Source: Takakia lepidozioides (taxonomy: Eukaryota > Plantae > Bryophyta). From it: 64,000 nt of DNA. The translations under genes were made by a program, and so were the position numbers. This document shows, one piece after another, positions 1 to 64,000 of this stretch (the stretch's first letter is position 1; the number at the start of each line of letters is the position of its first letter). The stretch covers positions 20,522,001-20,586,000 of the forward strand of contig CM060734.1 of the NCBI GenBank assembly GCA_030704615.1, in the 5' to 3' direction. Below the pieces are notes generated by a model. It searched no databases, was not told the DNA's origin, and saw only the letters and a list, made by a program, of their open reading frames with translations.

Positions 1-1263
1 CACCAACAACGACACGTTAGTTCCGGATATTATCCCATCCACGAACAATAACTGACTCCATTTACGCAGGGCGCCAGTTTCCTGATACAACTCACAAGAA
101 TAGTTGCCTACCTTGCAAGTCCTGGCAACCACCGCTTCCACCAAGCGACTGATGGTATCTTCCGACAGCTCCGTGGTTGCCCGAGTCATGTTCAATTGTC
201 GAGGTTTTCTCACTTCTTGGCCATTGCCCGGGCTCCCCCAATTGAACACACTCCTCAAGGTTGCCTTCTGTCCGCCATAAGTCGCTCCACCCCCCCCTTT
301 TCCTTTCGAAGCACCGGTGCCGCCTTGATGTGTGAAGGCCCTCCCTTCGATTTCCACGTGCCGTTGTCGCCGCGTGGCCTATCCCACTTCTTTTCCGGTC
401 GGAAGGAGTCACCTTCCCGCCGGGTCTTCTTGTGGTTCAGCTCCGTACGTCCTTGTCTCTCACCCCTAGAGACATCCGAGAAACATTCAGCCCTCTCAAT
501 TGCCTCGTTCAAAGTCTTGGGTGGCTTCTTCTCCAACTTCCGCCTGGCCCATGGGCCAGTCCCACCACAAAGTTGAAGACCATTTCTGGTTCTGCCATGT
601 CCCGCGACTTCGAGCAACAGCACATTGAAAGCCTGGACATACCCCCGAATGTCATTTGTTTGCTTCAAATTCCTCATCTTGTCCCGGGCAAGCCAGGATG
701 CGTTGAGGGGCACAAACTGTCTCTTCATCAATTCCTTGAACCCACTCCAGTTCAAGGTTTCCGGCTTGGGCCTCGTTGTGAAGGCGTTTCTACCACCATT
801 GTTGAGCATAGCCCCTCAAATAGGTGGGAGCCACTTCCACCCGATCCTCGTCACTCAATTTGGCCGCCCGGAAGTACTGCTCTAGCTCCAGGAGCCAGGT
901 GTTGAGTGCCTTCCGATTTCGAACGCCCTCGAAGGTGCCGGGTTCCTTAGGCTTCACCTTAAACTTTGCCTTAGTGGAAGTGGCATTAGCCGCCTTCAAC
1001 GCGTCTTTCAACGTCCCGCCAAACTGCGCCAACAACCCTTCCCAAAAGCTGCCGGCATGGGAGGCATCTCTTGGTTTGTCGGAGCTCTCAAGGATTCCTC
1101 GGCTCCGACTCCTCGGATTCCTCCCGCTCCTGAGCGGCCTCGTTTTCGGAACATTCATCGCTTCCTCAAACGGCCGCCTCGGTGACACGTCGCCCCCATC
1201 GGGCTCACCAGGATCATCATCTTTTGGGCCGTTCCGCTTTCGCTTTGGCTTGCCCGACCCCAT
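1..1263 (-). pseudogene. Frameshifted gag (with degenerate zinc knuckle) and N-terminus of aspartic protease
   Basis: ORFs 790-1317 and 255-809 join into a retrotransposon Gag through a frameshift; protease-like residues at the window edge. Confidence 0.85.
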
Positions 1264-1304
1264 GATGAGGCCAACCCCAAGGACGATCGCGTACTGAACT
1301 CTAA

Positions 1305-1316
1305 GCTCTGATACCA
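1305..1316 (-). promoter_or_regulatory. Primer binding site complementary to initiator tRNA-Met
   Basis: Plus strand gctctgatacca = minus strand TGGTATCAGAGC, 2 nt after the LTR-terminal CA. Confidence 0.93.
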
Positions 1317-1318
1317 AG

Positions 1319-2043
1319 TGTCGCGCACCTCACTTCGGTAAGCTCCCCTTCAAGTCATAGTTACTCGCTTTGATGCACGCGCCTGATTCCCAACCCGGCC
1401 GCCCGGGCCGACTTGGAGCTTCGGCTGCTCACCGGGACATAACGGTCCCCCTTCACTACCCTCTCGACCCTCCACCTATTTGGGACTAGGAGAATTCCCT
1501 TTGGTAGATGGCAGTCCGGAACAGCTCCCCACTCTTGGTCGCTTTCCGGCTCGCTCGCTTACTCACTAGTTTTTGGTCACCAACGGGCTTGCACCGTTCT
1601 CGGGGTTACTACTCCTATATATACTTCTGTAGCTGTCCGCGGGGGTTTCACAACCAGCCATGCCATTTTATGGCGAACCACCACGAAGACCCTCGATTCC
1701 CGGTGGTGAGTCGCAGTGAGTCTTGGCCCACTCACCGCGGCCCCAATGGACCGTGATGAGTCCCAAGACTCCCCACGACTCCCACCTCGAGGTCTCCACC
1801 CCATGGTGAGTCCTATGCCACCCCCACTAAGTCCCGCTAAGCTACCACCACCCCTTGTGGAGCCACCCCCACTGCAACCCGGTGTGCAGGGCTCCACCTA
1901 GTGAGTGCCTCCGCCTCCTTGAGTGCCTTGGGCACTCAAGGGTGCTTCAGCCCCCCCATACCTATCGCTGCCGCTGCCCCCCACCACAGGGGCAGCCCCT
2001 CATGTGTCCCGACCCCCTGCCCTCAAGGCAAAGGGCCGCGACA
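1319..2043 (-). repeat. 5' LTR of the canonical Gypsy element
   Basis: TG...CA ends with a 7-bp inverted repeat, directly adjacent to the PBS. Confidence 0.88.
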
Positions 2044-2546
2044 TGTTGTGTGTTTTTGGACAACGATGTAGTTGTGTAGCGATATGTATGCGCATGACAG
2101 CTGTCAAGTTATTTCACCACTAGTGTGAAACTAGCTAGGAAATAGCTAGCTTTTACATATTGACATTTGGGACTAGCCCAAGTGTCAATCCAGGGGTCAA
2201 TGCAGATTTGGGCCCTGGAGTGGTTATCTTCACGGCAAGCGCGGGGAGGCTCATCTTTATCGAGTTGAGCCTCACCGCCTAGCTATGGCGCCGTAGTATG
2301 GATTCCCCATAGCATGGGGTGTATTTGGCTTGACTTTATATGAGTGATGATTTTATGTGCAAAGTTTGTGAGCTCGAGAGAGCTTGTATTCTTCTTATTT
2401 ATCATTGTGGTGGACTAGTTACTGCCATAGTGGGCAGCATAGTGGCAGCCTAGTGATTGGACTAGTGGCTGGACTAGTGGTATACTAGTGTGTGGTGTGG
2501 TTTTGGACAACGATGTAGTTGTGTAGCGATATGTATGCGCACGACA
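2044..2546 (+). mobile_element. 3' terminus (partial B - GC - A - T - B) of a DNMT-Gypsy copy, interrupted by the canonical Gypsy
   Basis: Clear match to about 48820-49393: B remnant 2044-2099, GC, A 2102-2404, T, B 2406-2546 ending GCACGACA. Confidence 0.9.
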
Positions 2547-5500
2547 AGGGAAATGGCATGTTTATTGGGTTTGTATATGAGTGAGTTGGAGTGACTATGT
2601 GCAGGGAAGGGTGTCCCACAGCAAGTGTAAAAACTGGCGCTATGAATGTTGGTAAGTACCAATTAGGATTGCCTGGGGGGGTTCCAGTGGTGAGTGTAAT
2701 TGGCCAGGAGCGTGTTGAGTGTACGTGTGGTGGGCCGCCCAGAATGTTGCGTGTGTGTGTGTTATGACGTAGGTAGTACGTAGCTTTTGAAATGGAGTGA
2801 AATAAAAATTGGTGGGAGAGATGGGGTACGAGTTGATTTAGAAGAGGCAGAGTAGTTGGTTGTGGGTTTATGGATGCGCTGTTATGTAGAGAAATTAGGC
2901 ACGTTTTGAAAACCATTTCTCACATTAGGCAGCTTCATGCTATAATTTTTTAGAATTAGGCACATGAGAAGATAAAACACTTATTTTCTTAAGAATAAAA
3001 TTACAAAATAGACACCCAATGCCCATTGGCCCTTCCACGCTCCAGCTACCTTTCATTTCCTTTGAAACCCTAATATGATGACATTGTGGAGTCCATGCAA
3101 GGGCCTTTCGAAGTTACATGGAGCTCTCGCAAATAGATTGCGATTTTTAGGAAGTTATTTCTGCACGCATATATTTGTATTGATTTTTGTTCAATGAAAT
3201 TTTGATCTTATTACAAACAACATGTTGCAAGTTTTTTGCTGGAATTTTTGGGCATTAGGCACTTTGGTCCCATAGTTTCCGAACAATTAGGCCAAAATCT
3301 GAAAAATTCACAGAATTGGTTAGGCACTTTCATTTTGAATTAATTATCACCTAAACGGTTGTCCAGGGACCGTATGTAAACAGAGTGAGAGCTGTTTTTT
3401 TGGGGAGAAGAGCCAAGGGAAGAAGCCATGCGGCTGGAATCTTGTAGGTATTTTGGACTCTCTCTCTCCACTCAGAGTGAGTGGGTGCTTTTGAGGTCCT
3501 GAATTGCTGGTCCACCATCTAAATTGGAGGGAAAGAGGTAGGGAGTAAATGAGCAGTTTGGACTCGCTCTCTCACACTGCCTCCACCCAGAGTAAGTGCA
3601 CCTCAAAGTATTGCCCCACCATAGAACAAGCTTTCCAGGGAGAGAGGAAGTAATGGGGACTGCAGGGCCTGCCGCTGTCTGCCACTGCAGAGCAGCAGCT
3701 TGAGGGCCCACACTTCCTGCCTCCCCCTTGAATCTTGGTATTCCTCTGCGCAACGTACTGTGAAGCAAAGTGTGAAGAAAGTATAGTAAAGAGAGCATGA
3801 TTCTTGAGAGAAGTGTTGTTGGCGAGAAGATGTGGGCTAAATCTGGAGTCAACTCCAAGTTGCAAAGTTGGGGAAACTTTGAAAGTGTGTTTGCAAGTCC
3901 ACCCATGGAGGGACCCACATGACTGCACGTTGAAGCCATGTAGCCTTAAATCACCTGCCACGACCAGTGTTGAGGCTGCTAAACTAACCAAGAGTTTCTG
4001 CTCGCTAAACCCTAATTACTTTTTTTTCTTAAAAATAAAAGGGGAGGAAGGCAGGAAGCCCTGTAATTCATATTAAAAGGTGTCCTGGAAAAAGAAAACT
4101 TTGGCCTGATCCAAGAAACAAATAAAAGCAAAACAATAAGATATGGGTTTATGTACTTTTGTCCATAGCTGAAATGGGTTTTTCCTTTCTTCCCCCTTTT
4201 CGTCAATGGTGTTCTGTCTCTCCAAGGAAATGATGAGCTCTGTGTGAACGCTCTGGAGTCTGGAGGCACTTTGGAGTAGATGATAGAGCCGTTGTTTTGC
4301 ATAGTAAAGCACCTGCCCGAGGAGTTTCCACGATTTTTAGATCTGCCCTCAGGCTCCGGCGGGTAAGGTCAGTGTTAGTGATGCACAATAAGACTATGTT
4401 TTCTCGCCGTTCAAATAAAGTTTTCCCAATTTTCTAATTGACTGGCCGGACGTTTATAATCCCTATGTGATCTCTGATTGGGACTAGGGGATTTCTATGA
4501 CGTCTCACTGGGATCTTCAAAAAGAAAAGTCTACCTGAAGATTCGGGAGAAGTTTCCTTCATTTATTTTAGGACCATGAATTGGGCTGCGTCACTTTGGG
4601 GGAGTTTGATGGATGAGCATGGCCAAACACTTCATTCCATGTATCATGTGGGAATGCATCAATAAAACAGTTTACAGCCAATCACACACCCCCACTATGA
4701 TGTCACTGTTAGCATCTTCACCTTCCACATTTGCATTAGGGATATCAAATCAATGAGAACCCGTTTGAGGGTAAAATCCGGATATAGTGTGCATGGTTAG
4801 TGCCAGGTTCCATGGGCACTCCCAAGCGCCCCTACGTGAATCGCCCCTAGGCTTGAAGAGGCGCTACTGGTTTGAGATAAAATTTTCTGTAAGGGGCACC
4901 CCCCACCAAATCACCCCTTCCTAAAAGGGGCGAAAAAAGATCTCCTTTCAGGAGGGGCAATCCAGTTTTGCGGCACCCCTTGCTGACTAGGTTTTCTTTT
5001 TCCTTGTAGCAGGCCTGCAGCCTCAGAGAATGTTATTGCTTTTTATGGAGAGTTACAGAGATGTTACAAGCGGAATGAATTATGACAATTTCGTCGTAAA
5101 CCTAATTTAATTATCATGGGGCCCACATGGCTATTGGTGCATGATTTATCCTTATTGGGCTGGAAGGTTTCCATGGAACCACCCCCTCCCGATTTTAAAG
5201 GGCGATTCCCTCCTGTCGGCGATTGCTTGGCGGAGCGATTGGGAGTGCCCATCGAACCTGGGCTAAATAAGGCATGGAGGCAAAAACGGAGTTTAAGATG
5301 GAGGTTCTTGTAAGGAGAGAGGGCTCCCCCTTCTGGTTACATGTGAAACGACACTCTCTTCATATTCTTGGAGATTACACTTACTTGTGCATCCTTGTCA
5401 GGAGGTTGCAAGGAGCTTCTCACAAAGTATGGCTTTGCATTGCCGCCGTGGTCTCACTGATTTGATGAGAGTGCCAGTCTGCATCGTAAGGTAGAACTCA

Positions 5501-6924
5501 CGAGCTTCATCTTCGGCTTCGTCGTCCAATATCTATGGGGGAGGCTGTAGCTTTGGAGGGATGGAGAGCAGGCGCATGTGGCTGCGTGGAGAGGAGCGGA
5601 ATGAAGGTTGCGGAAGCACACTCGGTAGTGTCAGGAGCGCTGCGCATGGGCCGCACGCAAACGTGGAATGACGTAGCAGATGTGAGCTGGCCGATGGCCT
5701 CATTCATAGCCTGCACATGCGCCTCCTGCTCCGTGGGCCCAGGCTTGCCTCCCTTGCCTCCCCGGCCCATCCCATGGCTGCGCCCGCCGCCTCTTGTTTT
5801 AGCCTTCACTCCCGCATCTATGGCCATAATTCCATGCTCTCTTAAACCTTCATAATGCTGGATACCATAAGTTCATGCTTCCTATAACCCTGAGAATACT
5901 CAAGCTCATTATCAATGGCATTGCATTTACGAGAGGTGCCACGAAAGCTGCTCATTCCTAAAGGTCAAGTTCGTAAGTCAAATGACCACTACCTACTACA
6001 GGCCTGCAGCTTCGCGCGTCCCTTCTTCAGCTATATCCTCGCACCCTCTTCTTCTCTACACTCCCTTTACTGTTCCTATCTCACAGGCTCGTCATCCAGC
6101 TATCAAATCCATTTTTGAACCCCAACATCATCGGTGTTTTGGAGTTGACGATGCACACCAAATCCACAACAACTTTCTAATTTAGTTTGTGCGTCCAGCT
6201 CAAGGACCAGATTCTAGCCAGGCTCCACCGCCAAATCCCAGGTTTCCGAAATAGGGGTTAGTCCTCACCAAATCTATAAGTTTTTCATATCCTCACTCCC
6301 AAGGTGTACCACATTTCGTCTCAACCAATGTTGGACATAAGGGCCTGGCAGGGTATCACCTCAGGTATCAAGTATCAACCTGGGTATTAAATAACCGGCT
6401 GGTATTGGGTGTTGTAATATTAGGGTTAATGACCGGACCTGGTATGGGCAATTCTAATACCTATGTCAATATGTAAAGCAGTTTCATTCGCCCCGGTTAA
6501 TTCTAGAGTGGTCCAGTAATTAGCGTGGTCCAGGAGTTAAAAGAGGGGGCCAATATAATAAGGCCACATGTATTAATTAACAAAATGAAGGGTCCGAAAT
6601 AAGACGGCAGGAAGTAGCTATTAAATTGGGGACAGGTGTCAAGTGGTGGGAGTGGGCCAGGTTATGGTTAGGGTCTACCATGTGTCCCGCCTTTCTAGAA
6701 GGGTCCCACCGCCCTCACATGGTATGTATAGGAGAGCCGGGCTCTTCCTACTTAAGTAAGTAATTACTTATTAAATTAGTAGTTTATTACTAGCTAGGGG
6801 GCTATGCAGACGTCAATACCCTGCATAGGCTAGTACTGACAAAGGCAATATCCGTGCAATACCCATTTAATATGGGAAAAAAGAAGGACTATACACATGG
6901 TATCAATATATGAATAGAGACGTT

Positions 6925-7108
6925 TGTTTTGTTTTGTAGATTTGAGATGTCCCCAACCGCGAGGCCCCAGCCCTGGTGCTTGGTACCGTTGGAAAGCCCT
7001 CGACGAGGAGGGGTGCACGGGCTTGGTCTCATGATTTTTGGACCTGCGGTGTGGGAGATGTGGAATTTCAAGTACTTTGGGTCGCTGGAAATTCCCGAAA
7101 ATAGCAAA
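6925..7108 (+). repeat. Dispersed ~185-bp repeat, copy 1 (unclassified TE fragment)
   Basis: Similar to 18825-19006 (tggtgcttggtaccgtt...gcggtgtgggagat...gaaaatagcaaag). Confidence 0.75.
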
Positions 7109-7254
7109 GTGGGAATTCGTGGGACACTCGAGAGGAGAGATATCAAGGGAAAGGTCTCCGGCTCAAATCTGGTCGTAGACTCTGTGGAAAAAAAATGCAT
7201 TTGGTCTTAGATGACATTGGACCCTTGGGCCAACAGTAGAGGCTACTACCTCAA

Positions 7255-8370
7255 ACTTGCAGATACCACTACCAGGTTTGGGTCAATCCTGCCATCGACA
7301 TTCGGAAGGTGACATGGCGCACAGTTATGCACATGGTCCTTCCAAGTTATGCCATCCCGACCCTCCAAGATCAAGACGCCTGAGGGCAAGACCTCTCGAA
7401 CCCTCAAAATAACTTGTCATGCAGTCACATCCAAGGTCGTAGGAGCAGTCTGCTGCAGATAGACATAGTCACCAGGGTTGAATCTCCGAACCCCAGGACG
7501 ATAGCCTCCACCACGTATGGTAGCATACCTCAACGTATCACGATGTTGTGCAATGACAAGGTTCTCGAAAGCCATGGGCATGACTTTCTTGAACAACTCT
7601 GCACGCTGATCACATGCACGTGCCCACACGTCCGGATCGTCGAGGTTAAGAACTGTAGCAGCTTCTCTACGAATGGATGTAGGCAAATCCGGCTCTCGGC
7701 CAAAGAGAAGAAAGTATGGTGAGAAGGAGGCAAGTGATGCTTGCTTGCTGAACCTGTAGCCCATGGCTAACCAGGGTAATTGAAGGTCCCAATCTCCTAG
7801 GTGTCCCTTCTGCAAGTCATACTTGCGCAAACCCCTCTTTACTGTCTGAACAATTCTCTCTGCCAAGCCATCGGCCTCAGGATGATCTCGAGAAGTGGTA
7901 CGGTGGTCTATCAAGGCCTTGTCACACAAAGCCTGAAACTCCCCCAAGAACTCTCTCCCTTGGTCCGTGAGTACCTCAGCTGGAGCATCGAAGCGGCTAA
8001 GTACACAATCCAAGAACGCATACGCAGCTCCCTCACTAGCCTTATCAGGCAACGGAACCAACTCGATCCACTTGGAGAAGTGCTCCACCATCACCAAAAC
8101 GTACTTGTTGTGACGCATGGTCAGTGACAACGGCCCTGCGAAGTCAATACTCCACCTGTAGCCCAATCCCATGATCGGAAGAGGGTGCAATTGTGGAGTA
8201 GGGGCGTTGAATGAAGCACGCACCCTGTCACACACCATGCACCTAGCCACAAATTGTTGCACCTCTGTGTGCATACCACGCCACCAATACTGCCCCTACA
8301 GTAGACTATGAGTGCGTCGCACCCCAAAATGCCCCAACTCCTCATGGGCATGCCGCACTAACCGTGCCCG
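7255..8370 (-). pseudogene. Integrase (HHCC zinc finger plus DDE core) of copy C
   Basis: HEELGHFG..CMVC; WSIDFAGPL; VLTDQGREF; HPEADGLAER. Confidence 0.93.
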
Positions 8371-8789
8371 TTGTGTTGGGTGAGGCACAATCCTCACTCG
8401 ACCATCCTCCCACACTCGGAGCAGGTGTGTCCCCTCCCACTTGAACCTCTTGGCTCGTTGTAGGATCCGATCCCTCTCCTTGGCAGTCACAGTGGCTGCC
8501 GTGTCTCCAGTGCGAATAGTCCAACACAGCTGAATCCTCATGTATATCTTGGCGCCACCTTGCTCATTGCTGGCCTCAGGGTCCTCAGACACTTGATCTA
8601 CAATCATCCCTATTGCAGGTCCAACCTGGCCTTCCGCTGCCAAGATACACAGAAATGCAGATGCATGCCATCCGGGCACCATCTCCTCATCCGTCTCACC
8701 ATGCCACCGAGCTCCAGTGTCATCCTGTTGGCTTGTGCATGGATTGCGACTCAACCCATCTGCATTGCGATTGACCAAACCCGGTCGAT

Positions 8790-10073
8790 GCACAACCTGA
8801 AAGTCATACTCTTGAAGGATGAGTGCCCACCGTGCAAGCTTCCCCGTAAGCTTGTCTGACTCCATCAACCACTTGAGTGGTTGGTGATCCGTGACAAGGG
8901 TGAAGAGATTGTCATATAGATAGCACCTGAAGTGTGTCACGGCACACATTGCAGCTAAGCATTCTCCTTCATATGAGCTATACTTAGACTCTGCCGCGTT
9001 GTTCGAGCGACTAGCATAAGCCACTACGAACTCTCTTCCCTCATCATCCACCTGTGTGAGCACCGCTCCAAGCCCCAGCATGCTCCAATCTGTATGCAGC
9101 TGAAAAGGACGCCCCCTGATAGGTCGTCTCAAGATGGGCACCGAGGTCAACCTCGCCTTGAGCTCTTGAAAAGCTTGTTCTTGCTCATCTTCCCACTGCC
9201 ACTCCTGGTCCACCTTGGTCAGCTTGGTTAGAGCCTTGCAATGGCACTAAATCCCTTAACAAACCGTCTATAATAGTTTGCTTACCCCATGAAAGCTCGA
9301 ACTCGGCTCACATCCGTGGGGCGTGGAACTTGTGCAATAGACTTTACCTTAGTCTGCTGTACCCCCAATCCTCCAGGATATATCATGTGACCCAGATACT
9401 CAATCTGGTTGTGGAAAAACTTGCACTTTCCCGGATGTAACTTCAATCCGTGCGCCCTCAAGCGCTCAAATACCCCCTGAAGGTGTCTCTCATGCTCTTC
9501 CGTAGCACTAAAGATGATGATGTCATCTATGTAGCACCGAGCAAACTCCACCCCTGCTAGAATCCTGTCCATGACTCTTTGAAACTCAGCAGGAGCGTTT
9601 TTAAGCCCAAATGGTAAGAACCGCCACTGGTATAGGCAATTCTTCTCGTGCTCATTGATCCCCCAGAATGTCATCTTCTGCTTATCCGCCTCCTTGATCG
9701 GCAACTGATGATATCCGGATCGTAAATCCAACGTGCTAAAGACCTTGGCATGCCCAATGGCATCAAAGATCTCCTCTAGTGTCGGCATAGCATACCTATC
9801 GGACTTGGTCTGACGATTTACAGGCCGGTAATCACCGCACATACGTCTCTCCGTCCAATTGCCATAGACATCATTTTTGGCTGGCATCACTGTGGTTGAA
9901 GCATACTCTCCCCAAGATAGCTCCACCAAACCAGCCTCCCAAAGGTCCTGAGTTCTTATATGAATCAAGGACCTCTCCATGTCACTGTATCTATAGGGTC
10001 TCCGAAAGATTGGCGTGTCAGTAGCCAATTCAATGCGAATCTCTTGACCCTTCAGTGCTCTTAAGTCCTTCAA
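8790..10073 (-). pseudogene. Reverse transcriptase and RNase H of copy C
   Basis: RMCGDYRPVN, LDLRSGYHQ, PFGLKNAPAEFQR, YIDD; RNase H FQLHTDWS, YSSYEGECLA, LVTDHQPL. Confidence 0.95.
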
Positions 10074-10544
10074 ACTGAAGGCAAAGCAATTCCTGTAAGC
10101 CCTCAGGAACCACCGTATACGTCATCTCTCTCCTCCGGTGACAATGGGTCCAATGTCAAGCTCCCAATTGTCCTCCGTAACTTCAACCTTAAGTCCAGTG
10201 GGCTTAGAGGTAGAGGACGCATCCCGTGGTTGCTATGCCGCAACCTCTTGAGCAGTACTCCCTGCCTGCTCAGTCAATGACAAGGCCTCATCCTGCCCCA
10301 TCCTCTCATCCTTGAGGACCTCATCAACCCGAGAAGAATCCCCAACCTCATCCATCACAGCTGCCTTGGCTGCCAACTCCTTCTGAACCTCGAGCACCTC
10401 CCACGTGTGCCATGGATGCGGCCTGCACCTCGTGGTCCTCACCTGCTTGCCCCCACTCACTGCCTGTACCGTCTCGGTAGGCAGGGAGACCATGAAGGGA
10501 AGTGTACTCCGTACTCTGCGCTGCTCGGCCATAGCCAAGCTGAT

Positions 10545-11490
10545 AATCCAGGTCAAGCAATTGAGATCCATTGCTTGCCCCAACACTTGACGACGTGATG
10601 CCTCAGAAAGAGATGGCACCGCCGTGGTACCAGTAGTAAAACCCATTGCCCGCTCACACTCGTCAGCATTGGGCTCCACTAATTGTTGCAACTGGCTATC
10701 CCACAAGAGGCCAGGTCCACCATCCCGAAAAGCATGGGATCCTAGGAAGCTGAGCAGTATAGGTAATGCTGCTCGTGGTTGACCCACCCTGTTGACCACT
10801 GCCAAAGGCGAACGGTCATCGTGTCTCACACGTGAGACTGCCTCCCTGTGTCCAAAATGCTATCCACTGTGAGGTGTGCTGGCCGCTGCACTCCATCAAA
10901 TGCACGCTTGAGCAGTGCGGGTGGCATCAAATTAGTCCACCATAGCCGTGGACGATGAGCCCATGACCCCACTGCAGCTGCATCCAGCAACACTGCTGAC
11001 CCAAGCCACGACCGGACTTGACAGCACACTGGCCATCACCCTGGCCCAAGAATCACCCATCAGTGGCACATTCTCCAAGATGTATGCTGGAGATACAGCT
11101 TGATGAAGCTGCAAGTGGCGCAAAACCCGCACCATCTCCCAAAACAGACCCGTCCTCGAGTCTCGCAATCCATTGCCATGCCGGCTGATGAATGCCCTTG
11201 GCAGGGCCAACCTGCCACTACCAGATCAATGGAGCCAACCCGCTCCAAATCCTGCACCCCCAGCAACGAAATGTCTGCTGGCAAGGCTTGTTGGTATCCA
11301 CGAACTGCAGACACTGGCAACAAATCAGGGTACTGCTGTACTAACTGAGCAACATGGCGCAATGAGACGCATCGTGCAGTCTCATCCCTCTCCACATACA
11401 GCTAATGTCGAACTCGTACACCTGCTTGCAGTATGCAGCCAATCCAGTGCTGATCCCGCCAAACAAGTCTAAAAGGCATATGCCTTCATC
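10545..11490 (-). pseudogene. DNMT3-like DNA cytosine-5 methyltransferase domain of copy C (frameshifted)
   Basis: LDLFGGIST (motif I), VAGWPCQG (IV), YILENV (VI), AHRPRLWWTNL (VIII), ERAMGF (IX), RRQVLGQAM (X). Confidence 0.9.
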
Positions 11491-11939
11491 CGGGCACTGC
11501 CACACAAGAGGTGTGGTGTCCAATGGCGACAACTGAGGTGGTCCTGGTGCAATTACCGCACTCTCCTCTTCTCCTGACGGTACGAAGGCCTCTACCCAGG
11601 CTTGTTGTACCCGTCCATCAGCAGCCTGCTGCAAATCCTTGCTCGTACCCCATAATGGAGTGTGAGCAACCATGGCAGGCAACTCCACCGTACCATGCAT
11701 GTCATCCTGCTCTGCTGGAGGTGGCACATCCTCTGCATGGGCATTGCCTTCCAGCAACTCTCCAGGCCAACTAACTGCAGCTGTAAAGGCAGCTAGTGTT
11801 GGCATCTTGCCCCGCTGGGCAGCCGCAATACCCCCAATGAATGTCACAGAGAGCTGTGCACGACGACCATCCCCTGACTGCCATCCAGGCCTGTAGGATG
11901 CTGACTCCTCCCAAAAGTCCAGGGTGAAGCCCATGGGAT

Positions 11940-14230
11940 ATAACACTGCCCCCCACCAAGGACATCGTAAGACCGTCTGTCATAATGGCCTTGGCTCGCA
12001 TCACTGAGCCATCTAGTTGTAGATGATCTGGTTGTAGTCCAATGGCCAACTCACGCCGTGTCATGCCCCGAGCCTGCTCTGATCCTCCCAGAGATGTATG
12101 TATCTGGAAAGGACAAGGCTCCATATCCGCCTCCATGAGGCCCAAACCTGCAATAGCAGCTCTGCCCAACATCAGTGGCTAAGCTCCTGAGTCCAACAAG
12201 ACCCGCAGTGGCCGGTACTTCTTGCCTGCCGGTCCACTCAAAGTGAAAATGCCTCCCTGGTTGTCTAACAAGACAACTCCAGGTGTCACCATGGCGCGCT
12301 CAAAGGCTGGCATAGCTGGCAGCTCCGTCAACCAGGCAGCTGCCGCTTGCCATGGTGTAGTCGTGGCAGTCGCAATCATGGTTGCCGAGAACAGTGGGGC
12401 TTGATACACAGAGGTGGCTGCCCCCAATAACACACCGGCTGCACTAGCCTTGGTAGCAGGTGTCAGTGCTGCACGTGTAGCTCTCCCCAATGACATAGTA
12501 ACCTCCGTCTCGGTAACAGTCAGGCGAGAACTAGGTGCCATGGATGGCGTCGACACTGTCTCCGCCAATGTGAATGACTGAGGAAGCCTCGCCTGACGGC
12601 TTGCCTCCCCATGCTGTGGATCCAATTCCACCTCTACACCTCGTGGCTCAGGAACTCGTGATGCTCCTCGAGTCACGGCTGCAGCAGACTCTACTTGCAC
12701 TAGTGGTAGTGCTGCTCCGCACATGAATCCCATGCCTCCCATATCTTCTCCCTCAGGAGCAGGAGGTGGACCATCCCGCCTGGGAGCCGGTACCACCTGA
12801 GCTGTAGCCATGGCAGCGAGCCTTTGCTCTAGCTGCTGAAGCCGGTTGGCCATGCCTTGGTCAACACCCTGACCTGCGCGTCCTTGGCCATGTTGAGCTT
12901 GCCCTTGGCCTGCACCTCGTGCCCGACCACCTCGTCCTCTCTGGGCTGGTCCACCTCGCCCCCGGCCACCATTGTTCCCTTGGAACTGGCCTGGGCGGAA
13001 CTCAGGATGCAAGTCATAACACTGGGCATCTCCATGCCCATGCTTGCCACAATGCCCACACTGCAACTGTGCAGGCTGTGCTTGTGCCGGCCTTCTGCCA
13101 CTCTCTGGGCAATCTCTCTTGACATGGGGTCCTCCACATGTCCAACATATCACCCCTGGTTGCTGTTGGCCTGCAAAAGATGCCACGGGCCTCTGTACCT
13201 GAGGTCCCCTATAAGCTCCATGGAACTTGGGTTGGGAACCTTGCCCCCCTGACCACGCTGTTGGGCAGTCCCTTGTGCCTGTGGGCTGGCAGCTGCGCCT
13301 CGTGCAACATGTCCTTGCCAATCCAATAGTAACAAACTCGCTCCTCCACCATGTTGAGCTCAATCCGCTCAGCCAGCAGGAACACATCTGCTAATGTGGG
13401 TTGGGCTGCTTGTAACAGGGTTGCATCCCGCACCCTTCTCTTGAGCTCCTTGTCCAAAATTCCATACCAGAACTGGATTGCCTGAGCTTCAGTAACCCCT
13501 TGGGTCACACTTATCAAGCGCCTCATACGAGTGTAGGCCTCTCGCAAGCTCTCATTGGGTTTGCGCTGGAAGTCTTGCAAACTTCGCAGCTTCTCTGTCC
13601 GTACACCTTGGTAGTTCCTCCGCAACTCCTGGAAGAACTCCACCACCGGGTTGAATCTAGGCACATGTGTTGTAGTCGTGGCAGGAGGAGTAGTAGCACC
13701 TTTTGAACTGATACCACCTGCAGAAGTACCGGCACTACTTGTTCCACTACTAGTACTGGCAGTGGGAGATATTGGTACTGATGCAGCTACTGGTCGCGTC
13801 ATGCCTCGAGTAATGGAGACGTAGTCAGGTGACCAATACATCTTCCACTCCTCAATCTTTGCTTCATGTCCTCGCCTGAACTCGTGGTAATCGTCCATAG
13901 GCGGGCCTTCCAAATGCTGGAACAGTCCCTTCCACGCCATGAATGGGGTGAACAGCTGTGGATTGCGCATCTACTGCAAATCACACCAGCTGTCGAACTC
14001 CTGGATAAAGTCATCCAGCTCAATTGTGCCCACAGCTCCAGAGTACCTACGAGGCCCCTTGGTAGCTCCATACATCTCATCCATGTTGTCCCACAACAAT
14101 GGCGAATGAAACTGCACACCTGTTGATGAAGCCTCCGAGTCTGTGTCTGACTCTGCACTAGTTGAGGGTGGAGGTGAAGGTGGTCTGAAATGAACACCTC
14201 GTCTGGTGAACCCACTCTCATGCTACTGCC
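11940..14230 (-). pseudogene. gag (two CCHC knuckles) and aspartic protease of copy C
   Basis: CWTCGGPHVKRDC, CGHCGKHGHGDAQC; VLLDSGA protease motif. Confidence 0.9.
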
Positions 14231-17200
14231 TGTAGCCGTACTCCCCTCAGAACCCTGGGTAACTCCGTGATGACACTCACAATGTGCACCTCCCCCACGT
14301 GACACTATAAGGCTCTAGAACTAATTCTAATAGTGACACGGGTAGGCACCTGTTGCAGTTTAAGGGTCATATCCCAGTGGCTCAGGGCACCTGCACCTGC
14401 ATCCACTGCAAAAACTCCTATGGTTGGCTGGTCATCAACCCAGTCTCACCATAGAAGAAACACTGGTGGTCTTGCTGGTCATCACTCCAGCCTCACCATC
14501 GACAGCATACTCTAGGATTGACCGGTGATCAAATCCGGCCTAATCCCTATGAAAGCAAGCGCCCACACAAACCAACATGGCGCACAGTCAAGCATGCAGG
14601 TGTTGGGGGGATCCAAACACAGAAATCAAACATCAACACCCCCACACCAAAATCCATCTGCAATGCTGATCCTGCAGAATATCCCCAGCCCAAAACCCCG
14701 GACTGACTGGCCTCCACCAAGAGAGGCTTTGGCAACTACAAGTACAAAGTAATAAAATAGTAAAGAGATGGAGGGAAAGAATAGAAGCCCGACCAAGCAA
14801 GATCTAATCCTGATCTATGCTATCAACTGCCAGACTTCTCTCAAAGTGCCTCGCTCTGCATGATGGTAAGGTGTAGGCGGTATATCTATGTCTAGAAACC
14901 TGCCACTAACCTTGTCCCAAGCTACAGTAGCTCGCTCTAACCAACCCTCCTCCTCTTTCTGCCAGGTAGAGACAAAGCAGTACTCCCCTATCTCCCGCTC
15001 ACTGAACACAAAAAAAAAAAGGTAGGGTGTGACAGTCTCTCAACTCGAAAGCTTTGAGACGGTTGCGGGTGTCCTCATTGCGAATGACTGCATCTCCTTC
15101 AAGCAAACAAACTTGTCATTGCCAATGAACCCCCGCTCGTGGTTGCCTTGCAGCGTGTCCGGCTGCAACCATGTCTGATTGCACAAACTTCTGTAGCTCC
15201 TGCTCCTCTGCTCCAGTACACCACGGCCTTGTGGCTGAACACCTTGGTCCCCGGGGCTGTCTTTGGCTGTGTTCCAAACCTAGCTTTCACCCACTTTGGT
15301 ATTTCACCTACAGCTGCAGAACTGTTGGCTCCAGCAGAGTTCTGACTGTCCAAAGCGATATTGAGGCCCTCAACGCCAACTACTACAGCAGTTTGTTGTC
15401 TACTGAATGCCTGACTCCCAGTATGCAATCAACTCGTCCAACTGTTCTCCACTCACTCAAATCAGTCTGAGTTCCTTGGGAAACATAAATCTTGTCCCCT
15501 TGTGTGCACAGGCTAAGAGAAGAGACCTGCCCTTCAATGACGTCCTCATTTCCCCCAGCCATACAAGGAGTACATCCCCAGATTTATCTCTCATGTAGAC
15601 CAGAACAGGTTCTAGAAACAGAATTGTGGATCTTTCATGGCACACTCACACTCTAAAAATTCCATAGATTTTTAACAGAGTCCCAAAAACTAAAACCAGG
15701 TCAAGATAGGTAGATTTTCCCTTTCTGCAGCTATCCCCTCAAAAACTGAGTCAAACAGAGTCCATTTGACAAAGATATGACCAATTTCGCTCTAAATCAT
15801 TTAAATTAGATCAAAAGGGTTTTTTTTTTTTTAATTTTTTTTTTTAAAGGTTTTCAAATTTAAAAATTTAAAGTTACACCCAAAATATCTGGTAACTGGT
15901 TCCCGTTCCCTAAGTTCTATATGGTTTCCTAGGTTCCCTGGCCACGTGCCTGCTGTTCCCCTCCATTTCATTTGAGTTCAACAGCTCACCATGCTTTGGA
16001 ATCCCAACTGTCTTCTACCACAAACAGTGGTGACGATGGAGGTCGTGGAGCTCATTTCCCCTTAGCAACACTTCACCTTGGCACCCTCACAAGTTTCATT
16101 GAAGTAAAGCTGGCAAGCAAGTTCCTACAAAGCCTGCCCCACACACCAGCTTAGCAGTGTCCAAATTGAGTGATCCCCAGCTGGAACCTTTCTTCAAGCC
16201 CGTCGGCTATGTGGAAACCCAGCTACAGTGCACGGAAGTACGAGTGCCTCGACCACTCTGCAATGTGCCTGGCTTTGTGGCAGATCTACCCTCTGATCCT
16301 TGCTTACTGGCAGGGGCTCTCAAACCCAAAAGAACTGTTGTCCACTGGCTTCGAGTCCGAGCTAGCTGATCAATCTGTGTGGCAGTGAGTACTGCTACGG
16401 TTCCAAAGGCAATATAGAGAACAAATGACGGAGGATGGCTATTTAACCATTCTAAGCACCTTGCCAGCTACAAGGGAAAAAACCCCGAATTTCCTCCTTC
16501 CCTGCCCTGCTTAGAAAGAGCAACCTAAGCTGCTGACAGTAAGAGCCTCTTTCCGAGGAAAAACCAAGACTCTTACGTCATTCAACCACTAGGGGTACAA
16601 TCCAGTTCACAATAACAGAGTCAGTAAATATCCTTCCTGACAGACTCCTTCACGTTCTACATAAAGCATATTTGCCAAAGCTGCAGTCGCACCATTGTGA
16701 AGGATCTTTAAAGAACTCCAGTCAGCGCTGTTCCATGCTCCAGTGCTGACCTACATGCCAGATATTCAAAAGGGCGATTCTTCCCATTATAGGCCCCTTC
16801 TTCGACCAGATTACTAGGTGCTGGTCAAGCCAAAAGACAGTTCACGGTGCATAGAATACCCGCATACAGAAACAGCGAAGTGTTATGACCTAATCTTGTT
16901 GGGATCCCTGAAGGCTTCATAGGAGGCGTACCTCCCACTTGGAAGGGACTCCGTACTTGGGCCTTGACAAGTACGATCCCGCTTTCAGCTCCATAACCCA
17001 GTCCTTAATCTGGTCAGCAAGCAGCAGTCAGCAGCAAACATCACGCATCAGTGAAAACCATAATCTGCTGCTCCATTTGAGTACATCTCTCAATCCTCTC
17101 TACAGTCCCCCAACATTACCAATCACATTCTCTTCTCTCTTCCTGCTCCCCCCAGCACCACAAGATGTGAAAGGCTTGTTCTGCACCCTCGGTTCTTGAT

Positions 17201-17895
17201 CCAAAAAAACTGATGAGCAAAGTGTTTCCATAAAAACAGCGGAACAAAGGATGGGAGAGATGGTGCATCCCTGCGCCCCGCCATCCAGCGCGCTCTGCTT
17301 CTCTCGTTCGACCTTCACTACTCGCACACCATACCGAGCGCGCAACACCGAGACTCGTCGACAGCACGTCCGGAGACTCCGCACAGGGACAAGCAGCAAC
17401 ACAGGTGCAGGCAGACAGTTCAGTGGTCACTGCAACTCCATCACCAAGAACTTGGGGCCAACTTGGCCAATTTCTACACTCATGCCAACCTGGTTCTTGA
17501 CAAGCTACCGCTCCCGCCAAGTAAAATCATCAGCTCTACAGGTCACGGTGAATCCAGCAATATGCCTGCAAGCCAGAATGGGCTACAAGCCAATGGCCCT
17601 TCTTGAGCTGCAACACAACGGACCAACAAATTGGGCACGACTGGCCTACTACTGGGTGCTCAGCTTGCCCCAGCGCTCAGGCAGCAGGGCTGCCAGGGCC
17701 CCGCGCGCACCCGCCACCACAACAGGATAACTACACCCTGATCACCACCAACGCCAATGTGTAAACAACAAGCGCATACCCATGGCAACAGCAGGGCCAG
17801 ATGGACTCCTGCCCCAAGATATATTATAATAGTGCTAAAACAAACATTGTATCTAGCTTAGCACTAGAAATCTAGATAGCGTCATCTCTCTCGAG

Positions 17896-18247
17896 TGATA
17901 AGAAAGCTAAGAACACACTGTTCACACAAGAAACAACATGAATCCAGCAGCATCACTCTTTAAGATAATAGTCGAGCCAGGGGCACCCCAAGCTATGGGA
18001 ACTCCACCCCACAACAACCTATACTCCCTACATAAGCACACTCAGATTCTAAAGCGTGAAGGAGCTCAGTCGCGCAGGCTCAACTCGAGAGAGATGAGCT
18101 GCGCGACTGACGCTCTCGTGAAGATAACGGTTCAGGTGTCAAACTAAACTTGACACCTCATTTAACACTTGACCTAAATCCAAGTGTTAAATACAAATAA
18201 CTAGCTTTATTCTAGTTAGTTTCACACTGTGCTTATTTAACTTGACA
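17896..18247 (-). repeat. 5' terminal repeat A of copy C
   Basis: Starts TGTCAAGTTA, ends TTATCA, contains the conserved hairpin at 18066-18110; no B segment upstream. Confidence 0.85.
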
Positions 18248-18824
18248 ACTTGCATACATAGGAGAGTGCACTTGGGCTTAAATGACACTTGACACTTGGG
18301 CCAACGGCACAGGCTACTCTAGTAGGTATGAAGTTGGATGTGGTTGTGGGTTCAAACCACGGTCTGGTGTGTCATGAAGGTGTAGCCCTTCCTAGCGGAA
18401 GGTAGTAGCCCTTCCGGGGGAAGTGACTCCATAAGTTACGCATCCTTCGGGAGGCGTCATACTTTCTTTGAAGTTAAATGGGTGCGCATGTCACGGTCAA
18501 GGGCCATGTCCAACCCCAAGGGCCCGCCACTATTTGTAAAGTTTTTAGCACATCTCACCTAGGGCGTGTCTATCTGTGGGCCCATCCCAAGACCAGGGCG
18601 TGTCTTAATGCGGGCCCGCCTCAAGACCTACACCAAAGGAGCCACAAACACTTAATAGTTTAGGGTTCCATTGGAGTACTATTTGTGTGAGCACAAAGGT
18701 AACCATGGTTGAGAGGGAGGTGACAGATGTGACTACTGCCGTGTTTGAATTCGTTTCACTTTGCAAAAATCTGCAACATCAATATATAAGGTAGTTTGTT
18801 AGTTTGTTTAGCTTGTTTTGTTTT

Positions 18825-19006
18825 GTTTTGTTTTGTAGCGTTGAAATCTCCCAAACCGCGGGCCCAGCCATGGTGCTTGGTACCGTTCGAAAACTCTCAA
18901 TGAGGAGGGGTGCAACGACTCGGTCTCATAATTTTTGGACTTGCGGTGTGGGAGATATGGAGTTTCAAGTATTTTTGGTCGTCGAAAATTCATGAAAAAT
19001 AGCAAA
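18825..19006 (+). repeat. Dispersed ~185-bp repeat, copy 2
   Basis: Similar to 6925-7108. Confidence 0.75.
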
Positions 19007-21849
19007 GCAGGCTTTCCTCGCCCTTCATTTGTCTTTTGTTCATGTGGGAAGATTTTTCAAGCTGAAATGTGATGGACTTGAAAAAACCACAATACAAAAT
19101 TATTATAATATACCAATTGGAACGGTAAAAAACTCTGCAATTTTTCAGGTAGAAACATGTAGTAGGTAGGATGAAAGTTGTAAGGTTCATTTCCCTTCAT
19201 GTTTGCGGCCAGCGAGATATGCCCTCATCCATGAAGGTATATACGATTTTGGGGGTGGCCCACCAAAAAACAGCTCGTCGTTTAAGGGTTAAAAAAAGTG
19301 ATACTCGCCCAACCACCATCCATCATCTCAGATTCGCCAACCAGGGTCTCGTAGGGTTGACAACTTTTCCACTCTTGTGGCTTGGATTGCGTCAGCAGAT
19401 CCCAACATCATCACCAATGTAGCAAATTCGATTCCCCAACAAGAGTCCTGTGGAGTTGACAAGGGTTTACCAAATCCCACGAGACAGGGGTGAACTGCTT
19501 TGCTTTGTAAAAAAGCTGGATTGGACCAGGGAGTCTACGCGGTTGACGACTTTGTCCGACACGCTCCGGCTCGAGGAGGAGCCAGCTGGTAGCAGAAGGT
19601 GGGCGTGGTCCAACCTCGGAAGTAAACGCATCGCCTCACTTCTTCTCTTCCACCGCCCTGCACAGACTTGCCCACTACAGGTTTGCCATAAAGGCATGGC
19701 CCAGGTCCTAAAAGCCGCAGCTCCTGCACCTCCGTGGGCCGCTGCAGCTGCTGCCACGGAGAGGCTCCATTGTCTCAGCGATGTGACTCCGTGACTACAC
19801 TGCCCGTCGGTGCTTCAGATCGGATTTCTACTTTCTACTATCTAGTACCCACCTTTCACTTGCTTTTATTACTTGCAACGTTAAATGCTCATAGCTTGGA
19901 AGATGAGGAAGGTTTGCTGTCGGCTAATAACTTGTCGCACTTCCTACACCGAACTGCTTATCAATTCAATGATAATTAAATCTCCGCATTAGGCTCTTCT
20001 CTCCGACTCATGGCCATGCATCAAATACCCAGCCGCTGCCAGTGAATGAATAATACATCGCAGCTTTCTTAGAAAATTTATGTTTATACTCTCGGCCCAA
20101 CCATCCCAATACAGACTGATGATGAGTAAAGATTGAACGGACTCCCATGCAATAGTTCTAATAAATCACATAGGGATCCACTCATCATACACCTCGATAT
20201 AATGCGGTTGGACTAATGAAGACGCAAAGACAAGCAGGAGGAGTTGGACATGCACACTAATAACCCACAAATCAGACCATCACTTATTCTCTTGGATGTA
20301 ACGCAATCAGTGAGGGTGCCATGAAGACATGCAACTTTGGACAAGCCGAACAAGCCAGGAGACGGACGCAGACCAGAAAACCTTATATTATTGAAGCTAT
20401 CTTGAAAGTCCTAAGAGCATCCCCACTCTACGCCTCTATGGACCCCTGCACCCATACTTCTCGTATACAGGTTCAAAATCGCCGCCAAACGTACCACACC
20501 CTTGCCCCCCTACCATATACCCGTTCAGGGCGGGTACTGAACTGCCTCTCTTTCACTGAATCCGTCCCTGAACTCGTCCCCCCTACCATGGACATGTCAG
20601 AGCGTGCCTCCCGGCCTCTCACTTCCCTTCCAGCCGAAGACAAGAGCTGCGACACAGGAATGACGAAGGCAAGCAGTAGGTGGGGAACGTGATAAGAAGC
20701 GTTGAGAACGTCACTGAGAACTTTGGGAACATAAGGTACAGGCGCGTCAAGGGTGTGGCTATGAGCAGCCGACCCCTTCACACACCTTTCCAGAGTCCTG
20801 AACCAACCCCTCCAAAATAGGCATAGAGGGGCCATTTCAGTGAGAAGGGTGGGGATGCTCTAAGACAAGTCGCATAATCCAAGATTTGGAGTCTGCACAA
20901 TGCAAACAAGGTAAATAAGTCACATATCGATCCTTGGATATAATGTGTGTGTGTACTTGGATGATAATGATGTAAAGACAAGCCTGGCACATGTTTCTGC
21001 AAAACTAGACAGCCGAATCTGAGTGTACATCATTTGGATTGATGTAATTAGGTGTGCAGGAGGAAGCCTGATGTAGTTTTCAAGGACTCGCCCTCGATCA
21101 AAGACGCTAAAGGTAGAATTAGCAATGCTTGCCAAGTGCGTAAGTGGAGGCATTACAGCGCAAGGATGGAGTGGCGTCATGATTGCATGCAGCAGGCGAG
21201 GCAGTCGGCAGCGGCCTGCGCCATTCCACCCTCCAGGCAATGCATTTTCATATTCAGTCCACCCGTGACCTATCCCCAAACAAAGCAAATCCCATTTCTC
21301 CATGATCTTGGAGAGGGGGAGTTCTGGTTGACCGACGGATGGGACAGACGACGGAGAAGAGTCCGACCAGAAAGAGCCTCTTCGGGACACGTTGCAGCAT
21401 CTGAAAGGCCGTGTGGATTAATCGACGGTGAACAGACGACCGCGCGTGGAGCAAGAGTTGACTGCAGCGTACCATGAATGCGATGGAGCCGTACCTGTGG
21501 GATCGCTCGCAGCCCTCTCTTCTCTGCGATCTTTTCGTCCCCGTCTCTTCCTCAAATGCCCCCCACTGTGAAGCCACATTCACAATTTCCCAGCCCAAGT
21601 TCCCCAGCTTGAGATAGAGCTTTCCTGCACTGTGGCACTGTGTTGTAACATGTACACAAAAAACAAGAGCGGCAACCCATCTGCAGTACTTCTTCTCAGC
21701 TGCTTGCTCGTTGGGCTGCACCCACGCGCCGTAGTTGCGCCAGCTGATCACTGGTGGTGAGGTAGGATTGGAAGCAGTTAAAAGTTAGAAGTGTGAGGAG
21801 GAGGTTTGGCAACTGCGCCTGCTTCCGGTTTTTCTCCGATATTTGTACG

Positions 21850-23910
21850 ATGGGAAGAGCTCCCTGCTGTGAGAAGACAGGGCTAAAAAAGGGCCCCTGG
21901 ACACCTGATGAGGACCAGAAGCTGGTGTCTTACATCCAACGCCATGGCCATGGCAGCTGGCGCGCTCTTCCAAAACACGCTGGTATGTCTCGCCTCAATC
22001 TCGAAATAAGCGCACTGTTATTGTGAGGGGGATCTAGGACAGGAAGAGATGTCACAGGCTCGTAGCAACCACGCAAGTCGTAGAGTAATGTTGATATGTA
22101 TAGGCTGAATTGTGCGAACGGTGAGTCGTGTGTTAGAGTGTGTTCCTCTCCTGTGTCGACCGTGCTTTGATGCAAGACTGTCCTAGATGTGGTGCAGGGT
22201 TCAGACCAGCCTTCTGCCGTTGTATGATCCTTGAAGTACTGCTCACTCTGTTGGTTAGACGCCTACCCAGCTAATACTGTAGACGACCACAGACAGGCCC
22301 ACTGAAAGATTGGACTTTGGATGTTTGTGCAGGCCTACTAAGATGCGGCAAGAGCTGCCGATTGAGGTGGACGAACTACCTGCGGCCTGATATAAAGCGC
22401 GGGCGGTTTTCTCTAGAAGAAGAGCAAATGATTATTCACCTCCATGCCATTCTCGGAAATAGGTTTGTGTTCTCTACCAGCTGGAAACTTTGTCTCTTGT
22501 ACTCTACATGTATGAGGAACCCAGCAAGTGCCAGCTTGTGTTCGAGGCAAAGTCCCTATCGCTCTCTTGCTCTGGGTTGCATGATGCTGGCACACTGCAC
22601 TGCCGTCTCTTCTTGTAAGGAATGTTATTAACCTGGCGAAAATGTGTTTACGTGGGTGCAGATGGTCAGCCATAGCTGCGCATTTGCCAGGGCGCACAGA
22701 CAATGAGATTAAAAACTACTGGAATACCCACTTGAAAAAGCGGCTGATGCAGATGGGGATAGACCCAGTGACACACAAAGCCAAGTCAGACCTTGTGCTG
22801 GACAACCCCGATGTGAAGCCATTGTTATCTTCCAAGTTAAGTCATATGTCCCAGTGGGACAGCGCGCGCATAGAAGCGGAAGCCAGACTTGCCAGCGAAT
22901 ATTTCAAGATGGGAAGCAAGGAACGCTCCACATTTGTCGCTAATCCTGCTCAGCTCGGCTCTGTTGCGTTTATGAGGACATGGAAGTCCCAAGTCACAGA
23001 ATCACTGCGGCAGCAGTTTGGTACAGTAAATTTTGACAAACCGACGGCGAGTGTAGATTTTCAGAGGTTTCTGCAAGATTGGGAACAATCTTTGCAAGGT
23101 CCTGCAGTAAATGTCTATGATTCTGCAATGCCAAGTGCTGCCTCCCCAGCCTCTGACTCACACTCCAGCCATAGTAGTCTACATTCCTTTGACAGCCAGG
23201 GCGGCCCCATTTTTTTAAATCATTTGTGTGAGGCGGTGTCGAAGGCATCCCATTCAAGCGTGGCAATGGATCACATGTCACCGACTTCTACTCTGTGCTC
23301 GCTAGATGCACATTCAAGCCAGTTTGGGAACAATGCCTCTGAAAATCTTCAAGAAGCAGAGCCAATTTTCCCGCGCGATAGGCTGCAGAGCCCATCTTCT
23401 GGATTATCGTACCAAAATGGTGGTCTGACAGAAGAAAGTAGTCCTACGTTTCCCTCCAGCTTACAGGCTAGTTCATTATTTGGCGCAAATCCAGACAGTG
23501 TCAAGAGCTCTACTGGGCATGGGTTTTGGCAGCAGCCGCAGATGATCGAATCTGCAATGAAGCGGTTCAGGGCTGAGGGCGCGGTTGTCAGACCAGTGCT
23601 TCCAGGGGTGAGCCTTGTGGATGCAATCCCTTCCGGCAGTCTCCTAAGTGAGGCCGATTTACTGTCAATTGAGAGTCCACAGACTACTGGAAGTGCCTTG
23701 ACCGAGAACTCCTACTCCTCGCTGCTAGCACCAGAGCTACTGCTTGATCTTGTGGACAATGTACGAGTTCCTACTTCCAAGAGTTGCTCATCACCAGCAT
23801 GGCCGGAATTGGGGAGCTTTGAGAGCAAGGACTATTGGACCAACATGTTGCAGCTGGTGAGCCAGACTCCGTTCCATCAACAACTTGGGACTGCCCCCAT
23901 TCATCAATAG
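21850..23910 (+). CDS. R2R3-MYB transcription factor, subgroup 9 (MIXTA/MYB16/MYB106/MYB17-like); exons 21850-21982, 22333-22462, 22662-23910; 503 aa
   Basis: [74 protein letters not shown]; canonical 133/130-nt first exons with GT-AG introns; [17 protein letters not shown] resembles the subgroup-9 AQWESARxxAExRL motif. Confidence 0.95.
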
Positions 23911-26900
23911 GATCTCGGAGGCTCACTAATCTCCATGGACACATCTGCCAGCTCCTGGTTTCGGCAGCCCCTCTAAACCAATACGAGTACCTTGGCAAGT
24001 AGATCATACGGGAGGTGCCAGCTGCTGGTCACCCACATAGGCATCTTTGCCCGTCATGTAGAAGATGTCGACAAGGTTTTTTTCTAGGAATAGCTCGAGA
24101 TGTGAATAGGTCATGGACGTCAGTGAGCTTTATATGTGTATGTACTATCGCCTGACCCTTGTCATCAAGTACAGTTGTCTTAAAAGTTAGTTATGTATTG
24201 GCATTCAGCTCGGGTCGAGCATAGGCAAACGCTAAAGCATTTGCTGGGGGTCACCAGCCCAAAGACATTAAGGACAGTGTTGCCCCACAAACATTCAATA
24301 GCGAGAGAGAGAGGGAGAGACAACGAGACTCTCAACTGGCCTAAAGACATTGAGGCTCCTCGATACAATTATTAATGTACAGCACACTATTTCAAAGTAA
24401 AAGAAGTGCTGCCCTTGATTGCAGTGCAGGGCTATGCTTTTTGCACACCTCACTTGGAACCACTGGGAGTTTTGCAAGACCTGTCAGTTTTCTTGTATGT
24501 TGATTATTAGAGGTACCCGCAGGAACTCAAATTCTTCAGATTCAGGAGTTAAGAATGTCCGGAAGGCAACTGACAAAGTGTGGGATTTGCACGCTCTCTC
24601 TCTCTCTCTCTCCATCCACACCTCCTATGCCGTGGAGACCAAGTTGCAAGTGATGGAGGTGTGGGAACCCTCCTAGAGGTTATCACATCTCTCTCGCAAC
24701 GACCTGATGCTTATTCTGTCCAAGGGATCCTGTACCTGCTACCCAAGCCTGCACAAATCATGTTTTTGGTTGCTCACGGATGAAGCAGCAAAGGCCGCAG
24801 GGCAGTGCAGTCATTTCTGGTATAGTGGTTCGAGCGCGATATCTATGTGTCCTTCGGAACGTCCAAGGAGCAGCGTACCACATTAGTGGCAAAACTCTTC
24901 ACGGAATTTTGCATGAGTATTGTCACTAATTTTCTAAATCATTTAGCTTGGCCTCATTCCAGATGAACTATGAGATGCTAACTTCCATGTCCCGGCCCTC
25001 CCCGCCAAGTTATCCAAAGTTAGCCGACGTTGGTGGTGTATGGCCCACTGGTGGCATGGATGGTTGCTTTTATGTGCATAGGGTTTGAAAGCAATCAGGC
25101 AGTAGGTCTACCTCGCTCTCCAAGGCCCAGACCAATTGAGCCGGCAAAGGGTGGGTCCCACAAGCAAAGAGTGTGGCGGGTCCCGGCAAGCAATGTGCTC
25201 AAAGTGACCTTCACATCAGGTAGAAGAGACATATAACCAGTACAACAGTTCAAAAGCGATTACCGGTTATCAGCCATGAACTCTGGCGCCAAATTCCCAG
25301 GTATTGCGCTCACCGATGTCGGCCACCGATATCTCGGTGCCAGCGAAAATTAACACATGGAAGCACGGTGTCATTTTTGTCATCTAGTGCAATCTTGGCC
25401 GACGGCCGGGACATGGAAGTTGGCCCTAAAGTTCCTACACAAAAATGCTTGAAAGCAAATACTATGTACGTGGAACAGTTATTACATCTCATGTAGAGAA
25501 GTTTGTAAAGATAATTATCACTTGAGTTTGTACAAGATAGCACTCAATTATCTGGAACGTTTATCGTGACAAATTTCTCAATATAAAACAGATCTTACAG
25601 ATTGTGTGCTGGCAAAAATGCAACTTTTGCAAAGATTTGTTATTGATTACTTTGCGAACTAAGGGAAGTTTAAGGCTAAACTTCAAGGATCCTTTTTGGA
25701 GATGGTTATCAATGCACGGACAAACCCAATGATGCTGGTTCCTAGAGAAGAAGAAATCAACAACTTCCCGGGTGGCGACGTTCTAACGCCCCGGCCGCAC
25801 TAGTGGCTAACTAGCCACCACTAGCCGTGGCTACAGGGCAGCCGCACAGAATGGCTGATCTCAAAATATGCCTCTGCTCATGGAAAGGAATATTCCACTA
25901 CTCACTGCCCACCACTCATGAAAAACTCAACCTCCCCGCCCGCACCACTTTGCTAGTGTAGCATGCCTGCTAATAGCAGGTGTCGCAGGCTTTCCTAAAT
26001 GTTGCTCCAACTAACATTATCCCTGCCGCACAAAAATGTTAGCGCGCAATTTTAGTTCTAAACAATCGGTCCCTGCCCCTGCCCGTTTCCCTTGCCTCCT
26101 TCTTGTCCGCCATAGCCATAGGAGCAAGTGAGGAGAAAAGTGAAGTGAAGTGGGTATTTGGAGTAGGACTCCTTGTTCCTTCAAGAGATGAGATCATCTG
26201 TGGGTTTGTACAGAAGAAAGTGAAGGAGGTGGACATTCTATGCTGTTGGTGTTGCCGCTGAGTAGAAGCTCAAGGCTATTGTCAGCTTCAACTGCGGGTG
26301 CCGAAGTGTGTCATCGGTGTCCTCACACTGCATTGGCAGTGCCTCTTGTGAGAAGCCTGTCTGTATGTGTTTTATTTTGGTTTCATTTGCATTCATCTGC
26401 GACCGATCCGTCAACCATTGAACCATCATCCCTGGGGCTGGAATGTAATTTCTTTAAAAAGCACAGGTGTTAATTGTGAAAATGGCTCTAGGCCCCACTG
26501 TAATTCCAAGTAACTGAGCATTGAGCGAGAAGAAGACTAGGCAAAGGGAGCTGAGAATTTCTAACGTCGTTTCTGGTCACCCATTTGGTAACTACAGTTC
26601 CTTCAAATATCTTACATTATTGGAAGAGCAATTTATGAGCAATTGAATATAATATCACAGCAAACAATGTGCATTAAAGTTTCCTCATTACAGTATTATG
26701 TATCCGTACTTTCAAGTTTTACAGCTCTGGATAACAATTGTCCTCTGGAACTAATTGTAGGAGTAAAGATAGCTATGGTTTCTTGAAGGATAACCTCGCA
26801 GAGAGAGTCGGTGTCACATTTAAGAGTGTTTGATATGTATTTTGCATGTTGTGGGTGTCTCTCTCTCCTTCATATATAATCCCACGGTTTCACCACCACT

Positions 26901-27093
26901 GCACTTTGTTGGGTTTTCTCTAGTGACGAGAATAGTCCAAATGATCCCTTCTTCTCTCATTCAACCGAACACATGCATGCCTCAGCTCCTCCTGTTTTAG
27001 GATCCAACATCTTGCTCTCTCTATTCTATATTAGCAAAATGCACTCACATGTGGTAACTTGACTTGTCACCGGCTGTGGCACCCAACTCATAT

Positions 27094-27850
27094 CACTACT
27101 ACGTTTGGGGGGGGGGGTAGCGATGCCTCAACGACCTCCAAACGCCGCGCTTAGCGACGGAAATACTCTAAGGCGCCCGGGGCGCGCCGGGGGCAATCTG
27201 CGACGTCACAAAATTGCCGCGACGACGGTCAGCGTCGCTCCCGGAACGTCGCAAATTTAGCGACCTCGGGGAATCGCTAATTACCCCGGACCCCCCGGCC
27301 ACGGCCTGCGACCCCGGGAAGACGCAGCCCCTACAGAGCGTCGCAACGTTGCGACTTCTGGAAATCGCAACGAAGGCCGAGGGAGGGGTTCCATGCCTCC
27401 TGCTGCGTTGAGGGGACGTCGCAACGACGTCGCCCATTTATAAAAATGGCGACGCGACGGAATCGCCTCCACGTCGCTACCTAGGACAAGAATGCCCCTG
27501 CCCCGTGCGACGCGGGGGCATCGCAAATGGGGTCTCAGCGCCTGGGGGACTGGCGACACCCGGGAATCGCGAAGGCCATATTGCCGCCAGCTTGGGGCGT
27601 CGCAAGGCCCCCACTAGTGGGGGCAGTTCGCTTGCGTCGACAGGGAATCGAACGCACGTCGCAGCCCCTAGGGGGCGTCGCTAGCTCCAGGGGTGGGTAT
27701 TTTTTTATCTACGACATCCGGGAGTCGTCGAGACGCCGCAAACCCCAGGGGGCGTCGCTAGCTCTAAGACGGGGTGGTTTTCTTGCGACGCCCGGGAATC
27801 GCTAGGGCGTCTCGGACCCCAGGGGGGCGTCGCAAGGGCGTCGCCCGGGG
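27094..27850. mobile_element. Probable CACTA (En/Spm) terminus with GC-rich subterminal repeat array
   Basis: Begins CACTACTAC; followed by ~750 bp dense in GCGTCGC/GCGACG motifs in both orientations; partner end not found. Confidence 0.55.
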
Positions 27851-30800
27851 GTTGGGGTTGGTGTGGGTTTTTTGTTTCTCGGGGGTTGGGGTGTGCTTCG
27901 TGCTTGCAAGAATTGCATGTATTCTAATATATAGGTCGACCCACCAAATCCACATGTCCATTAAGGTTAGAATGAGGATCGAATGGCAACTGAAAATATA
28001 TATACATAAAGCGAGTACTACCTGTACATGTCTCTAACTGGGAACCATCCCTCACTCCTCATCACCTGAGTCATAGGAGTACTCGTCCGAGGAATGCAAG
28101 CTACACTGGGCCTCCACTTTGGAGGATGATGAGACCGAGTCCGAGATTACATCATCCTTCGAACCACCCCCTACTACTGGCTCTCCCCCATCCGGCTGAG
28201 CCACTGAACTACCCATCCCCACCCCTACAGATGCACTATCCTCCGTCAATTGTGGTGCCTTGGCCATTGAGGCTACAAGGGCCTTCCACCCCTTCGTCTT
28301 GGCAAAGTCATGCTCGACGGCGGAGGGAGGCCTCTCAAACATTTTTTTTCTGCACATGACATACAAATGCAATGACAGGTAAGAATTCATGATGGAAGGA
28401 GAAGCTAAAAAAGAAGAATGGGTAGGACAAGGGAAAGAACACTCACGAATCGGGTGACAAAACTCTTGCTTCCGTCGGGGCCCCACTTGTGTGTTGATTC
28501 CGCACACTTCTCGAGGCGGGCTGCAGTTGCCGCACGCCCCACCCTTTGTGAAGATCTCTTTGTTCAGCTCTTCCCTCTCCCCTGCAATGAGAGCCTCCCA
28601 AGATTCCTGTCCAGCCATTATTTGACGTATTTTCTAGCACAACTAATAGACTATTAAAGGAAATCTTATGTTCAATGGGTTGTCTTTGTATCAATGGGGA
28701 GTGCACAGTGGGAGGATTGTTTGGGTGGAAGGGTTGAGTCAACTATTGCTGTAACCCGTGATTTCACTTAGGTATATAGATATCTATTTATCTTCCCAAC
28801 GATCCATCATGGCTGCCATATTACATATACAATTTCAACATTCTCAAAATCTGCACCTATCTGGTTGGATGAGTTAAGATTCTTTGGTCACATGAACATT
28901 AGAACACATGGTACATGTTTACTATTGGCTAGCTTACAATGAGGCAATGTTTACGGTGAGCGTGAGCTGAAAATGTTGTGAGCAGAAGAGAAATAATACT
29001 CAATTTTTTAGAATATTCCCTTAATTCTGCGCCCGCACCTAACCCGAACTTAACCCGAAGCAAAACCCGAACCTCGTAGTTCCGCGCGGAACTACGAATT
29101 CATGCAGGAAATGCTGAATCCGCGGAAATAAAACAAACGACGGTTCAGCGCGGAACTATCGATTTGCCACAGAAATATTCAATATGCACCCAAACACTCA
29201 ATGCCAGAAAAGATGTTCAGAGTTTCTAGTGGAAATCTGGAATGTGTAAGACCAGCTATTTATGTCTTTTGCTTTACAAGGATAGTTCGACCCATCTGCA
29301 TTTATCTTATTTTCTCGTGTGTATGGTAGACTAGGTCACCATAGGGAATCTCCCCCCACCCCAATGTTTCCAGTGCTCAACTAATCCTTCAAATGTATCC
29401 ACTGGGCAAGCGTACTTTGGATAGATGCGACCTGTGATCATTCTATGTTGCCCCTTCAACCTGAAGACAATATCCATTTTCTGATATATTGTCTACGATA
29501 TTCTTACAAGAGAGTGACGAACAGGAGAGAAGCCCTAATAAGTTATTTCACCATAAGTTGCAGTGGTTTTCACTTCTTCTTTCAACTACATTTCTAATTA
29601 AATGCTTACTTGTATGCAATGAAGGCGATAATTTGTTCGTGACAGACCAGCTACTGTTACAAGTTTTCATTATGCTGGAGAAAAGCTACACCAAAGACAG
29701 CCGGAAGCGATGGCGTGATAGGCCATTTGAGATCCACACAGGGACATTGCATGGTATGCAAACTGAAAGGAAGGTTAAACATTCATCATCGATCTCTAAT
29801 ATTTTCCATTCTCTCCATAACTTGCAGCAATAAGTGTTGGATTTTGTTATATAAGAGATTATTTCTGACATTTTGTAATGCTTGCTCAAAGTGTTGCAAA
29901 TAGTCTAGTCTTGGGTTAAGTTAGTTGTGTGTGCACACTGTTATGTTCTTCATACAACAATGAAAATAATGTATATGCAGAGATCGCATTCATTTTGGTA
30001 AGTAGCTTCAGTATGGATCTTCATACAAGTGTGTAAAAGAAAAACAAAAGAAGGAGGACAAATCCAGAGATTAACGAGGCTTTGGTGTGTGTGAGGTGAG
30101 CATGGAGATTTTGTTGATCGAGAATACAGTAGCCTGGAAGTAATAAGCATGACCAGCTAATAATCTTGAGGTGGCCTACATTCAAAGCATGGGCCTGAAG
30201 GTCTAGTGTCAGAGGATCAATACTTACTCTAACACAAGATCTTCAAGTGCATGCATTGGATAAGACATCAGCGAAAAAAACAAAGAGGTTTGTGGTGACA
30301 TCCTCAAATCTGGAATTGTATGAGATGTCATTCATGACACTACCCTCATGTTCATATATGCCACGTAGCTGACCCGTTTGACACATTGATCACCCTCGTG
30401 ATATTACATGTTCATCTGTAAAGGGGGCAAGTGTTATGGTGTAGCCAGTATTTTGTAATTTTGGCCCACATGCGAGGCACTTGGTGGCTGGGCATGCCAG
30501 TGGGTTCAACTCCCACTTGGGTCTTGCACTTAACTTGTATTCACTTTGCAAAGATGCCTTCCCGTTTTTGTATCTCTAGGATTTGGCAAATTTTTATATG
30601 ACCTTGCAAACAATACACACAACTTTGACCAACATTTCAGGACTTGGGTATTTTTCTCTGCAACATTTAGTTGGACTTCAATCACAAATTCGGTGTGTTC
30701 CCCAAATGTGGCCACTGACTATATTTGGTTAGAGGGATGAATTGGGTTTTAGCCAAAATTCTCTATTTTTGCTATTTCTGATTTAGAAAAGGGATGGTAT

Positions 30801-32052
30801 GCAAATTTGGCAGTCTTGCTTTGATCATACCTACTTTGCTTTTAGCAAGGGTGGCTATTGGATGGCAAAAGAAGAATAGCCAGCATTATTGTTCACAACT
30901 TCACTACCCCATTGGGGTCAGGTACAAAGGAGGCCCCATCAAATCTGCATATTTTGAAGTAAAAAAATTCTTACATATGCTTGACTTGATTATGGACTAG
31001 AATCCGTTCCCAATTTCCCATGCTGTTTGGAAAACATTTCTGCGGTTTATTTTGCCATACAACATTTGAGAGAGACCGTCTATGTTGATTTCACCATTGG
31101 CCCAAGATCAAACTTTATAATCTCGGAGATCCAACGGGTGGTTCCTTTTTTTTTTTGTGGCATTGGATGCGGAAGGTAGGTGGGCATCCAACCCTACCGT
31201 GGACAAGACTGGTTCGTCCCAAATCTAGAGCTATGGTCCCAAACCTGCTAGGGGGTGTGGTCTTCCAAGCCAATTTCCAGCCACCCCAGGGTCTTTTTAA
31301 GGGTTAAAGCCAGTGGGCTCGATGGGGCCTCTGGAATCATTTGAAGAGTAACTAATTGGGAAGAAGCGCCATTGACTTTTGGGACTGGTACCTCGGGAAG
31401 GCAACAAATCTCAACCTTCTTATCCATGTCAATTTCTCAAACTTACCCATTGAACACACGGACTGGTGTGGAGTGTGCACAATCCAAAGGGTAGAAGGTG
31501 GGTGTTGATTTGAGAGATAATCATCTCCAATCCGCTGGGGAAGTCGTAGAGGAAGTTTGTCAAGAACTGACAAGCATGGTTGCCGGTAGAACTAATCGAG
31601 GCCCAGAGCTCATGTTGTATTACCGGACGTCATCATGGAGCGATGAGGGAAGACTCGAAGAGTACCAAAGTTAATGTTGTAATAACGCGTAGAAAATTTT
31701 GTTTATGAATATGGGCATACGTACTGCTTTCGGTTGACTTGTGCATCAGTGTTGACGCTGCGTGGAGTGTCGACCTTGGTCATCAGTTGAGAAGCAGTGG
31801 CACAGCCATGGGTCCATTTGATGCACTGGTGGATCAGTCGATGGCCTATTCAAGGTTCACACGAGAGCTTGAAGGTATTCCCTGCGTGTCGCAGTTGCAT
31901 AGCCATGGGTCCAGCGGAAGTACGGTCTCTCAAGGGGGGGAGAAGAATGAGTAGAGTCTGCCTTGGATAAATGTTACTGGTCGGGAGTAGACAAAGAAAT
32001 AACATTTAGACAATGTTAACACACTTAGGGAGGTTGTATTAAAGCACATTAA

Positions 32053-33743
32053 CCCTTAACTTCCTACAAGGTGAATTTTTTCACTCCCAAAAATTACTAC
32101 CCCTTTGAACTAACGGAAGGCTAACCACCTACCAACATTCATCCACAAGAATTGACTGTACACATACATGCCTACCTGGCCTTTACACCATTTTAGGAAT
32201 TTTCACTGTTGAGTTTGAGAGACTGTATTGGTTTTTTGGGAATTTTATTTTTTTCCTCTTTTGGTTCGAAAAAAGCCTTTATTTTCTTTGACCAAGCATG
32301 TTAACCCCTAATGGACGAGGCGGTTTTTGGTGGGCCCCCTCCAAAACAGGACATACCCTCACGGATGAGGGTATATCTCTCAGGAAACTAACATCCACAG
32401 GGATGAACCGTATGAATGGGAGGCTACCTACTTCATCCAACTTCTGTGAAAATTTCAGCTCATTCCACCGTGTCGTTTCGAAGATTATAAGAAATTTGCA
32501 AGCCCCAAATTTGGGGTACATTCCAAATTTAGAGTGGAAAAATGGTTTGACCAGGAAATTGGATCGACAAAATATTTTTTCCTCGCAAGACCCCATCCAG
32601 ATTCCAATTATGTGGCACCTAAAGCATGTTGCGTTGCAAAATTTCAAAGCAGAATTCCAAAATCTTGATACGGTTGCTTTGTATGGAAAAACAGGGGGGT
32701 CAAAACACACCATGAAGCTCAAATGACATGTAATTCAGGCTTAGGGGGTCGAAATTTCCTTGGAATCACAATTGTTGCGGTGAAAGTGTTCCTTGAATGA
32801 TGAACTACTACCTCCAAAAAGAAATTCAGAATTCTAACAAAAATTCAGGTAGAGATTTGCATTTGTTTCCATTTGTACTTTTGCCTTGTTGTCACCCCTT
32901 CAGCCTACCACGTCACTAAGTCAAAGCTGCTGGACGACCAATTTTGGGCACCCCTGCACACTAAAAAAATTACTGACGGCAGGACTTTCATTATTTTAGG
33001 GTGCCATAAAGACAGGAAGGTGCATGACATCAAGGTGCACAACTTTCGTTCAGAAAGTTTTTTCATCCAAGGTCATCCAACGATTTGCCATCGTGGATGA
33101 TTTTTGACGCGACCCTGACGCGACCCGAAACGGGTCGCCTCGTCCATTAGGGGTTAAGGGGATCTTTGAATTTTCCAAATGGGCTACCCCAAATTTTCAT
33201 AATGTATAGTGCAAATGCAAATTGCATGCCAAGTTTCACATCAAACCAACATTTTACTGCATATGCTGCTTTGTATGTGTTTTGGCGAGGGTTGACATGT
33301 CCATCCCTAGCAAGCACATTCAAGCCTAAAACTTACCTCCAAACCATGTCATCCCAAAAACCATAATTCCACAAATCCCTCTGGTCCATAAGCATCAGGA
33401 AAATTTTCAACAGAATCTATTTGTGAAAACGGAAATTCAATAGCTTGAGTAGCATCGAACAATTTTGGCATCACTGGCCTGGTATGCTTCAATGGCCCAC
33501 TGAGGGATGCCCACGTTTCTAGTCAACTCCCCTCCACCCAATAAATTTTTGACCCCTGTCCCTTTAGAAAAATCTGGAGGGGGCATGCCTGCTCCAAATG
33601 GCATGCAATAAATTGGAGCAAGTGGGCCACCCCATGCGCTATAAATGCTCAAGAGGAATGAATGTCAAAAAAGTTCATCTGCAAAAGTTAGGATGGTCCC
33701 CCAGACAGCGCGACCTAAAACGGGTCGCATAGGAAGTTAAGGG
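32053..33743. mobile_element. Non-autonomous piggyBac-like DNA element (outer)
   Basis: 14-bp TIR CCCTTAACTTCCTA / TAGGAAGTTAAGGG, TTAA on both flanks. Confidence 0.8.
32305..33153. mobile_element. Non-autonomous piggyBac-like DNA element (nested, inner)
   Basis: 18-bp perfect TIR CCCCTAATGGACGAGGCG / CGCCTCGTCCATTAGGGG, TTAA on both flanks. Confidence 0.85.
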
Positions 33744-34072
33744 TTAACATTTACAAAATGACACTTACATAGCATCCAATTCTCTTACTCGAGCAGTTGG
33801 AGTCATAATCTCAATACCATATACTTGCAAACTATCCAATGGAGGTACAACTAGCACACAGGCAATGATGTTCCTCAAAAACAACCTCCATGTCAAGTCT
33901 AAAAACGCTAAACATATATTTTGTTGTATTGTATTTGCTTAATTATGGTGGTATTACAGGTATTACCAGCATACCTTCTGATCCTATGATTGGTTATATT
34001 TTAGACAAGATGGTAACGCCGATTTCCAGCATGCCAAATATTCCCCACCTCTCTTGAGAGTGATATGGAACT

Positions 34073-34205
34073 GAACTCCAGTCGGGGTTACACAAGGTGT
34101 GTAACTCCACTTGGGGTTACATTGGATTACACGATGAGGTATGTAACTCCACTCGGGGTTACACAGAATGGAGTGTAACTCCACTTGATGTAACTCACAC
34201 TTGGT
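34073..34205. repeat. Short tandem array of quasi-palindromic GTGTAACTCCACTYGGGGTTACAC units
   Basis: About four imperfect copies visible. Confidence 0.7.
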
Positions 34206-35736
34206 CTCAAAATTTGACTAAGTCCAAATTTGGCCAAGTATAAGATGGACTAACCAGAGTTACATGAGAGACCATGATTACAGAGGATTACACTTGGGGC
34301 TCATTTCGGAAATCCCCTCCACACGAAGGTTTACCCTACACATGAAAACTACTTGGATTCTATTTTTAGTGAAACCGAGGTAAGAGGGGGTGGGGAGGAT
34401 TTGACACGGGCCTGCTGGAGGATGGCTGCCGGCATCCGGCAAAAGTACTGTCAGATCGCACGCGTCCATTAAGTTCTTACATTATTCCTATTGTCTTCCC
34501 ATTTGCTAGTGTGTACAAGTAGGGGAGTAGAATTTTCTTACATTTATGATAGTTTAACGTTTATAGATGTAACATTCGCTCCCCTACAAAACAATTTTTT
34601 GCTTCAATTTTGGTGTGGGTATGAATTTGTTATAATTTCCTGAACAATAATTAACCACTGGCCCCTTCCGCCCCTTGATACATCTATCATACATGTAGTC
34701 CGGGCCCAAATCTGTCATTGCAAGCGCTCATTATAGTTATTCCACGATTTTATTATGGTTAATGTCAGGTTAGAATAACATTTAATACACTGTTTAATTA
34801 CATGTTGACTTTTATAGTTTGCAGTTTTTATGTTAATGAAAACACGCCAGACAAATATTTTAAAGACGACTCAATCTTAACCTAATATCCTATTGGGCCA
34901 AATCTAATGCTGCTCTAATTATCTTAGAGCTCTGTCACCTACAGCTTAGGAATCCCCCTCTTTCCCAACTTCAAACCATGCACTGATAATCCTAAATGTG
35001 TCCTTCACTTTAACCCAAATGTGCCTCCCTGTCCTCATTACGGTGCATCGTGCATGCTGCAGGTCGTCCCTTGCTGTTCGCAGCAAGCTCCATGGCAGGA
35101 CCCATTACGGAGCGTTGCCGCAATGAGCAGGCTGAAGCTGCATCAACATCTGTCTGTCCCTCCCTTTTGCATGTGACATACTCAGAGCGTATCTTTGAGT
35201 CTATCATCCCGATATCTTGTCTTTCCGCGTGTGCCCAATGAAAAATTTGGGGCGGGCATTCACGGCGAGGACATAGATGTTCTGGGGTTTATTGACGAGT
35301 ATGCGGAGAAAGATGGTGACAAGTCGCCTTCAGGGTCTCCTACGCATTCTGGAGGCAGCTCTTTCTGAGGCAATGTCAGTTGTAGAGGCTTAGATTGTGG
35401 TTGCAAATAGTGGGAATCTTGGAGGGATGGCCTATTGGCATGCATCGACGATGATTGTTGACACTGGGGACATTATGGACACAATCTTTCGTTTTCTATC
35501 ATGATTGTGCATGACTTGTGATCTGATTTTATGACTAAGATTGTTGACAAATGGTAGTGTGCAAATGCATAGTAAGATCACCAATGAATTGCAAAGTTAC
35601 TTTGGTGCGGGAAACTAGTTGATCATCGAAACCAATTTTGTTGGATTTAGTTGCAAAGGTATCCTCCCGTCTTCTCAGATTGTCTTCATGTCCTTCAAGT
35701 TTCATGACCCTTTCCCCTCTGAGTGTATCATTAAAG

Positions 35737-36877
35737 ATGGAGGAGACCTTCCTGCCATTTAAGGGCATCAAGAAATTTTGGGCCGTCTGCCAATTTACAA
35801 GCATGACGGGATCGGTGGCTTCAACTCTAGCTACAAGTCCTAAGTTCTCTGCCTTCCAACATCTCTCACTCTCTTTGCTTGCAGGCTTTGAGGGGAAAAT
35901 GAACACTTTGTCTGCTCTGGTTCAGCAAGACTAATTTGGATGAACTAGGCACGTACGCTGAAAGTAAGGGGCCAACATAAGTTGAAGGGAGATGGCATTG
36001 GGATGCATGGTGTTTTGTGATTCTTAGTGCTTGTGGACTGGTACACTGTGTAACTATTTCATAGTATTTAATCATTGTTTGCATGTGAGGCTTTGGTGGA
36101 GGATGCCATATTTGCAATTCCCTACAGTATGTCCTTGCTGGAATGCAACGCATCTATGTCAAGCCCTTTGGCTAGTGGGCTCTCATTTCGCCAACGGCCC
36201 TGTTTGGTGGTGGTAACTGCAGAATCTTGGTCCCTACATTGTATATCTTTTTTGTGTCAACACTTCCGGTGATCGCATTTGGTGAGCAGCTTGATAGCGA
36301 TACAAGTAAGTGTCTCCCAAACTCCACTTGATAGGAGAGGAAGCACTACAAAATGTAAATAATTGGTGATTGAAAATTTTCCCTGTATGCACTTGAAGCC
36401 TGGAAGTGTGATGTGATGTGTGACTATCTTTCAACTGTTCAATTCTAGGGTTTCTCTAGATGTATTGGTTACCGATGTGGTTGTTCCCTTGTTATTCTCC
36501 ACCTCTCTGGCAGGTTGTTCATATTGTATATTGTCAGCGGTTGCAGTCTTTTCTCTTTATCACAAAGATTACATAATTATGCAAGAGCAAGGTACAAACA
36601 TTCCCTAGCTCTGCCATTAACAGAGACAGACATGTCAAAGTGATGCCATTGGTTCAGATTGCTGAATTGCTTGTCAAAACAGATGGGCTCATCATAGCAG
36701 TGCTAACGTTGATATCCACAGCAGTGTGTGGGATGATTCAGTCCGTTATTGGAGGCCAGCCACTGCTGATTGTTGGAGTTTCAGAACCTAACTTACTTTC
36801 ATAATGTACACCTTCATGTACAACTTAAATAGCAGGAATCAACTGGGACCTGAGCTCTTTCTGGCTTGGACAACATG
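35737..36877 (+). pseudogene. Boron transporter (BOR/SLC4 family) pseudogene, first three exons
   Basis: MEETFLPFKGIKK at 35737; [25 protein letters not shown] at 36223-36305; DGLIIAVLTLISTAVCGMIQSVIGGQPLLIVGVSEP..IMYTFMYN..LGPELFLAW at 36683-36877; frameshifts present and no downstream exons recognised. Confidence 0.85.
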
Positions 36878-38393
36878 GTATTTTCTTTACTCCACATGAA
36901 AGGTCCCTTATTTTGAAAATGGACATTCTTGAATGGTTTCTGAGCAAACTGTAATCCATACCAGCGGTTTTAGACACCCTGACATGATCAGATGTGACTT
37001 CATAGACCAATCTCCTAGGAGAAGTGTGGAAACCCTGGGGTTTGAATGTTATCTCCAGCGGTTTTGCCCATCATGATTGGACCATGTTTTGCTGTGCAGC
37101 CACATGATCACCTGGGGTTACATTGTGAGCACTTATGTACTCATTCAACGGTGAGTTCAGAAGAGAAAGGGCAAGAAGGACAATTGAGCATAACCGAATT
37201 GCTGACTTTTCTAGCGTGGTTGCTACAAAGGGGGTAGTTGACTGCATGTCGTATGTATATATGTACACATCTGGCAGGTAGATCTGTTATGTTCCCCACA
37301 CTCTGTCATGGGTATCTATATGTTCATGGAGAGGGGTTGGTAATTTTGCAGGATATAGTTGGCAGGGTCTAAGATGCTCAAGGGGAACCTGCTTTAGACA
37401 ATGTGAGTTGCCAACCGTTTACGGGAGAATAAAGAGATGGACACATAGGGAAGGTAGGATGAGCACATTACTTAGTTTGGTGCTCTGGGTTTGTTGTTTC
37501 TTAAAAGCCTCTTCCTCAAAGCTTCATACATATAGCCAGTGGTTAGGCACCGTGACCAGAAAATACATGATTACGGCTTGTGTTGAAGGTTACGCTGCGA
37601 GCCATGGCTGCGGACATTGCTTACCAAATTTGGGATGTAGGGCTGGCATCATTCAGCTTTCTGATAGACACAATTCTGATCTTCAGTTTTCTGGTAATGG
37701 GGTTGTGGAGCACACGTTGAAAACCTTCAAATGGACACTCTTGCTGAAGTTCCACCCGACGTAAGCAAAGTCAGAGGAAGCCTACCATAAGCAATGTCAG
37801 AGGTCAAAGGGTAATTGTGGATTGTGGCCTGTATGTAGCATAGCGTTTTGCTCCTTGAGTTGGAACATCTGTATTAAAAAGGACTTCAAAAGTAGCTTAT
37901 CAAATAAAAGCACATACCAGCCAAAAAAAACTGTTTTGCTTTGGTACCTACACCAGCACCTTTGTGTAAGCATAGCCCTCAATCTTTTGTCCTGCATCCC
38001 TGCGAGCACACGTACGGTATAGCACGTACAATTGTCTTTTTAAAGATGCAATCCTTAGTGGATTGACTACTCATAATGCATAATGTTTTTAGTAGGACCT
38101 TGGGAGATCTAAACCTCTAAAACCTGCAAAAATTCCACTCATAAAGCGATATGGTGTTGGGTTTTGTGTCAAAACAACATATGTCCTTATGCCCGCCCAA
38201 CCTTTCGAACCCAAGTGGTGCATCACCGCCGTTTCATCTTCTTTTGTCGTGTCTACTCAGTCACCCCTCTCGCGCCCTTTCCATCTGCACTCTTCGCCCT
38301 TTTCCCTGTCTCTGTTCTTCTTATGCTCGCACCTGAGAGGGAGGGAGTTCGTGCACCAGAGAAGAGACATCGTCGCAAGCTCCGCAAATTGTA

Positions 38394-38719
38394 TGTCAAG
38401 TTATTTTACCACTAGTGTGAAACTAGCTAGGAAATAGCTAGCTTTTACATATTGACATTTGGGATTGGCCCAAGTGTCAATCCAGGGGTCAAGGCAGATT
38501 TAGGCCCTGGAGTGGTTATCTTCACGGCAAGCGCGGGAGGCTCATCTTTCTCGAGTTGAGCCTCACCGCGCCTAGCTATGGCGCCGTAGTGTGGATTCCC
38601 ATGGCGTGGGGTGCACTTGGCTTGACTTGTATTTGAGTGATGAGGTTATATATGCATGAGTTTATGCTTCAGCTTTGTGAGCTCGCATGAGCTTGTGCTT
38701 GTATTCTTCCTCTTTATCA
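38394..38719 (+). repeat. Terminal repeat A1
   Basis: Nearly identical to 48879-49205 (one substitution and one 1-bp indel seen). Confidence 0.95.
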
Positions 38720-38735
38720 CTCGAGAAAGATGAGC
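38720..38735 (+). promoter_or_regulatory. Putative self-priming primer binding site
   Basis: CTCGAGAAAGATGAGC is the exact reverse complement of 38540-38555 inside A1; does not start TGG as tRNA-3'-end PBSs do. Confidence 0.8.
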
Positions 38736-40244
38736 TCGTATCTATGAGTGCTAGATACGAGTTAGTTGTAGCACTTGTGGTTTTTGCTTGAGAATGAGAG
38801 AAACCAAGTTGTTATGCAAGGAGCACCGTGGAGCTCTTGGTTGTTAGAAGCGGAGGCGATGTGGGTTACGAGGTGGTAAACCTTGGCATTCGATCTTCAG
38901 CTTCAGAGATGAAAGCACCATACTGCAGGTAATTCCAGAGCACCTTGATGGTTTCAGATTGTGTACATGCATGAGCAAGCACGATTGGGAAGAGGACCAG
39001 TCAAGAGCAGGTTATAGTGGCTTTGGTGGCAAAGCTGAGAACTGGACTTGGGAATGCGAGCTTTCATTGTGTGAAGGATTGCAAGACCAAGCGAAAGGGC
39101 TGATTTGGCTTGGGGCAAATCAGTGCACTTTGTGGAGTATGGTGAGATTGGGTTTCAATCTCGAGCTTCAGCATTGAGAGGGCTCTTGTCATGGCAGAGC
39201 AGGGCTGGAACAGGAGCTAAGAGGTGCGGCAAGGCCATGGAATGTGCACCTAGGGTTTCAGCTTGGAAGAAGAGCTCTTGCACCACAAGAGAAGTGTCTT
39301 GTGGCTGGAAATGTAAGCCTTAGGGTTTCAGGAGCTTGGCAAAGGCTATGGAGTGCTTAGTCTTGTCTAGAGAGCATCAAGGAGCCAAGGAGCCAAGATA
39401 GGGGGCTGATATCTCTTGTGTGAAGAGGTTGCATGTGTGGAGCATGTATTCAGCTCATTGAAGCTTCCATCTTCAAGCTTGGAGGGCAAGCAAGGAAGAG
39501 GGAAGGGCTGACTTCCCTTATGTGAGGGCAATGTATGTGTGGAGCATGCTATCAGCCTGGTGAAGGCTTGCACTTTTAGGTGTGGGAGTGCAAGAAAGGA
39601 AGGAAGGGGCTGGTTTTCCCTGTAGGGCATGTAGAGCATGCTTTCAGCCTGCTGAAGCTTGTATTTTCAGGTTTGTGGGTGCAAGAAATGAAGCAAAGGA
39701 GCTGATTCTCTTATGGTGAGAGTGGGGCATGTGTGGAGCATGCCTTCAGCCCATTGAGGCTCTTGTTTTCAAGCCTTAGAGAGCTAGAACGGAAGGTCTA
39801 GGGCTGGTTTCCACTTGGAGTGAAAGAAAAGCACTTGTAGGGCCTATGTGAGTTGGGGTTTCAACTTCAAGCTTGAAGGGAGCGCAACTCTTGAAGCAAC
39901 AGGTGTAGAGGGCTGGAATAGGCTCTAAGACAGATGCTATGGCCAATGAGAGTGCTTGAATGAGTGCTCACAAGGGCTGGGAACCAGCAGGGCTTGGTTG
40001 TTTGCCATTGAGTTTAGTGGCGTGTTTGGGGAGGCTAAGTGAGAAAGAAGGCTTGGTTTGTGGCAACCACCTCATGGCTTAGGGCTACTATGGTGGTGTG
40101 GGGAGCCGAAAGAGCAAGGATACCTTGCTGATTTCCTCACAGCCACCATAGCTCGGTGGAAAGAAGCCTAGAGTCCAAGAGACACAAACCCTAGCTTGGC
40201 GTGGCTAAACCCCTTGGAGAAATGGCTAAACTGCCAGAGCGGCC

Positions 40245-40960
40245 ATGACAGGCTGTGGCAAGCTGTGTGTGGAACGGGCTGTGTGTGTGGGCTGTGATGG
40301 GCTGTGACAGGCTGTGTGCCCTGTGGGGCTGTGATGTTTGTGGGGGGGCTGTGACAGGCTGTGTGGAGGGCTGTGAGGGGCTGTGGACCTGTGACAGGCT
40401 GTGCCCTGTGCCTGTGGGGCTGTGACGGGCTGAGGGAAGGCTGTGGGGTGCTGTGAGGCACGGGCTGTGAGGGGCTGTGACAAATGTGTGAGTGTGGGGG
40501 CTGTGACGGGCTGTGAGGGCTGTGACAGGACTGTGACGGGCTGTGTGTGACAAAGGGCTGTGCAACAGGCCGTGCTGGCCTTTGGGGCTGTGACGGGCTG
40601 TGAACAAGGGGGCTGTGACGGGCTGCTGTGTGTGGCCTTTGGGGCTGTGACGGGCTGTGAGGGGCTGTGACAGGCAGGCCTTTGGGGCTGTGACGGGCTG
40701 TGAGGGGCTGTGCCTGAGGCCTTTGGGGCTGTGAGGCTGTGACAGGCCGTGCCTGAGGCCTACGGGCTGTGAGGGCTGTGACTGAACTGTGTGTGAGGGG
40801 GGCTGTGACGGGCTGTGAAACTGCTGTGGAATGTGAAAGGCTGTGTGTGAACAGGCTGTGCCCACCTGTGGGACTGTGACGGCTGTGACCAGTGAGCTGT
40901 GTGGGCCTGTGCTGGTCTGTGTGGCCCGTGTTGACCTGTGGATGGCCTGTGCTGACTGTG
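40245..40960 (+). repeat. Degenerate GGCTGTGA minisatellite in the 5' leader of copy B
   Basis: Dozens of ggctgtga/ggctgtg units. Confidence 0.9.
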
Positions 40961-41179
40961 GAGGCACTGGTGGACTAAGGACTGGCATGTGGTCTGGAAG
41001 GCCGAATTTCTCGTGGAGGGCGGTTTGAGGAGTATCTTCATGATATTCCCATGGTCATGCAAGTTCAGGTTAGGCTATGTTAGGAACTTAGTATTCCAAA
41101 CCATAAGCCGCAACAGGTTCTCTACCGGTTACCTTGTGGAGAGGGGGTTAGGGACATGTTCATGACCGGTTGAGTCAAC

Positions 41180-43720
41180 ACGGAGGTGCCACTAGTTGCT
41201 GGGGACAGTGCCGGTTCGAGCACTAGCGATACTAGTGGGTACACGAGACGAGGTGTGCGGTTTAGGCCACCTTCACCTCCTGTGTCTTCCACGGAAGGTT
41301 CTGATTCGGATTGTGAATCAGGAGGACTCATACCGGCGGTGCAAGTTGTTTCTTTGCCATTTGTGGGACACAATGGAGGAGATGTATGGAGCTACCAAGG
41401 GGCCACGAAGGTACTCTGGGGCGGTGGGCACCATCGAGTTGGATGATTTTATCCAAGAGTTTGATAGTTGGTGTGATTTGCAGCAAATGCGCAATCCACA
41501 ACTATTTACGCCTTCATGGCATGGAAAGGGCTGTTTCAGCACCTTGAGGGGCCGCCTATGGATGATTACCATGAGTTCAGGCGGGGGCATGAGGTTGAGA
41601 TCGAGGAGTGGAGGATGTACTGGTCACCCGACTATGTCTCCATCACTAGGGGCACTAGAGCCACGAGGGCAGTGGCTACACCTGCCGCTGCACCGGCAGC
41701 TTCAGCAAGCCAGTGGGACTGGTGGTACAGTAGCTACGACGTCCACCCAAGCCACTACCGCACCAGCACTAGCACCCGTGCCTGCCTTCAACCCTGTTGT
41801 GGAGTTCTTCGAAGAGTTGAGAGGGAACTACCAAGGGGTGAGGACAGAGAAGTTGCGGAGCTTGCAAGAGTTCCAACGGAAGCCGACCGAGAGCTTGAGG
41901 GAGGCTTTCACTCGCATGAGGCGCTTGATAAATGTAACCCAAGGGGTTACGGAAGCTCAGGCAGTCCAATTCTGGTATGGGATATTGGACAAGGAGCTGA
42001 GGAGAAGGGTGCGGGATGCAACTCTCCTACAAGCGGCCCAACCCACCTTAGCAAATGTGTTTTTGCTGGCAGAGCGGATAGAGCTCAACATGGTGGAGGA
42101 ACGAGTGGTCATGGTGGGATTTGCTAAGGAGACACCACGGGGTAGTGGTGCTCCTAGCCAACCACTACCTCAACGTGCTCAAGGCAACAAGGGGGCTCAG
42201 GTGAAGCTCAGGGAAGGGCAGAGAGGACCTCAGATGCAGGGGTCTCTCCCTTCATTTGCTGGCCAACAACGGGCGGATGTGGTGTGCTGGACATGTGGAG
42301 GACCCCATGTCAAGAAGGATTGCCCAGAGGGAGGCAAAGGGCGGCACATGCACAGCCTGCACAGTTGCAGTGTGGGCATTGTGGCAAGCACGGGCATGGA
42401 GAGGCCCAGTGTTATGGTTTGCATCCTGAGTTGCGCCCAGGCCAGTTCCAAGGGAACATGGTGGCCGGGGGCGAGGTGGAGCAGCCCAGAGAGGACGAGG
42501 CCAGCCACGAGGTGCAGGCCAAGGGCAAGCTCAACGTGGCCAAGGACGCGGAGGTCAGGGTGTTGACCAAGGCATGGCCAACCGGCTTCAGCAGCTAGAG
42601 CAGAGGCTCGCTGCCATGGCTACAGCTCAGGTGGTACCGCTCTAAGGCCGGATGGTCCACCTCCTGCTCCTGAGGAGGAGATATGGGAGGCATGGGATTC
42701 ATGTGTGGAGCAGCACTACCACTAGTGCAGGTGGAGTCTGCTGCAGCCGTGACTCGAGGAGCAGCACGAGTTCCTGAGCCACGAGGTGCAGAGGTGGAGT
42801 TGGATCCACAGCGTGGGGAGGCAAGCCGTCAGGCTAGGCTTCCTCAGTCATTCACATTGGCGGAGACAGTGTCGACGCCATCCATGGCACCTAGTTCTCG
42901 CCCGACTGTTACCGAGGCGGAGGTTACTATGCCATTGGGGAGAGCTACACGGGTAGCACCACTACCTAGTGTTGCCAAGGCTACGGCAGCTAGTGTGCTG
43001 CTAGGAGCGGCCACATCTGTGTGCCAGGCTCCATTGTTCTCGGCTACCATGATTGCGACGCCGGGGGTAAGACCAGCTGAGGTGTTCAGGCTGGCAGCTA
43101 CACTCTGTGAGAGTGGGGAGGTTACTTCATCTTCTGCGGAGATAGTGGGAGGTGTAGTGCCGGAGGGATCCTCGGATTTGAGGGTCAAGACTGCCACGGC
43201 GGCGCCATGGCAAGCTGCAGCTGCCAGGTTGATGGAGCTGCCAGCTAGGCCAGCCATTGAGCGCGCCATGGTGACACCTGGAGTTGTCATGTTAGACAAC
43301 CAGGATGGCATTTTCTGTTTGAGTGGACCGGCAGGCAAGAGGTACCGGCCACTGCGGTCTTGTTGGACTCGGGAGCTCAGCCATTGATGCTGGGCAGAGC
43401 TGCTATTGCAGGCTTGGGCCTCACGGAGGCGGATATGGAGCCTTGTCCTTTCCAGATACAGACGTCTCTGGGAGGATCGGAGCAGGCTCGGGGCATGACA
43501 CGGCGTGAGTTGGCTATCAGACTACGGCCGGATCACCCTACAGATGGCTCAGTGATGCGAGCCAAGGCCATTGTGACAGACGCAGTCTCATACGATGTCC
43601 TGGTTGGTGGGGCAGTGTTGTACCCCATGGGCTTCACCCTGGATTTTTGGGAGGAGTCAGCTTCCTATAGGCCTGCATGGCAGTCAGGGGAGGGCCGGCG
43701 TGTGCAGCTCCCTGTGACGT
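41180..43720 (+). pseudogene. gag (two CCHC knuckles) and aspartic protease of copy B, split by frameshifts
   Basis: ELDDFIQEFDSW; FQRKPTESLREAFTRM; CWTCGGPHVKKDC; CGHCGKHGHGEAQC; LDSGAQ...YDVLVG. Confidence 0.9.
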
Positions 43721-44069
43721 TCATAGGAGGAGTTGCGGTTGCCCAGCGAGGCAAGATGCCGACACTAGCAGCATTCACAGCGGCAGTGAGTTGGCCTAGA
43801 GAGTTGCTTGAGGGCAATGCTCATTCAGAGGATGTACCACCTCCGGAGAGCAGGATGACATGTATGGTATGGCGGAGTTGCCTACCATGGTTGCTCAGAC
43901 TCCATTGTGGGGCACGAGCAAGGATTTGCAGCGGGATGCTGATCGACGGGTGCAACAAGCCTGGGTGGAGGCTTTTGTACCGTCAGGAGAGGAGGAGAGT
44001 GTGGGGATTGCACCAGGACCACCTCAATTGTCTCCATTGGACACCACACCTATTGTGTGGCAGTATCCG

Positions 44070-45020
44070 GATGAAGGCATTTGTCTTCTGGACTTGTTTG
44101 GCGGGATCAGCACCGGATTGGCTGCTGTGTTACAGGCAGGTGTACGAGTTCGGCGTTACCTGTATGTGGAGAGGGATGAGACTGCACGACGCGTCACTTC
44201 GCCATGTTGCTCAGTTGGTGCAGCGGTACCCTGAGTTGTTGTCGGTGTCTGCAATTCGTGGATATCAGCAGGCCTTGCCAGCAGACATTTCGTTGCTGGG
44301 GGCGCAGGATTTGGAGCGGTTGGCTCCATTGATCTGGTAGTGGCAGGTTGGCCCTGCCAAGGGCATTCATCAGCCGGGCATGGCAATGGATTGCGAGACT
44401 CGAGGTCGGGTCTGTTTTGGGAGATGGTGCGGGTTTTGCGCCACTTGCAGCTTCATCAAGCTGTATCTCCAGCATACATCTTGGAGAATGTGCCACTGAT
44501 GGGCGATTCTCGGGCCAGGGTGATGGCCAGTGTGCATCAAGTCCGGTCGTGGCTTGGGTCAGCAGTGTTGCTAGATGCAGCTACAGTGGGGTCACGGGCT
44601 CATCGTCCACGGCTATGGTGGACTAACTTGATGCCACCCGCACTGCTCAAGCGTGCATTTGATGGGGTGCAGCGGCCAGCACATCTCACAGTGGATAACA
44701 TTCACACAGGGAGGCAGTCTCAGTGTGAGACACGATGACCGTTCGCCTTTGGCAGTGGTCAACAAGGTGGGTCAACCACGAGCAGCATTACCTACACTGC
44801 TCAGCTTCCCAGGATCGCATGCTTTCCGGGATAGTGGACCTGGCCTCCTGTGGGATGCTCAGTTGCAGCAGTTAGTGGAGCCTAATGCTGACGAGCGTGA
44901 GCGGGCAATGGGTTTTACCACTGGTACCACGGCGGTGTCGTCTCTTTCTGAGGCATCACGTCGTCAAGTGTTGGGGCAAGCAATGGATCTCAATTGCTTG
45001 ACCTGGATTATCAGCTTGGC
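44070..45020 (+). pseudogene. DNMT3-like DNA (cytosine-5) methyltransferase domain within pol
   Basis: ICLLDLFGGISTG, YLYVERD, VAGWPCQGHS, SGLFWEMVRVL, YILENV, AHRPRLWWTNL, ERERAMGF, RRQVLGQAM; catalytic PC intact; small frameshifts. Confidence 0.93.
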
Positions 45021-45474
45021 TCTGCTGAGCAACGCAGAGTGCGGAATACACTTCCCTCAATGGTCTCTCTGCCTACCGAGACGGTACAGGCAGTGAGTGG
45101 GGGCGAGCATGTGAGGACCACGGGGTGCATGCATCCATGGCACACGTGGGAGGTGCTCGAGGTTCAGAGGGAGTTGGCAGCCAAGGCGGCTGTGATGGAT
45201 GAGGTTGGGGATTCTTCTCGGTTGAGGAGGTCCTCAAGGATGAGATGATGGGGCAGGATGAGGCCTTGTCATTGACTGAGCAGGTAGGGAGTACTGCTCA
45301 AGAGGTTGCAGCATAGCAACCACGGACGCGTCCTCTACCTCTAAGCCCACTGGACTTAAGGTTGTAGTTACGGAGGACAATTGGGAGCCTGACATTGGAC
45401 CCATTGTCACCGGAGGAGAGAGACGACGTATACGGCGGTTCCTGAGGGCTTACAGGAATTGCTTTGCCTTCAGT

Positions 45475-46800
45475 TTGAAGGACTTGGGAGCACTGAAGGG
45501 TCAAGAGATCCGTATTGAGTTGGCCACTGACACGCCAATCTTTCGGAGACCCTATAGATACAGTGACATGGAGAGGTCTTTGATTCAGATGAGGACTCAA
45601 GATCTCTGGGAGGCAGGTTTGGTGGAGCTCTCTGGTGGAGAGTATGCTTCAGCCACAGTGATGCCAGCCAAGAAGGATGTCTATGGCAATTGGACGGAGA
45701 GACGTATGTGCGGTGATTACCGGCCTGTAAATCGTCAGACCAAGTCCGATAAGTATGCCATGCCAACACCAGAGGAGATCTTTGATGCCATCGGGCATGC
45801 TAAGGCCTTTAGCACTTTGGATTTACGATCCGGATATCACCAGTTGCCAATCAAGGAGGCGGACAAGCAGAAGACGGCATTCTGGGGGATCAATGAGCAC
45901 GGCAAGGATTGCCTATATCAGTGGCGGTTCTTACCATTTGGGCTTAAGAATGCTCCTGCAGAGTTTCAGAGAGTCATGGATAGGATTCTAGCAGGGGTGG
46001 ACTTTGCTCGGTGCTACATAGATGACATCATCATCTTTAGTGTTACGATGGAGGAGCATGAGAGACACCTTCAGGTGGTATTGGAGCGCTTGAGAGCGCA
46101 CGGATTGAAGTTGCATCCGGGAAGTGCAAGTTTTTCCACAACCAGATTGAGTATCTGGGTCACATGATATATCCTGGAGGATTGGGGGTACAGCAGACTA
46201 AGGTAGAGGCCATTGCACAAATTCCACGCCCCACGGATGTGAGCCGAGTTCGAGCTTTCATGGGGTTGGCAAACTATTATAGACGGTTTGTCAAGGGATT
46301 TAGTACCATTGCAAAGGCTCTAACCAAGCTGACCAAGGTGGACCAGGAGTGGCAGTGGGAAGATGAGCAGGAACGAGCTTTTCAAGAGCTCAAGGCGAGG
46401 TTGACCTCGGCGCCTATCTTGAGACGACCTATCAGGGGGCGTCCCTTTCAGCTGCATACGGATTGGAGCATGCTGGGGCTTGGAGCGGTGCTCACACAGG
46501 TGGATGATGAGGGAAGAGAGTTCGTAGTGGCTTACGCTAGCCGCTCGAACAACGCTGCAGAGGCTAAGTACAGCTCATATGAGGGAGAGTGCTTAGCTGC
46601 AGTGTGGGCCGTGGCACACTTCAGGTGCTATCTATACGGCAATCTTTTCACCCTTGTCACGGATCACCAGCCACTCAAGTGGTTGATGGAGTCAGACAAG
46701 CTTACGGGAAGCTTGCACGGTGGGCACTTATACTCCAGGAGTATGACTTTCAGGTTGTGCATCGACCGGGTTTGGTCAATCGGGATGCGGATGGATTGAG
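45475..46800 (+). pseudogene. Reverse transcriptase and RNase H of copy B
   Basis: CGDYRPVN, LDLRSGYHQ, PFGLKNAP, YIDD; TDWS, EGECLA, TDHQPL. Confidence 0.96.
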
Positions 46801-47194
46801 TCGCAATCCATGCATGAGCCAGCAGGATGACACTGGAGCTCGGTGGCATGGTGAGACGGACGAGGAGATGGTGCCGGGATGGCACGCATCTGCATTTTTG
46901 TGTATCTTGGCATCGGGAGGTCAGATTGGACCTACAACAGGGATGACTGTAGACGGAGTGTCTGAGGACCCTGAGGCTAGTGATGAGCTAGGTGGTGCCA
47001 GAGATATACAGGATTCGGCTGTGTTGGACTACCTCCGCACGGGAGACACGGCAGCCATTGTGACTGCCAGGGAGAGGGATCGGATCCTGCAACGAGCCAA
47101 GAGGTTCAAGTGGGAGGGGATACACCTACTTCGAGTGTGGGAGGATGGTCGGGTGAGGATTGTGCCTCACCCCACACAGCGTGCACGGTTAGTG

Positions 47195-48290
47195 CGGCAT
47201 GCCCATGAGGAGTTGGGGCATTTTGGAGTGCGACGCACTCACAGTTTACTGCAGGGGCAGTATTGGTGGCGTGGTATGCATACAGAGGTGCAACAGTTTG
47301 TGGCTAGGTGCATGGTGTGTGACAGGGTGCGTGCTTCATTCAACGCCCCTACACCACAGTTGCATCCTTTACCAATCATGGGATTGGGCTACAGGTGGAG
47401 TCTTGACTTCGCAGGACCGTTGCCACTGACTATGCGCCACCACAGATATGTGTTGGTGATGGTGGAGCACTTCTCCAAGTGGATTGAGTTGGTTCCATTG
47501 CCTGACAAGGCTAGTGAGGGGGCTGCGTATGCATTCTTGGATCGTGTGCTTAGCCGATTTGGTGCTCCAGCTGAGGTACTCACGGACCAAGGGAGAGAGT
47601 TCTTGGGGGAGTTTCAGGCTTTGTGTGATAAAGCCTTGATAGACCACCGCACCACTTCTCGGGATCATCCTGAGGCCGATGGCTTAGCAGAGAGAGTTGT
47701 TCAGACGGTGAAGAGGGGTTTGCGCAAGTATGGCTTGCAGAAGGGACACCTAGGAGATTGGGATCTTCAGGTTCCTTGGTTAGCCATGGGCTACAGGTTC
47801 AGCAAACAAGCATCACTTGCCTCCTTCTCACCATATTTCCTTCTCTTTGGCCGAGAGCCGGATTTGCCTGCAGCCATTCGTAGGGACACTGCTCAAGTCC
47901 TTAACCTTGACGATCCGGACGTGTGGGTACGTGCATGTGATCAGCGTGCAGAGTTGTTCAAGAAAGTCATGCCCATGGCTTTTGAGAACCTTGCCATTGC
48001 ACAGCACCGTGATACGTTGAGGTATGCCACTATACGTGGTGGAGGATATCGTCCTGGGGTTCGGAGGTTTAGCCCTGGTGACTATGTTTATTTGCAGCAG
48101 ACTGCTCCTACGACTCTGGATGTTACTGCAGGGCGTGTTATTCTGAGGGTTCGAGAGGTGTTGCCCTCAGGGGTCCTGATCTTGAGGGTCGGGATGGCAT
48201 GACTTGGAAGACCATGTGCGTAATTGTGCGCCATGTCACCTTCCCAATGTCGATGGCAGAGTTGACCCAAACTTGGCAGTGGTACCTGCA
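47195..48290 (+). CDS. Integrase domain (HHCC plus DDE) of copy B
   Basis: HAHEELGHFG, CMVC, SLDFAGPL, LTDQGREF, DGLAERVVQTVK in ORF 46589-48202. Confidence 0.93.
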
Positions 48291-48298
48291 GGTTTGAG

Positions 48299-48443
48299 GT
48301 GCATGCTCTGTGGGTCTGCCAAAGGGGCAGCCACCATGCTGGTGTGTGATCGATGCTCAAGGGGTTGGCATATGGGATGCTTGACACCACCTCTTGAGAA
48401 GGTTCCTGACGGAGATTGGTTGTGTCCACACTGCTTGGGATAG
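48299..48443 (+). CDS. PHD finger at the integrase C-terminus
   Basis: C4HC3 pattern CMLC..LVCDRC...[23 protein letters not shown]. Confidence 0.92.
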
Positions 48444-48690
48444 TGGCAGTGGACATGACTGGAGGCAGCTAACAAGACATGGGAGGCCAAGCTCATAGGA
48501 GTCAATACATGAGATCCCAAGCTCAAGTTCACAGGTTGCAAGACGGCGACTAACGATGGGGCAACTCTTGCACCCGGCCTCTTGATCTATCGAGTTTGAG
48601 TGTAGTAGGGAGTGGTGGAGGACTTAGTGAGGCTATGGTCACTATCACATCTTGTGGCTACCTGGACTTAGAGGGACCTAAGCACCAGCT

Positions 48691-48700
48691 AGGGGGGCGA
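48691..48700 (+). promoter_or_regulatory. Polypurine tract
   Basis: AGGGGGGCGA immediately before the TG that starts repeat B1. Confidence 0.7.
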
Positions 48701-48701
48701 T

Positions 48702-49393
48702 TGTGTGGACTAGTGACTGCCATAGTGGGCAGCATAGTGGCAGCCTAGTGACTGACTAGTTGTAGCCTAGTGGTTGGACTAGTGGTGACTAGTGGTATAC
48801 TAGTGTGTGGTGTGCACATGTGTTGTGTGGTTTTGGACAGCGATGTAGTTGTGTAGCGATATGTATGCGCACGACAGCTGTCAAGTTATTTTACCACTAG
48901 TGTGAAACTAGCTAGGAAATAGCTAGCTTTTACATATTGACATTTGGGATTGGCCCAAGTGTCAATCCAGGGGTCAAGGCAGATTTAGGCCCTGGAGTGG
49001 TTATCTTCACGGCAAGCGCGGGAGGCTCATCTTTCTCGAGTTGAGCCTCACCGCGCCTAGCTATGGCGCCGTAGTGTGGATTCCCCATGGCGTGGGGTGC
49101 ACTTGGCTTGACTTGTATTTGAGTGATGAGGTTATATATGCATGAGTTTATGCTTCAGCTTTGTGAGCTCGCATGAGCTTGTGCTTGTATTCTTCTTCTT
49201 TATCATTGTGTGGACTAGTGACTGCCATAGTGGGCAGCATAGTGGCAGCCTAGTGACTGACTAGTTGTAGCCTAGTGGTTGGACTAGTGTTGGACTAGTG
49301 GTAGACTAGTGGTATACTAGTGTGTGGTGTGCACATGTGTTGTGTGGTTTTGGACAGCGATGTAGTTGTGTAGCGATATGTATGCGCACGACA
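48702..49393 (+). repeat. 3' terminal repeat block B1-GC-A2-T-B2
   Basis: B1 48702-48876 matches B2 49207-49393; A2 48879-49205 matches A1. Confidence 0.95.
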
Positions 49394-49606
49394 TGTACTT
49401 TGGACGTAGGCCAATGCCGAAGGGGAGGAAGCAGATGCGTCTTTAGAATGAGATTGCCATCTCGCAGCAGCAGGCCACGCAGGCAACCCAGCCACCAGTG
49501 AGAGCTCCGTGCTATCGGGATGCGCGCAGCTGATTGAGCACCGAAACCCCCCTCATTTTTCTTGTGCAATTCTTAGACTGTATGCTAGGAGACTTGAATG
49601 CAGAAG

Positions 49607-52600
49607 ATGTTTGCATGCCTAACTGGAAAGGTGGAGGTGCTGGAGGGATCGCAGGAATCCGAAGAGCCGTAGGAAGAGTCCGTGGAGCTAGTTGCAGCAC
49701 GCACACCTAGCCGATCCACGAGCACAAGTCTTCCTGCCGGGCCTAGCCCTATGCGTTTCAAGGACGCGGCTTGGAAGGGCAAGTCTTTGCAGTTCAAAGC
49801 CCCAGAGAGCGACTCGCGCTCGAAGGTCATGGAGAATTGCCAACAGGGGTCGGGCCTTTCTCCAGCAAAGACGAAGAAGAAGCAGCCCGTCCTTCAACTG
49901 GTTTCTGAACCGGACCGGGCCGTTTCCCCCCCACCCAAGTGAATGAAGCAGAAGGGTACAGGGCATATTCAAATGCAGCAGACACCTTCACCTGCAAGAA
50001 TGAGGAAGCAGAAGGCAATCAGGGGGAGGGCGGAGCAGTCTCCCACAAAACCGATTCCACGAGCTGAAGCCCAATTCCTGCTTGATTTCCAGCCTGGTGA
50101 TGTTGGGGGCGTCTCTGCTGCAGCGAAGGCAATGGGATTGACCGATTTCGTCGATCTGTCAGCAGAGGAGGGTGCTGCTGCTCAACGTTCGCAGCAAGAC
50201 CTGACCACCGTTGAGGAAGATCTTCAGAATACTGCAGGCCCGGAGGAGGCCTCTACAATGGCAGAATTGCCCGCAAAGATTCCCCAGAGTGCAGCTCTAG
50301 TTGGGGATGCTCTAGCTGCTCAGCCCTTACTGCCACCTGCAGAAATGTCTCCGGAGGAATTCCAAAGTGCAGCGGATACAATGTTGGAGGAGACACACAG
50401 TAGCATTGGCAAAGTTCTAGGCAGCAGGGTATTCCAGCGGACTCTTCGAATCCCACTCTGTCGCATGGTCTCCCTTCCCATCGTCAGGCAGGCACTTCCC
50501 GGAGATGTGGATAAGCTCAAGTTCGCATTTCGAGAAGGGTACCGTCTAGGTTCGCCAGCCTTCTACGTTTCCATTGAGAATGAGGACGGCGAAACTCGTG
50601 GACCCACTGCGGATGAATTGTCAGCATGGGATACCCACTGGCACACTCGCAACGACAAATTCGAGGCAACGCTGAAGGGTGAATCAGACTTCGGCCATAT
50701 GTCGGGTAAAATGTTCTTTGTGTGGGACGGGAATCACCGACTTCTTGCCTGGTGGGAGTACATCAAGCAAAACCATGCCAAGCATATTGGCTGACATTAC
50801 ATGGTGGAGTGTGTCATCCTCAAGGTGAAGGCGGCAGACTCCTCCCTGCTCAAGAATGCCATGGCGGACCTCAACTTGTAAGATACTCATACCCTCCCAA
50901 GCACGTTCGAAATGCGGTGCCACATTTCGGTTTCCAATCTGTTTCGTTTCCGTGCTTCCGTGGACTGAACTGGAGAGTGTGCCTTGCAGGGTCACTGAAA
51001 ATGCGTACGTGCATACCCACATGGCACATATGCTGTACAGGGTGAGGAAAACTGGTCTCACTGATCTGCACATGTTTGCGGAAATGCTGGAGCCCGAGCT
51101 CATTCAGAAAGCCGTGGCAAAAACAGACCGGACATGATATCGTCTCACTATGGATGGAATGGTGGAGGTGATATACGAAGTAAGTCGTCCTCCCATTTCC
51201 CTCTGCTCATCCTTCCCCAATTTTCAGTAATCTTTCCACATGAATCGAATGTAACACCTCTGCATGTTTTTGTTGGCAGTCAAACATCAAGCTGGATTTG
51301 GCCCATGCCAAACGCTTCTTCATGAAAAGTGAGGGGCAGGTCAAAACGTTGCAGTCATTGACTGAGCACTTGAAGGAAGCCAGGGTCAAATCCAGAACCA
51401 AATACAAGTCAAAGCTTGTGAAGCTGGTGGCCATTGCAGATCCGGCACTTGGAAAGGACTTCATCCTCGAGATTGCAAAACACTATTCTCGGGCCATGCA
51501 GCCGACCATGCAGTTGGAGAAACTGCATCACCTCTCAACGACATGTGTTGAGGCGAAAGAGAAGGTGAGGTTTCATTACACTGAAGTTCCTTCCTAGCAA
51601 TAGCCACTCGGCTTCCTGCTCCTGACATTGGATCGGAAATGGCAGACACGGTGGCTGTCGATCTGGAATGCATCGGAGAGTATAAGGACAATGTGGTCTT
51701 TTCCACTCGAAGTTTCCGACCCTGCAGTGGATGTGTGGCTCAACCGCTTGACTTGGTGGTTCCAGGTAATTCAAGGTATTTCCCCCCTTTTTGCTTTTCT
51801 GAAATGAATTCCGTAAACTGCTACGTGACAACACATGTAGGAATCGCAGATAATGACGAATGCGAAGGAGCAAGTCGTAATGCATACAAATTCGTTCGGC
51901 TTGTACGTCAAATGGGATAGAACACAGACATTGGAAGACTACGTGACACGTTTTAGATGTGCGTACAAGGACAACCTCTTCGCCAGGGAGCTGCAGACAG
52001 CAAGAAAGAGCGTGGAGTTTATACATCAGGAGGGAGCGGGAAAAGCTGCAATGCGAATTGTTTACAGGTGAAGCCCAGCTGCCCTTGTATGCGAAGCTTG
52101 GTTATGAGGTTTGTCTGGGAAATGCGGCACCGCATTCACATTTTATGTTTTTGGTTGCACTCTGCGAATACGTTGGTCTCAACTTCTGCTCACGCATGCT
52201 GACTGCCCTGCAGGTATATGAAATACGTGCTTCTTTAGACAGGGGCCCTGGCTCAAGAGCCCCCGTTCTTCATGGCTTGGACCGTGGCGGGCCCAAGCTG
52301 TGTCTACACACCCGATATGCAGAAACAATGGCATGCCGCGCATCTTGTTGGATGCCCGTGGTACCTGGACATGTCTGGCGGAATTGTTGACAAGTCTGAG
52401 AAAGATCTGCACGCGAAAGCAAAAGAGAAGAGAAAGGAAAGACGTGTCCCTGCTGGGCCAGAGTCGGCAAAGGAAGCTGCTACTCTGGAACAATCCAGAA
52501 AGGCAGCTGAGATGGCACAGAAGACGGTAGATACAGCTGTGCAGGCTCAACAAAAGGGGTCGAAGAAGAAGACTCGCCAGCAAGGAGCAGCAGTTGTGAC

Positions 52601-53480
52601 ACGGAAGAAGACAAAGAAGCAGAAACAGATAGAGCAGGAAGAGGGTGACGAAGAGGACTCCGATGGAGACTTTGCAACCAGCCCACCCCCCAAAACGCAG
52701 CCAAAATCCCCTGTGCCCACCGTTGTCACGAAAGGGACGAGAACAGGCTTGGCAAAGAAGGCACTCTTCAACCCCCCGGGGGGGCACCCTTTCGAGCCGA
52801 TGGAAATTAAGAGCCCGATACAGTAGTCCAATGTGTCAATGAGAGTTTCTTGGCGGCTTTGGATGGACGGGCAGCCAAGTTGACATACATCAAGACCATG
52901 GAGGGTCTGAAGGGCAGAGCACTGAAGAAGGCGGCTGCCAAAGAGCCTTCCGACACCCCTGGGTTTCTGAAGATGGTCTCGTTCTTTGAGAGGGTGTGTG
53001 CAGACAATGATTGTAGGAGGGGCGAAAAAGCCACCGAGTGGTCTTGCGATATGATCATCTTGGATATTCCGGACGGAGAGCCTGTGGAAGGACTGGAAGC
53101 TTTGCCATCTTGGAACAGGTACTCCGAGGACTTTTGGAAGAAAGGATTTGGGCTCGCCCGCATGGTGTTGGACGACAGAGGCTGTGTGTTTGTCCTGGCG
53201 AGCAGAGGCAAAAACACGCAGACAGGAATTGCGAAGTGAACCCGCAAGAGCGCCGTCCAAATTCTGAAGAAGAAGTGGACGTGCATCAACACATGGGGCC
53301 TTCGGTCGGAAGGGAAGAAGGTAATTACGACATTGACACTCGTCCTTTCATTTTGTTAGGTGTTTTGAAATGCGGTGCCGCATTCGATTTCTAATCGTTC
53401 CCCACTGTGTATGCAGACGAAGCAGTTCGATGCATACTGCTTTGTGAAGGAGAACTCCACCTTTGCTTTCCGGAAGGATG
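49607..53480 (+). pseudogene. Multi-exon pseudogene: ParB/Srx-like domain plus C-terminal beta-class N4C/N6A methyltransferase-like domain; cut by a retroelement at 53481
   Basis: FFVWDGNHRL at ~50711-50743; CDMIILDIPDG...FW..GF..ARMVLDDRGCVFVL at ~53045-53200; GT-AG introns near 50878-50989, 51179-51278, 51565-51840, 52109-52213, 53321-53416; several in-frame stops. Confidence 0.6.
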
Positions 53481-54458
53481 TGTCATGCACCTAAGCATCG
53501 TGCCACAACATACATCGCTGTCCAACCACACTTCCTCAGGGTCTTCAGACACTCCGTCTACAGTCATCCCTGTTGTAGGTCCAACCTGACCTCCCGATGC
53601 CAAGATACACAAAAAAGCAGATGCATGCCATCCCGGCACCATCTTCTCATCCGTCTCACCATGCCACCGAGCTCCAGTGTCATCATGCTGGCTCGTGCAT
53701 GGATTGCGAATCAATCCATCCGCATCCCTATTGACCAAACCCGGTCGATGCACAACCTGAAAGTCATACTCCTGGAGTATAAGTGCCCACCGTGCAAGCT
53801 TCCCCGTAAGCTTGTCTGACTCCATCAACACTTGAGTGGCTGGTGATCCGTGACAAGGGTGAAGAGATTACCGTATAGATAGCACCTGAAGTGTGCCATG
53901 GCCCACACTACAGCTAAGCACTCCCCCTCATATGAGCTATACTTAGACTCTACAGCGTTGTTCGAGCGGCTAGCATAAGCCACTACGAACTCTCTTCCCT
54001 CATCATCCACCTGTGTGAGCACCGCTCCAAGCCCCAGCATGCTCCAATCTGTATGCAGCTGAAAGGGACGCCCCCTTATAAGTCGTCTCAAGATGGGCGC
54101 CGAGGTCAACCTCACCTTGAGCTCCTAAAAAGCTCGCTCTTGCTCATCTTTCCACTGCCACTCCTAGTCTACCTTGGTCAGCTTGGTTAGAGCCTTTGCA
54201 ATAGCACTAAATCCCTTGACAAACCGTCTATAGTAGTTCGCCAACCCCATGAAAGCTCGAACTCGGCTCACATCCGTGGGGCGTGGAATCTGTGCAATGG
54301 CCTCTACCTTAGTCTGCTGCATCCCCCATCCTCCAGGATATATCATGTGGCCTAGATATTCAATCTAGTTGTGGAAGAACTTGCACTTCCCCGGATGTAA
54401 TTTCAATCCGTGCGCTCTCAAGCACTCATCCCCCAGAATGTCGTCTTCTGCTTGTCCG
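53481..54458 (-). mobile_element. DNMT-Gypsy family fragment E: terminal part of repeat B joined by deletion to RT/RNase H sequence
   Basis: 53481-53536 matches B at 54459-54514; 53537-54458 encodes RNase H/RT (FQLHTDWS, LVTDHQPL, IYPGG). Confidence 0.85.
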
Positions 54459-54844
54459 TGTCGTGCACCTAAGCATCGTGCCACAACATACATCGCTGTC
54501 CAACCACACTTCCTAGCATATAGTCCTAGAAAACCACGCCACAATGATACAGAAATGGTGAAAAGAGGAGAAACCACTCTATCACGTTATATAAATCAAG
54601 CCAATGGCACCTTTGCTAAAGGACTCCACCATACAGACCTCACCCACTCTCCATCTCAAGTACTAGAGCTATGGCGGCGAGAGAGGCCTCGGGAAGCTCG
54701 ACTAGAAGAAGACGAGCCTGCCTACGTCTCACGTGGAGATAACCTCCCCACGTCCCAAGTGAGGTTCGCCACTATCCGTGGCATTGAAGCCCCACTAGCT
54801 AGACCTTGGGTCACTTGTCCGCCTCACCATTGTCATGCCCACTA

Positions 54845-55021
<177 letters not shown>

Positions 55022-57544
55022 TTAGGATCTATCCTCCCATCCACATGTGGAAGGTGACATGGCGCACAATTGCGCACATGGTCCTTCCATACCATGCCAT
55101 CTCGACCCTCCTGAATCAACACTCCTGAAGGCAACACCTCCCTGACCCTTAGAATCACACGTCCTGCTGTGACATCCAAGGTCGTAGGCGTTGTCTGCTG
55201 CAGATACACATAGTCCCCAGGGTGGAAACGCCGAACACTTGGCCGATATCCCCCTCCACGTATAGTGACGTACCTCAATGTGTCTCAGTGTTGGGCAATA
55301 GCAAGGTTCTCAAAAGCCATAGGCATGACTCTCTTGAACAACTCTGCCCGCTGGGCACATGCTTGTGTCCACACATCCGGATCATCAAGGTTGAGAACTA
55401 TTGCAGCCTCCCTGCGAATAGCCGGCTCTCGGCCGAAGAGAAGAAAGTAAGGTGAGAAGGAGGCAAGTGAAGCTTGTTTGCTGAACCTATAGCCTATAGC
55501 TAGCCAAGGCAGTTGCAAGTCCCAATCTCCTAGGTGTCCCTTCTGCAAACCGTACTTGCGCAAACCTCTCTTGACTGTCTGAACAACTCTCTCCGCCAAG
55601 CCATCAGCCTCAGGATGATCCCGAGAAGTAGTGCGGTGATCTATCAAGGCTTGCTCACACAAAGCCTGAAACTCCCCCAAGAACTCTCTCCCCTGGTCCG
55701 TGAGTACCTCGGCTGGAGCACCAAAATGGCTAAGCACTCGATCTAAGAATGCATACGCAGCCCTCCCCAGGCAATGCCACCAGATCCATTTGGAGAAGTG
55801 TTTCCACCACAGCACATACTTGTTATGGCGAATCGTCAGTGGCAATGGGCCTGAAGTCAAGACTGATAGCCCAAACCCATAATGGGTAAAGGATGCAATT
55901 GTGGAGTAGGAGCGTTGAAAGAAGCCACTCTATCACACACCACCTTGCCACTAACTGTTGCACATCTGTGTGCATGCCCCGCCACCAATACTGCCCTTGC
56001 AGCAAACTATGAGTGCGCCGCACCCAAAATGTCCCAACTCCTCATGGGCATGGCGTACCAATCGCACTTGTTGTGTTGGATGAGGCACAATCCTCACTCG
56101 TCCATCCTCCCATACCCGGAGTAGATGAGTCCCCTCCCACTTGAACCTCTTGGCTCGTTGTAGGACCCGATCTCTCTCCTTAGCAGTCACACTAGCTGCT
56201 GTCTCTCCGGTACGAAGATATGCCACTCATGCACATCCTTAGCACCACCAAACTCCTCACTAGTCTCTGGATTGTCATGCACGCTATCTACATGACCATG
56301 ATCCCTTGTTTAGAATGCACAAAAAGGCGATGCATGTCATCCTGGCACCATCTCCTCATCCGTCTCACCATGCCACCGAGCTCCAGTATCATCATGCTCG
56401 CTCGTGCATGGATTACGACTCAATCCATCTGCATCCCGATTGACAATATCGGCTCGATGCACCACCTGGAAGTCGTACTCTTGAAGCATAAGTGCCCACC
56501 GTGCAAGCTTCCCTGTAAGCTTTTGACTCCATCAACCACTTCAATGGTTGGTGATCCGTGACAAGGGTGAAGAGATTGCCATAGAGGTAGCATCTGAAAT
56601 GTGCCACTACCCATACTGCAGCTAGACACTCCCCTTCATAGGAACTATACTTCGCCTCGACATCATTATTCGAGCGGCTAGCATATGCCACTACGAACTC
56701 CCTTCCTTCATCATCCACCTGTGTGAGCACTGCTCCAATCCCTAGCATACTCTAATCCGTATGTAGCTGGAAAGACCGCCCCCGAATAGGCCGCCTCAGA
56801 ATAGGTGCAAAAGTCAATCGAGCCTTGAGTTCCTCAAAGGCTTCCTCCTGCTCCTCCTCCCACTGCCACTTGACCCACCTTGGTCCAAGCCTTTGCAATG
56901 TTGCTAAATCCCTTGACAAACCGTCAATAGTAGTTTGCCAATCCCATGAAAGCACGAACTCTGCTCACATCCATGGGGCGTGGAATGCATGCAATGGCCT
57001 CCACCTATGTTTATTGAACACCCAATCCTCCAGGGTATATCATGGCCCAAATACTCAATCTGATTGTGGAAGAACTTGCACTTTCCGGGGTGCAGTTTGA
57101 ACCCGTGCGCTCTCAAACGCTCAAACACCACCTGAAAGTGTCTCTCATGCTTAACCATAGCACTAAAGACAATAATGTCATCAATATAGCACCGGGCGAA
57201 GTCTAGCCCCGCAAGAATCCTATCCATGACCCTCTGAAACTCTGCAGGAGCATTCTTCAACCCAAAGAACCGCCATTGGTACAAACAATCCTTCCCATGT
57301 TGGTCAATCCCCCATAATATTGTCTTTTGTTTGTCAGCCTCTTTGATTGGCAACTGGTGGTAACCAGATCGCAAGTCCAATGTGCTAAACACCTTTGCAT
57401 GCCAAATGACATCAAAAATCTCCTTTGGAGTTGGCATGGCATATCTATCGGACTTAGTCTGACGGTTCATAGGACGATAGTCCCCACACATCCTTCTTTC
57501 TGTCCAATTGCCATAGGCTGGCATCACCGTTGCCGAGGCATACT

Positions 57545-58230
57545 AGAGGTGGACGGTCATCATGTCGCACCCTCTGTGGTTGTCTCCCTTGGTCCAAAAT
57601 GCCCTCAACCGTGAGATTGGGTGGCCGATGAATGGAATCGTATGCTCTCTTGAGCAGCTTTGGTGGTGCAAGATTGGTTCACCACAATCAAGGTCGATGC
57701 GCGCGTGATCCCACCACTGCTGCATCAATAGCACCGCCGATCCAATCCAAGACCGCACCTGATGCACACTGGCCATAACCCTGGCCCGAGAATCCCCCAT
57801 AAGAGGAACATTCTCTAAGATGTAGCCTAGAGGTTGCACTTGCCTCGTCTGCAAGTCCCGCAACACTCGCAACATCTCCCAAAACAAATGCGATCGTGCA
57901 TCATGCAAGCCATTCCCATGACCTGCGGGAGAGTGTGGCAAGCCATCCGGTTATCACCAAGTCAATGGAACCATGCCGCTGCAAATCATCCGCCCCCAGC
58001 AAGGTAATGTCTGCTGGCAAGGCCTTTTGATACCCTTGAACTGCTGAGAGAGGCAACAACTCAGGATACCGGTGTGCCCCCGGTGTGTGAGCAAGGCAAT
58101 GTGGCGCATGGAAATACCCTGAGCAATCTCATCCTTCTCCACATACAAGTACTTGCGTACTTTAATCCCTGCTTGCAACACTCCTGCAAGCCCAGTGCTC
58201 ATGCCTCCAAACAGGTCTAGCAAACAAATC
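57545..58230 (-). pseudogene. Truncated DNMT3-like domain of copy D
   Basis: GICLLDLFGGMSTG, YLYVEKD, LFWEMLRVL, YILENV, SRAHRP; motif IV disrupted and C-terminus deleted. Confidence 0.85.
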
Positions 58231-61200
58231 CCTGAGTCAGGTGGTTGCCAGGTAATGGGCACTGTGTCCAAAGGAGCTAACTCAGGAGGTCCAGGTGATG
58301 TCACTGAACTCCCCTCACTCACCAATGGAAAGGCCTCCCGCCATGCTTGGTGCACACACTCGCCTGCTACTCGATGCAAATTCCCAACCGTACCCCACAG
58401 TGGAATATGCACAGGCACATGAGGAAGCAAATCAGCCTTGTATGCCAATTGTTTGTCCTCATCAGGTGATGGCCTATCATCTGCATGGCTATTGCCCTCC
58501 AAGAGCTCACCACCCCAAGCCACCACCCGTGAGAATGCAGCCAATGTGGGCATCATGTTCCTATGATCCACCGCTACATTCCCAATAAACCGCACTGGGA
58601 GCAGTGCACGTCGACCATCTCCTGACTGCCATTCCGGCCTGTAGGATGCCGTTTCCTCCCAAAAGTCCAAAGTAAAACCCATGGGCTATAACACAGCCCC
58701 ACCAACAAGCACATCATAAGACATCGCGTCCGTAACAATGGCTTTAGCTCTCATGACTGAGCCGTCCGTAGGATGGTCCGGCTGCAATCGAATGAAGAGC
58801 TCATGGCGTGTAATCCCTCGTGCCTTCTCTGAACCGCCCAAAGATGTTTGAATTTGGAAAGGACAAGGCTCCAAATCCGCCTCTGTAAGGCCTAAGCCTG
58901 CAATTGCTGCTCTTCCCAACATCAATGGCTGTGCTCCCGAGTCCAACAAGACCCGCAGTGGCCTATACCTCTTCCCGGCTGGGCCACCCAACTGAAACAC
59001 ACCATCCTGATTGTCCACCAGGACTACCCAGGAGTCACCATACTACGCTCAATGGCTGGTCTAGCTGACAACTCCTGCAACCTTGCAGCTGCCGCTTGCC
59101 ATGGTGCAGCTGTGGCTGTCTTCACCCTTGAGTCCATGACATCCATGCACTGCACATTATCCGCTATCCCCGCAGATAGTGCCGATGCATCACCACTCTC
59201 ACAGAGTCTAGCTGCTAGTCTGAACACAGCAGCTGGCCGAATCCCCGGCATTGCAATGGTCATCGCAGAAAACAATGGAGCTTGGCAAACCGCCGTAGCC
59301 GCCCCCAACAATGTACTGGCTGCACCCTGCTTTGCAGCACCACCCACTGGCATTTCCCGAGCCACACCAACTCCCCACTGGTACTCGTGGCTCTACCTCT
59401 GACACACTTGGGGTGAGCGGGTACCATCGATGGCGTAGTTGGCACTGTCTCAGCCAATGTGAAAAACTGTGGAAGCCTTGTCTGTCGACTTGCTTCCCCT
59501 CTTTGTGGATCAAAATCCACATCTGCTCCTCTTGGCTCAGGAGCACGCGTTTGCTCGAGTGACAGCAGCTGCAGAGTCCACATGCAATGGTCCAGCAAGT
59601 GCGGCTCCACACATGAAGCCCATACCAATCTGGTCTTCCCTAGGCATAGAGGTTGTGCAGGTGGGGCTTGAACCTCAGGCCTTGGAGCTGACGCACATTA
59701 GTAGTGGCCATGGCAGCAAGACGTTGCTCTAGTTGGGCAAGCCTATCCACCATGCCTTGGTCATGACCTTGACCTTGACCTTGTGCTCTTGGTTTTGTTA
59801 CGACCTCCACCGCGACCTCTGCCTCCTCTACCTCTCTGGACTACATTGCCTCGTCCTCGGCCACCATTGTTCCCTTGGAACTGGCCTGGCCGTAGCTCAG
59901 GATGCAAGTCATAACAATGGGCCTCTTCATGCCCATACTTGCCACAATGCCCACACTGTAGTTGTGTAGGCTGTGCTGTGCCGGCCCTTTGCTCTCTCCG
60001 GGCAATCTCTCTTAACATGGGGTCCTCCACAATCCCAACATGTCACACCCGACTGTTGTTGGCCTGAGAATGAAGGAAGTGACCTCTGCAATTGAGATCC
60101 TCTCTGTCCTTCCCTGGGCTTCGCCTGAGCCCCCTTGTTGCCTTGAGCACGTTGGGGTAGTGGTTGTTGTTGGCTAGGAGCCCCACTTCGTTGTGTCTCC
60201 TTACCAAACCCCACCATGACCACTCGCTCCTCCACCATATTGAGCTCTATCCGCTCTGCCAGCAAAAACACGTTTGCTAAGGTGGGTTGGTCTACTTGTA
60301 GGAGAGTTGCATCCTGCACCCTTCTCCTTAGCTCCTTGTCCAATATCCCATACCAGAATTGGACTGCTTGAGCTTCCGTAACCCTTGGGTTACATTTATC
60401 AATCGCCTCATGTGCGTGTAAGCCTCTCTCAAACTCTCAGTAGGCTTGCGCTGGAACTCTTGCAAGCTCCGCAATTTCTCCGTCCTTATTCCCTGGTAGT
60501 TTCTCCTCAACTCCTCGAAGAACTCCACAACTGGGTTAAAGGCAGGCACGGGTGTTGGTGCTACAGCAGGAGCTTGAGTGGATTTCCCAGCTCCATCTTT
60601 ACTTGTCCTACTACTAGTGCTTGCAGTTGGGGATGTTGGTGTAGCTGCTGGTATCGCCGCTGCCCTTGTGCCTCTAGTGATGGAGACATAGTCAGGTGAC
60701 CAATATTGTCGTCACTCCTCAATCTCCACCTCATTTCCCCGCCTAAACTCATGGTAGTCATCCATAGGCGGCCCCTCAAGGTGCTGAAACAGCCCTTCCA
60801 CGCCATAAAAGGCGTAAACAGTTGTGGATTGCGCATCTGCTGCAAATCACACCAACTATCAAACTCTGTATGAAATCATCAAGCTCGATGGTGCCCACAG
60901 CTCCGAGTACCGACGTGGCCCTTTGGTAGCTCCATACATTTCCTCCATCGTATCCCACAACAATGGCACGGAAATGGCTTGCACCCTCGGCGAGAATCCT
61001 CCTAACTCTGAGTCTGAACCTTCCTCAGAAGACACTGAAGGTGAAGGTGGCCTAAACCGCACACCTCGTCTTGTATACCCACTAGTATCGCTGGTGCTCG
61101 TACCGGCACTCTCCTCAGCAACTGGTGGCACCTCCGTGATGAAAACTCACACTCAAACCGGCTATCAACTCGTCTCTAATCCCCTTTCCACAAGGTAACC

Positions 61201-61985
61201 GGTAGAGAACCTGTTGCGGCTTATGGTTTGGAATACTAGGTTCATATTCTGAACCTGCACCTGCACCTGCATCCACCGCAGGCACTCCTATGGTCTGCTG
61301 GTCATCAACCCAGCCTCACCATAAGAGAAACAATGATGGTCTGCTGGTCATCACCCAGCCTCACCACCGACAGCACGCTCTAGGATTGGCCGGCCACAAT
61401 ATTTCCGGCACAACCACTATAAAAGCAAGCGCCCAAACCAAACTAGCATGGCGCACAGTCAAGCATGCATGTGTGGGAGGAGGATCCAAACACAGGAAAC
61501 TCAAACAACAACACCTCCCACAACTTAAATCCATCGATCCTTGCGGCTTCAATAAACCTGCAAGATGCCAAGTCTCTATCCAAACCAGCTCTGCCTCCGC
61601 TTACGGAAAAGCTTTGGCCTACAAGAATGATGGAAGACTATAGAGAAGAGAAGCTAAAGCAATCTCTAAGCCCAGAATGCTCTCATCCCATTACTCCCCC
61701 TATCTTCACACTCACTCTTGCTTAAGCAATAGATAAGACTATCCTTAAATAACCTCTCAAATAACTCTCAAGAGCCCTCAAATTATTGCCATGAACTTCT
61801 GAAATCTGCCCTCAATCACCCCTAACATAGACCCACCGAGGTTCAAGAAGTTCGCAAACTTGGACTCTAAACAGTCCACCAAAAGGCCCTAGGCGCCCGC
61901 CAATTAGTGGCCTCCATGGTCTCCAACCAGCCCTCACAATGGCTCCACAAGCCTGCCCAATATGGCCTCCAAGAGTCCTCCAAAC

Positions 61986-62161
61986 CCCTTAAGAAGCTCC
62001 TCAAATCTGCCAAGTATTGGTCTCCAAGGACCTCCAACAGTCCTCCAACAACCCTTAAGAAGCTCCTCAAATCTGCCAAGTATTGGCCTCCAAGGACCTC
62101 CAACAGCCCTTAAAAAGCTCCTCAAATCTGCCAAGTATTTGCCCCCAAGGACCTCCAATAG
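61986..62161 (+). repeat. Three ~55-66-bp tandem repeats in the leader of copy D
   Basis: cccttaagaagctcctcaaatctgccaagtattggcctccaaggacctccaacag x3. Confidence 0.9.
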
Positions 62162-62461
62162 TCCCCCAAAGAGCTTAGAAAACTCCATAAGCCTGCCCAA
62201 TATGGGCCTCCAAGGACTCCAATCGTCTCCAACCAGCCCTCACAAGGCTCCACATGCCTGCCAAACATTGGCCTCAAAGAACCCCAAATAGTCCTTCAAA
62301 CAACCCCAAGCAGGCTCCACAAGCCTGCAAGATATTGGCTTCAATAGACCCCAAATAGTCCTCAAACAGGCCCCAATACCTGCAAGATATTGGCCTCAAT
62401 AGACCCCAAATAGTCCTCAAAGCAGGCCCCATAAGGCTCCAAAAATATCCATAGTCAGTCG

Positions 62462-62850
62462 ATTTTCATCCGTCACTGACCAAATTTCATCCAAAACCGC
62501 GATTTCTCATCCGCAGGTCCGATACTTCATCGATAGTTCATCCGTCGGTGCGATATTTCATCCACTGGCGATTTCATCCGCTGGCGCAGTTTCATCCGTC
62601 GCCGCAATTTTTCATCCGATGGCACGATAGTTCATCCGCTGCCACGATTTCATCCGCTGACGCAGTTTCATCCGTTTTTCATCCGATAGCGCGATAGTTC
62701 ACACGATTTCATCCGCTGACGCAGTTTCATCCGTTGCCGCAATTTTTCATCCGATAGCGCGATAGTTCATCCGCTGATGCAGTTTCATCCACTGCAACCG
62801 ATTTTCATCCAAGAATGCCGATTCTCATCCACTGGCTCAATAGTTCATCC
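62462..62850 (+). repeat. TTCATCCG-core minisatellite in the leader of copy D
   Basis: Roughly 20 ttcatcc(g/a) cores with variable spacers. Confidence 0.88.
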
Positions 62851-63684
62851 GATTGGACAATGGTGGTGCTCCCAACTCTGGGGCAATGTTCCCAATGCGT
62901 TCCCACGAGTTCCCAAGGAGTTCCCAAACGTTCTCACGCGTTCCCAAGCTAGGGTTTGCGCTGCTTTGCCTCTGCGATTGCTGCAACGAGCTATGGCTTC
63001 TATGGAGCAACCAGAGGTGCTCTTCTTGAGCATCAATAGACCACCAAGAGTGCCTCTAACTCCCTGAGCAAGCTATTTGCCACACAACAAGCTCTCTTTC
63101 TCTATAGAACTTATTGAAACAAGCATAGAACAAGCTATTGAGCTTTCTATGGCATACCCTCTTCTAGCCATCGCATGCACTCATAGTGCTTCCTTCCATG
63201 GCCATAGTGCACCTCTTAGAGCTCATAATCCAGCCCTGCACTTGCCACTTCCATAGACATGCTCTTCCCAAGCTTGGGATTGAAACCCCAACTCAAAGCA
63301 TGCTCTACAAATACACTATTCTGCCCCAAAGAGAAATCAGATGTCTACCTCCACTCATAGCTCTCCTAAGCTTGAAGTTGAAGACTCCCACAAGCTGAAA
63401 CCATGCTCCACACATGCACCGCTTGCTCCCTTAACACCCGAGCTCTTCTTGAACTCCTCAAACCCTGCAACACTTGCAGAACAAGAGCTTCTTCACAAGC
63501 TCTCAAACTTTTCAATGGGGCTTTCCTTGAAGACCTCCTCTTGTACATAAACACCACAAGCTTTCTTCTTGCAAACCCTGCAACACCTTGTATCTTAAGA
63601 GCTATCTATCAAGCTCTCTTCCACACACAAGTGCTAACTATGCTAACACCTTGCACTCATAGATGTAAGCAGGTCTTCTTCTAG

Positions 63685-64000
63685 TGATACGGAAATGGTG
63701 AAAAGAGGAGAAACCACTCTATCACGTTATATAAGTCAAGCCAATGGCACCTTTGCTAAAGGACTCCACCATACAGACCTCACCCACTCTCCATCTCAAG
63801 TACTAGAGCTATGGCGGCGAGAGAGGCCTCGGGAGGCTCGACTAGAAGAAGACGAGCCTGCCTACGTCTCACGTGGAGATAACCTCCCCACGTCCCAAGT
63901 GAGGTTCGTCACCTCACTTGGCACATGGAACCAAATGAAGTCCCAATGCCAACAAAATACAAATATAAATGTATAATGTCATAATTAGCTAGAAATAACT
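63685..64000 (-). repeat. 5' terminal repeat A1 of copy D
   Basis: 63685-63910 is nearly identical to 54545-54770. Confidence 0.9.

Follow-up and report, generated by a model that had tools for sequence, protein, structure and literature searches.

A predicted self-priming signal in a split-repeat Ty3/gypsy retrotransposon of Takakia lepidozioides

How does a retrotransposon with long direct repeats begin its minus-strand DNA when no tRNA-type primer binding site (PBS) follows its left repeat? Element B of Takakia lepidozioides, which lies in the window (the whole stretch of 64,000 nt analysed here), raises this question together with two related copies, C and D. An earlier note on this DNA had proposed that the PBS pairs with a hairpin loop in repeat A, either as a self-priming structure of the Tf1/sushi type or as a loop-PBS pseudoknot switch. 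The absence of a tRNA-type PBS was borne out, as none of the PBSs examined starts with TGG. A search of the window with Rfam (gathering threshold) and ARAGORN found nothing.

Element B and its relatives

Element B occupies 38394-49393 (+) in the order A1, coding region, polypurine tract (PPT), B1, GC, A2, B2. Repeat A1 (38394-38719), its left end, starts with TGTC, and repeat B2 (49206-49393), its right end, ends with GACA; a 4-bp target-site duplication, tgta, is found at 38390-38393 and again at 49394-49397. The PPT (48688-48699), a tract that relatives also carry 5' of B, precedes repeat B1 (48700-48876), which likewise ends with GACA, and repeat A2 follows at 48879-49205. The B-A junction is the palindrome GACA-GC-TGTC (48873-48882), a candidate integrase site. 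A1 and A2 differ by one substitution and one gap, and B1 and B2 by two gaps with no substitution, so the element is young. In six contigs from two runs the first base of A is exactly where the match starts, other sequence standing 5' of it, and in nine contigs A runs into B.

Judged by its sequence matches, element B is a frameshifted Ty3/gypsy element with a C5 methyltransferase, a DDE integrase and a PHD finger. The coding region comprises a gag-like and protease-like part (41487-44337, frameshifted; placed by tblastn, with a weak Retrotrans_gag match in copy C), a frameshifted C5 cytosine methyltransferase domain (44235-45093; PF00145, E 4e-13, extent by tblastn), reverse transcriptase (RT), RNase H, H2C2 and rve integrase (45280-48202, frameshifted; domain matches) and, 3' of the integrase, the PHD finger (48186-48443; PF00628, E 7e-12). 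No chromodomain was matched in the element, the PHD finger being there instead, and the scan of 30 of the 47 long frames matched no tyrosine recombinase. Degenerate tandem arrays lie within the long 5' leaders of both B (40232-40926) and D (61909-62854).

Relatives were taken from the best 80 of 465 related metagenome stretches, with one more from a genome collection, and most belong to a single family, M1. No relative turned up in two protein scans of viral contigs, and the three matches of a degenerate motif scan (L002-L004) were taken as chance. In a quick RT tree with a midpoint root, which held no named Tf1, sushi or Tcn1 rows and from which one short row (P0129) was dropped, the window RTs grouped with PHD/DNMT rows (43 rows in the group, SH-aLRT 99), and none of the 17 rows with a chromodomain or SH3_Tf2 was among them. 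RT relatives among the matches listed came from Calypogeia, Marchantia and Sphagnum, two of the Marchantia matches with the methylase family, and no Klebsormidium-named row was among the 120 + 120 matches listed. One relative (L001, 1-9285) is a plant-type retrotransposon assembled as a circle within a record titled as a cyanobacterial genome, a likely contamination. One M1 copy has as its neighbour (L082, 15299-15951) a member of a second family, more distant, in which PPT, B, junction, A and B follow one another and the palindrome is related.

Self-complementarity at the PBS and the hairpin of repeat A

The PBS of element B (38720-38735) is the exact reverse complement of 38540-38555, as the earlier note had it, and the loop/PBS pairs and hairpins of copies C and D were likewise found where it had placed them. 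In copy C, repeat A1 (17896-18247, -) contains the hairpin 18066-18110 and the predicted primer 18095-18083, complementary to the PBS at 17882-17896 (-); in copy D, repeat A1 (63685-64000, -), whose start lies beyond the window, contains the hairpin 63834-63859 and the predicted primer 63853-63841, complementary to the PBS at 63673-63685 (-). One more pair was found in copy B, between T38556 and A38719, the final base of repeat A. Counted from that final base, the perfect complementary runs are 17 bp (B), 15 bp (C) and 13 bp (D), with 156-187 nt between segment and PBS. When the 330 nt upstream were dinucleotide-shuffled (n=1000), the longest run was 9 for each of B, C and D, and the observed run was reached by 0 of 1000 shuffles in all seven cases, window copies and outside relatives together. 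We place the PBS core at 38719-38731 (+), with complementarity reaching 38735 in copy B. The tail of the 16-nt PBS, 38733-38735, is shared with a separate 12-bp hairpin immediately 3' of it (38733-38763, +), which is weaker or different in other families. Family M1 repeats part of the primer segment about 85 nt further downstream, and this partial copy is likewise complementary to the PBS (L011, 1933-1943).

Covariation was scored in six families (B, C, D, M1, L001 and L044), each represented by a single copy. Over 12 core positions, Watson-Crick pairs fill 72 of 72 cells with no G-U, unlike a second helix, which contains wobbles; two or three pair types occur at 8 of the 12 positions, though the cells are not independent because the families are akin. 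Segments and PBSs combined across families pair at only 5-11 of 12 positions. A 13th position pairs in five of the six families, and the four positions past it in 16 of 24 cells. Of 26 left regions, five were duplicates and seven had deletions or anchors that could not be read; in the 14 decayed M1 copies that remained, 146 of 168 core cells are paired, while four of the 14 copies pair at the 13th position and 9-13 of them at the four positions beyond it. The contigs of the host copies gave 0 variant rows at a 3% threshold in 38539-38560 or 38719-38731, where a missing row alone proves nothing. At 38732, the first base past the 13 bp, G to C makes up about 20% of the depth in run X3 (2606 contigs), which may be the source sample, and 41% in run X5, depth being a contig figure; no partner row at 38543 was listed in either run. 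The cis self-complementarity is a real, conserved signal in a split-repeat gypsy lineage.

In retroviruses that use tRNA primers, the primer serves as template for the plus-strand PBS. Exact tracking of primer and PBS is therefore expected in a self-primed element, whose plus-strand PBS would be templated by its own primer; such tracking supports priming, yet it is no independent evidence for selection on the RNA fold.

A conserved TATA-like motif, a putative promoter element, lies at 38515-38525 (+) in element B. A TTATCT motif (B, C and D) or a TATA sequence (M1, L001 and L044) stands 28-32 nt before the purine that opens the core pairing in all six families. In the contigs of two runs no RNA start could be recognised. 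In the model that we prefer, the transcript would begin at or near this purine, 38544, and its first 12-13 nt would anneal to the PBS, be cut off as in Tf1 and prime minus-strand DNA. The predicted self-primer is thus the first 13 nt of the RNA (38544-38556, +), with a length uncertain by a few bases; we estimate 12-13 nt and possibly up to 17. Since pairing extends beyond the 13th position, the RNA start could sit up to about 5 nt further upstream. When the RNA was begun 12 nt before the terminal T, the primer-PBS helix had a mean probability of 0.61-0.96 in all seven folds. The folds also predicted a second helix and local hairpins unlike the three-duplex pretzel described for Tf1. In the 5' RNA the right arm of the hairpin of repeat A would pair with a GCTYGAC motif (38620-38626, +), which is found once in R-U5 of all six families.

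At the A2-B2 junction of one rearranged insertion (L017 and L014) stand 15 additional nt. The first 12 agree with the PBS of this insertion at 11 positions, and the bases past these 12 diverge from the genomic sequence 3' of the PBS. This is what a retained copy of the primer would look like, in a single event of a rearranged copy. An inverted A fragment spanning the hairpin lies at the breakpoint of the same copy (L017, 11302-11408).

The cross-family covariation, the spacing of the TATA-like box, the predicted folds of the 5' RNA and the one insertion with a PBS copy at its repeat junction all point to self-priming as the earlier note had proposed it. A Tf1-like start near 38544, with the first 12-13 nt priming at the PBS, is our best reading of sequence and folding models, and we put its probability at roughly 0.8.

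The hairpin of element B (38531-38571, +; about -29 kcal/mol) is copied identically in repeat A2 (49016-49056). Its z-score is -5.9, against -4.1 in C and -1.1 in D; neither the D hairpin, equalled in stability by 43 of 300 shuffles, nor that of L011 is significant. The earlier note had stated that pairing, loop length and stem are all kept. The pairing is; the 12-nt loop is found in B, C and D and is missing from M1, L001 and L044, where the primer segment sits largely in the stem, and the stem of D on its own is not significant. Addition of the upstream arm to the RNA lowered the probability of the primer-PBS helix to 0.08 or less in five of seven folds and left D (0.78) and L011 (0.96) unaffected. 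Embedded in the hairpin, a copy of the segment binds the PBS more weakly by 6-13.5 kcal/mol in all six families. According to these folds the conserved feature is sequestration by the upstream arm rather than a position in the loop, with D and L011 as exceptions.

As the left arm of the hairpin lies 5' of the predicted RNA start, the 3' repeat (A2) and strong-stop DNA are the only places in which the hairpin could form. The left arm would then be U3, and in the 3' repeat the hairpin would keep the duplicate, decoy primer segment off the PBS. The folding results incline us slightly towards such masking of a decoy by a U3-borne hairpin. The hairpin may also have a role in 3' end formation.

The switch proposed in the earlier note would have the RNA start upstream and retain the hairpin, whose loop would kiss the PBS. 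It would agree with the 12-nt loop of all three window subfamilies and with the residual pairing 5' of the core. The segment is in the stem in three of the six families, however, and a loop position that is not conserved makes such a kissing pseudoknot unlikely. The 13th base, moreover, has a partner in the stem as well as in the PBS, and in D all three places are altered; as both structures need this base, hairpin and primer-PBS helix are mutually exclusive. A full helix turn through a closed 12-nt loop is also sterically unlikely. Pseudoknots are outside the scope of the ViennaRNA folding model, and the switch is in our view very improbable. Just as improbable is the excision of the primer by a nuclease from the hairpin of an upstream-started RNA, followed by annealing to the PBS: the hairpin does enclose or pair with the segment in six of six families, but its geometry varies among them and the TATA spacing agrees with a start at the segment itself. 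Priming by a host tRNA or tRNA half with an incidental internal match, for which there is precedent in half-tRNA priming of plant copia lineages (described in part of PMC6317226), is in our view very unlikely, since no PBS begins with TGG and 8 of the 12 PBS positions vary among families, always in step with the segment in cis.

Split repeats and comparison with known elements

Identity between A1 and A2 stops exactly at the PBS, and identity between B1 and B2 begins exactly at the PPT. Because these are the places where linear cDNA ends, the borders imply end-joined cDNA opened at the palindrome GACA-GC-TGTC. Ordinary LTR-type copying would yield B-GC-A … B-GC-A, with B-GC-A as the working LTR. 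The A2-B2 junction would be the joint of both cDNA ends (A to B), its one A coming from either side, and integrase would open GACA-GC-TGTC beside the PBS-side A to give A-coding-B-GC-A-B. A cut after each CA of the palindrome would give ends like normally processed ones and would account for the termini and the target duplication. We consider it an even bet that end joining and opening of the palindrome generate the layout.

The insertions of M1 show the same arrangement. B1, two bases and A2 follow one another in seven distinct insertions (9 loci), and the A2-B2 junction is free of indels in all six intact ones. The eleven insertions with both ends have a 4-bp duplication, read from the flanks, that is exact in eight, matches at 3 of 4 positions in two and at 2 of 4 in one. 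A short form ending after B1 was found in fifteen distinct insertions (18 loci, a count that leaves out two more with broken B or PPT); it fits integration of a one-LTR circle, later B1-B2 recombination and assembly collapse alike. L001 is a repeat collapsed to a circle and L044 looks alike; both give the order PPT, B, junction, A, PBS, and the layout is not readable from circles. Pairwise distances between B1 and B2 of six old M1 copies, all heavily decayed, had the B2 of the same element closest or tied in three of six rows.

The element start is visible in 23 of the 26 left regions, representing 20 distinct flanks, and B precedes A in none of the 20. As a symmetric two-LTR circle also predicts A-B-A-coding-B, an asymmetric step is needed, for example an end-to-end jump of the RT; we cannot so far explain this asymmetry. 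The combined picture, a green-lineage non-chromovirus Ty3/gypsy clade with a U3-masked self-primer, joined cDNA ends and a DDE integrase that opens an internal GACA-GC-TGTC, is tentative and falls a little short of even odds. If it is true, the real LTR is permuted at every insertion, and an LTR element uses circle-type or end-jumped integration as the normal route of its life cycle. It makes the specific prediction that integrase acts on cDNA with joined ends, cutting it at an internal palindrome rather than using linear ends, and the old question of productive LTR-junction circles becomes testable in an abundant, recently active family. Self-priming and split layout, taken together, fix which parts of these elements are U3, R and U5.

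PAT, TOC1 and Ngaro are DIRS-order elements with split direct repeats. For the layout alone, replication of the DIRS/Ngaro type, with RNA running through B2 and an A-B junction inherited from the parent, would explain the indel-free junction of the six intact M1 insertions, and the A-coding-B-A-B order is shared with SymbioDIRS-Dnmt3 in the available text of PMC5890265. Unlike that order, the elements described here have an rve (DDE) integrase, TG…CA ends, target duplications of 4 bp, and a PBS and a PPT with which the repeat borders coincide; the frames scanned gave no tyrosine recombinase, and B1 and B2 of element B differ by no substitution. We regard such replication as unlikely.

The closest described layout is that of KnitGypsy-Dnmt3 of Klebsormidium nitens, with repeats arranged like DIRS (legend of Fig. 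4c, PMC5890265). Compared by description, in the parts of that article available, it shares with element B the order RT, RNase H, DDE integrase, a cytosine methyltransferase in pol (here at the PF00145 level) and A-coding-B-A-B; the host here is, unlike Klebsormidium, a land plant. The available description, with a term search of three supplements, contains no PBS, priming mode, hairpin, target duplication, junction palindrome, layout mechanism or integration model. In passages available from a 2019 opinion paper, land plants such as tracheophytes are said to lack methylase-bearing elements of this sort (PMC6338049), and those of a 2026 preprint on methylase-bearing retrotransposons (10.64898/2026.05.21.726589) hold nothing about priming.

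In Tf1/Tf2 and the Tf1/sushi group, including plant Tcn1, the PBS can pair with a stretch inside the 5' repeat and no tRNA-type PBS is present, according to the portions available of PMC6317226, PMC4600332 and bioRxiv 10.1101/2022.12.06.519325. As in these elements, the PBS described here pairs with a segment of its own 5' repeat and not with a tRNA 3' end. The Tf1/sushi link drawn in the earlier note is thus supported for the mode of priming, and membership of the group is not supported: the elements in the window have a PHD finger and no chromodomain, a methyltransferase, RTs that the quick tree places in a separate group and A-coding-B-GC-A-B in place of two conventional LTRs. Their predicted secondary helices differ from the pretzel in the accounts available, and a hairpin with an upstream arm is present here. 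Phygy of Physcomitrella, as far as PMC6317226 is available, is also a moss non-chromovirus gypsy of similar size with a 4-bp target duplication; unlike element B it primes with tRNA-Trp (81%) and has no extra domain. A PHD finger in a green-lineage gypsy is also known from Gypsy-7a_cRei of Chlamydomonas (PMC9940879, in its available part) and from REM1.

Self-priming is already known from Tf1/sushi, Tcn1 and copia TAR, and the split layout has been noted once, in KnitGypsy-Dnmt3. No title or opening abstract listed from an open-access library describes their combination, which could nonetheless appear in subscription papers or theses, in Repbase reports, in figure images or in bioRxiv supplements. 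For annotation, the implication is that standard programs looking for two LTRs would mis-bound this lineage in spore-bearing plants, or miss it.

Other copies in the window

The coding region of copy C lies at 7248-14314 (-) by sequence comparison, its 3' end being lost; where it is lost, a direct repeat with 84% identity flanks the copy (6923-7109 and 18822-19007). Copy D has a partial A2 followed by B2, which ends with GACA (54459-54772, -; repeat comparison). After this B2, at 53481-54459 (-), come a 925-nt pol fragment, 94% like element B, and a second D-type B end (56 nt, 98% like B2), by its sequence probably a chimeric or re-primed product. At 2044-2546 (+) a partial B, GC, A, B of family B stands alone with no coding region; within its loop the primer segment differs by one substitution. 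Apart from these copies, an exon-like frame of a MYB transcription factor lies at 22585-23910, and its best named matches are moss, lycophyte and liverwort proteins at 35-38%.

Follow-up and report, generated by a model that had tools for sequence, protein, structure and literature searches.

Why retrotransposons carry cytosine methyltransferases (MTases) has been an open question since 2018, and the hosts in which such elements were described are hard to work with. The closest described system is KnitGypsy-Dnmt3 of the alga Klebsormidium nitens, which, according to the available text of de Mendoza 2018 (PMC5890265), combines gypsy domains with a Dnmt3 domain in the Pol ORF alongside reverse transcriptase (RT), DIRS-like repeats and Ka/Ks values below 0.2. 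The domain gave no methylation in yeast, a result that the authors call inconclusive, and the available text contains no mention of a PHD finger, of self-priming or of a mechanism for the ends (PMC5890265). SymbioDIRS-Dnmt3 and SymbioLINE-Dnmt, described in the same source, and the EpiLTRs (bioRxiv 10.64898/2026.05.21.726589, available text) resemble the element reported here in being retrotransposons that bear a C5-MTase; SymbioDIRS-Dnmt3 also has A-B-A-B ends and performs de novo CG methylation in yeast (PMC5890265). Unlike our element, the Symbio families use tyrosine recombinase or LINE machinery (PMC5890265), and the EpiLTR DNMTs are sister to DNMT4 and accompanied by DAM and a chromodomain (bioRxiv 10.64898/2026.05.21.726589). 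A 2025 paper and the same preprint, in their available text, cite KnitGypsy-Dnmt3 under 'streptophytes' with no species list, and their supplements may name bryophytes. A literature search, with subscription papers, Repbase entries and bioRxiv supplements outside its scope, returned no report of such elements in land plants, and the available texts of bryophyte methylation papers make no mention of MTase-bearing gypsy elements.

The window analysed here is a stretch of 64,000 nucleotides from the moss Takakia lepidozioides (contig CM060734.1, positions 20,522,001 to 20,586,000). Like KnitGypsy-Dnmt3, its main element has the gypsy domain set, a Dnmt3-like DNMT in canonical motif order, A-B-A-B repeats and purifying selection. 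Unlike KnitGypsy-Dnmt3 as given in the available text (PMC5890265), it resides in a land-plant host, is very abundant and belongs to a family in which a conserved in-frame stop separates the MTase from RT, so that the DNMT does not share the ORF of RT. MTase capture and split ends are thus already published for an alga; what the present locus would add is spread to land plants and chlorophytes, a conserved stop predicted to make the MTase a Gag-level product, and self-priming. We assign a probability of roughly 0.68 to the overall reading that this is a young copy of the Gypsy-Dnmt3 kind, with a Gag-protease-MTase frame, an RT-integrase-PHD part made by readthrough, and a packaged MTase acting on the element's own cDNA.

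Layout, copies and ends of the element

The Ty3/gypsy element spans 11 kb at 38394–49393 on the forward strand, with the MTase domain lying between protease (PR) and RT (Table 1). Its order of PR, RT, RNase H (RH) and integrase (IN), its DDE integrase, polypurine tract, TG...CA ends and target-site duplication are those of a Ty3/gypsy element; in place of two complete direct LTRs, the ends read A...B-A-B. An identity as a DIRS, Ngaro or PAT tyrosine-recombinase element was rejected on the basis of the rve and H2C2 matches, the 4-bp duplication and the lack of a recombinase match among the scanned ORFs. The aspartic protease was recognised by motif, and Asp_protease_2 of Pfam was matched weakly by the related proteins P0040 and P0247. 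The split repeats and PHD finger reported in the initial annotation are both present; its suggestion that the repeats might be undescribed does not hold, as they are stated for KnitGypsy-Dnmt3 in the available text of de Mendoza 2018 (PMC5890265).

Table 1. Features of the element and of related copies, in window coordinates.
Feature	Position	Strand	Evidence or remark
Left copy of 4-bp target-site duplication	38390-38393	+	right copy at 49394-49397
Repeat A1 (TG...CA), element left end	38394-38719	+	325/327 aligned letters match A2
17-nt stretch complementary to 38719-38735, predicted self-primer at transcript 5' end	38540-38556	+	
Predicted primer-binding site, self-priming type	38719-38735	+	complementarity
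gag with CCHC knuckle (42371-42412), frameshift-broken	41380-43300	+	Retrotrans_gag E 0.003, below cut-off
Aspartic protease, LLDSG at 43360-43374	43357-43720	+	motif
DNMT3-like C5 cytosine methyltransferase domain, three frame breaks	44070-45020	+	motifs I-X in canonical order; catalytic PC, EN, RxR kept
In-frame TAG then CAA CCA, end of Gag-PR-MTase ORF; predicted leaky stop	45314-45322	+	
Reverse transcriptase and RNase H	45346-46760	+	RVT_1 E 7e-27; RT_RNaseH_2 E 9e-34; RT YIDD at 46015-46026
DDE integrase with H2C2 finger	47170-48190	+	Integrase_H2C2 E 4e-16; rve E 8e-14
PHD finger, end of integrase region	48300-48434	+	PF00628 E 6.2e-12
Polypurine tract and 1-nt spacer before B1	48690-48701	+	
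Repeat B1 (TG...CA)	48702-48876	+	
10-bp palindrome GACAGCTGTC at B1/A2 joint	48873-48882	.	halves are the element's two ends
Repeat A2	48879-49205	+	
Repeat B2, element right end	49207-49393	+	matches B1 without mismatch; 12 further letters
3' end (partial B, A, B) of a further copy	2044-2546	+	joints identical in kind
MTase domain of copy 2	10572-11466	-	all motifs, frame-broken
MTase motifs I-VIII of copy 3	57545-58214	-	deletion runs into RT

Three copies of the MTase domain had been claimed for the window; two are full (copy 1, within the element of Table 1, and copy 2), whereas copy 3 is truncated and retains motifs I–VIII only. Copy 2 is about 92% identical to copy 1 over 5.1 kb, with one stop among its aligned MTase codons. 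Copy 3 (75–80% identity) has two stops in the MTase and a deletion at about 57544 that takes motifs IX–X and the RT start. In copy 1 the MTase is split over two frames by breaks at about 44200, 44317 and 44722, followed by three more between motif X and RT. Five of these six breaks fall, among the rows listed from sequencing runs of the same organism, at places where many copies vary by 1–2 letters, and the sixth is a loose-end place in the same rows. Because none of its 789 aligned codons in PR, MTase, RT and RH is a stop, the A and B repeats are near-identical and the breaks lie at such variable places, the element appears to have inserted recently, and most of its breaks appear to be indels from sequencing or assembly, some real decay being possible. 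The family is very abundant, since more than 61,000 family contigs were found in each of two sequencing runs of one sample, a figure that is not a copy number. An assembly chimera was discarded as an explanation, the domain order being common to 80 loci and dozens of proteins.

In the 5' leader of copy 1, about 2.6 kb long, a tandem array rich in G (with units like ggctgtgac) occurs together with longer imperfect repeats at 40170–41050 and 39400–39950, and a C-rich mirror array lies at 61900–62450 beside copy 3. A diverged A-like repeat (71%) at 17951–18247 on the reverse strand, about 4 kb upstream of the gag of copy 2, is perhaps the 5' end of that copy or part of a related family.

From left to right, the element reads target-site duplication, A, internal region, polypurine tract, B, GC, A, B and target-site duplication, the duplication being of 4 bp. 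Locus L066 has the same layout, though its repeats share little sequence with those of the window. An exact 4-bp duplication was found in eight of ten loci with both ends. B is followed by A in eight loci and by flank in 14 (some loci duplicate each other). Shorter A-internal-B forms, each with its own 4-bp duplication, were seen in L026, L030, L036, L041, L047 and L080; these may stem from B1–B2 recombination, a one-LTR circle or two cuts, and they would be dead on arrival because they have no 3' A. In each family, A2 and B2 are separated by the letters that also follow the polypurine tract (t in the window, gt in L017 and L060), as would be expected of an end-to-end joint; further spacers read at in L066 and L076, and longer inserts occur in L040 and L052.

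With a primer site after A and a polypurine tract before B, ordinary reverse transcription would give an LTR of B+GC+A at both ends. A reasonably probable model of the ends starts from B+GC+A as the working LTR, so that reverse transcription would yield the usual two-LTR DNA. The ends of this DNA would then be joined, followed by opening by integrase at the palindrome of the upstream LTR, which would leave the insert with A as its left end and B as its right end. A staggered cut at GACAGCTGTC would give integrase-ready ends. B stands ahead of the 5' A copy in none of 29 loci, and the opening is therefore one-sided; a symmetric two-LTR-circle model, which predicts this mirror form, was rejected on the same count. 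The predicted cut resembles the action of foamy-virus integrase on 2-LTR junctions, where a DDE integrase cuts a palindrome to free the ends; in foamy virus, as far as the available text states (PMC1180852), the palindrome is the LTR-LTR junction, whereas in the window element it is internal to the predicted LTR, and the joint between the two ends is retained after insertion. The permuted ends would offer a naturally occurring example of a DDE integrase that apparently makes use of an internal palindrome.

Priming is highly likely to be of the self-priming type, as judged from complementarity. No TGG-led tRNA primer site was seen at the predicted primer-binding site (38719–38735), and the fold of the 5' leader at 38538–38745 has a z of -8.19. 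Loci L054 and L066 show a 17-nt primer pairing with sequence differing from that of the window, and pairing of at least 10 nt at the corresponding place was found in only nine of 21 loci, and shuffles reach 7–10. The arrangement is like that of the self-priming chromoviruses Tf1/Sushi and plant Tcn1 in the available text of PMC6317226, with no tRNA site and a 5' leader complementary to the primer-binding site; unlike these, the window element has a PHD finger instead of a chromodomain, an MTase and permuted ends.

Methyltransferase domain and its lineage

All six C5-MTase motifs were located in copy 1 in canonical order (I 44094–44108, IV 44346–44357, VI 44478–44492, VIII 44598–44609, IX 44893–44916 and X 44962–44982), as the initial annotation had read them, and the PC, EN and RxR residues are in place. 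The unbroken piece with motifs IV–VIII matches Pfam DNA_methylase PF00145 with E 4.1e-13 (49.9 bits, where the cut-off is 22). Structure comparisons were run on an unbroken relative, P0007, which is 70% identical to the window piece. Among solved structures, the top 25 of 49 rows for P0007 are DNMT3A/B/C, followed by DRM and then by the HaeIII and HhaI enzymes. Its predicted model (pTM 0.78, mean pLDDT 70.6, with pLDDT below 50 across much of the predicted target-recognition part) hits DNMT3 in all 32 Foldseek matches listed, with a best E of 7.5e-17 and 19–23% identity. The nearest solved structures of P0007, by sequence and by fold, are thus DNMT3, and its motifs are not rearranged as in DRM; on these grounds the window domain is a DNMT3-like C5-MTase, as first proposed. 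A search of the ESM Atlas gave PF00145 clusters only, streptophyte first and phage next at equal score, and does not discriminate.

Of the catalytic residues in the aligned copies, Cys is conserved in 80 of 80 and Glu in 79 of 83; Asn is present in 82 of 83, the motif I Phe in 75 of 77, and the two Arg of motif VIII in 57 and 64 of 81. Pairwise Nei-Gojobori dN/dS was computed with 100 codon bootstraps after filtering of low-identity codons, which lowers dN somewhat. For the MTase it was 0.27 (interval 0.14–0.44) in the close window pair and 0.11 (0.04–0.16) and 0.14 (0.08–0.20) in the divergent window pairs, and 0.15 for the pair L002–L035, so that all but the close pair lie below the Ka/Ks of 0.2 that marks Gypsy-Dnmt3. 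The corresponding RT values for the three window pairs were 0.17, 0.07 and 0.05. Close pairs within a decayed metagenome family gave 0.44–0.76 for the MTase, with two of three intervals reaching 1, and 0.25–0.60 for RT; dS is saturated in most cross-family pairs. The claim of a stable family domain is supported by this purifying selection, and the domain is probably an active C5 enzyme.

With an E limit of 1e-30, a profile search returned 518 clusters made at 50% identity. Relatives with a named source belong to Marchantia polymorpha, Calypogeia fissa, Sphagnum troendelagicum, S. fallax, Closterium, Haematococcus, Scenedesmus and Klebsormidium nitens; no vascular plant appeared among them in searches of 46 and 53 matches, which is weak evidence. 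The window MTase pieces are 70–80% identical to bryophyte element proteins and 39–50% to algal ones, and a link to a land-plant host DNMT3 is not needed. Recent capture from a host DNMT3 was rejected, the P0007 model being about 20–23% identical to human DNMT3 against those 70–80%. The enzyme would rather be an old element-borne lineage, inherited or passed among green plants.

MTase trees of element proteins only were built with FastTree (190 rows) and, for 52 chosen rows, with a quick IQ-TREE run and midpoint rooting. They split by architecture into a clade with the MTase after protease and another with the MTase between RNase H and integrase. The former (33 rows, SH-aLRT 97; FastTree 0.974) comprises bryophytes, Closterium and K. 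nitens GAQ93235.1, and nested in it is a ten-row clade (SH-aLRT 100) that places the window piece with Marchantia and Calypogeia; K. nitens sits on a long branch in the midpoint-rooted IQ-TREE tree. GAQ93235.1 shows the order knuckle, protease and MTase, as in the window element, and aligns to the relative P0002 over 572 residues at 31%. The Dnmt3-like domain, the A-B-A-B repeats and the grouping with the K. nitens protein are features of Gypsy-Dnmt3, and membership of the Klebsormidium-type lineage is, on sequence grounds, very likely indeed.

The clade with the MTase between RNase H and integrase holds chlorophytes, and its motif IV often reads PCE or ECQ. It is large, including P0043, P0046, P0079, P0080, P0162 and others with a C-terminal PHD finger, and we found no paper on it. 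RT precedes the MTase in 76 of 160 proteins of 900 aa or more, and a PHD finger accompanies the MTase in both architectures. Many bryophyte gene models labelled 'DNA methyltransferase' are such elements, and DNMT counts are inflated. The occurrence of the lineage in Marchantia polymorpha, a genetic model, makes the substrate and sequence context of the MTase testable.

Stop codon after the methyltransferase and role of the enzyme

Both full window copies carry TAG CAA CCA about 110 codons after motif X (45314 on the forward strand in copy 1; 10235–10227 on the reverse strand in copy 2), and in copy 2 this stop is in frame with RT. Its conservation was assessed from these two copies together with metagenome loci: 83 sequences were surveyed (80 loci, the best 80 of 92, plus the three window copies), 58 of which could be anchored at the RT start. 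An in-frame stop lies 14–21 codons upstream of the RT start in 53 of the 58, in the contexts TAG CAA CCC (30), TAA CAA CCC (17), TAG CAA CCA (2) and four others seen once each, with CAA directly after the stop in 52 cases. Of the other five, two have insertions and one a frameshift; copy 1 has the stop but changes frame downstream of it, and L071 has a Tyr codon. After removal of duplicates, the stop was present in 50 of 51 distinct sequences matching the site pattern; decay yields stops at 1.3% of codons, with no single position exceeding 27%. In the divergent L035 the frame stays open over 328 codons back from motif X and over 766 codons past the stop. A stem-loop downstream of the stop is weakly indicated, with z from -0.86 to -3.29 in six sequences (-0.8 to -2.7 on 100-nt pieces) and a double change in seven of 29 pairs. 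The literature search, which left aside subscription papers, Repbase entries and bioRxiv supplements, gave no report of a stop between MTase and RT.

Among 41 proteins with a protease before a whole MTase, 27 end 27–163 residues past motif X without RT and 12 continue into RT, so the stop is not universal; the domain-order expression used for sorting misplaces a few proteins (P0064, P0069 and P0079). GAQ93235.1, marked partial, also ends after the MTase. The K. nitens protein P0247 and its relatives P0084 and P0285 end about 27 residues after motif X with similar tails, and a stop or frameshift after the MTase may occur in Klebsormidium-type elements too.

The context agrees, completely or partially, with CAR-YYA, the signal of leaky stops in plants. 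In TMV, readthrough depends on CAR-YYA after UAG and reaches about 10% in vivo; the signal is effective behind UAA as well (PMC2754532, available text). Like the UAG-CAR-YYA of the TMV replicase (PMC2754532) and the stops of MuLV, SIRE1 and Tca2 (PMC2194720, available text), the window stop separates two frames in phase, and as in these leaky-stop systems it is followed by CAA and a pyrimidine-led codon. Unlike in MuLV, SIRE1 and Tca2 (PMC2194720), it stands after protease and MTase, not between gag and protease, and its readthrough is predicted. Because of the conserved in-frame stop with CAA-CCN, Gag-PR-MTase is, as a reading frame, the primary predicted product, and RT-RH-IN-PHD is likely to be made by readthrough. 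The initial annotation had assigned the MTase to pol; the stop instead splits it from RT and makes it the end of the Gag-PR ORF, and packaging would therefore proceed from a Gag fusion rather than from Pol.

That the stop is real but RT-IN starts internally, or is translated from a transcript of its own or from a spliced RNA, is unlikely. In the main metagenome family, whose CAA CCC is one letter off CAR-YYA, an ATG does stand three codons downstream of the stop; in the Marchantia model P0006 MTase and RT are joined, and the gag-pol junction of Tca2 has promoter activity of its own (PMC2194720, available text). The window copies and L035, however, have no ATG after the stop and yet retain TAG CAA CCA in frame with RT, the CAA next to the stop is almost invariant, and other Marchantia models end 96–98 residues past motif X. 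With readthrough as the preferred source of RT-IN-PHD, the MTase would enter the particle fused to Gag and in Gag-like amounts, be freed there by the protease, and methylate new cDNA before insertion, so that the insert would arrive pre-marked. An MTase dose at the Gag rather than the Pol level points to a job on each cDNA, and we lean slightly towards the element's own cDNA as the substrate. No footprint of self-methylation specific to the element was found in CpG ratios and C-T contexts: the CpG ratio is 0.62 in the MTase, so that depletion there does not exceed that of the host MYB exon (0.53), and copies 1 and 2 show the same level of C-T differences in CG as in CHG (0.14 each). Such measures do not tell self-methylation apart from host methylation.

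Proteins usually reach the particle through fusion downstream of Gag and protease. This position, and the likewise packaged one between RNase H and integrase in the other clade, speak against an MTase that works on chromosomal copies, once insertion is complete or in trans, where it would be a self-limiting silencer or lay down a mark read with the PHD finger. We consider such action rather doubtful, even though Gag-level output would supply free MTase as well, the PHD finger accompanies the MTase in both architectures, and a host-beneficial slowing of transposition was raised by de Mendoza 2018 (PMC5890265, available text). Retention of the domain for its fold alone, as a spacer or DNA-binding module that does not catalyse, would be compatible with the inconclusive yeast result for the Klebsormidium domain (PMC5890265) and with the low pLDDT in the target-recognition part of P0007; the near-complete retention of Cys, Asn and the motif I Phe, and the CG methylation by related SymbioDIRS-Dnmt3 domains (PMC5890265, available text), make it quite improbable. 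Least probable is a service to integration, in which the MTase would mark or bind one palindromic joint and leave the other as the sole one for integrase to open: according to the available text of de Mendoza 2018 (PMC5890265), A-B-A-B ends occur in both LTR-type families that bear Dnmt3, the opening is one-sided with no mirror form in 29 loci, and the joint has CAG/CTG cytosines, its GC reading AT or AC in three loci, but that decay is explained by host CHG methylation. Beyond packaged action on cDNA as the favoured role, a wider scenario is speculative: a green-plant-wide gypsy lineage (the 518 clusters, chlorophytes to bryophytes) would have carried a DNMT3-type enzyme since before land plants, and in its bryophyte branch a leaky stop would give one MTase per Gag; self-primed cDNA would be joined and coated with 5mC in the particle, then opened on one side at the internal palindrome, with methylation helping to choose the cut.

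Neighbouring sequence

A probably spliced or broken gene at 49943–53500 on the forward strand starts 550 bp to the right of the element and holds the motifs WDGNHR, which we take to be ParB-like, and ILDIPDG, presumably like the DPPY motif of N4/N6 methyltransferases. It had no Pfam match better than E 0.09 and no PHROG or solved-structure match; it could be a second, unrelated methyltransferase. Another fragment of the family, at 53481–54427, abuts it. The last exon of an R2R3-MYB gene of the MIXTA/MYB16/MYB106 type was found at 22651–23910 on the forward strand; its best named long-coverage matches are from Physcomitrium, Diphasiastrum and Marchantia (moss, lycophyte and liverwort) at 35–38%, none of them close, which makes a non-seed land plant the likely host. 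Gag fragments of another gypsy element (Retrotrans_gag E 4e-8) occupy 255–1329 on the reverse strand, abutting the partial B-A-B end at 2044.
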